A stretch of 64,000 nt of DNA from an uncultured SAR86 cluster bacterium. GTDB taxonomy: Bacteria > Pseudomonadota > Gammaproteobacteria > Magnimaribacterales > AG-339-G14. Positions 1 to 64,000 of this stretch are shown piece by piece; positions within the stretch are counted from its first letter, which is position 1, and every line of letters begins with the position of its first letter. The translations under genes were made by a program, and so were the position numbers. The stretch spans positions 5,583 through 69,582 of the forward strand of contig CACJRI010000003.1 of NCBI GenBank assembly GCA_902595715.1, read 5' to 3'. The notes under the pieces are model-generated. The model saw only the letters and a list, made by a program, of their open reading frames with translations, made no database searches and was not told the origin of the DNA.

Positions 1-1291
1 AAAACATTCTCTTGGCAGAAAATTTATAGGCTTCAATTCTGTCAAATCCCTCGGCCATTTTTCTATCAGCATATTCAACTACCACAACACAGCCATCAAT
101 TAACATTCCTAGGGATATCAATAACCCGAAACACACCATAAAATTAAAACTGTAATCTATTGCAGCTAAAAAAATTGAAGCGAAAAGAAAGCAGGTAGGG
201 ATTGCACCCGCAACCATGGTTGATGACCTCAAGCCCATGGTTCCAACAACAATGGTCATTACTAAAATCAAAGCAGTAAGAATGTTGCCGCCTAGTTCTC
301 CAACCATCATAGAAGACCAACCGGTCCTGTCTTGGGTAATCACTATTTCTACCCCATTAGGTAAATTAGGACGAAATTGGTCTAGAACGTAATTTACTTT
401 TGCTGCAGCAACTACTTCTTTGGCATCCTGTCTTTTCATGACAGAAAGGGTAACGGAATCTTTCCCGTTTACTCTCGAAAAGGAGTCTTTATCCTTGAAG
501 GTCCTTTTCAAAGAAACTAAATCCTTAAGAGTAATGACCTTTCCGTTGTTTTCTATGATTGGGATGTTCTCAACATCCGTGACATTCTCAAAAACAGAAG
601 GGACTAATACAGAAAACTTACCAGTCGATGATCTTAAGTCTCCTGCAGGGATTGCCCGATTAGCATCTCCAATGGCATTATAGAGATCTCTTGGAGAGAC
701 GTTATAGCTTTCAAGTTTGGTTTTATCTATTAAGGCCTCTAATAAGTCATCAGGAACTCCTCTTAACTGCGCCTCTAAAACATCTGGAATAGCCTCTACT
801 GCAGTTTGAAGCTCTCTGGCAAAAGCCAAAAGTTCTCGCTGACTTGCAGAACCAGAAATTAAGTTTATATCTAATATTGGATACTCATCCAAAGTGAATT
901 CTTTTACCACAGGATCTTCTGATTCTGATGGTAAATCTTGCTTAGTTTCATCAATCAGGTTCCTAACATCTTTAACAGCTTCATCTTTTGAATATTCAAC
1001 TGGAAATTCTAAAATAATATAAGACATGTTTTGTCTGCTGTAAGATTGAAGATCTACTAATTCATCTACGGTCTTTAACTTTTGCTCTAATGGTCTAGTA
1101 ACGAGCCTTTCAGCATCCTGAGCAGAGACACCATCGTAATAAGTAGAGACAAATACATATGGAATATTAATGTCTGAATAGGCTGAAGCCGGTATTTGTA
1201 TGATTGAAGTAAATCCCCAGACTAATATGAAGGTTAAGAAGGTGAATGTAGCCTTGTAGCGATCTACAAAAAAATCAATTAATGTTTTCAT
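1..1291 (-). CDS. RND (AcrB/HAE1-type) efflux permease, N-terminal ~430 codons; the 3' end lies beyond the window start
   Basis: Minus-strand frame is open from the ATG at 1291-1289 to the window edge, so it is absent from the ORF track. My translation starts MKTLIDFFVDRYKATFTFLTFILVWGFTSIIQIPASAYSDINIPYVFVSTYYDGVSAQDAERLVTRPLEQKL. This is the typical TM1 plus first periplasmic porter loop of RND pumps. The start overlaps the stop of the upstream adaptor gene by 17 nt. Confidence 0.85.
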   Translation of the reverse strand, partial: MKTLIDFFVDRYKATFTFLTFILVWGFTSIIQIPASAYSDINIPYVFVSTYYDGVSAQDAERLVTRPLEQKLKTVDELVDLQSYSRQNMSYIILEFPVEYSKDEAVKDVRNLIDETKQDLPSESEDPVVKEFTLDEYPILDINLISGSASQRELLAFARELQTAVEAIPDVLEAQLRGVPDDLLEALIDKTKLESYNVSPRDLYNAIGDANRAIPAGDLRSSTGKFSVLVPSVFENVTDVENIPIIENNGKVITLKDLVSLKRTFKDKDSFSRVNGKDSVTLSVMKRQDAKEVVAAAKVNYVLDQFRPNLPNGVEIVITQDRTGWSSMMVGELGGNILTALILVMTIVVGTMGLRSSTMVAGAIPTCFLFASIFLAAIDYSFNFMVCFGLLISLGMLIDGCVVVVEYADRKMAEGFDRIEAYKFSAKRMF

Positions 1292-2330
1292 CAGTATTCA
1301 GTCTATAGTCAATTGCGATATCAACCTTTTCATTGTTATTTACATAGTCCTGACCGACAGTAATGATTCTTGAATTGAAAGGAAGACCAGTCACCCAAAC
1401 TCCTTTTTCTGTATCTTGAATGATTTCCACTTTGTAAAACTCAACAAGACTATCTTTGTTGACGACTCTTACGCCAATATCACCTGCCTCATCTAATCTT
1501 AGAATTGAAAGTGGAACTATATGAGCTGGCTCAGGAGTAGCAAAAATAACGACTTCAGCTGTTTGTCCATCTTTGATCTTGCCAAGTGGATTGGGAATAG
1601 AAATCTCAATGTCAAAAGTATGCATCATCTCATCTGCTGAAGAAGAGATAAAAGTAATTTGACCTTGAAACTCTTGTCCATCGTTGGTTATAACTTTGAC
1701 ACCGCTATCTTTTGTTAAATCTAGAAGTTCAGATTCAGAAATATCACCTGTAACCATCATAGGATCTAAATCCAGAAGGGTCGCGCAGGTAGAGCCGCGA
1801 CTTAGAAAATCTCCAACGTCCAAATCAATTTTATCTACTACACCATCAAACGGTGCTTTTATGCTTGCATAGTCTAATTCAAGTTTAGCTCTTTCATAAT
1901 TTGACTTTGCATTTTGCAGTTGTTTTGATGAATAAAGTTCTTCTTCGTAAAGTTTTTGTGCTGAATTAAAATCAAGCAATGCTTTATCAAAATTTGCTTG
2001 TCTTTCGGCAACAAACAAAGAACAGATAACATCGCCTTTTTTAACAAAAGTACCTTGGGCAATTGGTAAATCAATAATTTTCCCTGAGGTTTCTGATTTG
2101 ACTGATACTTTTTTATCAGCTTTGGTAAAACCTTTTACTACAATTTCTTTAGAGAAATTTTCTGCTTTTTGATCAATAACCCTAACTACAGCATCTTTTT
2201 TTTCAATCAATGCCTCAGGAGCCGGTTCTTGAACGAATAGACCAGAAACCATCCAGATAATTGCAAAACCAATGAAAATTGATGCCCACTCTAAATTGGA
2301 TCTGCTTAGAATCTTTGAAACAATACTCAT
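1275..2330 (-). CDS. RND efflux periplasmic adaptor (membrane fusion protein, HlyD/AcrA family)
   Basis: 351 aa. It has an N-terminal membrane anchor (WASIFIGFAIIWMVSGLF), a coiled-coil hairpin region (AERQANFDKALLDFNSAQKLYEEELYSSKQLQNAKSNYERAKLELDYASIKAPFDGVV) and a C-terminal beta-barrel-like region. It is translationally coupled to the RND permease. Confidence 0.85.
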   Translation of the reverse strand: MSIVSKILSRSNLEWASIFIGFAIIWMVSGLFVQEPAPEALIEKKDAVVRVIDQKAENFSKEIVVKGFTKADKKVSVKSETSGKIIDLPIAQGTFVKKGDVICSLFVAERQANFDKALLDFNSAQKLYEEELYSSKQLQNAKSNYERAKLELDYASIKAPFDGVVDKIDLDVGDFLSRGSTCATLLDLDPMMVTGDISESELLDLTKDSGVKVITNDGQEFQGQITFISSSADEMMHTFDIEISIPNPLGKIKDGQTAEVVIFATPEPAHIVPLSILRLDEAGDIGVRVVNKDSLVEFYKVEIIQDTEKGVWVTGLPFNSRIITVGQDYVNNNEKVDIAIDYRLNTDENIN

Positions 2331-2386
2331 TAAATAGTTCTCTCTTCTTTTATATAGAGGCGAGGGGCGATTATATCAAGGAAAAC

Positions 2387-2986
2387 CTATAAGTATTTCT
2401 TTTTTATTTTCTCCAATCTTAATTTTTGCAAATCACTGGATAGGGGCTTTTCTTCAGTAAATTCTTCTTTGATTTCAGGTAAAAGGAGCAGGTTTTCCTT
2501 AAATTCACTCTCGTCCAATATTTCCTCATAGGCTTCTAAGAACGCCTTTTTGATATCAAACTCAGACTCTGTTTTTAACCTATACCAACCTACTTTTGCA
2601 CCGGCATGATAAACAAATGGATGGGACCAATTAAAATTCAAAGGATTTGTTTCTCCCAAAGAACTTGCCTCAATATAAGCAGCATTTGGAGAGGGGATAT
2701 TTTGTTCAAGCAGTTTTAATTCTTTAATTTGATTTAAAACTGCGCTCAAAGAAGGCAAATATTTTGAAGTTTCTATGATTTTATCTATTGCTCTGAATAC
2801 TATCTCATTTTGATATTTTTCTAGCTTCGCGAGCCAAAGTTGCTTAGCTAAGGTTAGAGTTTCTTCATCAGGAAATGCTTTATGAAATTGATTGTGAAAA
2901 GTGATTTCCAATTCAGCAAAAATAAGATTAATGAGCTCTACTTGGCTTTTAGGTATTTTAATTTTTGAAGTTAACTGCCCATTCAT
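2387..2986 (-). CDS. lambda-P-like replication protein (putative replicative-helicase loader family)
   Basis: 199 aa. The region INLIFAELEITFHNQFHKAF...AKQLWLAKLEKY...AIDKIIETSKYLPSLSAVLNQI, followed by IPSPNAAYIEAS...WSHPFVYHAGAKVGWY, follows the layout I remember for phage lambda P family proteins. It overlaps the upstream DnaT-like gene by 29 nt. Assignment is by recalled similarity only. Confidence 0.5.
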   Translation of the reverse strand: MNGQLTSKIKIPKSQVELINLIFAELEITFHNQFHKAFPDEETLTLAKQLWLAKLEKYQNEIVFRAIDKIIETSKYLPSLSAVLNQIKELKLLEQNIPSPNAAYIEASSLGETNPLNFNWSHPFVYHAGAKVGWYRLKTESEFDIKKAFLEAYEEILDESEFKENLLLLPEIKEEFTEEKPLSSDLQKLRLEKIKKKYL

Positions 2987-3914
2987 GATCTTTTAATCTT
3001 GATAATACATTTTTTGTGTTCCCATGTTTAGCTTTCCATTTAAACTTTACGTGTTGGATAAACTTTGAATTCCAGCAATTTCGCATTTCTTTCGTCTCAA
3101 GCCAATATAATTTAAATTCTGGTATTTGAGATACGGCAAAACTTTTATTTATTTTTGCTAAATTCAAAACATCAAAACAATCTTCTGAGGGTTTCCAATC
3201 TTTATGCATTCTAGTTGGTTTCTTCACCACAGAAATCAAATTTTGATACCTGACCCATTGATTTTTAATATGATTAAGAAATTTAGTATTCCAGGAATCT
3301 GACGCTGTCTTCCTTTCACTCCAATATAAGATAAATTCTGGTAAGGCATCGGTGATAAATTTTTCTTCTATTTCGGCATGTTTTAATATTTGTAATGCCT
3401 CTTTTGAAGGTCTCCAATTTTTTTGAATTGGTTTCATTTTAGATGTTTTATTTAATTTTTCTTCTTCGGCTCTCCATTCTTTTAAAAGATATTTAAGAAA
3501 CTTATAGTCCCAAGAAAAGCTTTTATCCTTTCGATCAGACCAATAAGTTCTAAATTCAGGAAGTTTATTTCTAATGAAGTCCTCAGAGATACCTAGACTT
3601 TTAGCTTCTTTCAAAATATTGTCCGAAGGAAGATATCCTTTAGAAATATTTTGCTTTCTCTCTGGAATAGTTTCTTTATTTTTAGATTTAAGACAAAAGG
3701 TATCTCTCGATGACTCTTCTATTAACTTAAGTTTAAGAAGTTTCTTTAGAACTTTAAGAATTTCCTCTTTTTCAATAAACGAAAGTTTGTCAATCAGCGA
3801 AGTTAAGTCTTGTTTAATTTCAGCTTTAAATATTTGAAGAACAATTGCTTCATTGAGACCAATGCTAAGGGCAATTTCTTTGTCAAAATTTAATAAATTT
3901 GATTTTTTTGCCAT
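2958..3914 (-). CDS. DnaT-like primosomal/replication protein with N-terminal HTH-like region and three tandem DnaT-C-like domains
   Basis: The ORF track starts it at 3956, which would overlap aroG by 38 nt. The in-frame ATG at 3914 (MAKKSNLLNFDKEIALSIGLNEAIVLQIF) leaves a 4-nt gap after the aroG stop and is more likely. There are three repeats of W/Y-x-P-S...(L/I)PEF..YW.......W..KF.......W. Confidence 0.5.
   Translation of the reverse strand: MAKKSNLLNFDKEIALSIGLNEAIVLQIFKAEIKQDLTSLIDKLSFIEKEEILKVLKKLLKLKLIEESSRDTFCLKSKNKETIPERKQNISKGYLPSDNILKEAKSLGISEDFIRNKLPEFRTYWSDRKDKSFSWDYKFLKYLLKEWRAEEEKLNKTSKMKPIQKNWRPSKEALQILKHAEIEEKFITDALPEFILYWSERKTASDSWNTKFLNHIKNQWVRYQNLISVVKKPTRMHKDWKPSEDCFDVLNLAKINKSFAVSQIPEFKLYWLETKEMRNCWNSKFIQHVKFKWKAKHGNTKNVLSRLKDHEWAVNFKN
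3036..3635 (-). repeat. three tandem intragenic repeats with an exact 73-codon period (DnaT-C-like domain x3)
   Basis: The repeat units start at residues Y108, W181 and W254 (numbering from the M at 3956). Unit 1: YLPSDNILKEAKSLGISEDFIRNKLPEFRTYWSDRKDKSFSWDYKFLKYLLKEW. Unit 2: WRPSKEALQILKHAEIEEKFITDALPEFILYWSERKTASDSWNTKFLNHIKNQW. Unit 3: WKPSEDCFDVLNLAKINKSFAVSQIPEFKLYWLETKEMRNCWNSKFIQHVKFKW. Confidence 0.8.
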
Positions 3915-3918
3915 AAAC

Positions 3919-4989
3919 TTAGGCAGATCGCTTAAGTTTTTCTCTCCTTGCATCAACGGCTTTAGCCAAAAGTTTCAGCATCACCTCAGTATCTTTCCAA
4001 CTAACGCAAGCATCAGTAACACTTTGACCATATTTAAGGTTTTTAAGAGAATCTATTTTTTGGTTTCCTTCCTCAAGATTGCTTTCAATCATAACTCCAA
4101 AAATACTTTTATCTCCTGATGCAATTTGATCAGAGATATCTTTATTCACAATGAGTTGTTTTTTGAACTGCTTTTGACTATTTCCATGAGACATATCAAC
4201 CATAATTTTTTGTGTTAAATCAGATTTTTTTAAGTCTTCATTAACTTTTTGTATATCTTTTTTTGAATAATTTGGGGTCTCTCCACCTCTGAGTATCACG
4301 TGACAATCTTTATTTCCAGAGGAGTTGAAAATTGCAGATTTTCCTTCTTTTGTAATGGAAAGAAAAATATGGCTGTTTGAAGAGGAGCCAATTGCATCCA
4401 AGGCAACTTGAATAGAACCGTTAGTAGAATTTTTAAATCCAACTGGGCAAGATAAGCCTGAGGCTAACTCTCTGTGTATTTGGCTTTCTGTAGTTCTGGC
4501 ACCAATTGCACCCCACGAAATCAAGTCTGAAATGTATTGTGGAGTGATCATATCCAAAAACTCAGTTCCTGCAGGCAAACCCAATTCATTAATTTTTAAC
4601 AAAAGCTTTCTAGCCACCTTAAGCCCTTTATTGACATCGTAACTATTATCCAAATCTGGATCGTTGATGAGACCTTTCCAACCCACAGTGGTTCTTGGTT
4701 TTTCAAAATAAACTCTCATCACTATTTTGAGTTGGTCTTTTAGATCTTTTTCTAGAGTTTTAAGTTTTTTTGCATACTCGATTGCTGCTTTTGGATCGTG
4801 TATTGAGCAAGGACCAACAACCACAACCAATTTATCTTCTTTACCATGGAGAATATCTGAAATTTCATTTCTGGAGTTAAAAACTAGCTCTGAAACTTTT
4901 TCTGAAATTGGAAGTTTTTCAATAACTTCAACAGGAGGAGAGACCTCCATCAGACCTGTTATTCTGGTATTATCCGTTAAATATTTCAT
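3919..4989 (-). CDS. aroG: 3-deoxy-7-phosphoheptulonate (DAHP) synthase, class I
   Basis: 356 aa. LVVVVGPCSIHDP...YFEKPRTTVGWKGLINDP...GARTTESQIHRELASGLSCPVGFKN are hallmark class I DAHP synthase stretches. The isozyme (F/G/H) cannot be determined from sequence alone. Confidence 0.9.
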   Translation of the reverse strand: MKYLTDNTRITGLMEVSPPVEVIEKLPISEKVSELVFNSRNEISDILHGKEDKLVVVVGPCSIHDPKAAIEYAKKLKTLEKDLKDQLKIVMRVYFEKPRTTVGWKGLINDPDLDNSYDVNKGLKVARKLLLKINELGLPAGTEFLDMITPQYISDLISWGAIGARTTESQIHRELASGLSCPVGFKNSTNGSIQVALDAIGSSSNSHIFLSITKEGKSAIFNSSGNKDCHVILRGGETPNYSKKDIQKVNEDLKKSDLTQKIMVDMSHGNSQKQFKKQLIVNKDISDQIASGDKSIFGVMIESNLEEGNQKIDSLKNLKYGQSVTDACVSWKDTEVMLKLLAKAVDARREKLKRSA

Positions 4990-5018
4990 TTGACCGTTGA
5001 TTTTATCTCTTCTAAATT
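4990..5018 (+). promoter_or_regulatory. possible sigma70-type promoter for nadE (TTGACC-17 nt-TAAATT)
   Basis: In the 52-nt divergent aroG/nadE spacer, TTGACC sits at 4990-4995 and TAAATT at 5013-5018, with 17-nt spacing, 24 nt upstream of the nadE ATG. AT-rich DNA produces such matches by chance. Confidence 0.25.
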
Positions 5019-5041
5019 TAAATTAAAGCTTAAATTAAGCA

Positions 5042-6655
5042 ATGTACAAAATAAAATTAGTTCAAGAAAACCCAAAAGTTGGCGATATTCAGGGTAATTT
5101 AGACCTTGCAAAGTCTCATATTATTAAAGCTAAAAATAAAGGCATAGATCTAATCCTATTCTCTGAAATGTTTTTAACAGGCTATCCGCCTGAAGATTTA
5201 CTTTTAAGACAAGATTTTTTAGATGAAAGCGAGAGATGTTCTAATGAGCTCAAAGAATTATCCAAAGAAATATCTATAATCATTGGATGTCCTTCTCGTG
5301 AAGGAGAAAATATTTTTAACTCTGCACTCTATTATCAAAATGGAAAAATTGTTAAAAATTACAAAAAGCAAATCCTTCCTAATTACAAAGAATTCGATGA
5401 AAAAAGATACTTTTTGAAGGGAGAAACCCATGAAGTTTTTGAAGATGGAGGCCTTAAGTTTGGTATTTCAATTTGTGAGGATATTTGGAATGAAGATTTT
5501 ACAAAAGAAGTATGCAATCAAGACATAGATTTTCTCATAAATTTAAGTGCATCGCCTTTCACACTAGATAAAAAGAATCTTAGAGAAGAAATGCTATGCA
5601 ATTATTTTGCTAAATTTAAAAAACCAATAATTTATGTTAATCAGGTCGGCGGACAAGACGAGCTTGTATTTGATGGAAGTTCTTTAATAGTCGATTCAAA
5701 AGATACCGTGAAGCGTTTGAAGAGTTTTGAAACAGATCAGGCTGTGATTGAAATAGATGACAATATTATTTCTACAAATTTACAAGGAGATAAATTAAGC
5801 GAGGTGGGAGATATTTCTGATATTTATAAAGCTTTGGTTTTAGGAACAAGAGACTATGTTCAAAAAAATAATTTTAAAGGAATATTAATTGGTTCATCTG
5901 GAGGAATTGATTCTGCTTTAACTGCAGCAATTGCCTCTGATGCATTAGGTCCTGAAAAGGTAAATACAGTTATGATGCCTTTTAAATACACAGCAGACAT
6001 CAGTATTGAAGATGCCCAACAGCTAGCAGAAAATCTTGGCTTCTCTCACGAAGTAATTCCGATATCTGAGATGTTTTCTGCGTTTAAAAATTCTTTGGAC
6101 AGCAAGTTAGAGCCTAGAGAATTTGATAAAACCGAAGAAAATCTCCAATCAAGATGCAGAGGAGTAACTCTGATGGCTCTTTCAAATAATTTAGGATATT
6201 TGGTTCTCACAACAGGTAATAAAAGTGAAGCAGCTGTCGGCTATTCAACTTTATATGGCGATACTGCAGGAGGATTTTCTGTACTAAGAGATGTTTACAA
6301 AACAACAGTATATGAGTTGGCAAACTACAGAAATTCTCTTGGCAAAGCCATTCCGCAGAGAATAATTGATAGAGAACCCAGTGCAGAGTTATCAGAAGAT
6401 CAAAAAGACAGTGATTCACTACCGACTTATGATCTACTAGATCCAATCATTGAAGCTTATGTTGAGGACGATAAAACTAAAAAAGAAATTATTGACTCAG
6501 GTTTTAATTCAAACGATGTACAAAAGGTTATTGATTTAATTAACTTTAATGAATACAAAAGAAGGCAAGTTCCACTTGGAATAAAGATTTCAGCAAGAAA
6601 TTTTGGTAAAGACAGAAGATATCCAATTACAAACTTCTGGAAAGACAATATATAG
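5042..6655 (+). CDS. nadE: glutamine-dependent NAD+ synthetase (N-terminal nitrilase/CN-hydrolase domain + NAD synthetase domain)
   Basis: 537 aa. The CN-hydrolase part has LILFSEMFLTGYPPEDL and FGISICEDIW. The synthetase part has the PP-loop GSSGGIDSALTA and a TTGNKSEAAVGYSTLYGD motif. Confidence 0.92.
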   Translation: MYKIKLVQENPKVGDIQGNLDLAKSHIIKAKNKGIDLILFSEMFLTGYPPEDLLLRQDFLDESERCSNELKELSKEISIIIGCPSREGENIFNSALYYQNGKIVKNYKKQILPNYKEFDEKRYFLKGETHEVFEDGGLKFGISICEDIWNEDFTKEVCNQDIDFLINLSASPFTLDKKNLREEMLCNYFAKFKKPIIYVNQVGGQDELVFDGSSLIVDSKDTVKRLKSFETDQAVIEIDDNIISTNLQGDKLSEVGDISDIYKALVLGTRDYVQKNNFKGILIGSSGGIDSALTAAIASDALGPEKVNTVMMPFKYTADISIEDAQQLAENLGFSHEVIPISEMFSAFKNSLDSKLEPREFDKTEENLQSRCRGVTLMALSNNLGYLVLTTGNKSEAAVGYSTLYGDTAGGFSVLRDVYKTTVYELANYRNSLGKAIPQRIIDREPSAELSEDQKDSDSLPTYDLLDPIIEAYVEDDKTKKEIIDSGFNSNDVQKVIDLINFNEYKRRQVPLGIKISARNFGKDRRYPITNFWKDNI

Positions 6656-6726
6656 ACAATTTTTCGCTTTAAAACACAATATTTTGTGTAATTGAGGCTT
6701 TTTAAACTATAATTGCCCCTTATATT

Positions 6727-7542
6727 ATGAAAAAAGAGCAGGAAAAAAACCCGAGGCAATCGGAGTTTAATCTGGCTACGGTTAACGGTGAGCAAATATT
6801 TCTACCTCACGATGATCTTTATATCCCGCCAAATGCTTTAAAAATTTTTCTTGAATCTTTTGAAGGTCCTTTAGACCTTCTTCTTTATTTTATTAGAAAA
6901 CAAAATTTAGACATACTCGATATCAATGTTGCTGAAATCACCAACCAATACGTAGAGTACATTGAATTAATGGAAAAACTGCAGTTTGATCTCGCTGGAG
7001 AGTATCTTTTAATGGCAGCATATTTGACAGAAATTAAATCCAGAATGATGTTACCAGCTGAAACGAGTGAAGATGACCTAGAAGAAGACCCAAGAGCAGA
7101 ACTTATTAAAAGACTTCAAGAATATGAGCGTTTCAAAACAGCATCTATGAAAATTGAATCGATGCCAAGAATAAATAGAGATTTTTTCCCAGCAAGCACA
7201 GCTCTTCCCGAGTTTGAATCCAAAGAGGCTCTTCCATCTTTAGAATTGGATAAGTTATCAAATATTTTTTATGAGCTATTAGAGAAACAAAAACTTAGAG
7301 GCAGTCATATTATCGAGTTTGAAAAACTTTCTACTAGAGAAAAAATGTCCAATGTCCTAGAACTGCTGGTAAGTGAAAACTTTTTGGAATTTTACAATCT
7401 TTACAAGAAGGCCGATGGAAAGCTTGGCTTGATAGTTACCTTTTTAGCCGTTTTAGAGTTAGTTAAAGACTCTATGATTCAATTGGTTCAATCTGATTCT
7501 TTTGGCCCCATTCATGTCAAAGCAAAGGAAAAGGTACATTAA
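6727..7542 (+). CDS. scpA: segregation and condensation protein A
   Basis: 271 aa. FEGPLDLLLYFIRKQNLDILDINVAEITNQYVEYI is the typical ScpA N-terminus. It is followed directly by scpB. Confidence 0.88.
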   Translation: MKKEQEKNPRQSEFNLATVNGEQIFLPHDDLYIPPNALKIFLESFEGPLDLLLYFIRKQNLDILDINVAEITNQYVEYIELMEKLQFDLAGEYLLMAAYLTEIKSRMMLPAETSEDDLEEDPRAELIKRLQEYERFKTASMKIESMPRINRDFFPASTALPEFESKEALPSLELDKLSNIFYELLEKQKLRGSHIIEFEKLSTREKMSNVLELLVSENFLEFYNLYKKADGKLGLIVTFLAVLELVKDSMIQLVQSDSFGPIHVKAKEKVH

Positions 7543-7546
7543 GAAT

Positions 7547-8122
7547 ATGGATAATTTGTCTTTAATCATTGAAGCCTTGCTTTTTTCTTCTTCAAGACCT
7601 TTGAGTGAAAAAGAAATATTGTCTGCTTTTGATCTGAGAAGCCCCCCGACATCAAACGAAATAAAGGAAGCCTTAAAATCCATTGAGGAAAAATATTCAG
7701 CAAATTCAATTGAATTAGTAAAAGTTGCTAGCGGTTATCGCCTCAGAATAAGGCAAGAATATTCTTCGTGGGTGGCAAAATTATGGGAAGCTAAACCTCA
7801 GAAATATTCCCGAGCTCTTTTGGAAACTTTAGCTTTGATAGCTTACAAACAACCTATTACCAGAGGGGAAATTGAGGAGGTAAGAGGAGTTTCTGTAAGT
7901 AGTCAAATTATCAGAACTCTTTTAGATAGATCTTGGATCAAAGTCGTAGGACATAGAGATGTTCCAGGAAGGCCAGCTTTATTTTCCACAACAAAAGATT
8001 TTTTAGATGACTTAAATCTATCAAAACTTTCAGATTTACCAGAATTACCAGAAATTCAAAACATTCCCGAGGAAGCTCAGATATCCTTACTGAATGAACC
8101 CTCCCCAAACAATTCAGAATAG
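7547..8122 (+). CDS. scpB: segregation and condensation protein B
   Basis: The track ORF starts at 7502, inside scpA. The internal ATG at 7547 (MDNLSLIIEALLFSSSRPLS, the canonical ScpB start) lies 4 nt after the scpA stop. Also has the YKQPITRGEIEEVRGV winged-helix motif. Confidence 0.88.
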   Translation: MDNLSLIIEALLFSSSRPLSEKEILSAFDLRSPPTSNEIKEALKSIEEKYSANSIELVKVASGYRLRIRQEYSSWVAKLWEAKPQKYSRALLETLALIAYKQPITRGEIEEVRGVSVSSQIIRTLLDRSWIKVVGHRDVPGRPALFSTTKDFLDDLNLSKLSDLPELPEIQNIPEEAQISLLNEPSPNNSE

Positions 8123-8128
8123 AAGCAG

Positions 8129-8833
8129 TTGTCTACGGAAAGGATTCAAAAGAAATTAGCTCAAAACGGATACTCATCAAGAAGAAAAGTTGAAAGCCTT
8201 ATAAAAGAAGGCAGGGTATTTATCAATGATATACCGGCTAAATTGGGGGATAAGATTTCTAGCGAGGATAAAGTTTATATCGATGGCAAGCTTATAAACA
8301 TTACCGAAAGAACTTCTTCCGAACTTTTGATGTACAACAAGCCTGTTGGAGAAGAGTGCTCTCATGCTTCATCGAGAAGGACCATTTTTGAGAGCTTGCC
8401 TAAACCAAAAACAGGAAAATGGATATCTATAGGAAGATTGGATATTAATACCAGCGGACTATTGCTGATTACCAATGATGGAAAATTAGCAAATGATATT
8501 ATTCATCCCTCTAATGAAATTGAAAGAGAATACATTGCTAGAGTTAGGGGCAAGCCTTCAGATTCAAATTTAAAAAAATTAATGTCTGGTATTACAATCG
8601 ATAAAGAAAAAATATCCTTTACTGATCTTGTTAAAGGCAAAGAAACCCTATCTCATACTTGGTTTGCTTTGGTTATCCTGTCTGGTAAAAATAGATCTGT
8701 GAGAAAGTTATGGGATTCAATAGGTCATGAGGTATCAAGACTTAAGAGGGTAAGATTAGGAAAGCTGTTTTTACCAAAAGAACTCAAGGAAGGAAAATTT
8801 AAAAGAATTAGTCCTGATGAAGTATTAGGTTAA
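8129..8833 (+). CDS. rluB: 23S rRNA pseudouridine synthase (RluB/RsuA family)
   Basis: TTG start. It has an S4 domain (RIQKKLAQNGYSSRRKVESLIKEGRV) and the catalytic GRLDINTSGLLLITNDG motif. The scpA-scpB-rluB order is conserved in Gammaproteobacteria. Confidence 0.85.
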   Translation: MSTERIQKKLAQNGYSSRRKVESLIKEGRVFINDIPAKLGDKISSEDKVYIDGKLINITERTSSELLMYNKPVGEECSHASSRRTIFESLPKPKTGKWISIGRLDINTSGLLLITNDGKLANDIIHPSNEIEREYIARVRGKPSDSNLKKLMSGITIDKEKISFTDLVKGKETLSHTWFALVILSGKNRSVRKLWDSIGHEVSRLKRVRLGKLFLPKELKEGKFKRISPDEVLG

Positions 8834-9483
8834 ATAAAGTTTATTAAATCTTTTATTTGATTTATCTTCGAAGTTGGGTTTAAAAGAGAAGCGTCTTTTT
8901 TATCTATATAACCGTATAAGGCAAGTGCAGAGTCTATTCCAGAATTATTTGCTGCTTCTATATCTCGCCAATTATCTCCAATATAAATAGATTGCTCTTT
9001 TTTTGTAGTTGTTTTTGCTAAAGCAGCATTGAGACTTCTTGGATCAGGTTTTCTTTTACCATCTACGTCTTCAGGAGAAACTATTGCTTTGGCATTGTGC
9101 TGCCATTCAAATTTCTCACAAATGTCTTGAGAGAACTTTTTTGGTTTGTTTGTCACGATCATCCAGTCAATCTTATTTTTGGATAATTCATTTAGAAATT
9201 CATCGACGCCAGGAAAAGTTTCAGAAAGAAGATAGTTCTTATCATATTCATCTAGAAGATCATTTCTAAGTTCTACAAACTCAGAATGATTTTCATCAAT
9301 TATGAAGCTATCTTGAATCAACCTTCCTACGCCATCAGAGACTCTATTTCTAACAAATTCATAAGTAACTGATTGTCGATTATTTTTTTTTAATGTGGCA
9401 TTAAGGCAAGTTAAAAACTCTGGAGCTGTATCCAAAAGAGTGCCATCTAAATCAAATAGAAAACATTTATATTTTTTTTGCAT
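8830..9483 (-). CDS. HAD-superfamily phosphatase (phosphoglycolate phosphatase Gph / MupP-like)
   Basis: 217 aa. HAD motif I is FLFDLDGTLLDT, and motifs III/IV are KPDP...YIGDNWRDIEAANNSG. It lies immediately downstream of ubiG, as in Pseudomonas. Confidence 0.75.
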   Translation of the reverse strand: MQKKYKCFLFDLDGTLLDTAPEFLTCLNATLKKNNRQSVTYEFVRNRVSDGVGRLIQDSFIIDENHSEFVELRNDLLDEYDKNYLLSETFPGVDEFLNELSKNKIDWMIVTNKPKKFSQDICEKFEWQHNAKAIVSPEDVDGKRKPDPRSLNAALAKTTTKKEQSIYIGDNWRDIEAANNSGIDSALALYGYIDKKDASLLNPTSKINQIKDLINFI

Positions 9484-10159
9484 GAATCAGATAGTTAACA
9501 TCAACATTTTTTCCTAACCAGTAATTTTTAGTCAGAGGGTTGTAACTCATACCGGTTAATTCTTTGACAGTAAGGCCGTTATTTTCCATCATTTGTATGA
9601 GCTCAGATGGTTTGATAAATTTTTCATACTCATGTGTACCCTTGGGTAATAGATTCAAAATATATTCAGCACCGACAATCGCAAAAAGAAATGATTTAGG
9701 ATTTCTGTTAATTGTTGAAAAGAAAATATCTCCATTTTTCTTACAAAGATCAGAACATGTTTTTACTAGTTGATTAGGATCAGGAACATGTTCGATTGCT
9801 TCGAGACAAGTTACAACATCAAAATGTTCATTTTTTTCAGGAAGTAAATTTTCCGCTTCCCCCAAAATATAGTTGATTTCAATATTTTTCTTTTCTGCGT
9901 GATTTTTCGCTGTATGAATTGCAACATCCGATATATCAACTCCAGATACATTACCTCCTTTTGTAGAAAGGGCTTCTGCCAATAAACCACCCCCACATGC
10001 AACATCAAGAATTTGTTTATTTTTTATTTCAGTTCTATCAGAAATATAATTAGCTCGAAGAGGATTAATTTTGTGTAAAGGAGCAAATTTTCCAGATGGA
10101 TCCCACCATTCCTCAGCTATTTTATTAAATTTTTCTTTTTCTTTTGGGTCGATATTCAT
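9467..10159 (-). CDS. ubiG: ubiquinone biosynthesis O-methyltransferase
   Basis: 230 aa. FNKIAEEWWDPSGKFAPLHKINPLRANYI is the UbiG-specific N-terminus. The SAM motif is ILDVACGGGLLAEAL. Confidence 0.9.
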   Translation of the reverse strand: MNIDPKEKEKFNKIAEEWWDPSGKFAPLHKINPLRANYISDRTEIKNKQILDVACGGGLLAEALSTKGGNVSGVDISDVAIHTAKNHAEKKNIEINYILGEAENLLPEKNEHFDVVTCLEAIEHVPDPNQLVKTCSDLCKKNGDIFFSTINRNPKSFLFAIVGAEYILNLLPKGTHEYEKFIKPSELIQMMENNGLTVKELTGMSYNPLTKNYWLGKNVDVNYLIHAKKI

Positions 10160-10217
10160 TTGCCTATCATTATGTTAGATTTATACTGCTTTTCAAATTA
10201 AAGTCTAAGAATCTTAT

Positions 10218-11345
10218 ATGAATATTTTTTTCCCGAAAGAACCCGAATTGGAGACAAGAGTTTCTTTAACTTTGGAATCGGCTAAAAAATTCTTGGATAA
10301 AGGTTTAAGTATCTCAATAGAAAAATCTTTTGCCGAGCACCTCGGAAGTAGCGATAAAGATTTCAAAGATCTTGGAGTGAAAATACTAAACCGCGATGAA
10401 GGTTTTGCTTCAGCCGATATAATTTGCAGTGTTAGAAATCTTACTGAGGATGAGCTTGATAAAATAAATCAAAGTACCTTGCTAGTAAGTTTTCTTGACC
10501 CTTTTAATGAAAAATCTCTTGTTAAAAAAATAAAAGAAAAAAATATATCAGCTATCAGCATGGAACTCATACCTAGAATTACTAGAGCTCAAAAGATGGA
10601 TGCTTTAAGTTCTCAAGCAAATTTGGCTGGATACTCTGCAGTCATTATTGCCTCGCAAGAACTACAAAAAGCATTGCCAATGATGATGACTGCTGCAGGT
10701 ACAATCTCTCCTTCAAAAGTATTTGTCATTGGGGTTGGAGTCGCTGGACTTCAAGCAATCGCTACAGCAAAAAGATTAGGAGCAAAGGTTGAAGCTTTTG
10801 ACACCCGACCTGTTGTAGAGGAACAAGTTAAGTCTTTAGGAGCACGTTTTGTAAAAATAGATATTGGAGAAACCGGAGAGACTGAACAAGGCTACGCAAA
10901 AGAATTAACTCCAGAACAAATCGTAATGCAAAGAGAGGGGATGAAAAAAGTTTGCGCTTCTTCTGATGTTGTAATCACTACAGCGCAAGTCTTTGGAAGG
11001 CCAGCTCCTACACTTGTAACAAGCGAAATGGTTTCTGCAATGAGCCAAGGCTCAGTTATTGTAGATATGGCTGTGGGAACGGGGGGTAATGTTGAAGGAT
11101 CTGTTCCAAACGAAACCATTGATCTAAATGGAGTAAAAATAGTTGGCAATACTAATCTCCCTGGCGAACTTCCTTTCCATTCAAGCCAAGTTTATTCTTC
11201 AAATATATTCAATTTGATAGATGAGTTTTGGAATGAAGAAGAGAATCAATTAAATCTTGATGTCTCAGACGAAATTCTATCAATTTGTCTTGTTTCTCAT
11301 GAAAAAGAATACATAAACAAAACCATAAAGGAGATAATGAACTAA
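10218..11345 (+). CDS. pntAA: NAD(P) transhydrogenase alpha subunit part 1 (dI, NAD(H)-binding)
   Basis: 375 aa. It has alanine-dehydrogenase-like/PNT domains with a VIGVGVAGLQAIATAKRLGA Rossmann motif, and is followed by the small membrane part and the beta subunit. Confidence 0.9.
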   Translation: MNIFFPKEPELETRVSLTLESAKKFLDKGLSISIEKSFAEHLGSSDKDFKDLGVKILNRDEGFASADIICSVRNLTEDELDKINQSTLLVSFLDPFNEKSLVKKIKEKNISAISMELIPRITRAQKMDALSSQANLAGYSAVIIASQELQKALPMMMTAAGTISPSKVFVIGVGVAGLQAIATAKRLGAKVEAFDTRPVVEEQVKSLGARFVKIDIGETGETEQGYAKELTPEQIVMQREGMKKVCASSDVVITTAQVFGRPAPTLVTSEMVSAMSQGSVIVDMAVGTGGNVEGSVPNETIDLNGVKIVGNTNLPGELPFHSSQVYSSNIFNLIDEFWNEEENQLNLDVSDEILSICLVSHEKEYINKTIKEIMN

Positions 11346-11633
11346 ATGGAATCCCAAGCTTTATTAGTTTTGCTTTTGTTTGTTCTTGTGCTTTCAATAT
11401 TTTTGGGTTTTGAGCTGATAAATAAAGTGCCATCGACACTTCACACTCCTCTTATGTCAGGAGCAAACGCGATATCTGGAATTACTATTGTTGGAGCTCT
11501 CTTAGCTTCAGGAGGAGAAGGTACTTTTTCATCAATATTAGTTGGTACTTTTGCCGTTTTCTTTGCCTCCATAAATGTTGTTGGAGGTTATTTGGTCACA
11601 AACAGAATGTTAAAAATGTTTAAGAAAAAATGA
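11346..11633 (+). CDS. pntAB: NAD(P) transhydrogenase alpha subunit part 2 (membrane dII-a)
   Basis: 95 aa with three predicted TM helices, including HTPLMSGANAISGI. It lies between pntAA and pntB, giving the split three-gene arrangement. Confidence 0.88.
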   Translation: MESQALLVLLLFVLVLSIFLGFELINKVPSTLHTPLMSGANAISGITIVGALLASGGEGTFSSILVGTFAVFFASINVVGGYLVTNRMLKMFKKK

Positions 11634-13033
11634 TGGCTTTTTTTCAATCTTCAATTTTCGTAAATTTAGCCTACATTTTTGCTTCGATTTTATTTATTTT
11701 TGGTTTAAAAATGCTGAGCTCACCAGAGACCGCACAAAGAGGAAATCTTGTATCTGCTTCTGGGATGTTGATTGCAATCATAGTTACTCTTGTTCAAAAC
11801 GAAATTATTGCTTATGAATATTTATTAATTGCTCTAATTGGTGGGTTGATTGTAGGGGTCTTGGCTTCTTCTCTCGTCAAAATGACTTCCATGCCGGAAT
11901 TGGTTGCTTTGTTCAATGGTTTCGGAGGAATTGCAAGCTTACTAGTTGGTGTTGCTGAATTCATTAATCCATCCAGCTCGACTCTTATTCAGATTATCGC
12001 AATTTCATTTACTGTCTTAATAGGTGGAATAACGTTTTCAGGAAGTCTCGTAGCTTTTGGAAAGTTATCTGAAATTATTTCCGGCAAGCCTCTTGTACTA
12101 TTTGGACAGAGATTTGTTTTATCAGCTTTATTATTAGTTGCCTTGTTATTAGTGCTTGAATTAATCATATCAACAGGCATGTTGAATATTTCGTCTCAAA
12201 CTATTCTTTTTGTTCTAATTGGTGTGACTTTAATATTGGGCGTGCTTTTAACTGCACCTATCGGCGGAGCTGATATGCCAGTAGTGATTGCATTGCTGAA
12301 TAGTTATTCTGGCCTTGCAGCATCCTCAGCAGGTTTTGTGATTAATAATAATGTACTAATCGTTGCCGGTGCTTTGGTTGGAGCTAGTGGACTTATTCTT
12401 ACTAATATAATGTGCAAGGCAATGAATAGATCATTATCAAATGTTTTGTTTGGTGGTTTTGGGGCAGCTACTTCATCTTCTGGAGGAAGTGGACAAATTC
12501 AAGGAGAGGTTAAACCTATTACTGCAGAGGATGCCTATCTTATTTTAGAAGCTGCAAATTCTGTTTTAGTCGTTCCAGGTTATGGAATGGCAGTATCTCA
12601 GGCGCAACACGTTGTAAGAGAATTAGGAGAGCTACTTGAAGATAATGGTTGTGAAGTTAAGTACGCAATTCATCCTGTAGCTGGCAGAATGCCGGGACAT
12701 ATGAATGTTCTTCTTGCTGAGGCAAATGTTTCATATGACGTTTTGGCTGAGCCAGACGATGTTAACCCTTTAATGGATACCGTTGATGTTTGCATAGTTA
12801 TTGGAGCAAATGATGTAGTAAATCCGGACGCTAGAGAAAATGAAGGAAGTCCTATTTACGGAATGCCAGTCATTGAAGTTGACAGAGCAAGAACAGTATT
12901 TATCTTAAAAAGAAGTATGGCTGCAGGTTTTGCAGGCATAGATAACCCGCTTTTCCTCAAAGAAAATTCAAGAATGTTATTTGGAGATGCTAAAGAATCT
13001 ATTTCAACCTTGGTCTCTGAATTTAAGTCCTGA
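11630..13033 (+). CDS. pntB: NAD(P) transhydrogenase beta subunit
   Basis: 467 aa. A polytopic N-terminal half is followed by the dIII NADP(H) domain (VPGYGMAVSQAQH...YAIHPVAGRMPGHMNVLLAEA...VIGANDVVNP). Confidence 0.92.
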   Translation: MMAFFQSSIFVNLAYIFASILFIFGLKMLSSPETAQRGNLVSASGMLIAIIVTLVQNEIIAYEYLLIALIGGLIVGVLASSLVKMTSMPELVALFNGFGGIASLLVGVAEFINPSSSTLIQIIAISFTVLIGGITFSGSLVAFGKLSEIISGKPLVLFGQRFVLSALLLVALLLVLELIISTGMLNISSQTILFVLIGVTLILGVLLTAPIGGADMPVVIALLNSYSGLAASSAGFVINNNVLIVAGALVGASGLILTNIMCKAMNRSLSNVLFGGFGAATSSSGGSGQIQGEVKPITAEDAYLILEAANSVLVVPGYGMAVSQAQHVVRELGELLEDNGCEVKYAIHPVAGRMPGHMNVLLAEANVSYDVLAEPDDVNPLMDTVDVCIVIGANDVVNPDARENEGSPIYGMPVIEVDRARTVFILKRSMAAGFAGIDNPLFLKENSRMLFGDAKESISTLVSEFKS

Positions 13034-13140
13034 AGCCCCATTTTTAGAAGCTAAAACACCTATAAAATGTTAAAATAATCTCATTAAATGAGTCGCTATT
13101 TTTACTATAAATTTCATTAGTTTTTCATTAATTTTTCTCT

Positions 13141-15663
13141 ATGGACGACATAACAGAAGATGTAATTCCCGTTAATATTACGGATGAATTAAAGAGTTCT
13201 TATATGGATTATGCAATGAGCGTAATCGTTGGGAGAGCTTTGCCAGATGCCAGAGATGGCTTAAAACCAGTTCACAGAAGAACTCTTTATGCCATGTTCA
13301 AACTGAATAACGAATGGAATAGACCGCATTTGAAATCAGCAAGAATTGTTGGCGAGGTGATGGGAAAATATCATCCTCATGGAGATTCAGCAATCTATCA
13401 GACGGTTGTTAGAATGGCTCAGGAATTTAGTCTGCGTTATCCCCTAGTTGATGGCCAAGGGAATTTCGGTTCGATGGATGGCGATGGCGCAGCAGCCATG
13501 AGATACACCGAAGCAAGGATGGCAAAAATTAGTAATGCTCTTCTCAATGATATCAATAAAGAAACTGTAGATTATGTTGAAAATTACGATGGCACTGAAC
13601 TAATTCCTGAAGTACTTCCAGCTTCATATCCCAATTTGTTGGTTAACGGATCTTCTGGAATAGCTGTAGGACTGGCTACCAATATTCTTCCTCATAATCT
13701 AAGCGAGACAATTGACGGCGCTCTAGCAATTTTAAAAAATCCAGAAATATCCATTGATGAATTAGTAACAATAATCCCAGGACCTGATTTTCCAACAGGA
13801 GGAATAATTAATGGAAAGGCTGGTGCTATTGAGGCTGCTAAAACTGGGAGAGGCAAAGTAGTTCTTAGAGCTAAAGTAGAAATTGAAAATGAGAAAAATG
13901 AAAAAAGTAGATTAATCATTTCTGAAATTCCTTATCAAGTAAATAAAGCCAATCTGGTAGAAAAGATTGCAGACCTTTCAAAAGATAAAAAAATTGACGG
14001 CATTTCAGAAATTCGAGATGAATCAGACAGAGAAGGGGTAAGAATAGTAATAGATCTCAAAGCAGGTCAAAACCCTGAAGTGATACTTAATAATCTTTAC
14101 GCTCAATCGCAATTGGAAACCTCTTTTGGTATAAACAACGTCGCTATTGTTGATAGAGTTCCAAAAGTTTTAAACTTAAAGGAACTTCTTGAAATATTTT
14201 TAAGCCATAGAAGATCTGTTGTTTCTAGAAGAACAGCTTTTGATTTAGCAAAGTCAAAAGATAGGGGTCACATTTTAGAAGGCCTGACAATTGCCCTTTC
14301 AAACATTGACCCAATAATTGAATTAATAAAAAAATCTAAAGATCCAAATGAGGCTAAAAGCAAGCTATTGGCTAAAAAATGGAAATCTACTTTGATAAAC
14401 AATTTATTGAAAAAAGCAGGCTCTATTGATACTCGGCCTGATGATATTTTTGAAGAATTTGGTCTTTCAGGTTCCAGCTATAAACTTTCCTCTAAACAAG
14501 CTCAAGCAATTTTAGATTTAAGACTTCAGAGGCTTACTGGCTTAGAGCAAGACAATTTAATAAACGAGTATGAAGAGGTTCTTCAGGATATAGCTGCTTT
14601 GAATGAAATATTAGAAAATCCCGAAAGGCTGCAAGAAGTTATTGAAGAAGAACTATTATCCGTTAAAGACGAATTTGGCGATGAAAGAAAAACTCCCATC
14701 GAAGATAAATTAGATCTATCGACTGAAGATTTAATTAAGCCTGAAGATATGGTTGTTACCATTTCGAATATGGGCTATGCAAAAACTCAACCTCTTGAGG
14801 TATATCAATCTCAAAGAAGAGGAGGAATGGGCAAAACCGCTGCATCAGTTAAAGACGAAGATTTTGTCGAACAATTGATAGTAGCTAATACTCATAGAAC
14901 CCTTTTATGTTTTTCAAATCTAGGAAAGGTTTATTGGCTTAAAGTTTACGAAATTCCTCAAGCTTCAAGAACCGCAAAAGGAAGACCTCTTATAAATTTA
15001 ATTGATTTAGATGAATCAGAGAGAGTAACTAGCCTCTTAGATGTTGAGTCTTTTGAGGGTGAGGCCTATGTATTCATGGCAACACAAAATGGGATAGTTA
15101 AAAAAACCCCCCTGTCAGAATTTAAGAAGCCAAGAAAAAATGGTAAGCGAGCAATAAAACTCGACGATAATGATGAGCTTGTCGGAACTCTATTAACTGA
15201 TGGCAGTGCTGATTTAATGGTAGTTTCTAATGCTGGAAAAGCAGTTTTTTTCAATGAGGTAGATGCTAGATCCATGGGCAGAGACACTCGGGGAGTGAAA
15301 GGAATTTCCTTAGGCGGAGATCAAAAAGTTATTTCTTTACTAAAACCCTCTAAAGAATCGGAGATATTAACTGTTTCAGAAAATGGGTATGGAAAAAGAT
15401 CAAAAGTTAACGATTTTAGAAAAACCAAAAGAGGTGCTAAAGGCGTTATAGCCATGCAGACTTCTGATAGGAATGGAGAACTAATTTCTGCTAAAGAAGT
15501 TAGCGAAATGGATGAAGTAATTCTTATTACCAACAAAGGAATGCTTGTAAGAACCAAAGTATCAGAAATTAGTTTGATTGGAAGGAATACTCAGGGAGTA
15601 AGAGTGATCAAACTAAAAGAAGATGAGGCTCTCAACGGACTTGCATTAGCTATCGATTCGTAA
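13141..15663 (+). CDS. gyrA: DNA gyrase subunit A
   Basis: 840 aa. [16 protein letters not shown], the [21 protein letters not shown] and the active-site [10 protein letters not shown] are present, followed by C-terminal beta-pinwheel repeats. Confidence 0.97.
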
Positions 15664-15674
15664 ATAATTTAACT

Positions 15675-16757
15675 ATGTCTAGAAATTACAATTTTTGTGC
15701 GGGACCCGCAGCACTTCCAAATGAAGTTTTGGATCAATTAAATGCAGAAATACCTGATTGGCAGGGAAAAGGCTTATCTGTTATGGAAATGAGTCATAGA
15801 AGCAAGGAATTTGTAGATATAGCTGAAACTGCAAAACAGGATTTCATTGACCTCTTGGAAATAAATGATGACTACGATGTTCTTTTTATTCAAGGAGGTG
15901 CTTCGTTGCAATTTTCAATGATTCCAATGAATCTATTAGATAATAATCAGGCTCTATGCAGTTATCTTGATGTTGGTCAGTGGTCTAAGAAAGCTATCAA
16001 GGAAGCAAAAAAATTTGGACAGGTAGAAATTTCTGCATCGTCAGCAGATGTATCCTATAAAAAATATCCAAAGCCTAATACCTGGAAAATCGATCCTGAG
16101 TCTGTTTTCACCCATCTCGTATTGAACGAAACAATCGATGGTGTTTGTCTAAGAAACTTAGATCATCTTCCTAAGAGAAGCCTCATTGCAGACTGCTCAT
16201 CATGCATTCTTTCTGAACCTCTTGATGTTTCAAAATTCAGTATGTTGTATGCGGGAGCTCAAAAAAATATTGGCCCTTCTGGATTAGCCATCATTGTCAT
16301 AAAAAAAGATCTCTTAAAGGAAAAAGATAATCTTCCCGCTATGATGCAATATAAGACTTATGCTGATTCAGACTCAATGTATAACACGCCACCTACATTT
16401 GCATGGTACTTATCAGGTATGGTTTTTAAATGGTTAAAAAAGAATGGGGGTCTTATGAACCAAAAGGTTATTAATGAGTCAAAAGCTAAAAAACTTTACT
16501 CTTATATTGACCAAAGCGATTTTTATAAAAATGATGTAGATAAAGAATCTAGATCCATTATGAATGTCCCGTTTCTATTGAAAGAAGACTCTTTAAATAA
16601 GAAGTTTTTAGAAGAGTCTGAAGAAAGCGGATTATTAAATCTTGCTGGTCACAGATCTGTAGGAGGGATGAGGGCAAGTATTTACAATGGAGTTCCAGAA
16701 GACGGGGTAGATGCTTTGATAGATTTTATGAAAGAATTTGAAAAAAATAATGGCTGA
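15675..16757 (+). CDS. serC: phosphoserine aminotransferase
   Basis: 360 aa. Has NFCAGPAALP, MEMSHRSKEF and YAGAQKNIGPSGL (PLP lysine region). Confidence 0.93.
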   Translation: MSRNYNFCAGPAALPNEVLDQLNAEIPDWQGKGLSVMEMSHRSKEFVDIAETAKQDFIDLLEINDDYDVLFIQGGASLQFSMIPMNLLDNNQALCSYLDVGQWSKKAIKEAKKFGQVEISASSADVSYKKYPKPNTWKIDPESVFTHLVLNETIDGVCLRNLDHLPKRSLIADCSSCILSEPLDVSKFSMLYAGAQKNIGPSGLAIIVIKKDLLKEKDNLPAMMQYKTYADSDSMYNTPPTFAWYLSGMVFKWLKKNGGLMNQKVINESKAKKLYSYIDQSDFYKNDVDKESRSIMNVPFLLKEDSLNKKFLEESEESGLLNLAGHRSVGGMRASIYNGVPEDGVDALIDFMKEFEKNNG

Positions 16758-17838
16758 AAAAAATCTACCAAAAAATTTAACTGACAATAGAAGAGAAATT
16801 GATCAAATCGATCAAAAACTTCTCAATCTTATTCATGAAAGATCTAAGCTTGTTATAAATGCTGGAAAAATAAAAAAGAAATCAGGCGAGAAGACATTTT
16901 ATAGACCGGACAGAGAAGCAAGTTTAATTAAGACTTTACTGAAGAAAAATAAAAGCTCTATTCCCTCAGAAAATATTAAATTTATTTTTAAAGAAATTAT
17001 CTCTGCATGTTTCACTCTTGAAAAAAAAATAAGAGTTTATTACTTGGGCCCTAAAGGAACTTTCTCCGAAATTGCAACAACAACACATTTTGGAAGTTCT
17101 GTTGAAAAGATAGAAACAGAAAATATCCGAGATATTTTTAAAGAAGTAGCTAAGGACAAAAATTCATACGGGATGTTGCCTTTTGAAAATTCAATAGAAG
17201 GAATGGTTAATCAATCTTTAGATTATCTTATTGAAAGTAATTTAAAAATTTGCTCAGAATTGGAATTACCTGTCGAACATTGTCTGATTTCATCTGAAAA
17301 AAATATAAAAAATCTTAATACCATATATGGGCATCCCCAAGCTTTTGCCCAATGCCGTAATTGGCTGAGTAAAAATCTTCCCAGAGTAAAAATATTGGAA
17401 GTCGAGAGCTCTGCAAAAGCAGCTCAATTGATTAAGAATAAATCTGGAAAAGGCTCTATAGGACCAAAAAAAATTTCTGAGATTTATTCTTTAAATTTAT
17501 TGAAAGAAAAAATTCAAGATCAAATAACTAACACAACTAGATTCTTAGTAATTGGACATGAATTTCCGGGAAAAACATCTGATGATAAAACTTCAATAAG
17601 CTTAAATTTAAAGAATGAACAAGGAGCTTTATTAAAAGTTTTGCAGATAGTAAATAAGAATAAAATTAATCTTACAAATATCTTATCCAGACCAGTTAAG
17701 AAAAATAAGTGGCAATATTCTTTCTTTTTAGAATTCTCTGGGCATGCTTCAGATAAAAATGTTTTAAAATTATTTAAAGAACTTCAAAAGGTTGGTTATG
17801 ACTTTAAAGTCTTAGGTTCCTATCCAGCAGCATACTGA
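16738..17838 (+). CDS. pheA: bifunctional chorismate mutase / prephenate dehydratase (P-protein)
   Basis: The chorismate mutase part has REIDQIDQKLLNLIHERSKL. The prephenate dehydratase part has YYLGPKGTFSE...TRFLVIG. A C-terminal ACT domain follows. The start may be the ATG at 16750 (ATGGCTGA overlap with the serC stop) rather than 16738. Confidence 0.9.
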   Translation: MKKIMAEKNLPKNLTDNRREIDQIDQKLLNLIHERSKLVINAGKIKKKSGEKTFYRPDREASLIKTLLKKNKSSIPSENIKFIFKEIISACFTLEKKIRVYYLGPKGTFSEIATTTHFGSSVEKIETENIRDIFKEVAKDKNSYGMLPFENSIEGMVNQSLDYLIESNLKICSELELPVEHCLISSEKNIKNLNTIYGHPQAFAQCRNWLSKNLPRVKILEVESSAKAAQLIKNKSGKGSIGPKKISEIYSLNLLKEKIQDQITNTTRFLVIGHEFPGKTSDDKTSISLNLKNEQGALLKVLQIVNKNKINLTNILSRPVKKNKWQYSFFLEFSGHASDKNVLKLFKELQKVGYDFKVLGSYPAAY

Positions 17839-17841
17839 TCT

Positions 17842-18969
17842 GTGAAAAATTCATTTTTAGAAAATCTCAACCAAGGTGTTCTTGGGCTTAAGCCCTATGA
17901 ACCAGGATTGCCGCTAGAACATACCCAGAAAAAATTAGGTCTGAAAAAAATGATAAAACTAGCAAGTAATGAAAATCCTTTGGGACCAAGCCCAAAGGCT
18001 TTAGATATGCTTCAAGGAAAAATGAATAGTTTTTCATCCGAATTAAACAGATATCCTGATGGAAACGCTTATGATTTAAAGGATGCAATATCAAAAAAAT
18101 ATAATGTAGATATGGACCAAATAACAATAGGCAATGGCTCTAATGATTTAATTGAGTTTGTTTCCAGATGTTTTTTAGGAGAAGGCAAAAAAGCAATTTA
18201 TTCTCAACATGGTTTTGCCATTTACCCATTAGCTATAAAAGCAACTGGGGCTGTTCCAGTAAAATCAAAAGCAAAAAATTGGGGTCACGATTTAGAATTA
18301 ATGTCTGATCTAATAGATGACAAAACAAAAGTTGTTTTTATTGCCTCACCAAATAATCCAACTGGAACGGCAAAAACTCTTCTAGAGATAAAAGATTTTT
18401 TGACAAACTTACCTGAAGATATCCTAGTCTTTTTAGATCAAGCTTATTTTGAATACATAGAAGGTTCAGAGTTTGATATTCCTTTTTCATTAATTGATGA
18501 TCATCCCAATTTAGTCATTTCACGAAGTTTTTCTAAAGCTCATGGATTGGCAGCATTAAGATTAGGTTTTTGCGTTTCAAATCCTGAGTTATCTGACTAT
18601 CTTAATAGAGTCAGACAGCCCTTTAACGCAAACTCTCTAGCCTTAGATATGGGAAAAGTAGCTCTTTCTGATCAAGAACATATCAGTAAATCTATAAAAA
18701 TTAATTCTTCCGGTATGGATAGAGTAAAAAAAGCTTTCACTAATCTTGACTATAACTTTATTGAATCCTGGGGAAATTTTATTTCTTTTGATGCCAAGCA
18801 GGACTCTGATATTGCTTTTCAATATTTTTTAGAGAAGGGTGTTATCCTCAGATCGTTAAAAGTATATGAAATGCCTCAACATTTGAGAGTCTCCATCGGC
18901 ACTGAAGAGGAGATGGATTTTTTTCTCCAAGTATTAGAGGACTATGAAAAAGACCTTTCTAAAAAATAA
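17842..18969 (+). CDS. hisC: histidinol-phosphate / aromatic aminotransferase
   Basis: GTG start. Has LASNENPLGPSP and SRSFSKAHGLAALRLGF (PLP lysine). Its position between pheA and tyrA matches Pseudomonas hisC2. Confidence 0.88.
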   Translation: MKNSFLENLNQGVLGLKPYEPGLPLEHTQKKLGLKKMIKLASNENPLGPSPKALDMLQGKMNSFSSELNRYPDGNAYDLKDAISKKYNVDMDQITIGNGSNDLIEFVSRCFLGEGKKAIYSQHGFAIYPLAIKATGAVPVKSKAKNWGHDLELMSDLIDDKTKVVFIASPNNPTGTAKTLLEIKDFLTNLPEDILVFLDQAYFEYIEGSEFDIPFSLIDDHPNLVISRSFSKAHGLAALRLGFCVSNPELSDYLNRVRQPFNANSLALDMGKVALSDQEHISKSIKINSSGMDRVKKAFTNLDYNFIESWGNFISFDAKQDSDIAFQYFLEKGVILRSLKVYEMPQHLRVSIGTEEEMDFFLQVLEDYEKDLSKK

Positions 18970-19807
18970 AAAAAACATCCAGTTTTTAATTATCGGTCTT
19001 GGTTTAATTGGGGGCTCAGTAGCAAAAAGGCTTTCAAAAAACGGTTTTGAAGTTTTGGCTATCGATAAAAATAAGTCTTACTTAAATAATGCAAAAAAAT
19101 CAAAAACTATAATTGGCAGCCTAGAAAAAATAGAGAGCTCAAAGAAACTTCTTCTAGTTGTTGCACTTCCTCCTAAAGTTATTCTTAATAGATTTGATGA
19201 ATATCTAGATTATTTTTATGAAGCTGAATTTATTACCGACTGCACTAGTGTAAAAGAGTCTTTGCTAAATAAAATTAGGACAAAAAAGCTTGAATCAAAA
19301 TTTATTTTATCTCACCCTATTGCAGGATCTGAAAAAAGTGGTTTTTTTAATTCTAAAGAGGACTTATTTCAAGATAAAATATCAATAATTTCTAAACACA
19401 AGGGTTTGTCCAATTCTACCTTGCAAATATGCAAAGAATTTTGGTCTGAGTTAGGCTCTAAAACTCATTATTTAGATCCGAAATTACATGACAAGGTATT
19501 TTCTTTAACAAGCCATGTTCCACATATTGTAGCCTTTAGCTTGATTTCTCTTTTCTCAAAAAGAAAAATATCAGAATATAAAAAATTTATCGGTGGAGGC
19601 TTAAAAGATTTTACAAGAATTGCAGAAAGCGACCCCTTAATGTGGGAAAATATTTTTTCTTTAAATAAAAAAAATTTATTGAAAGATATAAGTGAATTTG
19701 AGAAAGAGATTAAAAAAATCAAGGAATTTATTCTACAAGGTAATGAAAAAAAGCTAGAAGAGCATTTAAAAAAAATCAGAAAGACTAAAGAATCTTTGAA
19801 TAGATGA
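18944..19807 (+). CDS. tyrA: prephenate/arogenate dehydrogenase
   Basis: 287 aa. The Rossmann motif is LIIGLGLIGGSVAKRL, and the catalytic region is SHPIAGSEKSG. It is a separate gene that overlaps aroA by 4 nt (ATGA). Confidence 0.85.
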   Translation: MKKTFLKNKKNIQFLIIGLGLIGGSVAKRLSKNGFEVLAIDKNKSYLNNAKKSKTIIGSLEKIESSKKLLLVVALPPKVILNRFDEYLDYFYEAEFITDCTSVKESLLNKIRTKKLESKFILSHPIAGSEKSGFFNSKEDLFQDKISIISKHKGLSNSTLQICKEFWSELGSKTHYLDPKLHDKVFSLTSHVPHIVAFSLISLFSKRKISEYKKFIGGGLKDFTRIAESDPLMWENIFSLNKKNLLKDISEFEKEIKKIKEFILQGNEKKLEEHLKKIRKTKESLNR

Positions 19808-21111
19808 AATTTATTTCAAAACCATCTGAAGGACTTCAGGGAGAGATAAAAATCCCAGGTGACAAGTCTATATCTCATAGAGCGCTAATATGCGCTTCAA
19901 TTTCAGAGGGCACTTCTAAAATTTCTAACCTTCAAGAAAGCGAAGATGTAATCAATACTCTTAACAGCCTTAAACAACTTGGTGTAAATATCTTTAAGGA
20001 AAATGAATCTTATTTTGTAGAGGGCAAAGGATTTCGAGGATTAAAGAAACCAGAAAACCAACTTTATTTTGGGAACTCTGGAACAGGGGTCAGACTTATG
20101 TCTGGATTATTATCAATACAGAATTTTTCTTCAAGTCTTACAGGAGATGAATCTCTCTCTAAAAGACCAATGAAAAGAATAATTGAGCCTTTAGTTGAGA
20201 TGGGAGCAAACATATCTGGCTCAAAGGAAGATACTCTTCCTTTGCATATAGTTCCTTCTAAGAAGATAATTGGCATAAATTACGAAATGCCAATAGCAAG
20301 TGCGCAAGTGAAATCTGCAATTTTATTTGCTAGTTTGGGTGCTAAAGGCGAGACAAAAATTACAGAAAAATCAATATCAAGAGATCATACCGAAAGGATG
20401 TTTGAATATTTCGGAGCAAGTATTACTTATTCTGCAACGGAAACAAAATTAAAAGATACTGAGAAATTTATATCTCAAGACATAGAAGTTCCAGGAGACT
20501 TTTCTTCTTCAGCTTTTTTTATGGTAGCTGCTTTGATTTCAAAAAATTCTAATATTACTCTAAAAGAAGTTGGCATGAATCCTTCTCGAATTGCCCTTAT
20601 AAATAAATTGAAAGAAATGGGAGGAAATATCCAAGTATTCAATCACTCTTTGTTTGGTAAAGAGCCCATTGCAGATATTAATGTAAAGAGCTCTATTCTT
20701 CATGCTTGTGAAGTAGTACCAGAAGACGTACCAAACTTAATTGATGAGCTTCCTGTGTTATTTGTTGCTTGCTCATTTGCAGAAGGTACTTCAAATTTTT
20801 ATGAGATAGAAGAATTAAAACACAAGGAAAGCGATAGGCTTAAAGCTATGCAAGAGGGTTTAGATAAGATGAAGATAAATAACTTTTTTGAAGATAGTAT
20901 TTTTTGCATTGAAGGCAAAGGTAAAGATTACAAGTCGCCAAATTTTTTGGCTGAGACTTACTATGACCATAGAATTGCAATGTCATTTGCAATAGCTGGC
21001 TTGAATAGCAGTTCTTCTATTGAAATTTCTGCACCCGAGAGCATCAATACTTCGTTCCCAGAGTTTATTGATCTTGGTAAAACCCTTGGATGTAATTTTG
21101 AACTTAGTTAG
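19804..21111 (+). CDS. aroA: 3-phosphoshikimate 1-carboxyvinyltransferase (EPSP synthase)
   Basis: 435 aa. Has IPGDKSISHRALI, FGNSGTGVRLMSGLL, SAQVKSAILFASL and YYDHRIAMSFAIAGL. Confidence 0.94.
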   Translation: MKFISKPSEGLQGEIKIPGDKSISHRALICASISEGTSKISNLQESEDVINTLNSLKQLGVNIFKENESYFVEGKGFRGLKKPENQLYFGNSGTGVRLMSGLLSIQNFSSSLTGDESLSKRPMKRIIEPLVEMGANISGSKEDTLPLHIVPSKKIIGINYEMPIASAQVKSAILFASLGAKGETKITEKSISRDHTERMFEYFGASITYSATETKLKDTEKFISQDIEVPGDFSSSAFFMVAALISKNSNITLKEVGMNPSRIALINKLKEMGGNIQVFNHSLFGKEPIADINVKSSILHACEVVPEDVPNLIDELPVLFVACSFAEGTSNFYEIEELKHKESDRLKAMQEGLDKMKINNFFEDSIFCIEGKGKDYKSPNFLAETYYDHRIAMSFAIAGLNSSSSIEISAPESINTSFPEFIDLGKTLGCNFELS

Positions 21112-21772
21112 AAATATAATCACTATAGATGGTCCAGGTGGAGTAGGAAAAGGGACCCTTGCCTTTTCTTTAGCTGAAAAATTAAATTGGAATGTTCTAG
21201 ACAGCGGACTTATTTATAGACTTATTGGATATTTAAGTTTAGAAGGAAGGTTAGAAACTGAGCAAGAAATTATTCAATTTTTAAATAAATCAAAAATCCA
21301 GCTTCTTACCAATTTCAAAGAAGGTATTTGCGAGATAGAGTTGAACGGTAAGGTACTGGCAGAGGAGCTAAGAAATGAAAATATTGCGTCTAGAGCTTCA
21401 GAAATTGCTAAGGAAGCAGAAATTAGAAAAGCAATAATCAAAATCCAAAGAAATGCTTACGATCCTAAAAAAGGCCTTATTGCAGATGGCAGGGATATGG
21501 GGACCATGATTTTCCCTGAAGCAGCTTTGAAGGTGTTTCTCCAGGCATCTCCTGAAGTTCGAGCAGAAAGAAGAGCGAATCAGTTGAAAGAAAAGGGCAT
21601 GAGCGTTATCATGCACGACCTTTTGGAACTAATTAAGCAAAGGGATGAAGAAGATATGAATAGAAAAATATCTCCTTTAAAACCAGCTAAAGGCTCACTA
21701 ATAATTGATACAACTAATATGAGCATTAAAGACGTAGAACATGAGGTAATGGAGAACTTTAAAATATTATGA
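21098..21772 (+). CDS. cmk: cytidylate kinase
   Basis: The P-loop IITIDGPGGVGKGT begins just after the aroA stop. The track's ATG at 21020 would overlap aroA by 92 nt, so I prefer the in-frame TTG at 21098. The start is uncertain. Confidence 0.85.
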   Translation: MNLVRNIITIDGPGGVGKGTLAFSLAEKLNWNVLDSGLIYRLIGYLSLEGRLETEQEIIQFLNKSKIQLLTNFKEGICEIELNGKVLAEELRNENIASRASEIAKEAEIRKAIIKIQRNAYDPKKGLIADGRDMGTMIFPEAALKVFLQASPEVRAERRANQLKEKGMSVIMHDLLELIKQRDEEDMNRKISPLKPAKGSLIIDTTNMSIKDVEHEVMENFKIL

Positions 21773-23442
21773 CAGAAACAGCATTTGAAAAACTTTTAGA
21801 TGAAAGTCTTACAACTTTGAACTTTGATCAAGGAGCATTGATCTCTGGAGTAGTAGTAGACTTGACATCAGATTGGGTCACAGTTCATGTTGGCTTGAAA
21901 TCAGAATCTCTCATTCCAAGAACAGAATTTTTAGCTGATGAAGTTGATGGTGAGTTAGAAATAGGCGATGAAGTAAAAGTATCGCTTGAAGCAGTTGAAG
22001 ACGGTCATGGCTCTACAAGAGTCTCTAGAATAAGAGCGATGCATGACGAAAGTTGGAAAAACTTAGAAGAAGCACTTGAAACAGGAGCCCTTATCAAAGG
22101 CTATATTTCTGGAAAAGTTAGAGGTGGAATGACTGTCGATGTTGCTGGTGTAAGAGCTTTTCTTCCCGGATCTCTTGTAGATTCAAGACCATTAGAAAGC
22201 TTTGATCATTTAGAAAAAACTTTTCAAGATTTCAAAGTAATCAAACTCGACAAAGAGAAAAGCAATGTTGTGTTGTCAAGAAAAGCAGTTCAAGAAGATC
22301 TTAATTCAGAAGAAAGAGAAAAGATTTTTGCTACGATTCAGGAAGGTTCATTAATTTCTGGAATAGTTAAAAATTTAACTGATTACGGAGCATTTGTTGA
22401 TCTCGGAGGGGTTGATGGCTTATTGCATATTACTGACATTACTTGGAAAAGAATAAATCATCCTTCAGAAGTTCTTAATGTTGGCGACAAGCTTGATTTT
22501 AAAGTAACTAATTTTGATAAAGAAAAGCTAAGAATTTCTCTTGGCCTCAAACAACTAACAAATGATCCTTGGGAAAATATCAAAGATTCTTTTCAAATTA
22601 ACTCTATTCACAAAGCTAAAGTTTCTAGTATTGCAGAATACGGATTTTTTGCAGAATTGGATTCAAACACCGAAGGATTGGTTCACATTTCTGAAATTGA
22701 TTGGACTAACAAAAGCATCCATCCTTCCAAAGTAGTCTCTATAGGCGACGAAGTTGATGTAATGGTCTTAGAAATTGATATAGATAAAAGAAGAGTTTCG
22801 TTAGGAATGAAACAGTGTCAGGAAAATCCTTGGCTGACTTTTTCTGAAAATAATAGTCTCGGAGATATTGTTAAAGGTGAGGTAAGATCAATTACTGACT
22901 TTGGAATGTTCATTGGTCTTGAGGGAAATATCGATGGGCTTGTTCACTTATCTGATTTATCTTGGAACCAATCTGAGGATGAGGCAGTAAAATCCTTTGT
23001 AAAAGGACAAGAGGTTGAGGCAGTTATTCTTGGTATGGACCCTCATAAAGAAAGAATATCATTAGGTATTAAACAGTTATCTGAAGATGTTTTCGATACG
23101 TTTGCTAAAAATAATCCCAAAGGAACAGAATTAACTGGTTCGGTGAGCTCAATAGGAGAAGACTCAATCTTTGTAAGCTTAGCTGAAGACATTATTGGAA
23201 AAATAAAAAACAAAGAATTTAAAGATAATCTTCCTGCTGAAGGAGACTCCATAACCTCTCTTGTGACTTCAATCGATAGAAAAAATAGACAAATAAACTT
23301 ATCTGTTTTTGCTTTAGAAAAATCTCAAGAAAAAGAATTAATTAAGGAAAATATTTCAAAAAATAAACAAATTGAATCTGAAACTAAAACATCAATAGGG
23401 GATCTTATTCAAGAAGAGTTAAGTGATTCTTCAAAAGATTAG
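21769..23442 (+). CDS. rpsA: 30S ribosomal protein S1
   Basis: 557 aa with six S1 (OB-fold) repeats, e.g. GIVKNLTDYGAFVDLGGVDGLLHITDI. The cmk-rpsA-ihfB order is conserved. Confidence 0.96.
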   Translation: MTETAFEKLLDESLTTLNFDQGALISGVVVDLTSDWVTVHVGLKSESLIPRTEFLADEVDGELEIGDEVKVSLEAVEDGHGSTRVSRIRAMHDESWKNLEEALETGALIKGYISGKVRGGMTVDVAGVRAFLPGSLVDSRPLESFDHLEKTFQDFKVIKLDKEKSNVVLSRKAVQEDLNSEEREKIFATIQEGSLISGIVKNLTDYGAFVDLGGVDGLLHITDITWKRINHPSEVLNVGDKLDFKVTNFDKEKLRISLGLKQLTNDPWENIKDSFQINSIHKAKVSSIAEYGFFAELDSNTEGLVHISEIDWTNKSIHPSKVVSIGDEVDVMVLEIDIDKRRVSLGMKQCQENPWLTFSENNSLGDIVKGEVRSITDFGMFIGLEGNIDGLVHLSDLSWNQSEDEAVKSFVKGQEVEAVILGMDPHKERISLGIKQLSEDVFDTFAKNNPKGTELTGSVSSIGEDSIFVSLAEDIIGKIKNKEFKDNLPAEGDSITSLVTSIDRKNRQINLSVFALEKSQEKELIKENISKNKQIESETKTSIGDLIQEELSDSSKD

Positions 23443-23718
23443 ATGAAGAAATCCGACTTTATTTCTTTACTTTCTGCAGAATTAGAAAATTACAATGAAA
23501 TTGATGTAAGCCTTTCGGCTGAATTAATTCAAAAGGTAATTATTGAATCTTTAAAACAGAGGAACAGAGTTGAAATTAGAGGCTTTGGGTCCTTTTGCGT
23601 TAGAGATAGAAAATCTATTAGAGCAAGAAATCCAAAATCAGGTGAGTCTATAGAATTACCAAAAAGGTCAATACCCTACTTTAGAGCGTCAAAATTATTG
23701 AAACAAAGAGTAAATTAG
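23443..23718 (+). CDS. ihfB: integration host factor beta subunit
   Basis: 91 aa. Contains the HU/IHF-fold signature RVEIRGFGSFCVRDRKSIRARNPKSGESIELPKRSIPYFRASKLL. Confidence 0.93.
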   Translation: MKKSDFISLLSAELENYNEIDVSLSAELIQKVIIESLKQRNRVEIRGFGSFCVRDRKSIRARNPKSGESIELPKRSIPYFRASKLLKQRVN

Positions 23719-23737
23719 ATTGTGTTAAAATATTAGT

Positions 23738-23980
23738 ATGAAATATTTTTATTTCATCTCCTTAATCCTTCTTGTCTCGATCTTTTTTATATTCACAAAT
23801 TTAAATTCTAATTTAATTACATTGGATTTATTCTTTGCAAAAATTGAAGGCGTATCTGTCGGATTTTCTATGATTTTTTCTGTTCTTATTGGAGCTATTA
23901 TTTCATTATTTCTTCAGTTACCAAGGCTGTTTAAAAGAAACTCAAAATCTCTTTCCAATAACAAAGATGAAAATCCTTAA
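23738..23980 (+). CDS. lapA: LapA-like (YciS/DUF1049-type) inner-membrane LPS assembly protein
   Basis: 80 aa with two TM helices and a basic C-terminal tail. It lies immediately upstream of pyrF, the position of lapA in the E. coli lapA-lapB-pyrF region. Confidence 0.6.
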   Translation: MKYFYFISLILLVSIFFIFTNLNSNLITLDLFFAKIEGVSVGFSMIFSVLIGAIISLFLQLPRLFKRNSKSLSNNKDENP

Positions 23981-24665
23981 ACCTAAGCAAATTATCGTAG
24001 CTTTGGATTTTGATTCTGCTGTGGAGGCGAATTCCATTGTAAAGCTTTTAGATCCAGAGATTTATAGATTGAAAGTTGGAAAACAACTCTATGCTAGCGA
24101 AGGGCCTAAAATTCTAGAAAGTTTAAATAAACAGGGTTTTGATATCTTTCTAGACCTAAAGCTTCATGATATTCCTAATACTGTATACAAAGCACTGAAA
24201 AACTTACTGCATCAGAAAGTCTGGATGACAAATATACATCTTCTTGGGGGAGAAGAAATGATTCAAGCCGCTAGGGAAGCAAAAGAGCATACGAAGAGTG
24301 AAGCTCTTTTAATTGGAGTCACTGTCCTTACTAGTCTAGATGGAAATAATATTAAAAACATGGGGTTTAATATACAAATTCCTGAGTTAGTTAAAATTCT
24401 TTCCAAAAGCGCTAAGCAAAATAATATTGATGGCATAGTATGTTCAGCTCAAGAAGTTCCTGAAGTCAAAGCAAATTTAGGTGAAAAATTTATTACTGTA
24501 ACTCCAGGAATAAGAATTCAGCAAAATAATGATGATCAATCTAGAGTCGCAACTTTAAAAGAGGCAACGAAAAATGGGAGTGATTATATTGTTTTGGGAA
24601 GAGAAATCACTTCTTCAAAGAACATTTCTGAAATGATAAAAAAAGTTGAATCATATATAATTTAA
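23967..24665 (+). CDS. pyrF: orotidine-5'-phosphate decarboxylase
   Basis: The track ORF begins at 23889, inside lapA. The internal ATG at 23967 gives MKILKPKQIIVALDF, the canonical PyrF start. Also has DLKLHDIPNTV and the C-terminal VLGREIT. Confidence 0.92.
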   Translation: MKILKPKQIIVALDFDSAVEANSIVKLLDPEIYRLKVGKQLYASEGPKILESLNKQGFDIFLDLKLHDIPNTVYKALKNLLHQKVWMTNIHLLGGEEMIQAAREAKEHTKSEALLIGVTVLTSLDGNNIKNMGFNIQIPELVKILSKSAKQNNIDGIVCSAQEVPEVKANLGEKFITVTPGIRIQQNNDDQSRVATLKEATKNGSDYIVLGREITSSKNISEMIKKVESYII

Positions 24666-24667
24666 AG

Positions 24668-24997
24668 ATGGACAAAAATTGGCACATTGTAAAGCAAGAT
24701 GATAGATATGTTGTACTGGACAATAATTCTTTATCAAAGCTCGTTCCTAGCATAACAAAGTTAAATCCAAACAAAAGCACATCTGGCCACAAACACGAAG
24801 GTCAGGAAGAAGTTTATGTTTTTTATAAAGGCATAGGGATTATGCAAATAGATGATTCAAAATTTGAAGTAAAACAAGGAGATGTTATACCGGTTCCAGA
24901 TGGTGCGTTTCATAGAGTCTTCAATGAGTCTAATGAGATTTTAGAATTTGCTGCGATATTCAATGGAGAAAGGCATACTGAAGATAAGCCAAATTAG
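24668..24997 (+). CDS. small cupin-domain protein
   Basis: 109 aa. The two cupin motifs are SGHKHEGQEEVYVFYKG and GDVIPVPDGAFHRVFN. Confidence 0.7.
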   Translation: MDKNWHIVKQDDRYVVLDNNSLSKLVPSITKLNPNKSTSGHKHEGQEEVYVFYKGIGIMQIDDSKFEVKQGDVIPVPDGAFHRVFNESNEILEFAAIFNGERHTEDKPN

Positions 24998-26657
24998 CAA
25001 AATCTTTATTTCAAAATATCCAGTAATAGCATTTTTTTTAATCCTATTATTTTTTCATTCCTCATTTGTAAAATCTGAGTCTTACGCAGTTGCTTCAAGA
25101 CATCATCTCGCTACAGATATAGGAATGAAAGTTTTAGAAGAAGGCGGAAATGCTATCGATGCAGCTGTAGCAGTAGCATTTGCATTAGCTGTGGTAAATC
25201 CTTCGGCTGGCAATCTTGGCGGTGGCGGATTCATGCTATTGCATTTGGCTGAAACAAAAGAAACATTGTCCATTGACTATAGGGAAAGAGCACCAAAAAA
25301 GTCTTTTGAAACAATGTTCCAAGATAATTCTGGAAAAGTTATTAAAGGATTAAGCTTAAATTCTATTTTGGCTTCAGGAGTTCCAGGGACTGTATCGGGT
25401 ATGTTTTACGCTTCAAGAAAGTTTGGAACAATTGATATTAAATCATTAATTAATCCGTCAATTAATTTAGCAAAGGAGGGCTTTGCTTTATCTGATTTTC
25501 AGGCAAAAAATCTAAATAAGTACAAAAAGAAGTTTTCAAAAAATAAAGAGGCAAAAAAAATTTTTACGAAAACTAATGGATTTTCTAAAGGAGATATTTT
25601 AGTTCAAACAAATCTTGCTAGTACCTTAAAAAGAATTGCACAAAATGGAGAGAAAGAATTTTACTCGGGTGAGACGGCAAAAAAAATTGCAGATTTTTTT
25701 CAAATTAACGGTGGTCTTTTAAGTCTCGAGGATTTAAATCAATTTGAGCTTAGAATACTTGATCCAGTTTGCGGAAACTATAGGGTTTATACTATCTGCT
25801 CGATGGCTCCACCAAGTTCTGGGGGTATTGCTCTAGTTCAGATTTTAAACATTCTTGAAAATATTAACTTAAGTGAAATTGGTCATAATTCAAAAGAATA
25901 TTTAAAAATTTTAATATCTGCGATGGATTACGCTTACAAAGATAGGGCTAAATATCTCGGAGACCCAGACTATTTCAAAGTACCACAGGATTTACTTACA
26001 TCAAAAAAATATGCCAACGAAATCTACAAAAAGATACAAGAGAAGAAACTCCCCTCAAAAGTAAATGTCAATATAATAGAAAGCGAGGAGACAACTCATT
26101 TTTCTATTGTAGACAAATGGGGTAATGCAGTAAGCAATACATATACACTTAATACTGCTTATGGATCAGGCATAATTCCTACCGGAACTGGAATCTTGAT
26201 GAATAACGAAATGGACGATTTCTCATCAAAACCTGGACATCCAAATGCATATGGCTTAGTCGGGTCGGTAGCAAATAAAATTGAACCTAAAAAAACTCCT
26301 CTTTCGTCTATGTCTCCTGTAATAGTTTTTCGAGATGGCAAACCTTACTTAATTACTGGCTCTCCCGGCGGTTCAACAATCATTACAAGCGTATTACAAG
26401 AGATTTTGAATATATTAGATTTTCAAATGTCCTTAGAAGAATCTTCTAAAAAAAGCAGAATACATTTTCAACATTTACCAGATATATTATTTCATGAACA
26501 GCTTGACGATGACCTTATTGAGTTTCTCAAGAAAGATAAAAAACTTATAAATAGAAAATTGGGCGAAATACACTCTATCTTGTTAAGAAAAGATAATATT
26601 CAAGCATTTTCTGATAAAAGAAGACCAGATGGAAAAGCAAGCACAGTTTACAAATAA
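24948..26657 (+). CDS. ggt: gamma-glutamyltranspeptidase
   Basis: Has a signal-peptide-like N-terminus (VIAFFLILLFFHSSFVKSES), the autoprocessing/nucleophile site ETTHFSIVD and GSPGGSTII. The start is uncertain: 24948 or 24963, both overlapping the cupin gene. Confidence 0.9.
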   Translation: MLRYSMEKGILKISQISKIFISKYPVIAFFLILLFFHSSFVKSESYAVASRHHLATDIGMKVLEEGGNAIDAAVAVAFALAVVNPSAGNLGGGGFMLLHLAETKETLSIDYRERAPKKSFETMFQDNSGKVIKGLSLNSILASGVPGTVSGMFYASRKFGTIDIKSLINPSINLAKEGFALSDFQAKNLNKYKKKFSKNKEAKKIFTKTNGFSKGDILVQTNLASTLKRIAQNGEKEFYSGETAKKIADFFQINGGLLSLEDLNQFELRILDPVCGNYRVYTICSMAPPSSGGIALVQILNILENINLSEIGHNSKEYLKILISAMDYAYKDRAKYLGDPDYFKVPQDLLTSKKYANEIYKKIQEKKLPSKVNVNIIESEETTHFSIVDKWGNAVSNTYTLNTAYGSGIIPTGTGILMNNEMDDFSSKPGHPNAYGLVGSVANKIEPKKTPLSSMSPVIVFRDGKPYLITGSPGGSTIITSVLQEILNILDFQMSLEESSKKSRIHFQHLPDILFHEQLDDDLIEFLKKDKKLINRKLGEIHSILLRKDNIQAFSDKRRPDGKASTVYK

Positions 26658-28443
26658 AAAAATATTGTTCAATAAAAACATAGAGTTTCCAGAACTACCC
26701 GGTGTTTATAAATTTTTCAATTCCAAGAATGAGCTTATTTATATAGGAAAAGCAAAAAATATTAAAAAGAGGGTTAAAAGCTATCTTAATGTTAGAAAGG
26801 GTGAAGGCAAAAGAATAGCTAAACTTAAATCTCTGATTAAATATATAGAAACAATAATTACTAAAACAGAATCAGATGCATTAATTTTAGAACAAGGCTT
26901 AATTTCAAAAAAAAGACCTCCATTCAATATTCAATTTAGAGATGATAAATCTTATCCAGCAATTCACTTGTCTACATCTAAAGATTTTCCAGCAATTTAT
27001 GTCTCTAGGCAAAAGAATGCTACGAATACAATATTTGGACCTTATGCGAATGTTGGAGCCATGAGATTGAATGTAAGTCTAATAAGGTCTTTATTTAAAA
27101 TAAGAAACTGTAAAGATATTAATTTTAAAAATAGATCTCGTCCCTGTATTGAGTATCAAATGAATAGGTGTTCTGCTCCCTGTGTAGGAAATATTTCCAT
27201 AAAAGATTATGCTTCCGATGTACAAAGTACTATAAATTTTCTCTCGGGAGATACAAAAAATATAATATTAGATCTTCAAAAAAAGATGGATTTTTACTCT
27301 AAAATTAAAGATTACGAAAGAGCTGCTATATATAGAGACAAAGTCCAGTCCATAAGAGATACTCAGAAAAAACAAAACGTTTTAACAGGTTTTGATGATT
27401 TAGATGTTTTTGTAATAAAAAGAAATAAATTTAATTGCTGTATAAGCGTGCTTAAAATTGATGATGGCTGGATTACAAGTTCTCAAAACTTTTATCCAGA
27501 TTCAAAAGATGATGTTACTGATAAAGAGCTTTTATCTGTTTTTCTCGAAAGCTATGTTATAAACAACAAAGACAGGAAAACTATTAATTTACTTTTTCAT
27601 GGAGAAATTTCCCAAGAAACTAAGAATTTCCTATCCAATCTTCAATCTCCTAAAATCATTACTCACAAAATTAATAAACATAATAAGAATTTAATTGATA
27701 TCTGCACTTCTCAAGCTGAAGATGCAGTGTTAAAAAATAATAATTTTTCCTGGATTCAAAATTGTTTTGAGTCTCTGGCAAATTTTTTGCAAATAGAAAT
27801 AATTAACAGGATAGAGGGTTTTGATATCAGCCATACTTCAGGAAAAGCTGTATCAGCTTCCTGCATATCCATTACAAAAGGTGGTCCTGATAAAAAAAAA
27901 TACAGAATCATGAATATCAAAAAAGATTCTAATAATGATTATTTAGCCCTAAGTGAAGCTATTGAAAGAAGATGCAAAAATCTAATAAAAAATGACTTAG
28001 ATCTTCCTGAAGTGATCTTAATAGATGGAGGTAAGGGCCAATTAAAAACTGTTAAAAAAAATCTAAATAAAAACTTTTTAGAAAATATTAAATTTATTTC
28101 CGTTTCAAAAGGGCCAAATAGAAAAGAAAAGTATGACATTTTGCATGATGGCGATAAAAGTTATGAACTAAAAAATTCCAAAGAGATATCAAAACTTCTT
28201 CAATTAGCAAGAAATGAATCTCATAGGTTTGCAATTAACCATCATAGAAAAAGAAGATCAAAAAATTTTTTTTCATCTAGCCTAGATGGTATTGAAGGAT
28301 TAGGTCCTAAATTGAAAGAAAAGTTAATAAGACACTTCGGAGGGATAGACAAAGTTCTTGAAGCTTCGATAGATGATTTAAAATCTACTCCGGGTATAGG
28401 GGAACAAAAGGCTCAAAATATATTTTCTTGCTTAAAAAATTAA
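26629..28443 (+). CDS. uvrC: excinuclease ABC subunit C
   Basis: 604 aa. The GIY-YIG domain is PGVYKFFNSKNELIYIGKAKNIKKRVKSY. A UVR domain, an RNase-H-like endonuclease region and a C-terminal (HhH)2 (GIEGLGPKLKEKLIRHFG) follow. Confidence 0.93.
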   Translation: MEKQAQFTNKKILFNKNIEFPELPGVYKFFNSKNELIYIGKAKNIKKRVKSYLNVRKGEGKRIAKLKSLIKYIETIITKTESDALILEQGLISKKRPPFNIQFRDDKSYPAIHLSTSKDFPAIYVSRQKNATNTIFGPYANVGAMRLNVSLIRSLFKIRNCKDINFKNRSRPCIEYQMNRCSAPCVGNISIKDYASDVQSTINFLSGDTKNIILDLQKKMDFYSKIKDYERAAIYRDKVQSIRDTQKKQNVLTGFDDLDVFVIKRNKFNCCISVLKIDDGWITSSQNFYPDSKDDVTDKELLSVFLESYVINNKDRKTINLLFHGEISQETKNFLSNLQSPKIITHKINKHNKNLIDICTSQAEDAVLKNNNFSWIQNCFESLANFLQIEIINRIEGFDISHTSGKAVSASCISITKGGPDKKKYRIMNIKKDSNNDYLALSEAIERRCKNLIKNDLDLPEVILIDGGKGQLKTVKKNLNKNFLENIKFISVSKGPNRKEKYDILHDGDKSYELKNSKEISKLLQLARNESHRFAINHHRKRRSKNFFSSSLDGIEGLGPKLKEKLIRHFGGIDKVLEASIDDLKSTPGIGEQKAQNIFSCLKN

Positions 28444-28444
28444 T

Positions 28445-28978
28445 ATGAATCTTCCAAACTTTCTTTCTATTTCAAGAATTTTTCTTTTAATCCCCATTAT
28501 TTTTCTTTTTGAATATGGCTTTTACTTTTTTTCACTAATAATCTTTGTAGTTGCCTCATTAACAGATTACTTTGATGGATATTTTGCACGCAAAATGAAT
28601 TTATCGACTAATTTAGGAGCTCTTTTGGATCTTGTTTCAGATAAACTTTTTGTATCAATACTACTAATTTGGGCAACTTATAGTTTTGAGAGTTTTTTAA
28701 TTTTTTTATCTGCTTTAATTATTATTTCTAGAGAGCTAACTATAGGGTATTTAAGAATGTATTTATTACAAAATGGTTATTCTCAAGATTCATTGAGCCC
28801 TAATTTTATGGGTAAATTTAAGACTACTTTTCAAATGATTGGCTTAGGATTATTAATTGTATCCCCGCTTAATGCGTCTCTTGCATTACTTGCCATTTAT
28901 ATAATTTTTTTAAGTTCGGTTTTTTCACTTTTATCTTTATTTTCTTATTTAATAAAGTGGATTGGATACCCTAAATAA
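28445..28978 (+). CDS. pgsA: CDP-diacylglycerol--glycerol-3-phosphate 3-phosphatidyltransferase
   Basis: 177 aa. Has PNFLSISRI and the canonical CDP-alcohol motif DYFDGYFARKMNLSTNLGALLDLVSD. The uvrC-pgsA adjacency matches other Gammaproteobacteria. Confidence 0.9.
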   Translation: MNLPNFLSISRIFLLIPIIFLFEYGFYFFSLIIFVVASLTDYFDGYFARKMNLSTNLGALLDLVSDKLFVSILLIWATYSFESFLIFLSALIIISRELTIGYLRMYLLQNGYSQDSLSPNFMGKFKTTFQMIGLGLLIVSPLNASLALLAIYIIFLSSVFSLLSLFSYLIKWIGYPK

Positions 28979-29027
28979 GAAAACAAAATAATTTCGCTCT
29001 TCAAATTACCCTATAATGTGTTGAAAG

Positions 29028-29870
29028 ATGAAAGATCAAGAAGAAATAAAATCTATTGAGTTTTCTATAATAGATATACTTAGGGCTTTTAAACATTACA
29101 TCCATTTTTTTTATATTTTTATTCCTGTTGGATTTATCTTTGGCTTCATAATATCTATATATCTTACCCCTCTATATTCATCAGATATTCTTATTTCGGA
29201 TAATAATGAGTCGAATGAAACAAGTTCTTCAGCTATTGGAGGGCTCGCCTCACTTGCAGGAATACAGCTTCCTCAAGCTAATAATAAATCTTTATCAACG
29301 CTAGCAACCTTAAACTCAAGGACTTTTTTAAAAGCATTCATTAAAGAATATGATTTAAAGCCTAAAATTTTTAATGACTTATGGTTAGAGAAAACTAATT
29401 CGTGGTCAGGTGAAGAGCCCTCAGATCTAGGCGCTGTGGGAGAGCTAAAAAAACTCATTGACATAAAAAAGGTTGAAGGAGGTTTAGTAAGAATAAATGT
29501 TTCAACTTATGATCCTGAGTTTTCTTTATTCGTTGCAAATGAGATAGTTTTTTTCATAAATGACTACATGAGAAAATCTGCCATTGAGGAATCTGAAAAT
29601 CTAATTAAATTTTTAGAAAAAGAGGCAGTAAAATCAACCCTTTCTGATGTTAAGCTAAGAATTTTCTCACTAATACAAGAACACATTGCTGAGAAGTCTT
29701 TAGCAAATGTCAGACAAGAATTTATTTATAAGGTAATAGATAAAGCATATCTTTCTGACTATCCAAGTTACCCGAATAAGCTACAAATTAGATTATCAGG
29801 TATTATTTTAGGTTTTTTGCTAGCTGCCTTGCTAAGTATTTCTATGTATTTCTTCAGAAATAAAAATTGA
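29028..29870 (+). CDS. wzz: Wzz-like polysaccharide chain-length determinant protein
   Basis: 280 aa. One N-terminal and one C-terminal TM helix (FFYIFIPVGFIFGFIISIYL and GIILGFLLAALLSISMYFF) flank a periplasmic helical domain. It is the first gene of the glycan locus. It is shorter than classical Wzz. Confidence 0.65.
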   Translation: MKDQEEIKSIEFSIIDILRAFKHYIHFFYIFIPVGFIFGFIISIYLTPLYSSDILISDNNESNETSSSAIGGLASLAGIQLPQANNKSLSTLATLNSRTFLKAFIKEYDLKPKIFNDLWLEKTNSWSGEEPSDLGAVGELKKLIDIKKVEGGLVRINVSTYDPEFSLFVANEIVFFINDYMRKSAIEESENLIKFLEKEAVKSTLSDVKLRIFSLIQEHIAEKSLANVRQEFIYKVIDKAYLSDYPSYPNKLQIRLSGIILGFLLAALLSISMYFFRNKN

Positions 29871-29895
29871 TTTCACTTAAATAAAATAAAACATT

Positions 29896-31185
29896 GTGAT
29901 GAAAGTAAAAAATCTTATAGGAGAAGTTCCAAAAATAGGAATAATTGGATTGGGATATGTAGGCCTACCTCTAGCTGTAGAATTTTCAAAAAAGTATAAA
30001 ACAATTGGATTTGATTTAAATAAAAAAAGAATAGATCAATTGAAAAAAGGCCTCGATATAACTAACGAGGTAGAAAGAAAGCATATTTTAAACAAAAAAC
30101 TTTTCTTTACATCACAGGAAAGAGAAATTTCAAAATGTAATACGTTTATTGTTACTGTGCCTACACCTATAAAAAAAAATAAAGAACCTGATCTAAAATT
30201 CTTAAAACAAGCAAGTAAAATAGTAGGAAGAAATTTAAAAAAAGATGATGTTGTTATCTATGAATCAACCGTCTATCCTGGAGTGACAGAAGACATTTGT
30301 GTTCCAATTGTAGAAAAAGTATCTGGATTAAAAATTAATATAAATTTTTATTGTGGTTATAGTCCTGAAAGGATTAATCCAGGAGATAAAAAACACAGAA
30401 TTACAAATATTAAGAAAGTTACGTCAGGTTCCACCAAAGAAAGTGCTTCATATATTGATAATCTATATAAATCAATTATTAAAGCAGGAACTTATAGCGC
30501 AAAAGATATTAAAACTGCTGAAGCTGCAAAAGTGATTGAAAACACTCAAAGGGATATAAATATTGCCTTGATGAATGAATTTTCTATGGTTTTTAATAAA
30601 ATTGGCCTAGATACTCAATCAATTCTTGAGGCTGCTCAAACAAAGTGGAATTTTTTACCATTTCAACCTGGGCTTGTTGGAGGTCATTGTATTGGAGTTG
30701 ACCCTTACTATCTTGCTCATAAATCTATAAAAAGCGGTCATAATCCAGAAATGATTCTTGCAGGCAGAAAGATTAATGACTCTATGCCTAATTTTGTTTC
30801 TAGAGAAATTTTGCGTCTCATGAAATATAAAAATTTAAAAATCAAGACAGCTAGAATTTTGATTTTAGGTTTTTCTTTTAAGGAGAACTGTCCAGATCAT
30901 AGAAATACAAAAGTTTATGACCTGCATAATCACCTTGCTCAAAAAGTTTCAAAGGTTGATATTTATGATCCATTAGTAAATATTCCAGAAGCAAAAAAAA
31001 GTTACGATATAAATTTTATTACCAAAATTCCTAGAAAATTATATGACGCAATAGTTATTGCAGTACCACATTCTTCATTTATAGATTTAGGAAGAAATAA
31101 TTTTGAAGAATATTCAAAGTCAAACCATATAATTTATGATTTAAAAAATCTTTTCAAAAATAAAAAAAATATTCACAGGCTTTAG
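29896..31185 (+). CDS. wbpO: UDP-N-acetyl-D-glucosamine/galactosamine 6-dehydrogenase (WbpO/TviB/CapL type)
   Basis: 429 aa. Has the N-terminal Rossmann motif KIGIIGLGYVGLPLAVEF and the catalytic-Cys region PGLVGGHCIGVDPYYL. It is paired with a WbpP-like epimerase. Confidence 0.85.
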   Translation: MMKVKNLIGEVPKIGIIGLGYVGLPLAVEFSKKYKTIGFDLNKKRIDQLKKGLDITNEVERKHILNKKLFFTSQEREISKCNTFIVTVPTPIKKNKEPDLKFLKQASKIVGRNLKKDDVVIYESTVYPGVTEDICVPIVEKVSGLKININFYCGYSPERINPGDKKHRITNIKKVTSGSTKESASYIDNLYKSIIKAGTYSAKDIKTAEAAKVIENTQRDINIALMNEFSMVFNKIGLDTQSILEAAQTKWNFLPFQPGLVGGHCIGVDPYYLAHKSIKSGHNPEMILAGRKINDSMPNFVSREILRLMKYKNLKIKTARILILGFSFKENCPDHRNTKVYDLHNHLAQKVSKVDIYDPLVNIPEAKKSYDINFITKIPRKLYDAIVIAVPHSSFIDLGRNNFEEYSKSNHIIYDLKNLFKNKKNIHRL

Positions 31186-32202
31186 TTGAAAACTTTTAGT
31201 GACTACATAAACCATCTAAAAAAAAATCAATATTCTTGGTTAATTACCGGAGCAGGGGGATTCATAGGCTCTAATCTAGTTAATTTTTTGCTTGGGTTAA
31301 ATCAAAGAGTAGTTGGGTTAGATAACTTTTCATTGGGTATCAAAGAAGAATTATTAAATTTAACTAAAAACTATGAGAATAATCTATTTACTCTTGTCGA
31401 AGGAGATATTAATGATAAAAAGACTTGTATTTTAGCTTTAAAGAAAGTGGATTTTGCTTTACATCATGCAGCTCTTGGATCCGTTCCAAGATCAATTTCA
31501 GATCCCTTTAGCTCAAATGAAGCAAACATTTCAGGTTTTTTAAATATGTTAATTTCTGCAAGAGACTCTAATGTTAAAAATTTTATTTATGCTAGTTCAA
31601 GTTCTGCATATGGCGATCATGAAGCTTTACCTAAAGTAGAAGACGTTATAGGAAAACCTAAAAATCCATACTCTATCACTAAATATGTAAATGAACTTTA
31701 TGCAAACACTTTTGAGGAACATTACGGTTTCAAATCCATTGGTCTCAGATATTTTAATGTTTTTGGACCAAGGCAGAGGGAAAATGGCGATTATGCTGCA
31801 GTCATACCAAAATGGATTAAAAATATTCTAAATAGACAAGATATAGAAATTTATGGAGACGGAGAGACATCTAGAGATTTTTGCTATATAGAAAATGCAA
31901 TACAAGCCAATATAATTTCAGCTTTATCTAAAAATGAAATTGCCAAGGGCCAGGTATATAATATTTCTGTTGGCGATCAGACAACTTTGAATAATCTATT
32001 TTCTATGATTCATAATAATATTGAAAATTCTATTGGTGAAAATATTAAAATAAATCCGATTTATAAAGATTTCAGAGCTGGTGATATTAGACACTCAAGA
32101 GCAGATATATCTAAAGCAAAAAAATTATTAAATTATTCTCCTTCTCATAACGTTGAAAAGGGAATAAAAGAAACTGTTAACTGGTATATAAATAAGAAAT
32201 AA
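31186..32202 (+). CDS. wbpP: UDP-GlcNAc(A) C4-epimerase (WbpP/TviC/CapN type)
   Basis: TTG start. Has WLITGAGGFIGSNL, the SDR catalytic YSITKYVNE (YxxxK) and SRDFCYIENAIQANI. Confidence 0.82.
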   Translation: MKTFSDYINHLKKNQYSWLITGAGGFIGSNLVNFLLGLNQRVVGLDNFSLGIKEELLNLTKNYENNLFTLVEGDINDKKTCILALKKVDFALHHAALGSVPRSISDPFSSNEANISGFLNMLISARDSNVKNFIYASSSSAYGDHEALPKVEDVIGKPKNPYSITKYVNELYANTFEEHYGFKSIGLRYFNVFGPRQRENGDYAAVIPKWIKNILNRQDIEIYGDGETSRDFCYIENAIQANIISALSKNEIAKGQVYNISVGDQTTLNNLFSMIHNNIENSIGENIKINPIYKDFRAGDIRHSRADISKAKKLLNYSPSHNVEKGIKETVNWYINKK

Positions 32203-32204
32203 CA

Positions 32205-33182
32205 ATGAGAGTTTTGATTACAGGAGCTGATGGGTTTATTGGTTCACATTTAACTGAAGCTCTCTACAGCGAGGGTCATCAGATCAGAGCTCTTTGTCAG
32301 TATAATTCATTTAATAATTGGGGTTGGCTAGAAGATATTTCTTGCAAAAACGATATCGAGATATTTTCTGGTGATATCAGAGACCCTTACTATTGCGAAG
32401 AATTAGTTTCTGGAGTTGATATAGTTTTTCACCTTGCTGCTTTGATTGCTATTCCTTATTCTTATGTATCTCCTCAAAGTTATGTTGAAACGAATATACA
32501 GGGAACGTTAAACATTTGTCAGGCCTCTATAAAAAACAAAGTAAGTAGAGTATTGCATACTTCAACAAGTGAAGTTTATGGGACAGCTAAATACGTTCCT
32601 ATTGATGAAGACCATCCATTACAACCACAGTCTCCATATAGCGCCAGTAAGATTGGAGCAGATGCAATAGCCATGAGTTTTTTTCATTCCTTCAACTTGC
32701 CCGTTACGGTTGTAAGGCCTTTCAATACCTACGGACCCAGACAGTCTGCTAGGGCTGTCCTACCAACAATCATAACTCAAATTGCAAATGGTGCTAAAGA
32801 GATCAGCTTAGGTGACACGACGCCTACCAGAGACTTTACTTATGTAGAAGATACATGTTCTGGCTTTATAAAACTATCTTCATGCGATGATTCCATTGGA
32901 GAGACAGTAAATTTAGGATCAAATTCTGAGATAAGTATTTCAGATGCATTGGATATTATAAAAAATTTGATGAAAAGCGATGTTAATTTTATTTTAGATA
33001 AAGAAAGGATAAGGCCAAAAAATTCAGAGGTACATAGGTTATGGAGTGATAATTCCAAATTAAGAGAGTTGACTGATTTTTTCCCAAATACTTCTATCGA
33101 AGAAGGATTGAAGAAAACGATAGATTGGATCTTGATTCCAGAGAACCTATCGAGATATAAATCTGAAATTTATAATGTTTGA
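32205..33182 (+). CDS. legB: NDP-GlcNAc 4,6-dehydratase, LegB-like (extended SDR)
   Basis: 325 aa. MRVLITGADGFIGSHLTEAL...IRALCQYNSFNNWGWLEDI...FHLAALIAIPYSY, catalytic YSASK. From memory, the N-terminal layout matches Campylobacter Cj1319/LegB-type dehydratases. A DegT aminotransferase follows. Confidence 0.65.
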   Translation: MRVLITGADGFIGSHLTEALYSEGHQIRALCQYNSFNNWGWLEDISCKNDIEIFSGDIRDPYYCEELVSGVDIVFHLAALIAIPYSYVSPQSYVETNIQGTLNICQASIKNKVSRVLHTSTSEVYGTAKYVPIDEDHPLQPQSPYSASKIGADAIAMSFFHSFNLPVTVVRPFNTYGPRQSARAVLPTIITQIANGAKEISLGDTTPTRDFTYVEDTCSGFIKLSSCDDSIGETVNLGSNSEISISDALDIIKNLMKSDVNFILDKERIRPKNSEVHRLWSDNSKLRELTDFFPNTSIEEGLKKTIDWILIPENLSRYKSEIYNV

Positions 33183-34326
33183 GGACCTTGTTAAATTTAT
33201 AAGAGATTTATATCAGACTAATTCTTTTATCCCTCTTCATGAGCCACAGTTTTTAGGGAAGGAAAAAGAATATTTACTTGATGTTATAGACTCAACATTT
33301 GTTTCTAGTGTTGGTAAATCAGTAGATACATTTGAAGATAGGATAAGTAATTTTACCGGCATAAAATATGCAACAGCTACTGTAAATTGCACCTCTGCAA
33401 TTCATCTTTCGTTACTCTTGGCTGGAGTTAAGGAAGAAGACGAAGTTATAACTCAGTCTTTTAATTTTATTGCTGGCGCTAATGCTATTTCTTATTGCAG
33501 AGCAGATCCAGTATTCGTCGATATTGATAGAGACAGTCTTACAATGTCACCTATTAAATTAGAAAATTTTTTAAAAACAAATTATGAAATTAGAGAAGAT
33601 GGCAGATGTTGGAATAGAGTTACTAATAAAAGATTGGTGGCATGTTTGCCTATGAATTCTTATGGATTTCCTACTGATATAAATGGACTAAAAAAAATAT
33701 GTGATGATTTTCATATAAAGTTAATTGAAGATTCAGCTGAATCATTAGGAAGTTTTTGCAAGAGCAGGCACACAGGATCAGAATCAATCCTTTCTACCCT
33801 AAGTTTTAATGGAAACAAGATCATTACCACAGGGGGTGGAGGCATGATTCTTACTAACGATAAAAACTTACACAATAAAGCAAAGCATTTGTCTACTACC
33901 GCTAAATTGCCTCATAGGTGGGAATTCAATCATGATGAAATAGGATTTAATTTCAGAATGCCAAATCTCAATGCTGCACTAGGTTTGGCACAACTTGAGA
34001 TGATAGAAGATTTTATAATTAGCAAAAGAGATATTGCCTTAAAGTATCAAGAATGGGGAATAAAAAATAATTTGGTTTTTATAAAAGAACAAGAAGGTTC
34101 TAAATCTAATTATTGGTTAAATTGTCTAATGACAGAGGACCGTCATGAAAGAGACAGCTTATTAGAATACACTAATTCAAATAATGTCATGACTCGGCCC
34201 TCTTGGACTCCTTTGCATTTGTTAGGAATGTATGAGAAGAATTTTAAATCTGATTTAAAAGATACTGTTTGGGTTCACGAAAGACTAATTAATTTGCCCA
34301 GTTCGCCCATCTTAGAGCTCTTATGA
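33175..34326 (+). CDS. legC: DegT/DnrJ/EryC1-family PLP aminotransferase, LegC-like
   Basis: 383 aa. The DegT-family layout includes LSFNGNKIITTGGGGMILTND (PLP-lysine region) and GFNFRMPNLNAALGLAQL. Confidence 0.7.
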   Translation: MFEDLVKFIRDLYQTNSFIPLHEPQFLGKEKEYLLDVIDSTFVSSVGKSVDTFEDRISNFTGIKYATATVNCTSAIHLSLLLAGVKEEDEVITQSFNFIAGANAISYCRADPVFVDIDRDSLTMSPIKLENFLKTNYEIREDGRCWNRVTNKRLVACLPMNSYGFPTDINGLKKICDDFHIKLIEDSAESLGSFCKSRHTGSESILSTLSFNGNKIITTGGGGMILTNDKNLHNKAKHLSTTAKLPHRWEFNHDEIGFNFRMPNLNAALGLAQLEMIEDFIISKRDIALKYQEWGIKNNLVFIKEQEGSKSNYWLNCLMTEDRHERDSLLEYTNSNNVMTRPSWTPLHLLGMYEKNFKSDLKDTVWVHERLINLPSSPILELL

Positions 34327-35207
34327 AAATACTTTTAGCTGGTTCAGAGGGTTTCATTGGGAAAGCGTTTCAAGATAATTTATCTAAACATTTCGAAATA
34401 ATATGCACTGGGAGAAATTTTACAAAAGAAAATAAAACTCATATCAAGATAGATTTAGTTCTTGATGACTTAAATAAACTTCCTGACGATATTGATATTA
34501 TTGTCAATCTTGCTTCAAAACAACCCTCTCAAATTCAAGATTCTTGGGATGATTTTTACAAAGGTAATGTTATATCAACATTAAAATTATGGGATTATGC
34601 GAGGGAAATAGGTGCTAAAAAATTTATCTATATATCAAGCACTTCTTTGTTTAATCAGAGCTCGCCAAGTAATAAATTAAGTCATGATTCTATTGCCTGT
34701 CCCCTTAGTGAATACGGTCTAACTAAATATATTAGTGAGATACTTTTAAAAATGAGGTCAGAGGATGAAAATATCCAGACAATAATATTGAGATTCCCTT
34801 CAGTTTTTGGTGACGGCCATAAAGGTGGCTTAGTTAAAACTTTTTATGACTTAGCTGTAGAAAATAAAACTATAGATGTTTTTAATAATGGAAAAATTTA
34901 TAGAAATTTACTTTTTAAATCGGATGCTGTTTCAGCCATAAAGAAATGTATAGAAAATGAAACATTAGAAAATTTCGAAATTTTTATGATTGGAAGTAGC
35001 GACTCAATGCAGTCAAAAGAAATAGCAAAAAAAATTATAAAGTTGACTAAATCGAAATCGCGAATAAATCTTGTAAGCAAGCCGTCTCCTGTTGACTCAG
35101 ATATCTTTTTAGATTTAGAAAAATCCATAAAAAAATTAAACTTTAAACCATCTTCTATTGAGCATGGACTAAAATGTTTCCTAGAAAGCATGAATAATGA
35201 AATATAG
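34323..35207 (+). CDS. NAD-dependent sugar epimerase/reductase (extended SDR)
   Basis: 294 aa. Has MKILLAGSEGFIGKAF and the catalytic YGLTKYISE (YxxxK). The substrate is unknown. Confidence 0.7.
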   Translation: MKILLAGSEGFIGKAFQDNLSKHFEIICTGRNFTKENKTHIKIDLVLDDLNKLPDDIDIIVNLASKQPSQIQDSWDDFYKGNVISTLKLWDYAREIGAKKFIYISSTSLFNQSSPSNKLSHDSIACPLSEYGLTKYISEILLKMRSEDENIQTIILRFPSVFGDGHKGGLVKTFYDLAVENKTIDVFNNGKIYRNLLFKSDAVSAIKKCIENETLENFEIFMIGSSDSMQSKEIAKKIIKLTKSKSRINLVSKPSPVDSDIFLDLEKSIKKLNFKPSSIEHGLKCFLESMNNEI

Positions 35208-36366
35208 AACATCTTCACCTCATTTTCCTAAGGAAGATATAGAGGAGATTCTTCCTAAAATATCAGAAATCTTGGAGGGAAAAGGCCTTTTAAGTATGGG
35301 AGATAATGTTAAAGAATTTGAGTCCTCCTTCTCATCTTTCGTGGGCTCACGAGCAGCAGTAGCAACTAATTCTTGTTCTAGTGCTTTAGAAATTTCTTTA
35401 AATGTCCTTGGCGTTGGCTCTGGAGATGAGGTTATAGTTCCAACACAAACTTTTATTGCAACGGGATCTTCTGTAGTTAAAGTTGGAGCTAAGCCAATAT
35501 TCTGCGAAATAAATAAAAATTTTTTGATAGATTTTGAAGATTTAAAAAAGAAAATTAATAAACATACAAAAGCTGTAGTTATTGTTCATTTTGCTGGTTT
35601 AATCCACGAAGATATATTGAATATAAGAAAGTTTCTTAATGAAAAAGGCATTTTTTTAATAGAAGATGCTGCCCATGCAATTGGCTCTTCTTTGAATGGT
35701 ATTAAGGCTGGGAACTTTGGTGATTTGTCCTGTTTCTCTTTTTTTTCAACGAAAAATATGACAACTGGGGAAGGAGGCATGATCACTTCAAATAACATTG
35801 ATCTTTCAAAACTTTGTTCAAGTATTCGAAATAGAGGTTTAGACCTAGACTCATCTTCTGAGCAATTTATCAACATTGGTAGCAACAGCAGAATGACAGA
35901 GATTCAAGCTTTGCTTGGAATTTATCAACTAAAAAGAATTCAAGAATTCAATTTACATAGAAATAGGATTGCAGAAATTTACAATCAAGAACTTAATTCC
36001 TTTTTTGACTCAAACATTCTATCAAGACACACACAATCTAAAGATAATGTATCTTCTTACTGGAAGTATTGGATTTCACTTGAAGAAGGTTACTTCGAGG
36101 CTAGTGATAGAATTAAGATAAAAGAAGAGATGAATGCTTTATCTATTCCTGTAGATTGGGCCTACAGTCCTTTACTTCATTTACAACCAGTATTTAAAAA
36201 AATGTATGATATCAGCGAGGGTTATCTCCCTTTCTCTGAAGAAATGTCAAAAAGGCACATTTGCCTACCTATTCATGCATTGATCAGTGAAGAAGATGCA
36301 GTTTTCATAATAAAAAAATTTTCTGAAATAGTCTCAAAGTTAACGCAAGTTAATAACAAAAAATAA
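35197..36366 (+). CDS. second DegT/DnrJ/EryC1-family PLP aminotransferase
   Basis: 389 aa. Has FSFFSTKNMTTGEGGMITSN (PLP-lysine region), IEDAAHAIGS and SRMTEIQALLGIYQLKR. Confidence 0.8.
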   Translation: MKYRTSSPHFPKEDIEEILPKISEILEGKGLLSMGDNVKEFESSFSSFVGSRAAVATNSCSSALEISLNVLGVGSGDEVIVPTQTFIATGSSVVKVGAKPIFCEINKNFLIDFEDLKKKINKHTKAVVIVHFAGLIHEDILNIRKFLNEKGIFLIEDAAHAIGSSLNGIKAGNFGDLSCFSFFSTKNMTTGEGGMITSNNIDLSKLCSSIRNRGLDLDSSSEQFINIGSNSRMTEIQALLGIYQLKRIQEFNLHRNRIAEIYNQELNSFFDSNILSRHTQSKDNVSSYWKYWISLEEGYFEASDRIKIKEEMNALSIPVDWAYSPLLHLQPVFKKMYDISEGYLPFSEEMSKRHICLPIHALISEEDAVFIIKKFSEIVSKLTQVNNKK

Positions 36367-36369
36367 TTA

Positions 36370-37050
36370 ATGAAATTAAGTATTCATCAAAGTCAATATA
36401 TACCATGGCCAGCATATTTTAAGAAAATAGCTCTTTCAGATAAATTTGTTATTTTAGATGATGTTCAATTTCAAAAGAACGGTGTTCAGAATAGAAACAA
36501 ACTGAGAAATAAAAACGGGGAATTTTGGTTAACAATACCTGTTAAAGGTTCTTTGGGAGATTCCATAAAAGATAAAGAAATTGCTCACGATAAATGGAAA
36601 AAGAAGCATTTTCAGTCTATGTCTCAATCTTATTCAAAGTCACCATTTTGGGATTCCCTGAAAGATGAGATTGAAGCTTTATATTCTCTAGAAACTACTA
36701 AGTTAAATGATATAAATATCTTCTTTATAAAATTTATAATTTCTAAATTAGAAATTGATACTGAAATAATTATTTCTTCGAATGAAGATTTTAGCGGTAA
36801 AAAATCAGACTTAATCCTAAATATATGTAGTAACTTTAAAGCATCTAAGTATTTGAGCGGTACAGGAGCTAAAGATTATTTAGATATTGACAGTTTTAAG
36901 GAAAAAGGAATCATTGTAGAGTTTATGAAGTCGTTGCCAGCTATCTACACTCAAATACATGGTGATTTTATGCCCGGTCTTTCTATTATTGATATGATGA
37001 TGAACACTCCTTCTGAAGAGATAAGAAAATATCTATACGAAGAGAATTAA
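36370..37050 (+). CDS. WbqC-family protein (uncharacterised glycan-cluster family)
   Basis: 226 aa. The N-terminus is MKLSIHQSQYIPWPAYFKKIALSDKFVILDDVQFQKNGVQNRNKL, typical of WbqC-like proteins. Confidence 0.7.
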   Translation: MKLSIHQSQYIPWPAYFKKIALSDKFVILDDVQFQKNGVQNRNKLRNKNGEFWLTIPVKGSLGDSIKDKEIAHDKWKKKHFQSMSQSYSKSPFWDSLKDEIEALYSLETTKLNDINIFFIKFIISKLEIDTEIIISSNEDFSGKKSDLILNICSNFKASKYLSGTGAKDYLDIDSFKEKGIIVEFMKSLPAIYTQIHGDFMPGLSIIDMMMNTPSEEIRKYLYEEN

Positions 37051-37054
37051 GTCA

Positions 37055-38224
37055 ATGGCTAAGAAGATAAAGAAAATACTAGCTGTTACAGGAATAAGAT
37101 CTGAGTATGACATTTTATTTCCTGTAATAGATTCACTAAGAAAGCATAAATCTTTTCAGGTTCAACTGGTAGTTTGTGGGGCACACTTATCCGATTGGCA
37201 TGGAGATACTTTAAAAGATATTGAATCAGATAAGTTCGATGTCGTTGAAAAAATTGATTATCTTTTAATGACTAATAGAAAAACTCAAAGAGCAAAGGGA
37301 ATAGGCAATTTAATTTCTTCACTAACTCAAACGGTTGACCGTATCAAGCCAGATTTTATTCTGTACGTTGGTGATAGAGAAGAGAGTATCGCTTGTTCGA
37401 TAGTAGCAAACTATATGAATGTTTTAGCAGTTCATATAGGCGGGGGAGATTCGGTATACGGTAATGCAGATGATCCTATTAGATTTGCTTGTAGCGAGCT
37501 TGCACACGTTCATTTTACCACCTCACAACAGTATGCTGATAATCTCATAAAGATAGGTGAAGAACCAAGGCGGGTTTTTTTTAGTGGCAATCCGGCCTTA
37601 AAAAACATAAAAGACGTTCCTTCCATTTCAAAGAAAGAAATTTCAAAGAAGCTCGATTTTAATCTCAATAAATATGCTGTGATAATCAAACATCCCTTAT
37701 CCTCTTCTAAAGAAGAATCTTATTATCAGATGAAAACTACTTTAGAAGCAGTAGGTGAATTCACAAAGGAAAGAAATATTGAGGCTGTTGGCATATTTCC
37801 AAACACTGATCCTGGCTCCTATGACATATTAAGAGCAATAAAAGAAGAGGAAAGTAATTCAATGAAATTCTTTAAAAATCTCCCTAGAAATATTTTCGTA
37901 AACCTAATAAGGCATGCTTCATTGTTAATTGGAAATTCCAGTATGGGAATATTAGAAGCACCTTACTATAAATTACCAGTAATAAATGTAGGAGATCGCC
38001 AACTTGGAAGGTTAAATGCAGGAAATGTAAAGTTTGTAAATTATGATAAGAAAATTATCAAATCCGCTATGGAAGAGGCCATATTCAACTCAACTTATAT
38101 AGAAAAAATAAAGTCTTTAAAAAATCCATATGGCGGTGACGATGCTCACGAAAGAATAGTTGAAGTTCTTGAAAATCTAAACTTGGAAGACAAAACCTGG
38201 TATATAAAACAAAAGGTGTTTTAG
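37055..38224 (+). CDS. neuC: hydrolysing NDP-sugar 2-epimerase (NeuC/LegG type)
   Basis: 389 aa. Has ILAVTGIRSEYDILFPVI and YVGDREESIACSIVANYMNVLAVHIGGGD, and ends with NPYGGDDAHERIVEVL. Confidence 0.82.
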   Translation: MAKKIKKILAVTGIRSEYDILFPVIDSLRKHKSFQVQLVVCGAHLSDWHGDTLKDIESDKFDVVEKIDYLLMTNRKTQRAKGIGNLISSLTQTVDRIKPDFILYVGDREESIACSIVANYMNVLAVHIGGGDSVYGNADDPIRFACSELAHVHFTTSQQYADNLIKIGEEPRRVFFSGNPALKNIKDVPSISKKEISKKLDFNLNKYAVIIKHPLSSSKEESYYQMKTTLEAVGEFTKERNIEAVGIFPNTDPGSYDILRAIKEEESNSMKFFKNLPRNIFVNLIRHASLLIGNSSMGILEAPYYKLPVINVGDRQLGRLNAGNVKFVNYDKKIIKSAMEEAIFNSTYIEKIKSLKNPYGGDDAHERIVEVLENLNLEDKTWYIKQKVF

Positions 38225-38226
38225 TA

Positions 38227-38895
38227 ATGAAAAAAGTTATTGTCATTTCTCCACATCCAGACGATGAAACTTTAGGTTGTGGAGGGACACTTCTAAAGCA
38301 TATTTCAAATGGAGATCAAGTTTCTTGGGTCATCGTTACAGACATGAAAAAGATGCCAAATCTAAATAAAAACACATTAAACCAAAGAAATAAAGAAATT
38401 ATAGATGTCTCTAAAAGTTATGGTTTTCACAAAACATTCGAACTTGGGTTCCCCGCAACTCTCTTAGATACATTGCCAAAAAGAGATTTAATCTCATCAT
38501 TAGCTGATGTTATAAACGAGATAAAACCTGAAATTTTATACCTTCCTTATGAGAATGATGTTCATACAGACCATGAACAAGTTTTTAAAGCAGCTTCTGC
38601 ATTCACTAAATCTTTTCGTTTCCCTTTCATAAAAGACATTTATGTTTATCACACTTTATCTGAGACAGATTTCAATCTAGATCCAAAAAAATCTAGCTTC
38701 AAACCAAATTACTTTGTTGATATCACCGAACACTTTGATGAGAAGTTAGCCATTATGAGAATCTATGAGTCTGAATTAGGCAATCATCCTTTTCCTAGGT
38801 CTGTTGAAGCGATTAAGTCTCACGCAACCTTAATGGGAAGTATTTCGAATACTAGTTATGCTGAGGGCTTTGTCATCATTAAGCAAATAAGATGA
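38227..38895 (+). CDS. PIG-L/LmbE-family N-deacetylase
   Basis: 222 aa. Has the zinc-site motif VISPHPDDETLGCGGTL and a downstream HTDHEQV. Confidence 0.8.
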   Translation: MKKVIVISPHPDDETLGCGGTLLKHISNGDQVSWVIVTDMKKMPNLNKNTLNQRNKEIIDVSKSYGFHKTFELGFPATLLDTLPKRDLISSLADVINEIKPEILYLPYENDVHTDHEQVFKAASAFTKSFRFPFIKDIYVYHTLSETDFNLDPKKSSFKPNYFVDITEHFDEKLAIMRIYESELGNHPFPRSVEAIKSHATLMGSISNTSYAEGFVIIKQIR

Positions 38896-39968
38896 GCACA
38901 ATTGTTATTGCAGAGGCCGGCGTTAATCATAATGGCGACTTGCAGAAAGCTTTCCAGCTTGTTGATGCAGCATCAGAAGCCGGTGCTGATATTGTAAAAT
39001 TCCAAATTTTTAAAGCTGAAAATTTAGCAACCACCTCGGCAGAAAAGGCAAATTACCAAAAGAAAACCTCAAATTCATCTGAGTCACAATTTTCTATGCT
39101 TAAAAAGCTTGAACTTGATAATGAATCTTATTTTAAGTTACAAGAATATTGTCATCAGAAAGAAATTGATTTTCTATTATCTGCCTTCGATTTTGATAGT
39201 TTGAAATTTTTATTAGACGAACTTAGATTAAAAATTCTTAAAATACCTTCAGGAGACATTACTAATGCTCCATTGATTTTATCTCATGCCGTCTCAGGCA
39301 GGGATATCATTCTTTCAACAGGCATGTCTAATTTAAATGAAATAGAAACAGCATTATCAGTTATTTCATATGGATATTTAAACCAAACCATCAATTTAAA
39401 ACCTTCAATTGAAGATTTTAAAAAAGCCTATAATTCCTCTGAAGGAAAAGATTTATTAGAAGAAAAAGTTATTCTTTTGCATTGTACAACTGAATATCCA
39501 GCGCCTCTAAAAGATATCAACCTTGATGCCATGAATACCATAAAAGATCATTTTAAATTAAAAGTGGGGTATTCAGATCATAGTGATGGGATTTTAGTTC
39601 CTATCGCCGCAGCTGCTTTAGGAGCAAAAATTATAGAAAAACATATAACGTTAAACAAAGATGATATAGGTCCGGATCATAGGGCATCTTTGGAGCCAGA
39701 TCAGTTCAAAAGAATGATTTCAAGTATTAGAAAAGTAGAGTTACTAAAAGGCGATGGCATAAAAAAACCAAGAGAATCTGAGTCATCAAATATTATGATT
39801 GCTAGGAAGAGTATTTTTGCTAAAAAAATAATCAAGGCGGGGGAAATTTTCTCTGAAGAAAATATTGCTTTAAAAAGACCTTCTAAAGGGCTCGACCCGA
39901 TAATGTATTGGGAAGTTTTAGGTCAGGAGGCTACTAGAGATTACGAAGTAGACGAGGCAATTGAATGA
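38892..39968 (+). CDS. neuB: nonulosonic acid synthase (NeuB/LegI type)
   Basis: 358 aa. Has IAEAGVNHNGDL...GADIVKFQ...KIPSGDITN...LHCTTEYPAP...GYSDHS, followed by a C-terminal SAF domain. Confidence 0.88.
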   Translation: MSTIVIAEAGVNHNGDLQKAFQLVDAASEAGADIVKFQIFKAENLATTSAEKANYQKKTSNSSESQFSMLKKLELDNESYFKLQEYCHQKEIDFLLSAFDFDSLKFLLDELRLKILKIPSGDITNAPLILSHAVSGRDIILSTGMSNLNEIETALSVISYGYLNQTINLKPSIEDFKKAYNSSEGKDLLEEKVILLHCTTEYPAPLKDINLDAMNTIKDHFKLKVGYSDHSDGILVPIAAAALGAKIIEKHITLNKDDIGPDHRASLEPDQFKRMISSIRKVELLKGDGIKKPRESESSNIMIARKSIFAKKIIKAGEIFSEENIALKRPSKGLDPIMYWEVLGQEATRDYEVDEAIE

Positions 39969-40885
39969 AAATAGGTTATTTTGCAGATGGTCCTTGGTCC
40001 CATAAAGCTTTAGAGAGAATAGTTTCTGATAGGAGATTAGAGATATCTTTTATTGTTCCAAGATATGATTCTCAAGATTCTGTTCTCAAGGAATGGGCAA
40101 AAAAACTAGGAGTTGATTTTATTCCTATGAAAAATGTGAATTCAAAGGACTCTATAAATAAATTAAAAAGCTATAAAGCAGACATATTTGTTTCTATGTC
40201 ATTTGATCAGATTATAAAGAAGGAAGTTATACATTTACCGGAAAAAGGTTTTATTAATTGTCACGCAGGAGCCTTGCCATTTTATAGAGGCAGAAACGTA
40301 CTTAATTGGGTATTAATAAATGATGAAAAAGAATTCGGAGTAACGGTTCATTACATTGATGAAGGGATTGATACAGGCGATATAATTTTACAAAACAAGA
40401 GTTTGATAACTGACGATGATTCTTATAAAACTTTATTAGAAAGAGCTATCGACCTTTGTGATAAGACCCTCTACGAAGCTATTGTAAAAATCTTAAATGG
40501 TGAGAACCAAAGAATTAAACAAAAGGAGATAGATCCTGTGGGAAGTTATTTTAGAATCAGAAAAGAAGGTGATGAATGGATCAACTGGGAATGGACATCA
40601 AGAAAAATATTTAATTTCATCAGAGCAATTACAGATCCAGGGCCTTGTGCACAAACCATGTTTAAAGAGAATCTTATCAAGATAAGAAACTCTAAAGAAA
40701 TTCCTAATTCTCCCAAATACGTTTGCGTTCCAGGGGAAATAGTGGGCAAAACAGACGATTCTTTAATTTTAAAGACTGGAGACAGCACGCTGTCAATAAA
40801 TTCTTATGATAGTTTAGATAAAAAGAATGATATGGCGCTCAGAGCTCTAAGAATTGGCAATCGCTTATATAAACCAAATCATTAA
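39965..40885 (+). CDS. formyltransferase (Fmt/ArnA-N-like) for a sugar amino group
   Basis: 306 aa. The Formyl_trans_N core is FINCHAGALPFYRGRNVLNWVLINDEKEFGVTVHYIDEGIDTGDII (N/H/D catalytic residues). A C-terminal Fmt-C-like domain follows. Confidence 0.8.
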   Translation: MKIGYFADGPWSHKALERIVSDRRLEISFIVPRYDSQDSVLKEWAKKLGVDFIPMKNVNSKDSINKLKSYKADIFVSMSFDQIIKKEVIHLPEKGFINCHAGALPFYRGRNVLNWVLINDEKEFGVTVHYIDEGIDTGDIILQNKSLITDDDSYKTLLERAIDLCDKTLYEAIVKILNGENQRIKQKEIDPVGSYFRIRKEGDEWINWEWTSRKIFNFIRAITDPGPCAQTMFKENLIKIRNSKEIPNSPKYVCVPGEIVGKTDDSLILKTGDSTLSINSYDSLDKKNDMALRALRIGNRLYKPNH

Positions 40886-40915
40886 TTTTATTTATAATCT
40901 ACGAGGAGAAAATAA

Positions 40916-41974
40916 TTGACTAAAATTAATTGGATAGCATCTACCTTGCTCAAAGATGAGTCTATGGAGAAAGCAATAAAAAATCTTAATCTTCAATCAA
41001 CAAGGATTGTTCTTGTAATTGATAAAAATCAAAAATTATTAGGAACGATCACAGATGGAGATATCAGAAGAGCTATACTCGAAAACAAGTCAATGGATAC
41101 TCCTTTATGTGACTTCATGAACCCTAATCCCACCACAGCCTCTGAAAATGAAGATATGGATTCAATATTAAAATTAATGCAAAAAAATGATCTTATCCAG
41201 ATTCCTATTGTCGACTCCAAGTCTAAAATTGTTGGCCTTGAAACTCTTCATCACTTAATCGAAAATGAGACAAAAAATAATCCCGTATTTTTAATGGCGG
41301 GAGGGTTTGGCAAGCGGTTAGCACCTTTAACCGATGAGATGCCTAAACCTCTTCTTAAAATTGGCTCTAAACCCATATTAGAAATCATAATAGATAACTT
41401 CATAGATCAAGGATTTAATAATTTTTATATCTCTACCCATTTTCTTGCAGAAAAGATAGTTGATTTCTTTGGAGATGGAACTCTTAAAGGAGTTTCTATT
41501 GAATACATACATGAAAAAAAACCTATGGGAACTGCTGGATCATTAGGACTATTGCCTCAGGAGAAGATAGACTCGCCAATAATTATGATGAATGGAGATT
41601 TATTATCTAAAGTCAATTTTTCAGATCTCTTAAGTTATCATAATGATAAACCCGGAGAAATCACCATGTGTATCTCTGAATATGAATTTCAAGTGCCTTA
41701 TGGCGTAATTAAAACCGATAAAGAAAGGCTCAAAGGAATTGATGAAAAACCTTCTCAGAAATTTTTTATAAATGCTGGTATTTATGTTGTTGAGCCATCT
41801 GTCTTAAAAAAGGTTAATAACAATGAATATATCGACATGCCAACTTTGTTAGATGAAATGATAAAAGATGGTATTGAAATAAATGTTTTTCCTATTCATG
41901 AGTACTGGCTCGATGTTGGCAAAATCGATGATTTTAATATGGCTAAAAAGGAAATAAACAAAGATGACCAATAA
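40916..41974 (+). CDS. CBS-domain sugar-1-phosphate nucleotidyltransferase (PtmE-like)
   Basis: TTG start, 352 aa. An N-terminal CBS pair (VIDKNQKLLGTITDGDIRRA; IPIVDSKSKIVGL) is followed by the nucleotidyltransferase motif LMAGGFGKRLAPLTDEMPKPLLKIG. Confidence 0.8.
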   Translation: MTKINWIASTLLKDESMEKAIKNLNLQSTRIVLVIDKNQKLLGTITDGDIRRAILENKSMDTPLCDFMNPNPTTASENEDMDSILKLMQKNDLIQIPIVDSKSKIVGLETLHHLIENETKNNPVFLMAGGFGKRLAPLTDEMPKPLLKIGSKPILEIIIDNFIDQGFNNFYISTHFLAEKIVDFFGDGTLKGVSIEYIHEKKPMGTAGSLGLLPQEKIDSPIIMMNGDLLSKVNFSDLLSYHNDKPGEITMCISEYEFQVPYGVIKTDKERLKGIDEKPSQKFFINAGIYVVEPSVLKKVNNNEYIDMPTLLDEMIKDGIEINVFPIHEYWLDVGKIDDFNMAKKEINKDDQ

Positions 41975-42965
41975 TGAAAAATACTTGGTTGTTGGAGCGG
42001 GGAACATATCTAAAAAACATATCGATAATATAAAGAGACTAAAAAGAAACAGCTTGGTATTCAATTTGTCTTCTTCAGGTCGGAATATTGATCCTCAATC
42101 TAATAATGCAGATTATTTATTAAGAAACTTTCAAGAAGCTCATGAACATAAATTTAGTGCAGTCATTATTGCTTCGCCAGCTAGTTTTCACATAGAACAT
42201 GCATTGTTTTTTTCTTCTTTAAACATACCCTTGCTAATTGAAAAGCCTTTGTCTGACAATTTAAAAAAATATGAAGAAGCAAGTAATACTCTTTTGGATT
42301 TAAATGAAAAAATAAAAATTGCTTACAATCTTAGATATCTCAATTCGATGATTTTTTTTAAGAATTTTTTACGTGAAAATTTATTGGGAAAAATATATTC
42401 GGTTCAATCAGAAGTAGGGCAAAACCTAATTAATTGGAGACCAAAAAAAAATTATAAACATACTGTTTCTTCAAACAAAAAACTTGGCGGAGGCGCTCTT
42501 TTAGAGTTAAGTCATGAATTGGATTACCTAACTTGGATTTTTGGCGACATTCAAAGTGTTTTCTGCAAACTTTCTAATACCAACCATTTCGATATTGATG
42601 TTGAAGATAATGTTGAATCTATTCTTCAAACAAAAAGTGGCTTATGCATCAACTTACATATGGATTTTTTACAAAATAAAACTATAAGAAAATGTAAGGT
42701 TATAGGAGAAAAGGGCACTTTAGATTTTGATCTTTTAGAGAATAAAATTATTCACTATCAAGAAAATGAAAAAATAGAGATTATCTACAACGAGAATGTT
42801 TTTGATCAGAATCAGCCTTATATTGACATGCTTCAAGATTTCTTAAATCCAGATACAGAGAAACTAAATAATCTTGCAAGCCTAGATGAAGCCAAATATG
42901 TTTTAGCAATCATAGAGGCTATGAGAGTTTCATCTAAAGAAAATTCTCTAATCAAGGTAGATTGA
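41964..42965 (+). CDS. Gfo/Idh/MocA-family oxidoreductase (PtmF-like)
   Basis: 333 aa. Has the N-terminal Rossmann motif YLVVGAGNISKKHIDNI and EKPL (LLIEKPLSDN). Confidence 0.75.
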   Translation: MTNNEKYLVVGAGNISKKHIDNIKRLKRNSLVFNLSSSGRNIDPQSNNADYLLRNFQEAHEHKFSAVIIASPASFHIEHALFFSSLNIPLLIEKPLSDNLKKYEEASNTLLDLNEKIKIAYNLRYLNSMIFFKNFLRENLLGKIYSVQSEVGQNLINWRPKKNYKHTVSSNKKLGGGALLELSHELDYLTWIFGDIQSVFCKLSNTNHFDIDVEDNVESILQTKSGLCINLHMDFLQNKTIRKCKVIGEKGTLDFDLLENKIIHYQENEKIEIIYNENVFDQNQPYIDMLQDFLNPDTEKLNNLASLDEAKYVLAIIEAMRVSSKENSLIKVD

Positions 42966-42968
42966 ATA

Positions 42969-43661
42969 ATGAAAACATTTGCATTTATATTTGCTAGGGG
43001 GGGTTCTAAAGGGCTTCCAAAAAAAAATATTTTAAATCTAGGAGGGCTTCCTCTTATTGCTCACTCCATTCTTTCAGCTAAAAATAATCAAATGATTGAT
43101 GATGTTTTTGTTTCAACAGACTCAGATGAAATTGCAGAAGTTTCTAACAAATTTGAAGCTAAAATTATAAAGAGACCAAAAGAACTTGCACAAGATGATT
43201 CTTCAGAATGGTTATCTTGGAATCACGCAATCAATTATGTTCATGATCAGGGGTATGTTTTTAACAGATTTATAAGCTTGCCTGCAACTGCACCCCTTAG
43301 AGCTGATGAGGATATTAATAAATGTCTCTTAGCTTTTAAAGGAAATGTTGATGTAGTTATAACTGTAACTCCAGCAAATCGTAATCCTAGTTTTAATATG
43401 ATTAAAAGAGATGCTAAAGGCATGAGTAATTTAATTTTAAAATCTGACATCGCAAGAAGACAAGATGCTCCTTTAGTATATGACATGACTACTGTGGCAT
43501 ATGTGACTACACCAGAATATATTTTAAGTAAAAAAAATCTTTTTGAAGGAAATACTTACTCGGTTATCATTCCTAAAGATCGAGCTATAGACATAGATGA
43601 CAGAGTAGACTTTATTTTAGCAGAGAGGTTATTCGAAATAAGAAATGATTTTACAAAATAA
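42969..43661 (+). CDS. neuA: CMP-nonulosonic acid synthetase (acylneuraminate cytidylyltransferase, NeuA/LegF type)
   Basis: 230 aa. FAFIFARGGSKGLPKKNILNLGGLPLIAHSI is the CTP-transferase-3 N-terminus. Also has ATAPLR. Confidence 0.88.
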   Translation: MKTFAFIFARGGSKGLPKKNILNLGGLPLIAHSILSAKNNQMIDDVFVSTDSDEIAEVSNKFEAKIIKRPKELAQDDSSEWLSWNHAINYVHDQGYVFNRFISLPATAPLRADEDINKCLLAFKGNVDVVITVTPANRNPSFNMIKRDAKGMSNLILKSDIARRQDAPLVYDMTTVAYVTTPEYILSKKNLFEGNTYSVIIPKDRAIDIDDRVDFILAERLFEIRNDFTK

Positions 43662-44409
43662 TACTGTATTAGTTGTAGGAGCCAATGGCAGAATTGGATC
43701 AGTTATCTCAAAAAGATTGTTAGAGGAAGGTGCTAATGTAATAGCTGCAGATATAACTCTACAAAATCTCAAAAATAATGAATTTGGTGTATACAAAGAT
43801 CAATTTCTCAAAATTGAGATGGACATCACTAATAAAGAATCCATAGAAAAAGCATTTGAATTTGCTTTATCCAAGTTTGGTAAAATAGACTCTGCTATCA
43901 ATACTTCATATCCAAAAGGTAGTGAGTATGGAAAACATTTCTTTGATGTTTCTTATGATTCTTTTACTGAAAATCTATCTCTTCATGTAGGAGGATTTTT
44001 CTTATTTATGCAAATTTGTGCTAAATACTCGTTATCCTCAAACCAGAAGTTTTCCTTGCTAAATTTCTCTTCAATATATGGCAATATAGCGCCAAGATTT
44101 GAAATTTATGAAAATACTGACATGACTACTCCCGTTGAGTACGCAGCTATGAAATCGGCAATTCAACATTTATCTCAGTACGTGAGCGCTTTTACAAAGA
44201 ACTCAAAATTCAGGGTAAATTGTATTAGTCCTGGAGGAATATCAGATAATCAAGATGCTAAATTCTTAGCCAAATATAAAAAATTTTCTAGGGAAAAAGG
44301 CATGTTAGATGTTGAAGATCTTTTGGGTACCGTCTTATATTTGATTTCAGAATCCTCTGAATATGTATGTGGTCAAAATATTATTGTTGATGATGGTTTT
44401 GTGGTTTAA
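43645..44409 (+). CDS. short-chain dehydrogenase/reductase (PtmA-like)
   Basis: 254 aa. Has VLVVGANGRIGSVISKRL and the catalytic YAAMKSAIQHL (YxxxK). Confidence 0.75.
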   Translation: MILQNNTVLVVGANGRIGSVISKRLLEEGANVIAADITLQNLKNNEFGVYKDQFLKIEMDITNKESIEKAFEFALSKFGKIDSAINTSYPKGSEYGKHFFDVSYDSFTENLSLHVGGFFLFMQICAKYSLSSNQKFSLLNFSSIYGNIAPRFEIYENTDMTTPVEYAAMKSAIQHLSQYVSAFTKNSKFRVNCISPGGISDNQDAKFLAKYKKFSREKGMLDVEDLLGTVLYLISESSEYVCGQNIIVDDGFVV

Positions 44410-44429
44410 AAAAATTTAAATCTTTAAAA

Positions 44430-45068
44430 ATGTCATCAAAACAAAGAGTAGTCATAATTGACAGAAAGAATGCAAACATAAATTCCCTGAAGAATGCAAT
44501 TCAACACGTAAGCGATTTTCATTTATCTGTTTCAAGTGATATGAAAGAAATTCAAAAAGCTGATTTTTTAGTTTTAGCTGGTGTGGGCGCTTTTGGTGAT
44601 GGCATGGCTGATCTTATAGAAAAAGATCTGGTTGATGGGCTTATAAATCAAGCGCTTATTAAAAAAAAGCCTTTTCTTGGCATATGTTTAGGTATGCAGA
44701 TGCTTTTTTCTGAATCAGAAGAAAAAGGGATTAATAAAGGCCTAAATTTAATTGAAGGCAAAGTTAAATATCTTGATCTTGATCCTTCTTATAGAATTCC
44801 TCATGTTGGATGGAATAACATTGAATACGAAGAAGATAAAAAAATATTCAATGGTTTAGGGCCTGATAAGAACTTTTATTTTGTGCATAGCCTTTCAGCT
44901 CAATGTGATGAGAAAAATATAATTGCTAAAGTTGACTATGATAAGAAAATAACCGCAGCAGTCCAAAAAGATAATATTTTAGGCTTTCAATTTCATCCAG
45001 AAAAAAGTCAAGGGAATGGGATGATTCTTTTAAGAAACTTTTTATCAGGTAGATACTACGATGCTTAA
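44430..45068 (+). CDS. hisH: HisH-like glutamine amidotransferase subunit dedicated to glycan synthesis (WbuY type)
   Basis: 212 aa. The class-I GATase triad is present: nucleophile in PFLGICLGMQML and H/E in FQFHPEKS. Its context is next to a HisF-like gene and WbpG-like amidotransferases, not other his genes. Confidence 0.82.
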   Translation: MSSKQRVVIIDRKNANINSLKNAIQHVSDFHLSVSSDMKEIQKADFLVLAGVGAFGDGMADLIEKDLVDGLINQALIKKKPFLGICLGMQMLFSESEEKGINKGLNLIEGKVKYLDLDPSYRIPHVGWNNIEYEEDKKIFNGLGPDKNFYFVHSLSAQCDEKNIIAKVDYDKKITAAVQKDNILGFQFHPEKSQGNGMILLRNFLSGRYYDA

Positions 45069-45870
45069 ACCAAGACTTATACCTTGCATAATAACTAGAG
45101 GTGACATGGTAGTACAAAGTATAAACTTTAAAAGATATCTTCCAATTGGAAATATAAAAACAGCAATAGAATTTTTTGTAAAATGGGATGTTGATGAAAT
45201 AGTAATATTAGATATTACAGCTTCCAAAGAAAACCGACATCCAAATACTGAATTAATTGAATGGGCCTCATCTGAGTGTTTTGTCCCTCTTACTGTTGGC
45301 GGAGGGATTAAAACCTCCCAAGATATTAGAGATTTATTAAATTCTGGAGCTGATAAAGTTTGCATAAATTCAGCTGCTAGGAATGATATAGCTCTTGTGG
45401 AAGAAGCAAGCAACATTTTCGGTGCACAATGCATTACTGTCTCAGTTGATGTTATTTTTAAAGATGGGGAATACAAAATTTATACATACGAAAACAATGA
45501 TATTTTAGATATCTCTCTCATTTCATACATTAAAGGTCTAGAACAAAAAGGAGCTGGAGAAATTTTTTTAAATTCCGTTAATAGAGATGGTAGTAAAGAG
45601 GGCTATGATATAAAACTCATAAAATCCGTAACGGATAATGTAAACATACCAGTAATTGCATGTGGCGGGGTAGGAAAAAATAGCCATTTTTCAGAGGCAA
45701 TAATTTATGCAAACTGCTCTGCAGTTTCAGCATCAAATATTTTTCAACATACAGAACATAGTACAATTTCTGCTAAAGCCATGTTGCTAAAAGACGGAGT
45801 AGAAGTGAGGCTTAATGGAGACGTTAAATACAGTAATTTTGAATTTGATCAAATGGGAAGACCTTTCTAA
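45061..45870 (+). CDS. hisF: HisF-like cyclase/ammonia-channel subunit dedicated to glycan synthesis (WbuZ type)
   Basis: 269 aa. TIM-barrel HisF signatures RLIPCIITRGDMVVQS, ILDITAS and TVGGGIK...ACGGVG are present. Confidence 0.82.
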   Translation: MLKPRLIPCIITRGDMVVQSINFKRYLPIGNIKTAIEFFVKWDVDEIVILDITASKENRHPNTELIEWASSECFVPLTVGGGIKTSQDIRDLLNSGADKVCINSAARNDIALVEEASNIFGAQCITVSVDVIFKDGEYKIYTYENNDILDISLISYIKGLEQKGAGEIFLNSVNRDGSKEGYDIKLIKSVTDNVNIPVIACGGVGKNSHFSEAIIYANCSAVSASNIFQHTEHSTISAKAMLLKDGVEVRLNGDVKYSNFEFDQMGRPF

Positions 45871-47147
45871 TGAAATATTGCAAGAGATGTATTTATCCTG
45901 AAAATCATCCATTGGGAATTACATTTGATGAGAGGGGTGTTTGCAGCGGGTGTCTGGTTCATGAAGAGAAATATGAAATAGATTGGGAAAAAAAGCGTGA
46001 GGAATTTGATAAATTATTATCTCAGTACAGAAATAAGTTTAACTTCCATTATGACTGCATAATACCGGTTGTTGGTTCAGGAGATGATTTTTTTGTAGTG
46101 GATACTATAAAAAATGAATTCAATATGAACCCTCTGCTTGTAACTTATAACAATCATTTCAATACTAAGGTAGGAATAAGAAACTTAGCTAGATTACTCA
46201 CAGAGTTAGATTGTGACCATATGGTTTCTACTGTTGGGCCTGAAACTGTAAAAGAGATTACAAGACTATCTATTAGAGAGCTTGGAGATATTTATTGGCA
46301 TGTTCTTGCAGGAACGCAAACATTTCCTGTTCAAGTAGCAACTAAATTAAAAATCCCTTTAATCATATGGGGTGTAAATGGTTGGTTAGACCAGGTTGGT
46401 ATGTTTTCCCATCATGATCAAGTAGAAATGACAAAAAAAGTAAGGAAAGAGCATTCTCTTAGGAGGAGAGATGCTGAATCTTTAATTGGAAAAAGTAAAA
46501 ATATTTCAATTAAAGATTTACAAGCTTTTACATACCCTTCAGATAAGCAATTAGAAAAAAACAGAGTAAGAGGTGTCTATTTGGGGAACTATGTATTTTG
46601 GGACTCTCAAAAACAAATAGAAAAAGCTATAGATAAGTTTGGTTATGAAACTATTTCTCAAGAAAGAACATTTAACAATTACGAGTCTATATATTGTTGG
46701 AATAACGCAGGAGTGCATGATTATATTAAATTTCTAAAATTTGGTTACGGGAAAGTAACAGATCATGTATGTAGAGATATAAGACTAAAAAGAATTTCTA
46801 GAGAACAAGGAATAAAGCTTGTAGAAAAATTTCAAAATGTCGAACCAGAAACTCTTGATAAATTTCTTGAATGGGTAAAGCTTTCTAAAGAAGAGTTTAT
46901 GAAATCAATCAATTCATTTAGAGATAAGCGGGCCTGGAAAGAAACAAGCAAAGGAAACTTTGTCTTAAGAGATTCAATTATCAATCATATCGATGATGAT
47001 GGTGTTGATGCTGTCAGATTAAAAGTTAGCGATCCTAGAGAGTACAAGCTGACTGAGTTAAAGGAAGAACATAATATGAATGATGATTACATTCTTTTGG
47101 GTAGAGCTTTCATTGATGAAAATAACTTCAAGGCAATCGAAGGATGA
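45870..47147 (+). CDS. N-acetyl-sugar amidotransferase paralogue 1 (WbpG/PseA/WbuX family) with a degenerate PP-loop
   Basis: 425 aa. The N-terminal zinc ribbon is MKYCKRCIYP...CSGC. It aligns with the downstream paralogue, but where that copy has SGGKDS this one has GSGDDF (46071-46091). Confidence 0.75.
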   Translation: MKYCKRCIYPENHPLGITFDERGVCSGCLVHEEKYEIDWEKKREEFDKLLSQYRNKFNFHYDCIIPVVGSGDDFFVVDTIKNEFNMNPLLVTYNNHFNTKVGIRNLARLLTELDCDHMVSTVGPETVKEITRLSIRELGDIYWHVLAGTQTFPVQVATKLKIPLIIWGVNGWLDQVGMFSHHDQVEMTKKVRKEHSLRRRDAESLIGKSKNISIKDLQAFTYPSDKQLEKNRVRGVYLGNYVFWDSQKQIEKAIDKFGYETISQERTFNNYESIYCWNNAGVHDYIKFLKFGYGKVTDHVCRDIRLKRISREQGIKLVEKFQNVEPETLDKFLEWVKLSKEEFMKSINSFRDKRAWKETSKGNFVLRDSIINHIDDDGVDAVRLKVSDPREYKLTELKEEHNMNDDYILLGRAFIDENNFKAIEG

Positions 47148-48259
47148 AATACTGTAAAAATTGTGTAATGCCAGATACAAAACCTGGAGTTTACTTAGAT
47201 GAGAGAGGTTTATGTAATGCTTGTAGGAGTCAAGAAATAAAATCACAAATTGATTGGAAAGAAAGATTTAAAGATTTAGAAAAAATAGTTTCAGAAATCA
47301 AAAAACAAAATCATCCCTTTTATGATTGTATTGTTCCTGTAAGCGGAGGAAAGGATAGTTGGGTGCAAGCACTAACTTTATCAAAGGAGCTTGGACTAAA
47401 GACACTTTGTGTAACTTTAGCTAACCACCTTCCTACAACGGAAGGAATAGCAAACCTCAATAACATGATCAAAGACCTGAATGTAGATCATATGAAAATT
47501 AATCTAAAACCAAGTTTTTATAGGTCAGTCAGAAGAAAGTGTACTATTGAACAAGGCGAACCAAATTGGGCGGAACATTGTGCAGTGTTTTCTAGCGTAG
47601 TAAATATTGCTGTCATTTACGATGTTCCACTAATTGTTTGGGGTGAAGATATAGCATTTGAGTTTGGAGGCGGCCAAAGACAAGAAAGTACTGCAAGCGC
47701 GATGGAAATTGATAGAAGCGATTTAAATAAAGAAGGAAAGGTAATTGAAGATTGGCTTGATGAAGATTTATCCGAAAGAGATACTTTTTTTTATAAATAT
47801 CCTGATTATGAGATTCTAAAACAGGCTAACATTCAAAGTATTTATCTTGGGCATTACACAAACTGGTATGGAAGAAAGAACTATGAAGAAGTTAAAGCTA
47901 GAGGTTTTTCAGAAAGAAAACTAGGACCACTATCTGGAAATTATCTTTCTTACGATAATATCGATGAAAAGCTTTGTGAAATAAATATATGGTTTAAATA
48001 TCTAAAATTTGGATTTTGGAGATCAACAGATCAGACTTGCTACGATATATGGAACAATAGGTTGACAAGAAAAGAAGCAATAAAAATAGTGAATGATCTC
48101 AGTGATCAATTCCCAGAAGAATATTTTCAAGATTTTTTAAGATTTCACAATATCTCAGAGACTGAGTTTTGGGAGATAGCTGAAAACTATAGAAATAAAG
48201 ACATTTGGGAGTTTTCAGGAAACAAGTGGAATTTAAAATACCCTCTTAAAGATATATAA
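47144..48259 (+). CDS. N-acetyl-sugar amidotransferase paralogue 2 (WbpG/PseA/WbuX family), canonical PP-loop
   Basis: 371 aa. Has MKYCKNCVMP...CNAC and the PP-loop VPVSGGKDSW (47342-47359). Confidence 0.8.
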   Translation: MKYCKNCVMPDTKPGVYLDERGLCNACRSQEIKSQIDWKERFKDLEKIVSEIKKQNHPFYDCIVPVSGGKDSWVQALTLSKELGLKTLCVTLANHLPTTEGIANLNNMIKDLNVDHMKINLKPSFYRSVRRKCTIEQGEPNWAEHCAVFSSVVNIAVIYDVPLIVWGEDIAFEFGGGQRQESTASAMEIDRSDLNKEGKVIEDWLDEDLSERDTFFYKYPDYEILKQANIQSIYLGHYTNWYGRKNYEEVKARGFSERKLGPLSGNYLSYDNIDEKLCEINIWFKYLKFGFWRSTDQTCYDIWNNRLTRKEAIKIVNDLSDQFPEEYFQDFLRFHNISETEFWEIAENYRNKDIWEFSGNKWNLKYPLKDI

Positions 48260-48292
48260 CTTCATATTTATTCATTCCTTGATAGTTTAATT

Positions 48293-49714
48293 ATGAATAG
48301 TGAAATACAAGACCAAATTAGAAAGTTTTTAGATTTTGAAAAAAGTCTTGAAATAGAGAATCTTGTTCAGAAGAACTTGTCTATCTGGCATATCTTAAGG
48401 ACTGCGGTATTTGAGGAGATCTTTAGAGAAAAAAATTTATCTTTAGGCTCGCAAAAAAATAACGACCTAAGAAAATTTTCTCTAAATCTTCAATATTTAT
48501 ACCTTCTTTTTCGAGAGATGCTTTCTTTTTCTAATATTTTTAATAAAGCAGATGTTTTGTTGATAAATAATGACCCTAAAACAAAAATAATTGATGGAAG
48601 TTTTACAACAAAATTAGTCTGGGGATTTACTAAAGCATTAGAGTCTGATTTTACGATAAGTATTTTAAATACTCAGTCAGTTCATTTAAACCCAGACTTA
48701 AATTCTATAAATGTTTCTCGAATTCTATCTTTATTCTCAAGGATGATAGCTATATTTAAAGATCTTACAGGATGGAAAATTTCAGCAAATTATTTGGATA
48801 AAAGCATAAATAAATATTTCGGGATAAGACTCGACTGGAAAAGAATTTATAGGGACAACTTCATAAGACAAGTATTCCTTGGCTACATATTAAGATTGAT
48901 TATAAAAATAAAGAGTCCCAAAATCATAATCTTCTCAGATAATGGCTCAATGAGCTTGGTGAATAAAATTGCAAATGATAGAAATATCCCAACAGTCGAT
49001 TATCAACACGCAGTTTTATCAGATTACTATATTATTTATAATCACAATGAAGGCTCTAGTTCATTGTATAAAGAACATCTCTCCGATTATTTTTTTTCAT
49101 GGGGAGAATATAGACTTGAAAGATATAAAGATAATTATAAATGCAGAGTAGTTGGTAATGCTTTCTTTGAGGAGTCAAGGAAAGAATTTATTCAAGTTAA
49201 AAAAAACCAAAAGAGCTTGCTACTTGTTTCTGACGGGAAATACACTAGAGACGAATTAGTTGATTTAGCAATTCAATTATCTAAAAAATTTAAAGATTTC
49301 ATTATTTATTACAAACTTAGACCTGAAGAGTACGAGAATTGGTTACTTAATTACCCTAAAGAATTCTCTGAAATTTCAAATATTAATGTTATCGACAATG
49401 ATGATACTAATCTCTACTACTATTTAACTCTTTGCTCTTATGTAATAGGAACGAATTCTACTGTTTTACTTGAAGCTTTGCCTATTTCACAAATTATTAT
49501 TTATAAAATAGGTTGGTTTTTCGAAATGAATGATTACATAGATGATGGTTTGTTCTTATCGGCTGATTCTTGTAGCGAAGTAATGGATCTAATTTCAAGT
49601 AAAAAAAATGCAAATGGCAAAATAAGTTCGGACTCTATATTTAAAGAAGAATCTCAGTACTTAACATATCAAAATGTAAAAGAGATTTTAGATAAAAAAT
49701 CTTTCAATGATTAG
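48293..49714 (+). CDS. hypothetical protein (possible GT-B-like surface-carbohydrate / nonulosonate transferase)
   Basis: 473 aa with no motif I can assign with confidence. The C-terminal half (SLLLVSDGKYTRDELVDLAIQLSKKF...YYKLRPEEY...SYVIGTNSTVLLEAL) has the alternating strand/helix look of a Rossmann-like GT-B half-domain. Confidence 0.35.
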   Translation: MNSEIQDQIRKFLDFEKSLEIENLVQKNLSIWHILRTAVFEEIFREKNLSLGSQKNNDLRKFSLNLQYLYLLFREMLSFSNIFNKADVLLINNDPKTKIIDGSFTTKLVWGFTKALESDFTISILNTQSVHLNPDLNSINVSRILSLFSRMIAIFKDLTGWKISANYLDKSINKYFGIRLDWKRIYRDNFIRQVFLGYILRLIIKIKSPKIIIFSDNGSMSLVNKIANDRNIPTVDYQHAVLSDYYIIYNHNEGSSSLYKEHLSDYFFSWGEYRLERYKDNYKCRVVGNAFFEESRKEFIQVKKNQKSLLLVSDGKYTRDELVDLAIQLSKKFKDFIIYYKLRPEEYENWLLNYPKEFSEISNINVIDNDDTNLYYYLTLCSYVIGTNSTVLLEALPISQIIIYKIGWFFEMNDYIDDGLFLSADSCSEVMDLISSKKNANGKISSDSIFKEESQYLTYQNVKEILDKKSFND

Positions 49715-51767
49715 CTATAGAAAAGAAATAGATGGCTTAAGAGCAATTGCTGTCATTCCTGTAGTTTTTTTTCATGCAGGCATATCCAGCTTTAGTGGAG
49801 GTTATGTAGGTGTAGATGTTTTTTTTGTAATAAGCGGATATTTGATTACTTCTCTAATTGTTGCAGAAAAAGAAAAAGCAGAATTTAGCATAATAAATTT
49901 TTACGAGAGAAGGGCTAGACGATTACTACCTGCATTATTTTTTATGTCTTTGGTATGCGTGCCTTTTTCTTTGTTATTAATGTCTCCCATTCAGCTTAAG
50001 GAATTTTCTGATAGTTTAATTTCTATTCCTCTATTTGTATCAAATTTTGTTTTTTGGAGTGAGTCAGGATATTTTTCTACTGCTGCAGAAGAAAAACCTT
50101 TATTACATACATGGAGCTTAGCTGTAGAAGAGCAGTACTACCTTATTTTCCCTATATTTATTTTAATGTTTTGGAAATTTAAAAAAGCAATTTTAATTTC
50201 CATTATTTTTATAATAAGCATTTTTAGCATCTTAATTGCACAATTCGGTTCCAATTTAGCTTCCCAACCACCTTTCTATGACGAAGTCTTTAGATATAAT
50301 GCAATTCCAGACTTTGCTTTTTTCTTAGCTCCAACAAGAGCTTGGGAGCTATTATTTGGATCACTTACAGCTTTTTTTCTTTTAAAAGAAAAGAAAGATA
50401 AATTTTTTATCAATCAGATATTGTCTTTAACTGGCATGTTTATGATCCTTTTTTCTATCATTGCTTTTGACTCAACAACTCCTTTTCCAGGATTTTCTGC
50501 TCTGATACCTGTTTTGGGAACTGTTTTAATAATCATTTATGCAAGAGCAGGAACTCTCATTTATAAAGCGCTTACTCTGCGTCCTTTAGTATTTTTTGGA
50601 TTAATTTCTTACAGCATTTATCTTTGGCACCAACCTTTATTTGCATTTGTAAGACTTTCAACTATTAACTCACCCTCAGTAATTACGTATTTAATCTTAA
50701 GCTTCATATCATTCTTCTTAGGTTGGTTGAGCTGGAAATACATTGAAGCTCCATTTAGAAAAAAAGATTTTTTAACCAGAAAACAAATCTTTATATCAAG
50801 TCTAACTGTCGGATTATTTATAGTCTTAATAGGAGTAATTGGAGTTTCTTCAAATGGATTTATAAAAAGGTTCTCCACAGATGAGCTGCAAGCAATTCAA
50901 CCTGAAAAATTTGATAATTCAATTTGTAAATGGACTTCTCCAATAGAGGAATTTCCAAACCTAGAATTTTGTGAGTTTGGAGATTTAAACTCATTAAAAA
51001 AACCAATATTATTGTATGGAGACTCCCATGCTGATTCTTTAACAGCAAGCTTAGATAAAACTTTAAAAGAAAAAAAACTTAAGGGGATCAAGATTTTAAA
51101 TTCATATTGTGAACCCATCATTGGATTTTATAAAAAAGTTGATGCAAATATTTTTTCAAAAAATAGGTGTGAAAAGGTCTTTTCTAAGATCTTGAAAGAA
51201 ATAAAAAAAATAAATGTAGAGCACGTAATAATTTTTAACAGGTGGTCTTTTAGATTTTTTCCTGTAAAAAATAAAATTTCTCAGCTTAATTTCAATAACG
51301 AAGAAGGCGGAATTGAGTATGTTAAAAACTATAGAGAATATTTGGTTTACGATGGAATGAATTTCACAACGGATGGAGAGTCTAAGAAAAAAACTCTTAA
51401 TAGATTTATCAAATCTTTTCTCGATAAAGAAATAAGAGTGAAATTAATTTATCCTCTTCCAGAGGTCGGCTGGAATTTATCAAAACTTAATATGGTGAGT
51501 AATATTTCTAAAGGAAGCATACCTGATAAAGTTAGTACCAGTTTTCAGGTATTTCTTAAAAGACAAAATTATGCAAACTACGTACTAGACTCTTTAAAAG
51601 ATAGTTTGTTTTTAGAAAGGATTTATTTAGATAAAGTCTTTTGCGATGAGATTTTAAAAGACAGGTGTATGGCTCAAATTGATGGAGTTCCTTTCTATTA
51701 TGATTCTAATCACCTCAGCAATGAAGGCGCAGACGTTTTAATTAAAAATACAAACCTAGTAAGATAG
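49707..51767 (+). CDS. acyltransferase-3 family membrane O-acyltransferase with C-terminal SGNH-like domain (OafA/Lag-1 type)
   Basis: 686 aa. YRKEIDGLRAIAVIPVVFFHAG and WSLAVEEQYYLIFP are AT3 hallmarks. About 10 TM helices are followed by a soluble ~300-aa domain (ILLYGDSHADSL...YYDSNHLS). Confidence 0.85.
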   Translation: MISYRKEIDGLRAIAVIPVVFFHAGISSFSGGYVGVDVFFVISGYLITSLIVAEKEKAEFSIINFYERRARRLLPALFFMSLVCVPFSLLLMSPIQLKEFSDSLISIPLFVSNFVFWSESGYFSTAAEEKPLLHTWSLAVEEQYYLIFPIFILMFWKFKKAILISIIFIISIFSILIAQFGSNLASQPPFYDEVFRYNAIPDFAFFLAPTRAWELLFGSLTAFFLLKEKKDKFFINQILSLTGMFMILFSIIAFDSTTPFPGFSALIPVLGTVLIIIYARAGTLIYKALTLRPLVFFGLISYSIYLWHQPLFAFVRLSTINSPSVITYLILSFISFFLGWLSWKYIEAPFRKKDFLTRKQIFISSLTVGLFIVLIGVIGVSSNGFIKRFSTDELQAIQPEKFDNSICKWTSPIEEFPNLEFCEFGDLNSLKKPILLYGDSHADSLTASLDKTLKEKKLKGIKILNSYCEPIIGFYKKVDANIFSKNRCEKVFSKILKEIKKINVEHVIIFNRWSFRFFPVKNKISQLNFNNEEGGIEYVKNYREYLVYDGMNFTTDGESKKKTLNRFIKSFLDKEIRVKLIYPLPEVGWNLSKLNMVSNISKGSIPDKVSTSFQVFLKRQNYANYVLDSLKDSLFLERIYLDKVFCDEILKDRCMAQIDGVPFYYDSNHLSNEGADVLIKNTNLVR

Positions 51768-51784
51768 AGCTTGAGATTTTATTA

Positions 51785-52690
51785 ATGAGCAAGATTTTAG
51801 TCACTGGGGGAGCAGGCTTTATTCCAAGTCATTTAGTTGATGCCCTCGTAAAAGACAATCACGAAGTTACATCAGTGGATAATTTCGTTACTGGGAAAGA
51901 GAAAAATTTATCAACAAAAGATAATCATAGATTTATCAAGGCAGACGTAAATAACATCGATGAGATAGAGCCTATTATTAGGAATGGCGAATATGAATAT
52001 ATTTTTCACTACGCTGCTCTAGTTGGAGTTCATAGAACAATAAATAATCCTATCGGAGTTCTAAATGATTTGAGCGGACTGGAAAATCTCTTTTCCCTTG
52101 CAAAAGAAACTAAGGTAAGAAAAATATTTTTTTCTTCCTCTTCGGAAGTTTATGGAGAGCCGGTTGAATTGCCTCAGAGAGAATATCTTACCCCTCTTAA
52201 TTCAAGGTTGCCTTATGCTGTGATAAAAAATGTGGGAGAGTGTTTCTGTAAATCTTACAAGCAAGAACATGGCCTTGATTATACAATTTTTAGATTTTTC
52301 AATACTTATGGTTTGAGACAGAGCGAAGACTTTGTCGTTTCAAAGTTTTTAAAGCTCGCTAAAGAAAACAAAGACATAACTGTCTACGGAACAGGTCTGC
52401 AAACTAGAACATTTTGTTATATTGATGATCATATCGAAGCTACAACAAAAGCATTTAAAGAAAATATCTATAATAATGAAATTGTAAATATAGGTAATAA
52501 TGAAGAAACAACTATCCTTCAACTAGCTGAAACAATAATTAAAATATTAGATTCTAAATCTAAAATAATACATTTGGATCCACTAGCAGAAGGGGATATG
52601 ACAAGAAGACAGCCAGATGTCGAAAGGATGAAATCTCTTCTTAATAGAGACTTTACTACCTTAGAAAAAGGACTCAAAAAAATCATTTAA
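51785..52690 (+). CDS. NAD-dependent sugar dehydratase/decarboxylase/epimerase (UXS/RmlB-like extended SDR)
   Basis: 301 aa. Has ILVTGGAGFIPSHLVDAL (P replaces the third Gly), the catalytic YAVIKNVGE and a C-terminal RRQPDVERMKSLL, which resembles UDP-glucuronate decarboxylases. Confidence 0.7.
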   Translation: MSKILVTGGAGFIPSHLVDALVKDNHEVTSVDNFVTGKEKNLSTKDNHRFIKADVNNIDEIEPIIRNGEYEYIFHYAALVGVHRTINNPIGVLNDLSGLENLFSLAKETKVRKIFFSSSSEVYGEPVELPQREYLTPLNSRLPYAVIKNVGECFCKSYKQEHGLDYTIFRFFNTYGLRQSEDFVVSKFLKLAKENKDITVYGTGLQTRTFCYIDDHIEATTKAFKENIYNNEIVNIGNNEETTILQLAETIIKILDSKSKIIHLDPLAEGDMTRRQPDVERMKSLLNRDFTTLEKGLKKII

Positions 52691-52712
52691 TTAAATTCTT
52701 CAATAAGAAAGC

Positions 52713-54155
52713 ATGGATTTTTTTAATTTTTTCAAAGCAAGCTTTTTCTTCGTTATTACTAAGTACATAGTAATCCTATTAAATTTTATACGATCAATCA
52801 TCATAGCCTCATCATTAGGGCCAAATAGTCTTGGAGAATATGCAATATTGGTAATTATTCTTGAGTATTTCTACTATACAAATTTAGGAATCTTTTTCTC
52901 TATGACAAAAGAAGTATCAATAAATATTGATCAAAAGGGCAAACAAGAATATGTCAAGAAAATAATAAACAATACCGTATCTTTTCAATCAATAAATTCA
53001 ATTTTTGTATTAGCCTTTTTCGCCTTATTTTTTGGTTTTGAATATTATGGATTTTTTCAAATTGAAATCTTTAATACTAATTATCTATTTTATATTTTAA
53101 CTCTAGGGATAATTTACCAAGCTAAAAGCTTCATTTTCAGTTATTTACGCCTTTACGATCGAATAAATGAGATGGTTAAAATTGAGTTTTTTTCTTCCCT
53201 ATTTGTTTTTCTAGGTATTTACTTTTTTGTTGATGATTTTGGGTTAGATGCAATTTTTCTCATCAGCATCATTGTTAATTTATTTGTGCTAATTCCTTAC
53301 ATAAAAAAAATATCTAATTTTAAGTTCATTTTAGAATTGAAAATAGTACAAGTATTGATCTATGTGGGATTACCTCTCTTGTTGTTTAATTTTTTGTCAT
53401 TAATGATAACTACTATAGACAGAATTATGATTAATCAATTAGTTTCTTCTAACCGTGAAGCACTAGGAATTTACCATTTAGGTTACCTTTTATCCTTTGG
53501 AGTAATGACAGCTTTCAATTCTGTTATTTTTTTGTTGTTGCCAAAAATGTTGAAACAATTTCACTCGTCTAAAGAAGTATATTCTTTAATGTTCAATCAA
53601 ACTAAATTCACAGAATTCATTCTGGCGTCAATTTTAATTTTAGCAATCATTACCATTTCGCCATTTATCCAGTTTTTCCTTGAGGAATACAAGAGAAGTG
53701 TTTTAGTAATGCAGTTGCTTTTGTTTGCTTATTTCATGAAAGGGTTAGCTTTTCTTCCAGAAAGTTATTTAATTGCAAATAACAAACATATGAATACTTT
53801 AGTAATTTTTTTCCTTTCTTTACTAAACGCCTTATTTTTAAATTACTTCTCTATTATTTTGGGATATGGCATTTATGGGGTTGCAATTGCAACAATAGGA
53901 ACTTTCTATATTTATACAGTAGGTATTTTTTGCCTTTATTTTCATTTTGAACAAATAAAAATTTATAAAGGGATTACAAGAGTCATTTTAAGACCAATGC
54001 TTTTTATGACTATATCTACTATTTTATTATATGAAAACATTACCACGCTATGGTTGGTTATTGTTTTTCTTATATTTTATTTAAGAGATATTGTCACTTA
54101 TCTTAAAAAGACCATAAATCTATCTCAGGAACTTTTAAACTCAAAAAAGTCTTAA
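52713..54155 (+). CDS. wzx: polysaccharide flippase (Wzx, MOP superfamily)
   Basis: 480 aa with about 12-14 TM helices and no soluble domain. The length and hydrophobic profile are typical of MOP/PST proteins, and it sits inside the glycan locus. Confidence 0.7.
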   Translation: MDFFNFFKASFFFVITKYIVILLNFIRSIIIASSLGPNSLGEYAILVIILEYFYYTNLGIFFSMTKEVSINIDQKGKQEYVKKIINNTVSFQSINSIFVLAFFALFFGFEYYGFFQIEIFNTNYLFYILTLGIIYQAKSFIFSYLRLYDRINEMVKIEFFSSLFVFLGIYFFVDDFGLDAIFLISIIVNLFVLIPYIKKISNFKFILELKIVQVLIYVGLPLLLFNFLSLMITTIDRIMINQLVSSNREALGIYHLGYLLSFGVMTAFNSVIFLLLPKMLKQFHSSKEVYSLMFNQTKFTEFILASILILAIITISPFIQFFLEEYKRSVLVMQLLLFAYFMKGLAFLPESYLIANNKHMNTLVIFFLSLLNALFLNYFSIILGYGIYGVAIATIGTFYIYTVGIFCLYFHFEQIKIYKGITRVILRPMLFMTISTILLYENITTLWLVIVFLIFYLRDIVTYLKKTINLSQELLNSKKS

Positions 54156-54198
54156 TAACAAATATTATTCAATCTAGATATAATAGAGGCTTGAGAAC

Positions 54199-54891
54199 AT
54201 GGAAAGCACAAATACATTAACCTTTAGAGATATTCTTGACGCCAGTACAGCTAACCTAACTTCTGGTGCAAATCTGACTGTAATTGATGTTTTAGTAGGG
54301 CTTGGGGCAAGTTTGATATGCGCTGCAATTATTTCTTGGACATATAGAGCAAGTTATCAGGGAGTTTTGTATCAAAAAAGTTTTAACTTATCTCTGATTT
54401 TAATTTGCCTAGTGACTACATCAGTAATAATGGTAATAAGTGGAAACCTTGTTTTATCTTTAGGAATGGTAGGAGCACTATCCATCGTAAGGTTTAGAGC
54501 TGCTATTAAAGATCCGATGGATATAGTGTATATGTTTTGGTCTGTTGCAGTAGGGATAGCTAATGGAGTAGCAAATATAAAAGTTTCTCTCACAGCAACA
54601 ATAGTCATATCAATATTAATAATCTTACTTAACAGACTTCCTTTTGGAACAATAGCTTATTTGGTCATCCTGAAATATAACGCCGATGATGAGCCTACTT
54701 TTTTGAAAGCCCTAGACCAAAACACTTCCCAATACATCATTAAGAGTAAAAATATAAAAGATGGCCAGGTTGAATTGATTGCAGAGGCACGATTAAAAAA
54801 AGATAGCGATCTTTCTAAAAATTTAACCGAGCTTAACGGTTTTGTAGACTTAAGCTTACTAGCCTACAGCAGCAATATTCTTGATAACTAA
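54199..54891 (+). CDS. DUF4956-family membrane protein
   Basis: 230 aa. It has about four TM helices with the family hallmark LGMVGALSIVRFRAAIKDPMDIVYMFWSVAVGIANG, then a soluble ~80-aa C-terminal domain. Confidence 0.75.
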   Translation: MESTNTLTFRDILDASTANLTSGANLTVIDVLVGLGASLICAAIISWTYRASYQGVLYQKSFNLSLILICLVTTSVIMVISGNLVLSLGMVGALSIVRFRAAIKDPMDIVYMFWSVAVGIANGVANIKVSLTATIVISILIILLNRLPFGTIAYLVILKYNADDEPTFLKALDQNTSQYIIKSKNIKDGQVELIAEARLKKDSDLSKNLTELNGFVDLSLLAYSSNILDN

Positions 54892-54909
54892 TACATTAAT
54901 GTATTAAAC

Positions 54910-57510
54910 ATGACTAGGATTAGATTTTTTTTTAGTTTATTTATTATTTTAATAATCCTTATAATTGGCAGTGTTTTCATAACCTCATTTTTTTATTTCA
55001 ATAATAGTTTTTATTCTAAAGCAATAGAGATCTCTAAAGATTATCCAAGATTCCAAAAAATTATTGATTTATCTGACTCCTTCTTTAATGAGATTGATTT
55101 AAGAAAGTATCTCAATGAGAGTTTTTTGCCTGAGACAAAATTAGTTAGATTGTATTTAACTGGTTCTGATCTAAAAAATATTAACGAGCAAATTGATAAG
55201 TTTAAAAATATTGGGTTTATAAGAGATGAATTAAATTATTGGCGAAAAGCGAAGATAAAAGTTAATGGCTCTGAGGAAAAAATAAAATATAAATTTCACG
55301 GCACTTCAATTTCTCCTTTAAGCAAACATAATTCAATTTCTTTTAGGATAAAGCATAAAAAAGACGGGAATTACTTGAATAATATGAGGAGATTTTCATT
55401 ACTCACTTATAAAGACGATTTAGATATATCAACAATCATCATAAATCAAATAGCATCTGACTTTGGTCTAATTTCGCCAGTTGGAAAGATGGTTGCTTTA
55501 AAGATTAATGATATTGATATTGGCATGTATATGTTAGTGGAACATCATAGTAAAGAGTGGTTTGAAAAATTTCATAAAATGACCAATTATTCACTTTTTA
55601 AATCTAATGATGATTGGGATAGAAAAGAAAATACTGGGGGAACAGCTCATTTATCTAGTTCAGATAACTTGGTAAACAACAAAGAAATAAAAGGCTCTTC
55701 CCTAGATCATGCTACAAACCTTGCCGCATTAAAGTTATTACTCGAGGCTATACAAAAAAAAGATATGGGAACTCTAAAGCAACTAATCGATTTAGATTAT
55801 GCCGCAAAATTTGTTGCATTAAATATATTGGCGAATAATGCACACCATGTTTCTGGTGATAATTTTAAATATTTATATGATCAAACAAGAGGTAAATTTA
55901 AGTTTTTATTCAGAATCGAAGACTCAATAAAACCAATTCAAAAATCATTAGAAAGTTTCAACTCCTCCTGGTTTGAAAGCTATTTTGTAAAATCTCAAAC
56001 TCTCAATCTTTTTTATCTCTTAACTCAAGATGATGAATTCAGAAATCTCAGAGACGAATATCTCATGAGATTAATTGAAAAAAAAGATCTTTTGATTGAA
56101 ACAGCCAAAAAGACTTATGATGAAAATTATGATGTTTTATATGCAAGTAAAAATTCTTTAAGGAAGGCAAACTTTTTCAAAAATGAGTTTTTTAAAAATT
56201 TAACAAACAATTTCGAAGTAATCGAACAATACTTAAATTATGGAAAAGTTTTCTTAACTTTTGAGAAAACAAATCCTTCTCAAAATTTCTATGATGTTTT
56301 ATCTGTCTTTAACGACTCATACGTAACTTCCACCTTGAAATTTAAAAATGATAAAGAAATTATTTTTAAAGAAATTCAACTAATGCCCTTAGAAATTAAA
56401 GATACATTAGATTCAAAAAATAGAATCACTAAATCTATCCTCAAAGATCAGAATTTATATTCTAAATTTGTTATAGAAAATAACGTAACGAATCAGACAC
56501 TTGCTGAGAAAGACATATATATAAATTATTTAAATAGCTTTTCTTTAATAAATTATGAAGATTCTATTTCTACTCTTAAATCTAACAACGTGAATTATTC
56601 ATTAACGAAAAAAGAGTTAATCGTTCTTCCAGGAAATTACAACATTAAAAGCGACTTAATTTTTCCTGAAAATTTAAAAATTATATTTTCAGCAGGCTCA
56701 AATTTTTTTATTGATCAAAATAAATCAATTTTAGTCAAATCAGACTTTGAAATAAAAGGTACTAGCGACATGCCAATTACTATAGAAAGTAAAACTAAAG
56801 ACAAACCTTTTGGAGTTTTAGCGATTTTTGGTAAAGAAAAAATTGCGAATGTTTTAATTAATAATCTCAGAATAAATGGAGGATCCGAGGCTTCCTTAGA
56901 AGGTGTAAGATACTTGGGTCAAATTTCAATACATAATGCGAACGTAAAAATTTTTGACTCTATTATCGAAGGAAGTAGTTCAGATGATGGGGTAAATATA
57001 AGAGACAGTGAAGTATTGATTGCAAACTCGATATTTAAGAATAATTCTGCAGATCAAATTGATTTAGACTTTTGTTCCGGAGAGGTAAATAAAAATATTT
57101 TTCTTATAAGTAAAGACAGCAAAACCAAAATTGACTTTAATGGAGATGGATTAGATCTTAGCGGGTCAAAGATAAACATCTCTGAAAATAAATTTACAGG
57201 ATTCTTAGACAAGGCTTTAAGTATTGGTGAAGAGTCAAAAGCTTTAATTAATAAAAATTTATTTGATGACAATAACAGCGCTATAACTGTGAAAGATGGT
57301 TCTCAGGCCTATGTTTTATCAAATAATTTTATGAATAATAAACAAGACTTTAGCCTTTTTATAAAAAAAAGATTTTATGATTCTCCAACTTTATTCATTA
57401 AGAAAAGCGATACCAACAGGTCAGTTCAGAATAACTTAAAGAATAAAATAAACTCTATACGATTAAGTTCCGAAGAAGAAATGAGAAGATTATATGCAAC
57501 AAATAGATAA
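54910..57510 (+). CDS. CotH-family atypical kinase homologue with N-terminal membrane anchor and C-terminal parallel beta-helix domain
   Basis: 866 aa. The N-terminal anchor is RIRFFFSLFIILIILIIGSVFITSFFYF. The CotH-like core has KIKYKFHGTSISPLSKHNSISFRIK and NAHHVSGDNFKYLYDQTRGKFKFLFRIEDS. The C-terminus carries PbH1-type repeats (NANVKIFDSIIEGSSSDDGVNIRDSEVLIANSIFKNNSADQIDL...GDGLDLSGSKINISENKF...NNSAITVKDGS). Confidence 0.75.
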   Translation: MTRIRFFFSLFIILIILIIGSVFITSFFYFNNSFYSKAIEISKDYPRFQKIIDLSDSFFNEIDLRKYLNESFLPETKLVRLYLTGSDLKNINEQIDKFKNIGFIRDELNYWRKAKIKVNGSEEKIKYKFHGTSISPLSKHNSISFRIKHKKDGNYLNNMRRFSLLTYKDDLDISTIIINQIASDFGLISPVGKMVALKINDIDIGMYMLVEHHSKEWFEKFHKMTNYSLFKSNDDWDRKENTGGTAHLSSSDNLVNNKEIKGSSLDHATNLAALKLLLEAIQKKDMGTLKQLIDLDYAAKFVALNILANNAHHVSGDNFKYLYDQTRGKFKFLFRIEDSIKPIQKSLESFNSSWFESYFVKSQTLNLFYLLTQDDEFRNLRDEYLMRLIEKKDLLIETAKKTYDENYDVLYASKNSLRKANFFKNEFFKNLTNNFEVIEQYLNYGKVFLTFEKTNPSQNFYDVLSVFNDSYVTSTLKFKNDKEIIFKEIQLMPLEIKDTLDSKNRITKSILKDQNLYSKFVIENNVTNQTLAEKDIYINYLNSFSLINYEDSISTLKSNNVNYSLTKKELIVLPGNYNIKSDLIFPENLKIIFSAGSNFFIDQNKSILVKSDFEIKGTSDMPITIESKTKDKPFGVLAIFGKEKIANVLINNLRINGGSEASLEGVRYLGQISIHNANVKIFDSIIEGSSSDDGVNIRDSEVLIANSIFKNNSADQIDLDFCSGEVNKNIFLISKDSKTKIDFNGDGLDLSGSKINISENKFTGFLDKALSIGEESKALINKNLFDDNNSAITVKDGSQAYVLSNNFMNNKQDFSLFIKKRFYDSPTLFIKKSDTNRSVQNNLKNKINSIRLSSEEEMRRLYATNR

Positions 57511-58228
57511 TCTTATAAGACAAGAGTTTAAATACTATGTCTCTGCTGAAGTTATTAGCAAATTAAGAACATATTTAAAAGAAATAATGAAGGTAGATGA
57601 GAATGCTAATTCTCAAAATAATCAATACACTATAACAAGTCTTTATTTTGATACTCCAAACGAAGAAGATTTTGAAGACAAAGTTGATGGAATTAAATCT
57701 AGAGAGAAATTTAGATTAAGATTTTATAATCAAAAAAAAGATTTAGTTAAATTTGAGTCAAAAAAAAGAGTAGAAACAGCTATAAAAAAAACGTCTTCGA
57801 TAATTCCAATACATGATGTAAGTGAGATTTTGAAGGGAAATTATGAATCGTTATTAAATAGCAACAGTGAATTTCTTAAAATATCCTATGCAAAATTAAC
57901 ATCCCGAGGATACAGACCTAAACTCATAGTTGAATATGACAGGGAGGCTTATTTTTTACCATATGGAAATATTCGAGTTACTTTTGATTTAAACTTGCGT
58001 ACATATAATTCTGAGACTGACCTTTTAAACATTTCTAATACAGCTATTCCTATTTTTGAAGATAATTTGCAAGTTCTAGAAGTAAAGCACAGTATTCCGT
58101 TACCCTCTCATTTAAAATTTGTTCTTAGTAAAATTCCTGCGGCTAGAAACGCAATTAGTAAGTTTGTTTTAGGGCATAAATATATTGAGTCATCAGCTTA
58201 TAGAGATCCAGTGAACTCGCCTTTTTAA
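57494..58228 (+). CDS. VTC-domain protein (triphosphate-tunnel fold; homologous to the polyphosphate polymerase domain of eukaryotic Vtc4)
   Basis: 244 aa, soluble. Strands with alternating charged residues (RQEFKY, YFDT, KFRLRFY, FESKKR, EYDREAY, RVTFD, LEVKH) are typical of CYTH/VTC tunnel proteins. It overlaps the CotH gene by 17 nt. Confidence 0.7.
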   Translation: MQQIDNLIRQEFKYYVSAEVISKLRTYLKEIMKVDENANSQNNQYTITSLYFDTPNEEDFEDKVDGIKSREKFRLRFYNQKKDLVKFESKKRVETAIKKTSSIIPIHDVSEILKGNYESLLNSNSEFLKISYAKLTSRGYRPKLIVEYDREAYFLPYGNIRVTFDLNLRTYNSETDLLNISNTAIPIFEDNLQVLEVKHSIPLPSHLKFVLSKIPAARNAISKFVLGHKYIESSAYRDPVNSPF

Positions 58229-58230
58229 AA

Positions 58231-59943
58231 ATGCAAAAAGAATACCATTTTAAAGCCTCTATCATCATACCCGTTCTAAATGAAGAAAGGTTCATAGAAG
58301 AATGTATCGAGTCTGTGGTAAGCAATACAGATGATATTGAAAAGATGGAAATTATAATTATTGATGGAGGAAGTGAAGATACTACTGTTGAAATAGTTAA
58401 AAAAATCTCTTCAAAATATCAAAATGTAATATTGCTCCATAATCCAAAAAAAATTACTCCTATTTCTTTAAACCTTGGCATCAAGGAGTCTTCTGGAGAA
58501 TTTATAGTTAGACTAGATGCTCATGCTCTATATTCAAAAAATTATGTAAATAAATGCATTCAAGTATTAGAAAATTCTGATGAAAATATTGGGAATGTAG
58601 GAGGATTTATTGAAACAAAATCTACAAATTCTTCGATTTTCTCTAGGGCGGTTTCTTTATGCTTATCAAGTATTTTTGGGGTAGGAATATCTAAATTTAG
58701 AATTTCTAAACCAACAAAAAAAGAATTTGTTGATACTGTTCCTTTTGGATGTTTTAGAAGGTCTTTGTTTGATGAGTTAGGTTTTTTTAATGAGGAAGAG
58801 CCTAGAAATGAAGATTTAGAGTTTAATCAAAGAATATTAAGGGCAGATAAAAAGATAATCTTAGATCCAGACATACACTCTACTTATTTTTCGAGATCAA
58901 CTCTAAATAAACTTTTCTCACAGCAATTTGATAATGGGAAAATAGTTACAAACAAATATAGAGGGAAAGAGTCTTTTCATAAACTTAGACATTTCGTTCC
59001 TTTACTTTTCTTTACTTATCTTTTATCAATTCCTTTTTTTAGTTTATTTGAAACTACATATTTTACAGAAGCTAACCTTTATCTATATCCTGGATTTCTA
59101 TATTTAATCCTAAATGTAAGTTTTAGTATTTTTATTGCATTGAGAAATAAAGATATTTTATTGTTCCCTAGTTTAATATTTGTATTTTTTGTAATTCACT
59201 TTAGTTATGGCCTAGGTTCATTTTTTGGCTTATTTCAAATTGAAAAGAAAGTTTCTCTTCAAGAATTTTTAGAAGAAACCTTTCCATATAAGTCAACATT
59301 TATAAGAAAAGATTTTGGCTTTTTCACTAACTTGGTCAAATTCTTTTCTCTCAGAGTTGCCTATTTTCTATATCTCTTTGGTCTTTCGGCGAATGCTTTG
59401 ACTATTTCATCTATCTTCATATCATCCTTTTCTTTTTACTTTCTTTATATTGGAATGACTAGTGAGAATATTTATTTTGCGATTTTAGGTTATTTGTTAA
59501 TGTGCCTTGTTCTTTTTATTGATTTTGTAGATGGTACTTTATCTAGAATAAGTAAAATAAAATATAAAACTGGAGAAGCCTTAGATAATTTACCGCCTGA
59601 CATAATAAGAGTTGGTTCTATTTTTTCTTTTGGAGTTTTGTCTGAAAATATAATTCTCATTTTAATGTCTCTAATTAGCTCTGTAATAATAACAAGATAT
59701 ATTCCCGAAACTGTAGAAAACATTAAGCCAAAACGGGACTGGATCAAAATCTTGATAGGATCAAGAATGTCAATATCAGGCTTGAGGCTAATCTCTTTAT
59801 TTTTTATGCCTAGTTTAATTTTCGTAACATTTTTATTGCCTAACTTGAAAGTTTTTTACTCATCATTTTTAGTAGCCATGTATTTTATTTTTTCTTTAAT
59901 TTGGTTGGCTTTTTCCCTAGAAGATAAGGAGTTTAAAAATTAA
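58231..59943 (+). CDS. fusion protein: family-2 glycosyltransferase + polytopic CDP-alcohol-phosphotransferase-like domain
   Basis: 570 aa. The N-terminal GT2 has ASIIIPVLNEERFIEECIESV, IIIDGGSEDTT, RLDAHA and EDLEFNQR. TM helices follow. The C-terminal domain has SANALT and DFVDGTLSRISKIKYKTGEALDNLPPD (59521-59601). This is the CDP-alcohol motif with SR for AR and a 4- rather than 3-residue final spacer. Confidence 0.7.
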   Translation: MQKEYHFKASIIIPVLNEERFIEECIESVVSNTDDIEKMEIIIIDGGSEDTTVEIVKKISSKYQNVILLHNPKKITPISLNLGIKESSGEFIVRLDAHALYSKNYVNKCIQVLENSDENIGNVGGFIETKSTNSSIFSRAVSLCLSSIFGVGISKFRISKPTKKEFVDTVPFGCFRRSLFDELGFFNEEEPRNEDLEFNQRILRADKKIILDPDIHSTYFSRSTLNKLFSQQFDNGKIVTNKYRGKESFHKLRHFVPLLFFTYLLSIPFFSLFETTYFTEANLYLYPGFLYLILNVSFSIFIALRNKDILLFPSLIFVFFVIHFSYGLGSFFGLFQIEKKVSLQEFLEETFPYKSTFIRKDFGFFTNLVKFFSLRVAYFLYLFGLSANALTISSIFISSFSFYFLYIGMTSENIYFAILGYLLMCLVLFIDFVDGTLSRISKIKYKTGEALDNLPPDIIRVGSIFSFGVLSENIILILMSLISSVIITRYIPETVENIKPKRDWIKILIGSRMSISGLRLISLFFMPSLIFVTFLLPNLKVFYSSFLVAMYFIFSLIWLAFSLEDKEFKN

Positions 59944-60010
59944 AAATATAGCCAAAACTGAGGTTAATCCTCTGCAAATAGGTATTCCTGTTAGGAAAGT
60001 TTTCATCCTT

Positions 60011-61213
60011 TTGTATTCTTTTTTTTATGCTATTTGGGGTACAAGTTGGACATTTCCATTTATTAATATTAATTATTCTTATTTATGGTTTGGTACGGCA
60101 ATAATGGCTATATTTTTTTCAAATTCAAAGAAAGTTAGCTTTGATGGTTTTTTAATAATATTTTTAATTGTAGTGTGGACGATTCTTTACTTCTTTATTG
60201 GCATTCCTGATAATCTTTCTTCGGACAGAAGTAGCGATTTTTATTATTTATTAACATATGTTCTAAAAATTTTTCTTGGAATTTTTTTAGTATTTACTTT
60301 TGTAAATTTATTTCAGAGTAATGAAGATATTAGACTTTTTTTTGTTTCTCTATGTTTGTTTATCATTCCAATAATCTTCTATCTTGCCTATAAATATTTA
60401 TATGACTATGGATTAGATTTTATAGGGGTGCAGGTAGATGACAGCCTTAGAGGAACAAAAACCTTTAAAAATTCTTTAGCAACATCATTAGTCTTGATAA
60501 CACCCTTCATTTTTGCCGGAATATTTTCTGGAAGAAATAGATTTATTTTCGTCTTAGCATTCTTTTCAGTTTTATTTTTTTTATACTACGTTAATTCCAG
60601 ATCTGCAGTAATAATTTTAATTTTTGAAATTTTATTTTTCTTTTTCTTATCACAGTCTGAGAATATTAAGAGCAACTTAAGATATATATTCATTTCCTCA
60701 GTCGTATTAATCTTCATATCTGGGATATCTCTTTCTGATTGGATTCTAAAAAATAATGCTTTTTCAGACAGTGGACTTCCAGAATATTTTCAATCTAATG
60801 AAGAAAACCTTATTGAAACTCATAGGGGATGGCTCTTGATAGAGTCATTAAATGGCTATCTTGATTCATCTTTAATGGGAAATGGCATTGCAACATTTAG
60901 AATACGCCCGACAAATCTGGACTCAAGAACAGATACTCACAATGATTATGCTCTATTGTTATATGAGCAGGGCACTATAGGGTTTGCATTAATTTTATTT
61001 TTAATAATTTGGAGAATTTCAGTTAATGTAAAATTATCGAAAAATTATAATGACAGATTCTTAGAAGCATCTTCCTGTGCTTTATTTGGATTACTTATCT
61101 CGCTACTCTTCGTGAATCTTATTCAATCTTTAGTTTTTTGGACAATCATTGCGTTTAGTTATGTTTTTTTTGATATTTACAAAAAAAATAATTTAGAAGA
61201 AAAAAATAATTGA
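60011..61213 (+). CDS. Wzy/O-antigen-ligase-family polytopic membrane protein (putative polymerase)
   Basis: 400 aa with about 10 TM helices. The periplasmic loop ends in the family motif TDTHNDYALLLYEQGTIGFALILFLIIW. The TTG start is uncertain: the frame is open upstream to 59921 without an ATG/GTG. Confidence 0.65.
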   Translation: MYSFFYAIWGTSWTFPFININYSYLWFGTAIMAIFFSNSKKVSFDGFLIIFLIVVWTILYFFIGIPDNLSSDRSSDFYYLLTYVLKIFLGIFLVFTFVNLFQSNEDIRLFFVSLCLFIIPIIFYLAYKYLYDYGLDFIGVQVDDSLRGTKTFKNSLATSLVLITPFIFAGIFSGRNRFIFVLAFFSVLFFLYYVNSRSAVIILIFEILFFFFLSQSENIKSNLRYIFISSVVLIFISGISLSDWILKNNAFSDSGLPEYFQSNEENLIETHRGWLLIESLNGYLDSSLMGNGIATFRIRPTNLDSRTDTHNDYALLLYEQGTIGFALILFLIIWRISVNVKLSKNYNDRFLEASSCALFGLLISLLFVNLIQSLVFWTIIAFSYVFFDIYKKNNLEEKNN

Positions 61214-61214
61214 G

Positions 61215-63095
61215 ATGTGCGGCATATCAGGAATTTTTTCATCACAAAGACAAATTGAAGAATCTTTAAAAAAAATGTCCTTGTCTTTGTCCCATAGAGG
61301 GCCAGATCATTCTGCTATATATATTGGAAATAATTTCGGTATTGCACACAACAGATTAAGCATCATAGATTTATCGGACCAAGCGAACCAACCCATGGCG
61401 GATAATTCAGAAAGATATTTGATTAGTTTTAATGGCGAAATTTTTAATTTCAAAGAACTTCGTAACGATTTAACTAATATTGGATGTCATTTTAAGACCC
61501 AAAGTGATACTGAAGTTTTGCTAGAGGGATACTTAAAAAACGGAGAAGATTTTTTTAACAAAATTAGAGGTTTTTTTGCTATTTGTATCTATGATAAAAA
61601 AGAGGATGTAGCTATATTTTCAAGAGATATTTTTGGAAAAAAACCTCTCTATTATCATGCAAATAAAGAGGAGTTCATATTTGGCTCTGAAATAAAATCT
61701 ATTTTAGAAATTATAAAGCCAGACATAAGTGTAGATTTTAGCTCACTTTCACATTTTTTATGGAAAGGGTATTACGTCGACGGAGATACTGCTTATTCAG
61801 AAATTAAGTCTTTACTACCAGGAGAAACTCTAAAAATTTCTCGTTCTCAGGATAAATTGAATATGGAGAGAAGTTCAAAAAAAATAAAATTAACTCTCTC
61901 AAAAAAAGAACCTAAAAAAGACATAAAAGATATAGAAGAATCCTTAAAGAATTCTATAAGATATAGATTTATTTCAGATGTGCCTTTTTCTTTTCTCCTT
62001 TCGGGAGGAATAGACTCATCTCTTATTACAACGATGGCATCAGGTTTAAATAAAGAAAAAAGACTTGAAAGTCACTTTCTAGGATATGGCGCTGATGATC
62101 CTTTCAAAGATCATGCGGAGTTTGTTTCAAAAAATATCAATTCAATTCATACAAATCACGAAATGAAACTACCTAATTTTGAAGAAATTGTTCCCTTGAT
62201 GTTGAGTATTTTTGATGAACCATTTGGTGATTATTCTGCGATTCCTAGTCATGAAATTTACAAAAAAGTTAGTAAATTTAATAAAGTGGTTATTTCTGGA
62301 GATGGAGCAGATGAAATGTTTGCTGGCTATAAGGACTCTAGATTGTTTTATTTAAAGAGTTTTATTCCATCTTTCAACTTTAAAAATTTAAAGTTTCTTT
62401 CCATTTGCTACCGATTGTTAGACTCAAAATATTATTTTTTAAGAATTTTAAGTTACGCTCTATTAATTTTATTCAGCAACGATGGAATTCTTAGTATGGC
62501 AACCTATAAAGGTGGATGGAATTTACATTACAGAAAAAAATATATGACTTCTGAAGGATATAAATTAATCGGGGAAGAAAAAACTGAATTAAGGGAATTA
62601 ATGTCTTTTAATAAATCTGGGAGAGATTCTTTAGAAAGATACTTAAATTATGATTTAAAGAGATTATCATTTGATTTTCTAGTCAAAGTTGACAGAACTT
62701 CAATGAAAAATTCTCTTGAAGTTAGATCTCCTTTTTTAGATAAAAAGTTTGTAGAAAGTCTATTTCCAGTAAATCCCAATCATTTATTTAGTTTTCTTAC
62801 AAATAAAAAAAGGCTTAAAGAATTACTAGGAAAATATGGACTTCAAAAAATAGGGAGAACATCGAAACAAGGTTTTACCCCCCCCTTAGAAAAGTGGATA
62901 ACTTCAAGCGAAAGCAAAAAATTTTTGATGAAAATTTTTGAAGACCAAGACTCCATAATTTCTAAATTATTCAAATTAGATGAGCTAAAAAAAATTCTTC
63001 TTAAAGATAAATCCATTATTAAAAATAAAGCTAGATTATGGTTTTTAATGATTTTGTATGTATGGCATAAAGAAAATTTTTTAAAGTCTTCCTAA
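61215..63095 (+). CDS. asnB: asparagine synthase (glutamine-hydrolysing)-like amidotransferase (WbpS-like)
   Basis: 626 aa. It has the Ntn nucleophile MCGISGIF, HRGPD and a PP-loop FLLSGGIDSSLI. Its location in a glycan locus suggests sugar-carboxylate amidation rather than Asn synthesis. Confidence 0.8.
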   Translation: MCGISGIFSSQRQIEESLKKMSLSLSHRGPDHSAIYIGNNFGIAHNRLSIIDLSDQANQPMADNSERYLISFNGEIFNFKELRNDLTNIGCHFKTQSDTEVLLEGYLKNGEDFFNKIRGFFAICIYDKKEDVAIFSRDIFGKKPLYYHANKEEFIFGSEIKSILEIIKPDISVDFSSLSHFLWKGYYVDGDTAYSEIKSLLPGETLKISRSQDKLNMERSSKKIKLTLSKKEPKKDIKDIEESLKNSIRYRFISDVPFSFLLSGGIDSSLITTMASGLNKEKRLESHFLGYGADDPFKDHAEFVSKNINSIHTNHEMKLPNFEEIVPLMLSIFDEPFGDYSAIPSHEIYKKVSKFNKVVISGDGADEMFAGYKDSRLFYLKSFIPSFNFKNLKFLSICYRLLDSKYYFLRILSYALLILFSNDGILSMATYKGGWNLHYRKKYMTSEGYKLIGEEKTELRELMSFNKSGRDSLERYLNYDLKRLSFDFLVKVDRTSMKNSLEVRSPFLDKKFVESLFPVNPNHLFSFLTNKKRLKELLGKYGLQKIGRTSKQGFTPPLEKWITSSESKKFLMKIFEDQDSIISKLFKLDELKKILLKDKSIIKNKARLWFLMILYVWHKENFLKSS

Positions 63096-63097
63096 AA

Positions 63098-64000
63098 ATG
63101 AAAATATTACATATTGCCCCAATAAAGTTTCAAAAAAAATCGAAGTTTGATATGACGGGATACTTTTCCCCAGAGGGAATTTCAAACAGTGTTACAAGTC
63201 TCGCAGAAGCTCAAATGAGAAATGGAAAAAAAGTGGGCATCATTTCTTCTTTTAAGTCGGAAAAAGTAGTTTCAGAAAATATATATTGGGAAGAATTAAT
63301 TAATGTTTTATCTTGTTTTTTCCTTTTTATAAAAACGCTTAAAGTATTTGGTAAACCAGATGTACTTCACATTCATGACATATATAACCTAAGGCAATTA
63401 TTTTTTTCACTTTTTTACATTATTTTGGGAGTTAAGATATTTATTTCTCCAAGAGGATCTTTTTCAGAAGTAGCTTTATCAAGAAGTAAAATAAAAAAGC
63501 AGTTTTTTTTGTTTTTTTTTAGAATCTATACTTTTTTTATTTATTCTTTTTCAGCATTAAATGTTGAAGAAAAGAAACAAATTAGAAAGATGTTTAAAAA
63601 AAAGAAAATAATAATTATAGGAAACGGATGCAATCTTGATGAAGATAGAATACGAAGACTTAACAAAGTCTTTTTAAAAAAAAACAAGACGGAAATAATC
63701 ACAGTAGGGTTTCTAGGAAGATTTGATGTAACTATCAAAGGATTGGACTGTTTATTGAGGGCTTATAAAGCCTATCAAGAAAATTCAAAAAAGTTAAAAG
63801 TAAATCTTTGTTTTATTGGGGAACATAGATCAAAGGAAATTGATAGTGAAATATTTTTTAATAAAATGAAAAACGAAATGGTTTACCCAAATAAGTTTTT
63901 TGTTAAAAATTCAATTTATGGTGAAGAAAAGTGGCATGAATTAGCAAGATTTGATTTACTTGCGCTTCCTTCAAGATCGGAAGGAATGCCAAACGTAGTT
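63098..64000 (+). CDS. GT4-type (GT-B) glycosyltransferase, N-terminal 301 codons; continues beyond the window end
   Basis: The ORF runs off the window and so is not in the track. My translation is MKILHIAPIKF...ISPRGSFSEVALSR...ITVGFLGRFDVTIKGLDCLLRAY...FDLLALPSRSEGMPNVV. The last stretch is the start of the GT4 E-x7-E region. Confidence 0.75.
   Translation, partial: MKILHIAPIKFQKKSKFDMTGYFSPEGISNSVTSLAEAQMRNGKKVGIISSFKSEKVVSENIYWEELINVLSCFFLFIKTLKVFGKPDVLHIHDIYNLRQLFFSLFYIILGVKIFISPRGSFSEVALSRSKIKKQFFLFFFRIYTFFIYSFSALNVEEKKQIRKMFKKKKIIIIGNGCNLDEDRIRRLNKVFLKKNKTEIITVGFLGRFDVTIKGLDCLLRAYKAYQENSKKLKVNLCFIGEHRSKEIDSEIFFNKMKNEMVYPNKFFVKNSIYGEEKWHELARFDLLALPSRSEGMPNVV

What the first reader, a model, noticed from the sequence alone, without database searches (positions are those of the whole stretch)
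54910..57510. CotH homologue with signal-anchor and a fused parallel beta-helix domain: an exported 'kinase' joined to a glycan-binding/cleaving fold
The protein starts with a basic stretch plus a single hydrophobic helix (RIRFFFSLFIILIILIIGSVFITSFFYF). This predicts that the bulk of the protein lies outside the cytoplasm.

The CotH-like core is followed, from roughly residue 560 onward, by PbH1-type beta-helix repeats: NANVKIFDSIIEGSSSDDGVNIRDSEVLIANSIFKNNSADQIDL, GDGLDLSGSKINISENKF and NNSAITVKDGSQAYVLSNNF. This fold is typical of polysaccharide lyases, hydrolases and epimerases.

Bacillus CotH is a cytoplasmic (mother-cell) protein kinase. An extracytoplasmic CotH fused to a carbohydrate-active fold suggests that the substrate is the glycan or a surface protein, and it raises the question of the phosphoryl donor. 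A neighbouring polyP-type enzyme could be that donor.
Basis: partly seen in the sequence, partly recalled or inferred. Interest (0 to 1): 0.6.

Follow-up and report, generated by a model that had tools for sequence, protein, structure and literature searches.

The report
Membrane-anchored CotH–beta-helix enzyme with polyphosphate partners
This gene encodes an outward-facing, membrane-anchored protein that joins a CotH kinase-like fold with an altered active site to a beta-helix, and it travels across bacteria and archaea with a polyphosphate-polymerase-like gene and a membrane-protein gene, which suggests an untested way of powering phosphate transfer outside the cell, where there is no ATP.

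Summary
ORF 54910-57510 (+) encodes an 866-aa protein. It has one N-terminal membrane anchor, a CotH fold (Pfam E=7e-11; Foldseek to B. cereus CotH 5JDA, E=5e-12, TM 0.74), a beta-sandwich linker and a parallel beta-helix of about 11 rungs.

It is not a one-off. A profile search finds 3,285 clusters at E<=1e-30, in many bacterial and archaeal phyla.

The gene sits between a DUF4956 membrane protein (MgtC-like) and a Vtc4-like VTC enzyme that keeps the catalytic tunnel residues. All three genes are adjacent in 17 of 24 loci with enough flank. The exceptions are all Bacteroidota.

The same trio, with other CotH variants, has been described next to Gram-positive pel loci. Its function is unknown.

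Two things were not anticipated:
- The canonical catalytic Asp (B. subtilis D228) is replaced by a conserved His (H312), and the metal-binding Asp by an R-x-E motif.
- The beta-helix is the most constrained part, with about 20 near-invariant Asp, Lys and Asn residues, including in archaeal members.

Best reading (confidence about 0.4): this is the ecto-component of a trans-membrane phosphoryl-supply module (VTC, then DUF4956, then CotH-beta-helix) that modifies a surface glycan. The donor, the acceptor and the chemistry are all inferred.

The parts
54910..57510 (+). Whole ORF: 866-aa signal-anchored CotH-beta-helix protein
   Evidence: ORF list. Homologues of about 870 aa at 29-85% identity. 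AF2 model with pLDDT 90.6.
54910..54999 (+). Residues 1-30: short basic N-terminus (MTRIR) plus a single hydrophobic helix. Predicted uncleaved signal anchor, N-in / C-out.
   Evidence: Hydropathy scan; the feature is conserved in 41 of 45 homologues. The model shows a helix at residues 2-29. Orientation is inferred from the positive-inside rule.
55210..56241 (+). Residues about 101-444: CotH (atypical protein-kinase-like) fold
   Evidence: PF08757 E=7e-11. 5jd9 profile hit. Foldseek to 5jda E=5e-12, TM 0.74.
55834..55923 (+). Residues 309-338: altered catalytic region NNAH312HVSGD317N318...FR335IE337D
   Evidence: B. cereus CotH sequence recovered. Multi-family alignment. Conservation over 144 cluster representatives: H312 82%, D317 80%, N318 96%, R335 81%, E337 88%.
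56242..56589 (+). Residues about 445-560: beta-sandwich linker region
   Evidence: Strands E445-E542 in the AF2 model. No Pfam match.
56590..57399 (+). Residues about 561-830: right-handed parallel beta-helix with a ladder of near-invariant D, K, N, S and E residues (SDDG, DQxDLDFC, GDGLDxSGS, DKxxSxGE, KD, KK)
   Evidence: Model secondary structure. Foldseek hits to PL6, tailspikes and AlgG. PF13229 in 33 of 45 homologues. 95-100% conservation over representatives.
54199..54891 (+). DUF4956 membrane protein (230 aa): five predicted TM helices plus a C-terminal ACT-like domain, MgtC/YhiD-like. First gene of the trio, ending 18 nt before the CotH gene starts.
   Evidence: PF16316 E=2e-13. AF2 pLDDT 75. 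Best PDB hit is the MgtC C-domain 2lqj, E=4e-3. Invariant SIVRFRxAxKDPxD motif. Synteny.
57494..58228 (+). VTC-domain protein (244 aa, no TM helix): Vtc4-like triphosphate-tunnel enzyme. Its start overlaps the CotH stop by 17 nt.
   Evidence: PF09359 E=1.6e-36. phmmer to yeast Vtc4 3g3q E=1.5e-5, aligning K13 to K200, the RLR motif to R264/R266, and a Lys to K281. The tunnel residues are conserved in 22 orthologues.
52713..54155 (+). Wzx-type flippase directly upstream of DUF4956 (context)
   Evidence: PF01943. The same adjacency recurs in L037, L004 and L034.
58231..59943 (+). GT2 glycosyltransferase fused to a CDP-alcohol phosphatidyltransferase membrane domain, directly downstream (context)
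   Evidence: PF00535 E=2e-27 and PF01066 E=8.5e-6. Conserved in L001, L002, L035 and L036.
60011..61213 (+). Wzy_C / O-antigen-ligase-like polymerase (context: a Wzx/Wzy-type surface polysaccharide locus)
   Evidence: PF04932 at 31.6 bits, just under the 31.7 cut-off. Also called in L035 and L037.

Best explanation
The protein is the outward-facing catalytic component of a conserved three-gene module, DUF4956 - CotH-beta-helix - VTC.

Proposed mechanism:
1. The soluble cytoplasmic VTC protein, a Vtc4-like tunnel enzyme, uses ATP to make polyphosphate or a related phospho-anhydride at the inner face of the membrane.
2. The MgtC-like DUF4956 protein docks it through its ACT-like domain and passes or presents the product across the membrane.
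3. The signal-anchored CotH-beta-helix protein uses that donor in the periplasm or outside the cell, where ATP is absent, to transfer phosphate to a surface polymer held in the beta-helix groove.

In this genome the module lies inside a Wzx/Wzy polysaccharide locus, next to the flippase. The likeliest acceptor is therefore the flipped, lipid-linked or nascent glycan.

The CotH active site is remodelled: His312 replaces the catalytic Asp, and R-x-E replaces W-D. The chemistry probably differs from Bacillus CotH Ser/Thr phosphorylation.

What is shown: the domain architecture, the conserved synteny, the conserved residues, and the intact VTC tunnel residues.

What is inferred: the topology, polyP as donor, DUF4956 as conduit, a glycan as acceptor, and any catalysis at all.
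For: Architecture and folds.

Anchor: a single N-terminal anchor is conserved in 41 of 45 homologues. VTC has no TM helix, and DUF4956 is a multi-pass membrane protein.

Gene packing: an 18-nt gap, a 17-nt overlap and a 2-nt gap, all on the same strand.

Synteny:
- VTC and DUF4956 are both adjacent in 17 of 24 loci with at least 2 kb of flank on each side. These span SAR86, Pelagibacteraceae, Deltaproteobacteria, SAR324, Rhodospirillaceae, Chloroflexota, Patescibacteria, Omnitrophota, Calditrichaceae, Nanoarchaeota and Methanosarcinales. Gene order varies.
- The trio also occurs in L035-L039.

VTC orthologues keep the counterparts of Vtc4 K200, R264, R266 and K281, plus further conserved basic and acidic tunnel motifs.

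Conserved polar residues in the CotH domain across 144 representatives at 50% or lower identity argue for an enzyme rather than a scaffold: K148, N200, E219, H247, H312, D317, N318, R335 and E337.

Neighbours in distant lineages are glycan-assembly genes:
- A Wzx flippase next to DUF4956 in four arrangements.
- GT1 and GT-C glycosyltransferases, UDP-glucose dehydrogenase, an epimerase and a cis-prenyltransferase.

Gram-positive trios also sit in polysaccharide loci. Deleting SIR_1592 or SIR_1594 in S. intermedius lowers Pel production and aggregation (PMC12345266).

The same locus carries an AT3-SGNH acyltransferase. From general knowledge, this is an accepted example of moving an activated group from the cytoplasm to a periplasmic glycan.
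Against: - No biochemical data exist for any member, and no paper in the searched library assigns a function.
- No kinase-fold enzyme is known to me to use polyP as donor.
- The canonical catalytic Asp is missing, so phosphotransfer itself is uncertain.
- DUF4956 resembles MgtC. It showed no similarity to the yeast VTC channel, and its TM part had no PDB match.
- Six Bacteroidota loci have the CotH-beta-helix gene without VTC or DUF4956 nearby.
- Some trios (L038, L039) are not in glycan loci.
- The beta-helix residues are invariant in both bacteria and archaea, whose surface glycans differ. This fits poorly with a lineage-specific glycan ligand.
- Topology rests only on hydropathy and flanking charge.
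Confidence: 0.4

Rival explanations
1. The ectodomain handles polyphosphate itself rather than a glycan. The beta-helix groove, with its ladders of Asp, Lys and Asn plus divalent cations, binds the emerging polyP chain. The CotH-like domain cuts, caps or anchors it. The result is a surface or extracellular polyP layer, or Pi release.
For: About 20 beta-helix residues are 95-100% conserved across bacterial and archaeal members, which implies a universal ligand. The only universally co-conserved partner is the polyP-polymerase-like VTC. Some trios lie outside glycan loci, and one is followed by an inorganic pyrophosphatase. An Asp/Lys-rich site resembles metal-dependent phosphoanhydride enzymes; this is my own inference.
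Against: Beta-helices of this kind are known as glycan-binding or glycan-cleaving folds. Frequent placement next to Wzx, GT and sugar-nucleotide genes and the Pel phenotype in Streptococcus point to a glycan link. The Bacteroidota members lack the VTC partner locally.
Confidence: 0.22
2. The beta-helix is a polysaccharide lyase, hydrolase or epimerase that processes the locus's glycan (chain-length control, release or modification). The CotH-like domain is a non-catalytic binding or scaffold module. VTC and DUF4956 are regulatory or phosphate-homeostasis genes, not donor suppliers.
For: The beta-helix is the most conserved part of the protein. The best structural neighbours are PL6 lyases, tailspike depolymerases and AlgG/AlgE epimerases. 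The canonical kinase Asp is missing. The Bacteroidota members function without an adjacent VTC or DUF4956.
Against: The Foldseek matches are weak (E of 1e-4 to 1e-3, TM 0.25-0.39). No His is among the residues conserved in the beta-helix, so an AlgG/AlgE-type motif is unlikely. The conserved polar constellation in the CotH domain argues against a mere scaffold. A regulatory role does not explain near-obligate three-gene synteny with translational overlap across phyla.
Confidence: 0.2
3. It is a conventional CotH-type Ser/Thr protein kinase that uses ATP to phosphorylate envelope or secreted proteins, as Bacillus CotH does for CotB and CotG.
For: Pfam and fold membership in CotH. The Asn (PKA N171 equivalent) and an acidic metal ligand are retained. 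B. subtilis CotH is a proven kinase (PMC7821199).
Against: The catalytic Asp is replaced by His. The predicted location has no ATP, which is general knowledge. No Ser/Lys-rich repeat substrate gene such as cotB or cotG was seen in the ORF translations of 45-64 kb. This reading explains neither the VTC/DUF4956 linkage nor the beta-helix.
Confidence: 0.08
4. It is a non-enzymatic surface protein, an adhesin or structural component comparable to the Mucorales CotH invasins.
For: CotH proteins act as surface ligands in Mucorales (literature listed). Beta-helices occur in adhesins such as pertactin and PfbA, which are among the hits.
Against: Adhesins evolve fast, whereas here dozens of charged residues are invariant across phyla. 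The protein is tethered to the inner membrane in a Gram-negative host: an HlyD-type membrane-fusion protein is present in the window, and the closest relative is from SAR86. It would therefore not reach the cell surface. This reading does not explain the VTC/DUF4956 linkage.
Confidence: 0.05

Closest known systems
CotH / polyphosphate-polymerase (VTC) / DUF4956 accessory genes next to Gram-positive pel loci (Whitfield et al. 2020, PMC7112168; S. intermedius SIR_1592-1594, PMC12345266); also C. perfringens NELoc-2 (PMC2879425)
   Same: The same three gene families are adjacent. The CotH is predicted to be extracytoplasmic. The genes are embedded in exopolysaccharide loci. Function is unknown. 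I also found the same trio on the Pseudobutyrivibrio and Planococcus plasmids, annotated by PGAP as CotH kinase family, polyphosphate polymerase domain-containing and DUF4956.
   Different: Here the CotH is N-terminally anchored and fused to a beta-helix, rather than to FN3 or to nothing. The locus is Wzx/Wzy-type, not pel. The hosts are marine Gram-negatives and archaea. The catalytic Asp kept by the Gram-positive versions (NTD / NID) is His here.
Bacillus CotH spore-coat kinase (PDB 5JD9/5JDA; B. subtilis D228, D251)
   Same: Same fold (TM 0.74). The N-lobe is alignable by sequence profile. The Asn of the catalytic loop is conserved.
   Different: Bacillus CotH is a 359-aa soluble mother-cell protein, whereas this is an 866-aa anchored ecto-protein. 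D228 corresponds to His312, and W-D251 to R-x-E337. HMMER and hhalign alignments both stop exactly before the catalytic loop. No CotB/CotG-like substrate is present.
Yeast VTC complex (Vtc4 polyP polymerase coupled to a membrane channel)
   Same: The neighbour has the Vtc4-type tunnel domain with K200, R264, R266 and K281 equivalents. The proposed logic, cytoplasmic synthesis coupled to trans-membrane delivery, is the same.
   Different: There is no SPX domain and no fused VTC/DUF202 TM domain. The membrane partner is MgtC-like. The output side carries an enzyme, the CotH-beta-helix protein. No activity has been shown.
Eukaryotic secretory-pathway glycan kinases of the Fam20 type, and E. coli O9a WbdD (my own knowledge, not tested here)
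   Same: These are kinase-fold enzymes that phosphorylate glycans rather than proteins. WbdD acts in O-antigen assembly. CotH is described as distantly related to Fam20C (PMC7821199).
   Different: Those enzymes use ATP, in the Golgi lumen or the cytoplasm. None is fused to a beta-helix or linked to a polyP polymerase.
Right-handed beta-helix carbohydrate-active enzymes (PL6 alginate lyase / chondroitinase B, AlgG/AlgE epimerases, phage tailspikes)
   Same: Same fold and rung geometry, and an extended polar groove.
   Different: Similarity is weak (E of 1e-4 to 1e-3). No conserved His, so no AlgG/AlgE-type motif. The conserved motif set (SDDG, DQxDLDFC, GDGLDxSGS, DKGxSxGE, KD, KK) matched no solved structure by sequence.

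Membership tests
CotH kinase family (Pfam PF08757) | Sequence match above Pfam's gathering threshold | tested here: met
   42.6 bits against a cut-off of 23.8, E=7.2e-11, residues 128-441. 20 of 45 homologues also match.
CotH kinase family (Pfam PF08757) | Atypical protein-kinase-like fold as in B. cereus CotH 5JD9/5JDA | tested here: met
   Foldseek on the AF2 model (pLDDT 90.6): 5jda E=4.9e-12, target TM 0.74, 385 columns. This is a predicted structure, not an experimental one.
CotH kinase family (Pfam PF08757) | Catalytic Asp (B. subtilis D228; B. cereus chain D224 in QNFDGFVHN) | tested here: not met
   That column holds His312 in the window and His in all beta-helix-fused relatives examined. 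It holds Asp in B. cereus and in two Gram-positive CotHs linked to VTC. His is found at 82% over 144 representatives.
CotH kinase family (Pfam PF08757) | Catalytic-loop Asn (B. cereus chain N229) | tested here: met
   N318 aligns to it and is 96% conserved.
CotH kinase family (Pfam PF08757) | Metal-binding Asp (B. subtilis D251; W-D-Y-D) | tested here: inconclusive
   The aligned column is Ile336. An invariant Glu337 lies one position later, within an R-x-E motif. Sister branches (L032, P0054, L015) keep Asp. A coordinate-level superposition was not possible.
CotH kinase family (Pfam PF08757) | ATP-dependent Ser/Thr protein kinase activity | not testable with these tools
   Needs an enzyme assay.
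Right-handed parallel beta-helix (PF13229 / PbH1 / CASH) | Profile match to beta-helix repeat families | tested here: inconclusive
   The window protein matches only NosD, at 21.0 bits, below the 23.6 cut-off. 33 of 45 homologues match PF13229, best E=3e-14.
Right-handed parallel beta-helix (PF13229 / PbH1 / CASH) | Stacked three-strand rungs and structural similarity to solved beta-helices | tested here: met
   Regular strands across residues 563-830, with a 22-24-residue rung register. Foldseek hits to 6kfn, 7o84, 4nk6, 2pyh and 5w6p.
AlgG/AlgE mannuronan C5-epimerases | Conserved DPHD / YG(F/I)DPH(D/E) catalytic motif (motif recalled from memory) | tested here: not met
   No His is among the residues conserved in the beta-helix.
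DUF4956-CotH-VTC three-gene module | The three genes are adjacent and co-directional | tested here: met
   54199-54891, 54910-57510 and 57494-58228, all on the + strand. Both partners are adjacent in 17 of 24 well-flanked loci.
DUF4956-CotH-VTC three-gene module | CotH member predicted to be extracytoplasmic | tested here: met
   N-terminal anchor. This is a prediction only.
DUF4956-CotH-VTC three-gene module | Contiguity with a pelDEADAFG operon, as in the published description | tested here: not met
   The flanks are Wzx, GT2/CDP-alcohol transferase, Wzy_C and AsnB-like genes. No pel genes were seen.
Vtc4-type polyphosphate polymerase (the neighbour gene, 57494-58228) | VTC tunnel domain with catalytic Lys200 and the basic residues R264, R266 and K281 | tested here: met
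   PF09359 E=1.6e-36. The alignment to 3g3q/8i6v places K13, RLR and K at those positions. They are conserved in 22 orthologues.
Vtc4-type polyphosphate polymerase (the neighbour gene, 57494-58228) | SPX domain and a fused VTC transmembrane channel domain | tested here: not met
   The protein is 244 aa, has no TM segment, and carries only the VTC domain.

The most novel reading that the evidence does not exclude
Prokaryotes have a trans-envelope phosphoryl-supply system. A Vtc4-like polymerase and an MgtC-like membrane partner deliver polyphosphate to an ecto-CotH enzyme. That enzyme has swapped the kinase catalytic Asp for a His, possibly forming a phospho-His intermediate, and uses polyP instead of ATP to phosphorylate lipid-linked or nascent surface glycans held by its beta-helix. 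This would be the first polyP-driven kinase-fold enzyme, and an answer to how phosphorylation is powered outside the cytoplasm.
Probability: 0.2. Interest if true: 0.85.

Novelty: new variant of a known kind. Interest (0 to 1): 0.62.

Why it matters
Kinase-fold proteins outside the cytoplasmic membrane raise an energy problem, because no ATP is available there.

A three-gene unit that links an ecto-CotH to a polyP-polymerase-like enzyme and a membrane protein is conserved from SAR86 and Pelagibacter to Nanoarchaeota. It is found repeatedly beside glycan flippases and glycosyltransferases. It is therefore a concrete and testable candidate solution to that problem.

The family is large, with thousands of clusters, and common in marine plankton, yet no member has been characterised.

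If the proposal is right, it would:
- assign a function to DUF4956 and to bacterial VTC-domain proteins;
- explain the unexplained pel accessory genes of streptococci and clostridia;
- add a route for phosphate into cell-surface polymers in phosphorus-poor oceans.

If it is wrong, the protein is still a well-defined and highly conserved beta-helix enzyme of unknown specificity.

Tried and rejected
- Single-sequence phmmer of the protein against PDB found nothing. Only the family profile reached 5jd9.
- HMMER and hhalign alignments to B. cereus CotH both stop at N310/N222, just before the catalytic loop. I therefore recovered the B. cereus sequence with a recalled peptide and used a multi-family L-INS-i alignment instead. 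Residue equivalences rest on sequence, not on superposed coordinates, because model coordinates are not exposed.
- The primary CotH paper (PNAS 2016, PMC4922149) is not held. D228 and D251 were taken from PMC7821199.
- DUF4956 as a homologue of the yeast VTC channel is not supported. There were no sequence hits in PDB. Foldseek found only the MgtC/ACT-like C-domain, weakly.
- The promoter and terminator scan of 51.5-61.5 kb gave fewer promoter-like sites than shuffled sequence and no convincing terminators. This is consistent with one long operon but not informative.
- NCBIfam gave no meaningful model for CotH, DUF4956 or VTC.
- Literature searches for any functional study of bacterial VTC, DUF4956 or CotH with polyP found only the pel and NELoc descriptions.
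- A cytoplasmic, Bacillus-like kinase reading was considered and set aside because of the conserved anchor and the altered catalytic loop.


Full report
**1. The observation**

The ORF 54910-57510 (+) is real and encodes 866 aa.

Pfam places a CotH domain at residues 128-441 (E=7.2e-11, above threshold). It gives a sub-threshold NosD beta-helix match at 673-815.

A database search returned more than 50 clusters of about 870-aa proteins with 29-85% identity over the full length, mostly from marine metagenomes. Of the 45 aligned members, 33 hit PF13229 Beta_helix and 20 hit CotH.

An AlphaFold2 model built on that alignment is confident (pLDDT 90.6, pTM 0.79). It shows:
- an N-terminal helix at residues 2-29;
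- a helical stalk;
- an alpha/beta domain up to about residue 444;
- a beta-sandwich region at 445-560;
- regular short strands from 563 to 830.

Foldseek against the PDB ranks B. cereus CotH first (5jda, E=4.9e-12, target TM 0.74, 385 columns). PL6 alginate lyases, CBA120 tailspikes, AlgG and AlgE4 follow at E of 1e-4 to 1e-3.

**2. Topology**

The only strongly hydrophobic segment is residues 6-24, preceded by MTRIR. A single N-terminal hydrophobic segment with a K/R-rich N-flank is found in 41 of 45 homologues. By the positive-inside rule this predicts an N-in / C-out signal anchor, with about 835 residues outside the cytoplasm.

This is a prediction. No dedicated topology or signal-peptide predictor was available.

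The host is probably a Gram-negative marine bacterium:
- The window carries gyrA, rpsA, uvrC, pntAB and an HlyD-type membrane-fusion protein.
- The closest genome hit, at 84% identity, is a SAR86 single-cell genome.

The ectodomain would therefore be periplasmic.

**3. Surroundings**

The gene is tightly packed between two others.
- Upstream is a 230-aa DUF4956 protein (54199-54891), ending 18 nt before the CotH start.
- Downstream is a 244-aa VTC-domain protein (57494-58228), whose start overlaps the CotH stop by 17 nt.

Further out lie a Wzx-type flippase, an AT3-SGNH acyltransferase, a GT2/CDP-alcohol-phosphatidyltransferase fusion, a Wzy_C protein and an AsnB-like amidotransferase. An acetamidino-sugar set (WbuY, WbuZ and two copies of WbuX) is also present. 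From roughly 29 kb to the end, the window is a Wzx/Wzy-type surface polysaccharide locus.

**4. The trio is the conserved unit**

A scan of one genome per GTDB species gave 34 loci. They come from Flavobacteriales, SAR86, Pelagibacteraceae, a deltaproteobacterial symbiont, Sulfurovum, SAR324, Rhodospirillaceae, Chloroflexota, Patescibacteria, Omnitrophota, Calditrichaceae, Bacteriovoracaceae, Nanoarchaeota, Thaumarchaeota and Methanosarcinales.

I searched the loci with profile HMMs. Among the 24 loci (the genome scan plus L035-L039) with at least 2 kb on both sides:
- 17 have both VTC and DUF4956 directly adjacent, in several gene orders;
- 6 have neither, and all of these are Bacteroidota;
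- 1 has VTC only.

Five further metagenome or genome contigs show the same arrangement.

Immediate neighbours in distant lineages are mostly glycan-assembly genes:
- a Wzx flippase abutting DUF4956 in the window, L037, L004 and a Nanoarchaeota SAG (L034);
- GT1 and GT-C (PMT_2) glycosyltransferases;
- UDP-glucose dehydrogenase, an epimerase, a carbamoyltransferase, a cis-prenyltransferase and methyltransferases.

Two trios sit elsewhere. One is followed by an inorganic pyrophosphatase.

**5. The partners**

*VTC protein.* It has no TM segment. It aligns to yeast Vtc4 (3g3q, E=1.5e-5) so that K13 matches the catalytic K200, the RLR motif matches R264/R266, and a Lys matches K281.

Across 22 orthologues next to CotH-beta-helix genes, the motifs R.E.K, R.K.R.R, E.K, Y.R, R.T.D, E.K and SK are at least 90% conserved. 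From memory of the Vtc4 structure papers, this fits an intact tunnel active site.

*DUF4956 protein.* The model has pLDDT 75. It predicts five TM helices and a C-terminal alpha/beta domain. The best PDB neighbour of that domain is the MgtC C-terminal ACT-like domain (2lqj, E=4e-3). Some database entries name homologues 'YhiD'.

It has an invariant SIVRFRxAxKDPxD motif. It showed no similarity to the VTC channel, so the 'conduit' role is an inference.

**6. The CotH active site is conserved but not canonical**

B. subtilis CotH is inactivated by D228Q and D251A (PMC7821199). I recovered the B. cereus chain sequence around these residues...TQN222-F-D224-GFV-H228-N229-YALY...IPW-D247-YD.

HMMER and hhalign alignments of the family to this chain both end at N310/N222, immediately before the loop.

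A multi-family L-INS-i alignment gives these equivalences:
- D224 (= D228 in B. subtilis) falls in the column occupied by His312. That column is His in every beta-helix-fused relative examined.
- N229 aligns with N318.
- W-D247-Y aligns with R335-I336-E337.

Two Gram-positive CotHs that sit in VTC/DUF4956 trios on plasmids keep the canonical Asp and the W-D motif (NTD...WDYD in Pseudobutyrivibrio, NID...WDF in Planococcus). The His variant is therefore a feature of the beta-helix-fused clade, not of the trio as such.

Over 144 cluster representatives, conservation is as follows:

| Residue | Conservation |
|---|---|
| H312 | 82% |
| G316 | 86% |
| D317 | 80% |
| N318 | 96% |
| R335 | 81% |
| E337 | 88% (plus 7% Asp) |
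| K148, N200, E219 | 95-100% |
| H247 | 86% |

This pattern indicates a selected active site with altered chemistry, not a decayed pseudokinase. Whether it transfers phosphate cannot be decided here.

**7. The beta-helix is the most constrained part**

Across the same representatives, 22 residues are 95-100% conserved: D692, D693, G694, N696, N712, D715, Q716, D718, D720, D746, G747, D749, S751, D767, K768, S771, G773, E774, K795, D796, K819 and K820.

They fall at equivalent positions on successive 22-24-residue rungs. The motifs are SDDG, DQxDLDFC, GDGLDxSGS, DKxxSxGE, KD and KK. They are present in archaeal members and, in modified form, in a more distant paralogous subfamily (P0054 and the L005, L006 and L034 paralogues).

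No His is conserved, so an AlgG/AlgE-type epimerase site is unlikely. I could not map PL6 or GH28 catalytic residues.

Invariance across organisms with unrelated surface glycans suggests that the ligand is something common to all of them. Candidates are polyP or a polyprenyl-diphosphate-linked reducing end, rather than a lineage-specific polysaccharide. That is my inference.

**8. Size of the family and prior knowledge**

A profile search of 1.84 billion cluster representatives found 9,918 hits at E<=1e-3 and 3,285 at E<=1e-30. Of the best 150, 129 are at least 700 aa long, and nearly all of those match the profile co-linearly in a single stretch. This is a large, uncharacterised family, not a rare fusion.

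The CotH / polyP-polymerase / DUF4956 gene set has been reported:
- as accessory genes of Gram-positive pel loci (PMC7112168);
- in C. perfringens NELoc-2 (PMC2879425);
- in S. intermedius, where SIR_1594 is described as a secreted CotH and deletion of SIR_1592 or SIR_1594 lowers Pel production and aggregation (PMC12345266).

Those authors suggest regulation or 'phosphate metabolism'. I found no paper that tests a function or that describes the beta-helix-fused, His-type variant.

Extracytoplasmic CotH is therefore already known.

**9. Mechanism**

The simplest model that uses all three conserved parts runs as follows. A cytoplasmic Vtc4-like enzyme spends ATP. An MgtC-like membrane protein couples it to the outside. 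An anchored ecto-enzyme with a kinase-like pocket and a polymer-binding groove then uses the delivered phospho-anhydride where ATP is not available.

The AT3-SGNH acyltransferase in the same locus is an accepted precedent for this kind of cytoplasm-to-periplasm group transfer. That is general knowledge, not tested here.

In this genome the acceptor is most plausibly the glycan made by the surrounding Wzx/Wzy locus.

I give this model about 0.4. The main rivals are:
- the ectodomain processes polyP itself (0.22);
- the beta-helix is a glycan lyase or hydrolase, and the CotH domain is not a transferase (0.20).

A conventional ATP-dependent protein kinase or an adhesin seems unlikely.

**10. Verdict**

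The protein is a new variant of a known but functionally unsolved module. The variant features are the anchor, the beta-helix fusion and the His-type active site. The variant is widespread in marine bacteria and archaea.

Interest is moderate to high because it makes a clear biochemical question directly testable. Nothing about donor, acceptor or catalysis has been shown.

Noticed in passing
window 58231-59943 (+): A 570-aa fusion of a GT2 glycosyltransferase (residues 10-183) with a multi-pass CDP-alcohol phosphatidyltransferase domain (residues 387-521). It lies directly after the VTC gene and is conserved in L001, L002, L035 and L036. It may add a phospho-alcohol substituent to the glycan, so there may be a second phosphate-related step in the same operon.
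   Followed up: partly
window 44430-48259 (+): HisH-like (WbuY), WbuZ and two tandem WbuX N-acetyl-sugar amidotransferases (TIGR03573, E of 1e-111 and 1e-119). This is an acetamidino-sugar pathway with a duplicated amidotransferase.
   Followed up: partly
window 48293-49714 (+): A 473-aa ORF inside the polysaccharide locus with no Pfam or NCBIfam match. A similarly sized unannotated gene sits at the same position in L035.
   Followed up: no
window 49707-51767 (+): An AT3-SGNH fused O-acyltransferase (686 aa) in the same locus. It is a known type of device that carries an acyl group from the cytoplasm to an extracytoplasmic glycan, and is a useful analogy for the proposed trio mechanism.
   Followed up: no
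L034 (Nanoarchaeota SAG AM-311-K23) 7929-12150 and 13956-17991: Two complete CotH-beta-helix / VTC / DUF4956 trios lie tail to tail in one archaeal locus (convergent, with a Wzx gene between them). They belong to different subfamilies: one keeps the GDN...R-x-E type of site, the other the HxxxxxN...GFD type.
   Followed up: partly
L005 7728-14286; L006 5832-11517 (Flavobacteriales / Crocinitomicaceae): The Bacteroidota loci carry two tandem CotH-beta-helix paralogues but no VTC or DUF4956 within 8 kb. This is the only lineage in the sample that breaks the trio.
   Followed up: partly
L038 11677-12321; L039 11474-11875: In trios lying outside glycan loci, the gene after VTC is an inorganic pyrophosphatase (L038) or a low-molecular-weight phosphotyrosine phosphatase on the opposite strand (L039). 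Both are further phosphate-chemistry neighbours.
   Followed up: no
L012 6042-8398; L021 4400-5158: SAM-dependent methyltransferases, one of them fused to a GT1 domain, directly flank the trio in a Nanoarchaeota MAG and in a MAG of unclassified phylum. This recalls phosphate-then-methyl capping of glycans (the WbdD type, from my own knowledge).
   Followed up: no
L041 (Planococcus maritimus plasmid) 5389-12084; compare C. perfringens NELoc-2: The Gram-positive trio is followed by a hypothetical protein of about 690 aa, a HEAT-repeat protein and a glycosyltransferase. This is the same order as listed for C. perfringens CP4_0465-0468 in PMC2879425. In that table DUF4956 appears to be annotated as 'tubulin/FtsZ GTPase', which is probably a mis-annotation.
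   Followed up: partly

Follow-up and report, generated by a model that had tools for sequence, protein, structure and literature searches.

A family 2 glycosyltransferase joined to a divergent CDP-alcohol-phosphotransferase-like domain in a SAR86 surface-glycan cluster

CDP-alcohol phosphotransferases (CDP-APs) are known as lipid and compatible-solute enzymes. The housekeeping members PgsA, PgsA1/PIP synthase and PssA use CDP-diacylglycerol (CDP-DAG), keep all eight residues of the family signature and are encoded outside glycan clusters. The roles of the canonical signature residues have been described (PMC6506517, PMC4634129), a cytosine-contacting motif, P(D/N)xx(T/S), has been defined at the start of the first transmembrane helix (TM1), and a D-to-N change at the fourth signature aspartate (D4) nearly abolishes the activity of PIP synthase (PMC4634129). 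In the literature we found no characterised precedent for the fusion of such a domain to a glycosyltransferase or for CDP-AP enzymes in O-antigen or capsule synthesis, and no characterised route from a GAPDH and a cytidylyltransferase to a glycerate-type substituent. The lipocone paper mentions CDP-APs solely as unrelated enzymes.

We analysed a 64,000-nucleotide stretch of DNA from an uncultured SAR86 cluster bacterium (hereafter the window), in which a single ORF of 570 amino acids, starting with ATG at 58231 and ending at 59943 on the plus strand, matches both PF00535 (family 2 glycosyltransferase, GT2; 96.3 bits) and PF01066 (CDP-OH_P_transf; 26.7 bits, with a cut-off of 22). A preliminary description of this DNA had read the ORF as a GT2 joined to a membrane domain, and the gene is present as described. 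The peptides quoted there could all be located, in the GT2 half (IIIPVLNEE, aa 11–19; IIDGGSEDTT, aa 43–52; RLDAHA, aa 94–99; EDLEFNQR, aa 194–201) as well as in the C-terminal half (SANALT, aa 386–391, nt 59386–59403; DFVDGTLSRISKIKYKTGEALDNLPPD, aa 431–457, nt 59521–59601), and the gap to the preceding VTC gene is indeed 2 nt, with the VTC stop ending at 58228. A domain-architecture search for the frequency of the fusion returned about 55 marine protein clusters that keep the identical one-gene architecture at 37–100% identity to the window's protein. Split, overlapping pairs of GT2 and CDP-AP-like genes are known from other loci, but unbroken fusion ORFs of 562–584 aa recur over this range of identity in dozens of independent assemblies and in two single-cell genomes. 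We therefore rejected a frameshift artefact of sequencing or assembly, and the idea that these are really two genes is hardly credible. Relatives of the fusion are annotated merely as 'glycosyltransferase family 2', and precomputed annotation misses the C-terminal domain in many of them.

The cytoplasmic catalytic domain of the GT2 half (aa 1–245; 58231–58965, plus strand; PF00535 on aa 10–183) fits the GT-A fold and contains all of the GT2 catalytic motifs (D, DxD/DxH, ED and Q-x-x-[RN]-[WG]), and residues D45, D96-A-H98, E194-D195 and Q231..N235-G236 are invariant in an alignment of fusions. AlphaFold (AF2) secondary structure, together with hydropathy and charge counts, places three hydrophobic helices after it (aa 254–274, 283–305 and 311–333; 58990–59229, plus strand), the third of which bears an invariant H323-x2-Y-G-x-G-S-x2-G. 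Unfused GT2s of the type of ExoA, known from succinoglycan synthesis in Sinorhizobium meliloti, are proteins of 323–353 aa that are 40–56% identical to the N-terminal 335 aa of the fusion, and the likeness spans the three helices and the motif. We found H-x2-YGxGS-x2-G in 54 of 66 of these proteins, which stop shortly past it; their tails after the motif are mostly K-rich in the examples shown. A Thermosipho africanus protein annotated as ExoA, a name that is annotation only, is 42% identical over the GT2 half. In Foldseek, the whole-protein model matches GT2 enzymes, with the membrane-embedded hyaluronan synthase of Chlorella virus as the best match. The GT2 had been called soluble; judged by its sequence, the N-terminal half is instead an ExoA-like GT2 that is anchored in the membrane by its own helices at aa 254–333, as are its unfused relatives.

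The C-terminal domain (aa 340–570; 59248–59940, plus strand) was delimited by alignment with its stand-alone family, by its AF2 model, by Foldseek and by profile searches against the PDB. Its PF01066 match covers aa 387–521 and exceeds the cut-off by only 4.7 bits, and a single-sequence phmmer search with the domain found no match in the PDB. A family profile was needed, and with it hmmsearch retrieved AF2299 at an E-value of 4.4e-13, followed by other CDP-APs. The AF2 model of the domain (pLDDT 96.2, pTM 0.90) has the six transmembrane helices and the juxtamembrane helix that enclose a cytoplasm-facing polar cavity in the family, and the comparison with known structures gave CDP-APs at Foldseek ranks 1–20 and as 26 of the first 28 matches (TM about 0.5), among them AF2299, PIPS, DIPPS and PgsA. 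Moreover, hhalign aligned the domain with the window's own PgsA at 81% probability (E 1.2e-5). The distribution of K and R, by counts, fits an N-in, C-in topology that puts the active-site loops in the cytoplasm. The Pfam threshold, the family profile and the predicted fold thus bear out the assignment made in the preliminary description, and the profile and model evidence identifies the domain as a true homologue of CDP-APs.

The active site of this homologue departs from the canonical one. Our alignments point to SANALT (59386–59403, plus strand), at the start of TM1, as the probable equivalent of the P(D/N)xx(T/S) motif, with alanine in place of the proline and with N and T retained; in stand-alone members this T is often D. 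The signature of the window's domain reads D431-x2-D434-G-x2-S-R-x8-G448-x3-D452-N-L-P-P456-D457, followed by R460 (59521–59601, plus strand). Six of the eight residues regarded as absolutely conserved are present (D431, D434, G435, R439, G448 and D452), and the two that deviate are the alanine, which is S438, and D4, where Pro456 is found with an Asp at +1. The window's pgsA (28445–28978) has the canonical DYFDGYFARKMNLSTNLGALLDLVSD, as had been noted, and scores 109.7 bits on PF01066. D431, D434, G435, G448 and D452, which include the metal-binding aspartates D1, D2 and D3, are invariant in 50 family members that are 19–53% identical to the window's domain. Across the clade, the canonical D4 site (D3+4) is P, N or C, with D in only 2 of 87 members. 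At the next position (D3+5), 59 of 87 members have D or E; about a third of the clade, and one of 21 fusions, lack the displaced acid. The basic residue usually found after D4 is relocated to D3+8, where 78 of 87 members have R or K. Serine for alanine is confined to close relatives of the window's protein, and AR is kept in most of the family. Thus, of the two features by which the motif had been called variant, the shift of D4 is clade-wide and SR for AR holds only for the window's close relatives; the alignments argue that the serine is a local quirk and that the displaced fourth aspartate is the mark of a small clade, most of whose members are stand-alone proteins. In the domain model, DSSP shows the helix interrupted at N453, after D452 and ahead of P455-P456-D457; this interruption could bring D457 into place. 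Because the canonical base is missing from its canonical position in the whole clade, we infer rather than observe that the domain is catalytically competent, with Asp457 as the putative displaced base.

A profile search with the domain against 1.84 billion representatives gave 295 matches, nearly all of 220–260 aa, and fusions accounted for three of the best 150. Residues 340–570 of the fusion align end to end with stand-alone proteins of about 230 aa, whose genes adjoin, and at times overlap, a glycosyltransferase gene in Wzx/Wzy glycan clusters. Fusion and fission with glycosyltransferase genes can be followed across loci: SAR86-like and Pelagibacter-like loci have the domain fused to an ExoA-like GT2, three others (L005, L037 and L039) have the two split but adjacent or overlapping, and in L007 and L008 the domain gene overlaps a GT4 gene. 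The independent domain gene is often translationally coupled to a GAPDH-like or glycosyltransferase gene.

Wzz, Wzx and Wzy genes are all encoded in the cluster of the fusion. Upstream lie an SDR gene of the epimerase/dehydratase type (51785–52690, plus strand; Pfam, synteny) and a Wzx-type flippase gene (52713–54155, plus strand; PF01943), followed directly before the fusion by a triad of DUF4956, CotH (with a beta-helix) and VTC genes (54199–58228, plus strand; Pfam, synteny). The SDR gene has no specific NCBIfam equivalog; its homologue stands directly upstream of the GT2 in Pelagibacter-type and split loci and is syntenic in SAR86-like loci, and its product may make the sugar donor of the GT2. 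Downstream of the fusion are a Wzy-type repeat-unit polymerase or O-antigen-ligase-like gene (60011–61213, plus strand; PF04932, TIGR04370), which is syntenic with the fusion in most loci, and an AsnB-type glutamine amidotransferase gene (61215–63095, plus strand; Pfam, NCBIfam), a constant member of the module that all 15 loci of at least 15 kb contain. The start of a GT4 glycosyltransferase gene (63098–64000, plus strand) is cut by the window end and was identified from the gene tables of the loci L011 and L010 and from blastp synteny. In these two loci, the module continues past the window end with GAPDH-like, AroB-like, SDR, kinase-like, LicC-like NTP transferase and methyltransferase genes. 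Also in the window are the genes of a full nonulosonic-acid pathway, among them one for a CMP-sugar synthetase.

The preliminary description had tied the fusion to the VTC triad and had named teichoic-acid-like repeat units, besides a phospho-alcohol decoration, as its possible product. Adjacency to the triad is real, but no further link is supported: the fusion persists without the triad in its close relatives L018 and L020 and in Pelagibacter-type loci, which rules out obligatory coupling and makes the triad a frequent, dispensable neighbour. A teichoic-acid-like polymer finds no support either. Among the genes scanned in the 21.8–64 kb part of the window and in L011, we found no TagF/TarL-type polymerase, no TagD- or TarI/J-type donor pathway and no ABC exporter. 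In a heteropolysaccharide cluster of the Wzx/Wzy type such as this, a side group of phospho-alcohol or a single in-chain phosphodiester per repeat is more likely than a teichoic-acid-like chain.

A search for a cytidylyltransferase that could supply the second domain, as the preliminary description had proposed, led to a LicC/PntC/IPCT-like NTP transferase in the fusion's own cluster, about 8 kb downstream and outside the window (L011, 19633–20349), on contigs whose fusion protein is identical or nearly identical to the window's. It belongs to COG1213, matches PDB 1jyk at an E-value of 3.6e-14, has PntC, the maker of CMP-aminoethylphosphonate, among its closest PDB relatives, and shares 36% identity along its whole length with the NTP transferase encoded directly after the stand-alone homologue in the unrelated locus L007. 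A kinase-like gene (DPHIKN...VDTF) adjoins it, and a GAPDH paralogue is encoded in the same downstream stretch. The LicC-like gene is present in 10 of the 15 loci of at least 15 kb and absent from the available DNA of Pelagibacter-type loci. This predicted enzyme would provide a CDP-activated alcohol. Two candidates lie inside the window, a CMP-nonulosonate synthetase and a CBS-NTP transferase that resembles PtmE; we rejected them as the donor cytidylyltransferase, as both are part of the nonulosonic acid pathway.

The reading we favour, with somewhat better than even confidence, is that the fusion acts as a bifunctional enzyme of the inner membrane in a surface-glycan pathway of the Wzx/Wzy type, in which the GT2 adds a sugar and the second domain a phospho-alcohol. 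At the cytoplasmic face, the ExoA-like GT2 would add one sugar to an undecaprenyl-diphosphate-linked repeat unit; its donor may be of the uronic-acid type, because TviB-like and epimerase neighbours are constant. The C-terminal domain would then move a phospho-alcohol (P-X) from a soluble CDP-X onto a glycan hydroxyl, freeing CMP and leaving a phosphodiester-linked substituent. CDP-X would come from the LicC-like cytidylyltransferase, with the adjacent kinase-like protein probably carrying out a prior phosphorylation, and the likely source of X is a C3 unit, the product of the constant GAPDH paralogue. At some loci, a part in making X may also fall to an AroB-like enzyme together with an SDR, or to a split transketolase. 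As candidates for the alcohol we weighed a cyclitol, a glycerate-type C3 acid and, on the model of pneumococcal gtp1-3, glycerol-2-phosphate. With a GT2 joined to a divergent relative of phospho-alcohol transferases, the surface sugar chain probably carries a phosphate-linked decoration. Counting against this reading are the absence of D4, the acid missing at D3+5 in about a third of the clade, the shifted basic residue, the low Pfam margin and the available Pelagibacter-type DNA without a LicC-like gene.

The loss of D4 throughout the clade, with the displaced acid missing in about a third, would also suit a catalytically dead domain that serves as a membrane scaffold or holds a nucleotide or lipid-linked intermediate for the glycosyltransferase, and the A-to-S and P-to-A changes do fall in nucleotide-contacting motifs. 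We consider this unlikely, since D1, D2, D3 and the signature glycines G1 and G2 are invariant at 19–53% identity, unlike a decayed site, the R or K at D3+8 is kept in 78 of 87 members, and the domain survives as an independent gene in frequent translational coupling. Alternatively, the domain could use CDP-DAG in the manner of PgsA, PssA and PIP synthases and phosphatidylate a sugar or glycan to give a glycolipid or the lipid anchor of a polymer. Apart from those of thermophile solute synthesis, every well-studied bacterial member of the fold uses CDP-DAG, and the domain lies in the membrane beside a lipid-directed GT2. However, its best sequence match, AF2299, uses soluble CDP-glycerol, the co-occurring LicC-like and kinase-like genes imply a dedicated soluble CDP-X, and Wzx, Wzy and Wzz point to assembly on undecaprenyl diphosphate, for which a phosphatidyl anchor is superfluous; this alternative, too, is rather unlikely.

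The altered catalytic geometry might instead reflect other chemistry on the same fold, with a CMP-nonulosonate or CMP-phosphonate donor, or with undecaprenyl phosphate in place of a sugar hydroxyl as acceptor. The nonulosonic-acid pathway and CMP-sugar synthetase of the window fit this idea, as do the lack of a recognisable nonulosonate transferase among the genes with Pfam hits and the kinship of the NTP transferase with PntC. It is nevertheless quite improbable: the genes scanned include no PEP mutase, the missing nonulosonate transferase may lie among three family-less ORFs (45870–49714), L007 and L009 have no nonulosonate genes in their available DNA, and such chemistry is without precedent on the CDP-AP fold.

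SAR86 and SAR11 are the most abundant marine heterotrophs. We tentatively propose, as a possibility that we hold to be doubtful, that the window's domain is the first recognised member of a distinct glycan-acting clade of CDP-APs, which would install an undescribed phospho-substituent on SAR86 and SAR11 surface polysaccharides via a dedicated module. The signature proposed for this clade is D-x2-DG-x2-[AS][RK]-x8-G-x3-D-x4-[DE]-x2-R. The module would comprise the GAPDH paralogue, the kinase-like protein, the LicC-like enzyme and the methyltransferase, and it is often accompanied by the phosphate-handling VTC/CotH/DUF4956 triad. Conservation of the module from SAR86 to Pelagibacteraceae would place the predicted phosphate-linked decoration on the surface of a large share of ocean bacteria, where it would bear on phage recognition, grazing and the use of phosphorus in phosphorus-poor water. 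If true, a glycan-decorating clade with a shifted catalytic acid would widen the chemistry of the family and call into question the rule of eight absolutely conserved residues, and a predicted second activity would have been overlooked by the annotation 'glycosyltransferase family 2'.

Among known systems, PgsA, PgsA1/PIP synthase and PssA share the Pfam family and fold of the C-terminal domain, with remote similarity. A member of the same Pfam family, Schaalia odontolytica APY09_00535, is encoded in a Gram-positive cell-wall polysaccharide cluster, where it adjoins a glycerol-3-phosphate cytidylyltransferase and stands beside a glycosyltransferase; it is unfused, and its role is assigned by annotation alone (PMC11032452). 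The Lic pathway (LicA kinase, LicC, LicD) and the pneumococcal CDP-2-glycerol pathway (gtp1-3 and wchX) share the logic proposed for the window's cluster, in which a kinase is followed by a LicC-type cytidylyltransferase and the phospho-alcohol is placed on a glycan, but the Lic transferase is of the LicD type whereas the window's has the CDP-AP fold. The closest likeness is to AF2299 and IPCT-DIPPS of Archaeoglobus fulgidus, which act on soluble CDP-glycerol and CDP-inositol and have the same six-helix fold with a juxtamembrane helix. AF2299 is the best sequence match, and D1xxD2GxxAR...GxxxD3 is retained. In comparison with both proteins, the window's D4 is displaced by one residue, with proline at the canonical site and the basic residue at D3+8. 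They serve solute or lipid synthesis, whereas the window's fusion sits in a glycan-assembly context. A LicC/IPCT-type cytidylyltransferase is paired with the domain in both systems, fused to it in DIPPS and encoded in the same cluster in the window's system, so that the fusion partner is a cytidylyltransferase in IPCT-DIPPS and a glycosyltransferase here. ExoA-like GT2s, for their part, terminate after the third helix, whereas the window's protein continues into a whole second enzyme domain.

The open reading frame at window positions 58231..59943 (+ strand, ATG start, 570 aa) encodes a family-2 glycosyltransferase (GT2) joined to a CDP-alcohol-phosphotransferase-like (CDP-AP-like) domain. Its translation contained every peptide quoted in the preliminary description in its place, including the long motif DFVDGTLSRISKIKYKTGEALDNLPPD (aa 431-457, nt 59521-59601). 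The VTC gene ends at 58228 and the fusion ATG follows two bases on, as described, and the pgsA gene of the window (28445..28978) indeed carries the canonical signature DYFDGYFARKMNLSTNLGALLDLVSD. Pfam placed Glycos_transf_2 on residues 10-183 (96.3 bits) and CDP-OH_P_transf on residues 387-521 (26.7 bits; curated cut-off, 22 bits), while NCBIfam gave only sub-threshold matches, to PgaC/IcaA, ExoA-type GT2s and archaetidylinositol phosphate synthase (32 bits). As a single-sequence query, the C-terminal part found no match among PDB sequences. A 50-member family profile retrieved AF2299 as best match (E 4.4e-13), followed by PgsA1, PIP synthase, PssA, DIPPS, choline phosphotransferases and PgsA, and profile-profile comparison with the window pgsA gave 81% probability. 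AlphaFold modeled the full protein with a pLDDT of 82.6 and the C-terminal 231 aa, with a 50-sequence alignment as input, with a pLDDT of 96.2 and a pTM of 0.90. In Foldseek searches with the latter model, CDP-alcohol phosphotransferases took ranks 1-20 and 26 of the first 28 ranks, AF2299 again being best (E 4e-3, TM 0.54); the whole fusion model matched GT2 enzymes, with the membrane-embedded Chlorella virus hyaluronan synthase on top. The C-terminal domain is thus a true but remote member of the CDP-alcohol phosphotransferase fold, as had been proposed.

A full-length search returned about 55 clusters (562-584 aa), all from marine assemblies, that span the whole fusion at 37-100% identity. 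The fusion is therefore real, and a frameshift that makes one gene out of two is excluded. Where named, these relatives are annotated as 'glycosyltransferase family 2 protein'. Among genomes, a SAR86 single-cell genome encodes a protein 86% identical to the fusion, and a MAG assigned to Flavobacteriales encodes one that is 78% identical, in a locus with gene-for-gene synteny to that of SAR86; a Pelagibacteraceae single-cell genome has a fusion with 37% identity overall and 32% within the C-terminal domain. Going by the closest genome, the window probably belongs to SAR86. Compared gene by gene, the Flavobacteriales-labelled locus (L002, JAYNHP010000009.1) shares 76-93% identity with L001, the locus of the SAR86 single cell; its label probably reflects mis-binning, recent transfer being less likely. 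At E 1e-3 or better, a profile of the C-terminal domain had only 295 matches among 1.84 billion representative proteins. Among the 150 of these that were listed, 3 were fusions and the remainder stand-alone proteins, mostly of 220-260 aa, with shorter fragments. The stand-alone proteins start exactly at the counterpart of fusion residue ~340 (M..F..F...FP....F.R...), and the GT2 half alone is 40-56% identical to unfused ExoA-like GT2s of 323-353 aa. Together, these alignments indicate that the fusion gene is a clean head-to-tail joining of two usually separate proteins.

We compared the domain with the signature D1xxD2G1xxAR...G2xxxD3xxxD4, in which D3 corresponds to D452. In 21 fusions, D431, D434, G435, G448, D452 and P456 are invariant and D457 is kept in 20. 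The reported replacement of AR by SR applies to the window and its near relatives, but most fusions have alanine before R439. According to published work, CDP-APs share eight residues without exception, among them D4, which is presumed to act as the base in catalysis: the D93N substitution leaves PIP synthase almost inactive. A basic residue always comes immediately after D4 (PMC4634129, PMC6506517). Across 87 family representatives, the canonical D4 site (D3+4) holds P, N or C and only twice D, so that the clade fails the strict signature. Position D3+5 is D or E in 59/87, and D3+8 is R or K in 78/87. By alignment, the clade keeps the metal ligands D1-D3 with a consistent replacement pattern, P-[DE]-x-x-R. 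The C-terminal model has a helix break at N453, between D452 and P-P-D, which could re-register Asp457.

The GT2 had been called soluble, but its catalytic domain is trailed by three hydrophobic helices (window 58990-59229; aa 254-274, 283-305 and 311-333). The third bears an H-x2-YGxGS-x2-G motif that does not vary among the fusions and is shared by 54 of 66 unfused ExoA-like relatives; these relatives stop shortly past it, mostly with a lysine-rich tail in the examples shown. K/R counts assign to the cytoplasm the segment before helix 1 and the helix 2-3 loop of the GT2 half, as well as the linker of 30 residues and, in the second domain, the TM2-3 and TM4-5 loops. On these counts, both catalytic sites appear to face the cytoplasm. 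Since an odd number of crossings between two cytoplasmic domains is impossible, one of the three helices would not cross fully; the third may lie at the interface or re-enter the membrane, in contact with the lipid-linked acceptor.

From 29 kb on, the window is a single long surface-glycan cluster, with Wzz, TviB/TviC-like genes, a nonulosonic-acid pathway, three family-less ORFs and an AT3-SGNH acyltransferase followed by an epimerase, Wzx, a DUF4956-CotH-VTC triad, the fusion, a Wzy-like gene, AsnB and the start of a GT4 gene. The TviB-like (526 bits) and TviC-like (398 bits) genes (29896-32202) suggest UDP-GalNAcA as a building block and, with the AsnB-type amidotransferase (61215-63095), a constant neighbour, an amidated uronic acid in the glycan. 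The nonulosonic acid pathway, of legionaminic/pseudaminic type, is complete (33175-45870): two DegT aminotransferases, WbqC, a UDP-GlcNAc 2-epimerase-type hydrolase, PIG-L, NeuB, a formyltransferase, a PtmE-like CBS-NTP transferase, a GFO oxidoreductase, a CMP-sugar synthetase, an SDR and a HisH/HisF-like pair. No nonulosonate transferase was recognisable among the cluster genes with Pfam matches. Three consecutive ORFs without a Pfam family (45870-49714; 425, 371 and 473 aa), the middle one with only faint PP-loop ATPase-like matches, are candidates for the missing transferases.

The triad (54199-58228) consists of a DUF4956 membrane protein, a CotH kinase-like protein (866 aa, with a NosD-like beta-helix) and a VTC-domain protein. 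It is found in many loci, including the rearranged L034 and L036 at 41-57% identity, and an earlier study placed it next to pel operons of Gram-positive bacteria (bioRxiv 10.1101/768473). Obligatory coupling to the fusion does not hold: in the close relatives L018 and L020 the triad is absent and the fusion comes straight after Wzx, and Pelagibacter-type loci and L005/L037 also lack the triad. By locus comparison, the triad is a frequent accessory rather than an obligate partner. Synthesis and export of polyphosphate to serve an outside kinase would be no more than a guess at its role.

We collected 47 loci and annotated them by blastp against the proteins of the window and of L011, a contig with an identical or near-identical fusion that runs beyond the window end. 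The comparison showed a recurrent module (25-60% identity) with the following gene order: TviB-like (not in all loci), epimerase, ExoA-like GT2, CDP-AP-like domain, Wzy, AsnB, GT4, GAPDH-like, AroB-like with SDR (only in some loci), kinase-like, LicC-like and methyltransferase. The CDP-AP-like domain is fused to GT2 in SAR86-like and many Pelagibacter-like loci. In L005, L037 and L039 it is a separate gene that adjoins or overlaps GT2, in L007 and L008 it overlaps GT4, and in L034, L036 and L038 it stands alone, GT2 lying elsewhere in the locus. Of the 15 loci that span 15 kb or more, all had AsnB, 14 had GT4 and 10 had the LicC-like gene; in two loci the last goes unseen because the contig stops short. 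The CDP-AP-like gene had its most constant neighbour in the GAPDH paralogue (14/15), and the two overlap in L005 and L006. Within the available DNA, no LicC-like gene was seen in Pelagibacter-type loci, which carry instead a split transketolase, a Bac_transf initiating transferase and a KdsB-like cytidylyltransferase (module parts, including a 540-aa HMGL-like aldolase/synthase, at L003:6484-8794 and 13539-14255 and L039:16683-19133).

On contigs with the identical or near-identical fusion, AsnB is followed 3' by GT4, the GAPDH paralogue, AroB-like, SDR, kinase-like, NTP transferase and methyltransferase genes. The GAPDH paralogue (345 aa; L011:16013-17050, ~6 kb past the window end) has SICDAT where SCTTN is expected and retains Cys and His. 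In the run that follows (L011:17047-21134), the AroB-like enzyme scores 256 bits on aroB, under the cut-off, and the kinase-like protein (222 aa) has a DPHIKN...VDTF motif and a weak DUF6206 match. Among solved structures, the 238-aa LicC/PntC/IPCT-like NTP transferase (COG1213 in the Tara annotation) is closest to LicC (E 3.6e-14), to the PntC domain of a phosphonate enzyme and to inositol-phosphate cytidylyltransferases. A putative cytidylyltransferase, as the preliminary description had expected, lies in the fusion-bearing cluster, past the window end. Sequences of the same 90% clusters are also on a fusion-bearing 166-kb NCBI contig, and L007 has a LicC-like gene (36% identical over the full length to the L011 copy) immediately after its stand-alone CDP-AP-like gene. 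Taken as a whole, the run resembles a route to a small phospho-compound in activated form.

The most parsimonious account is a Lic-like scheme that uses a transferase of another fold. The kinase-like protein would phosphorylate a small alcohol, the LicC-like enzyme would activate it to CDP-X, and the CDP-AP-like domain would move P-X onto the sugar newly added to a lipid-linked repeat unit by the fused or adjacent glycosyltransferase; Wzx would then flip the unit and Wzy polymerise it. The strongest argument that the GT2 and CDP-AP-like activities share one intermediate is the fusion and fission with a glycosyltransferase gene across clades. The constant GAPDH paralogue suggests that X is a C3 unit, and the optional AroB-like enzyme and SDR, or transketolase, suggest variants.

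Were CDP-DAG the donor, the product would be a phosphatidyl-glycan; this is less likely, as the best match, AF2299, is a soluble-donor enzyme and a dedicated cytidylyltransferase co-occurs. The CDP-AP-like domain is unlikely to have lost catalysis, given that D1-D3 are invariant and the R is conserved despite low overall identity. Different chemistry on the same fold, for example with a CMP-linked donor from the nonulosonate pathway, would be without precedent and seems improbable. The teichoic-acid-like polymer proposed earlier is unsupported.

Judged from sequence, the CDP-AP-like family is a small clade whose fourth acid is displaced; it is tied to the assembly of glycans and, in this window, is fused to its glycosyltransferase. 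Its altered catalytic signature, glycan context and wide presence in SAR86 and SAR11 are noteworthy; the CDP-AP fold and Lic-like logic are already familiar. A gene of the same Pfam family adjoins a glycerol-3-phosphate cytidylyltransferase, by annotation only, in an actinobacterial wall-polysaccharide cluster (PMC11032452), and the pneumococcal CDP-2-glycerol pathway (gtp1-3 with wchX; PMC1391919) would be a functional analogy to the proposed route.
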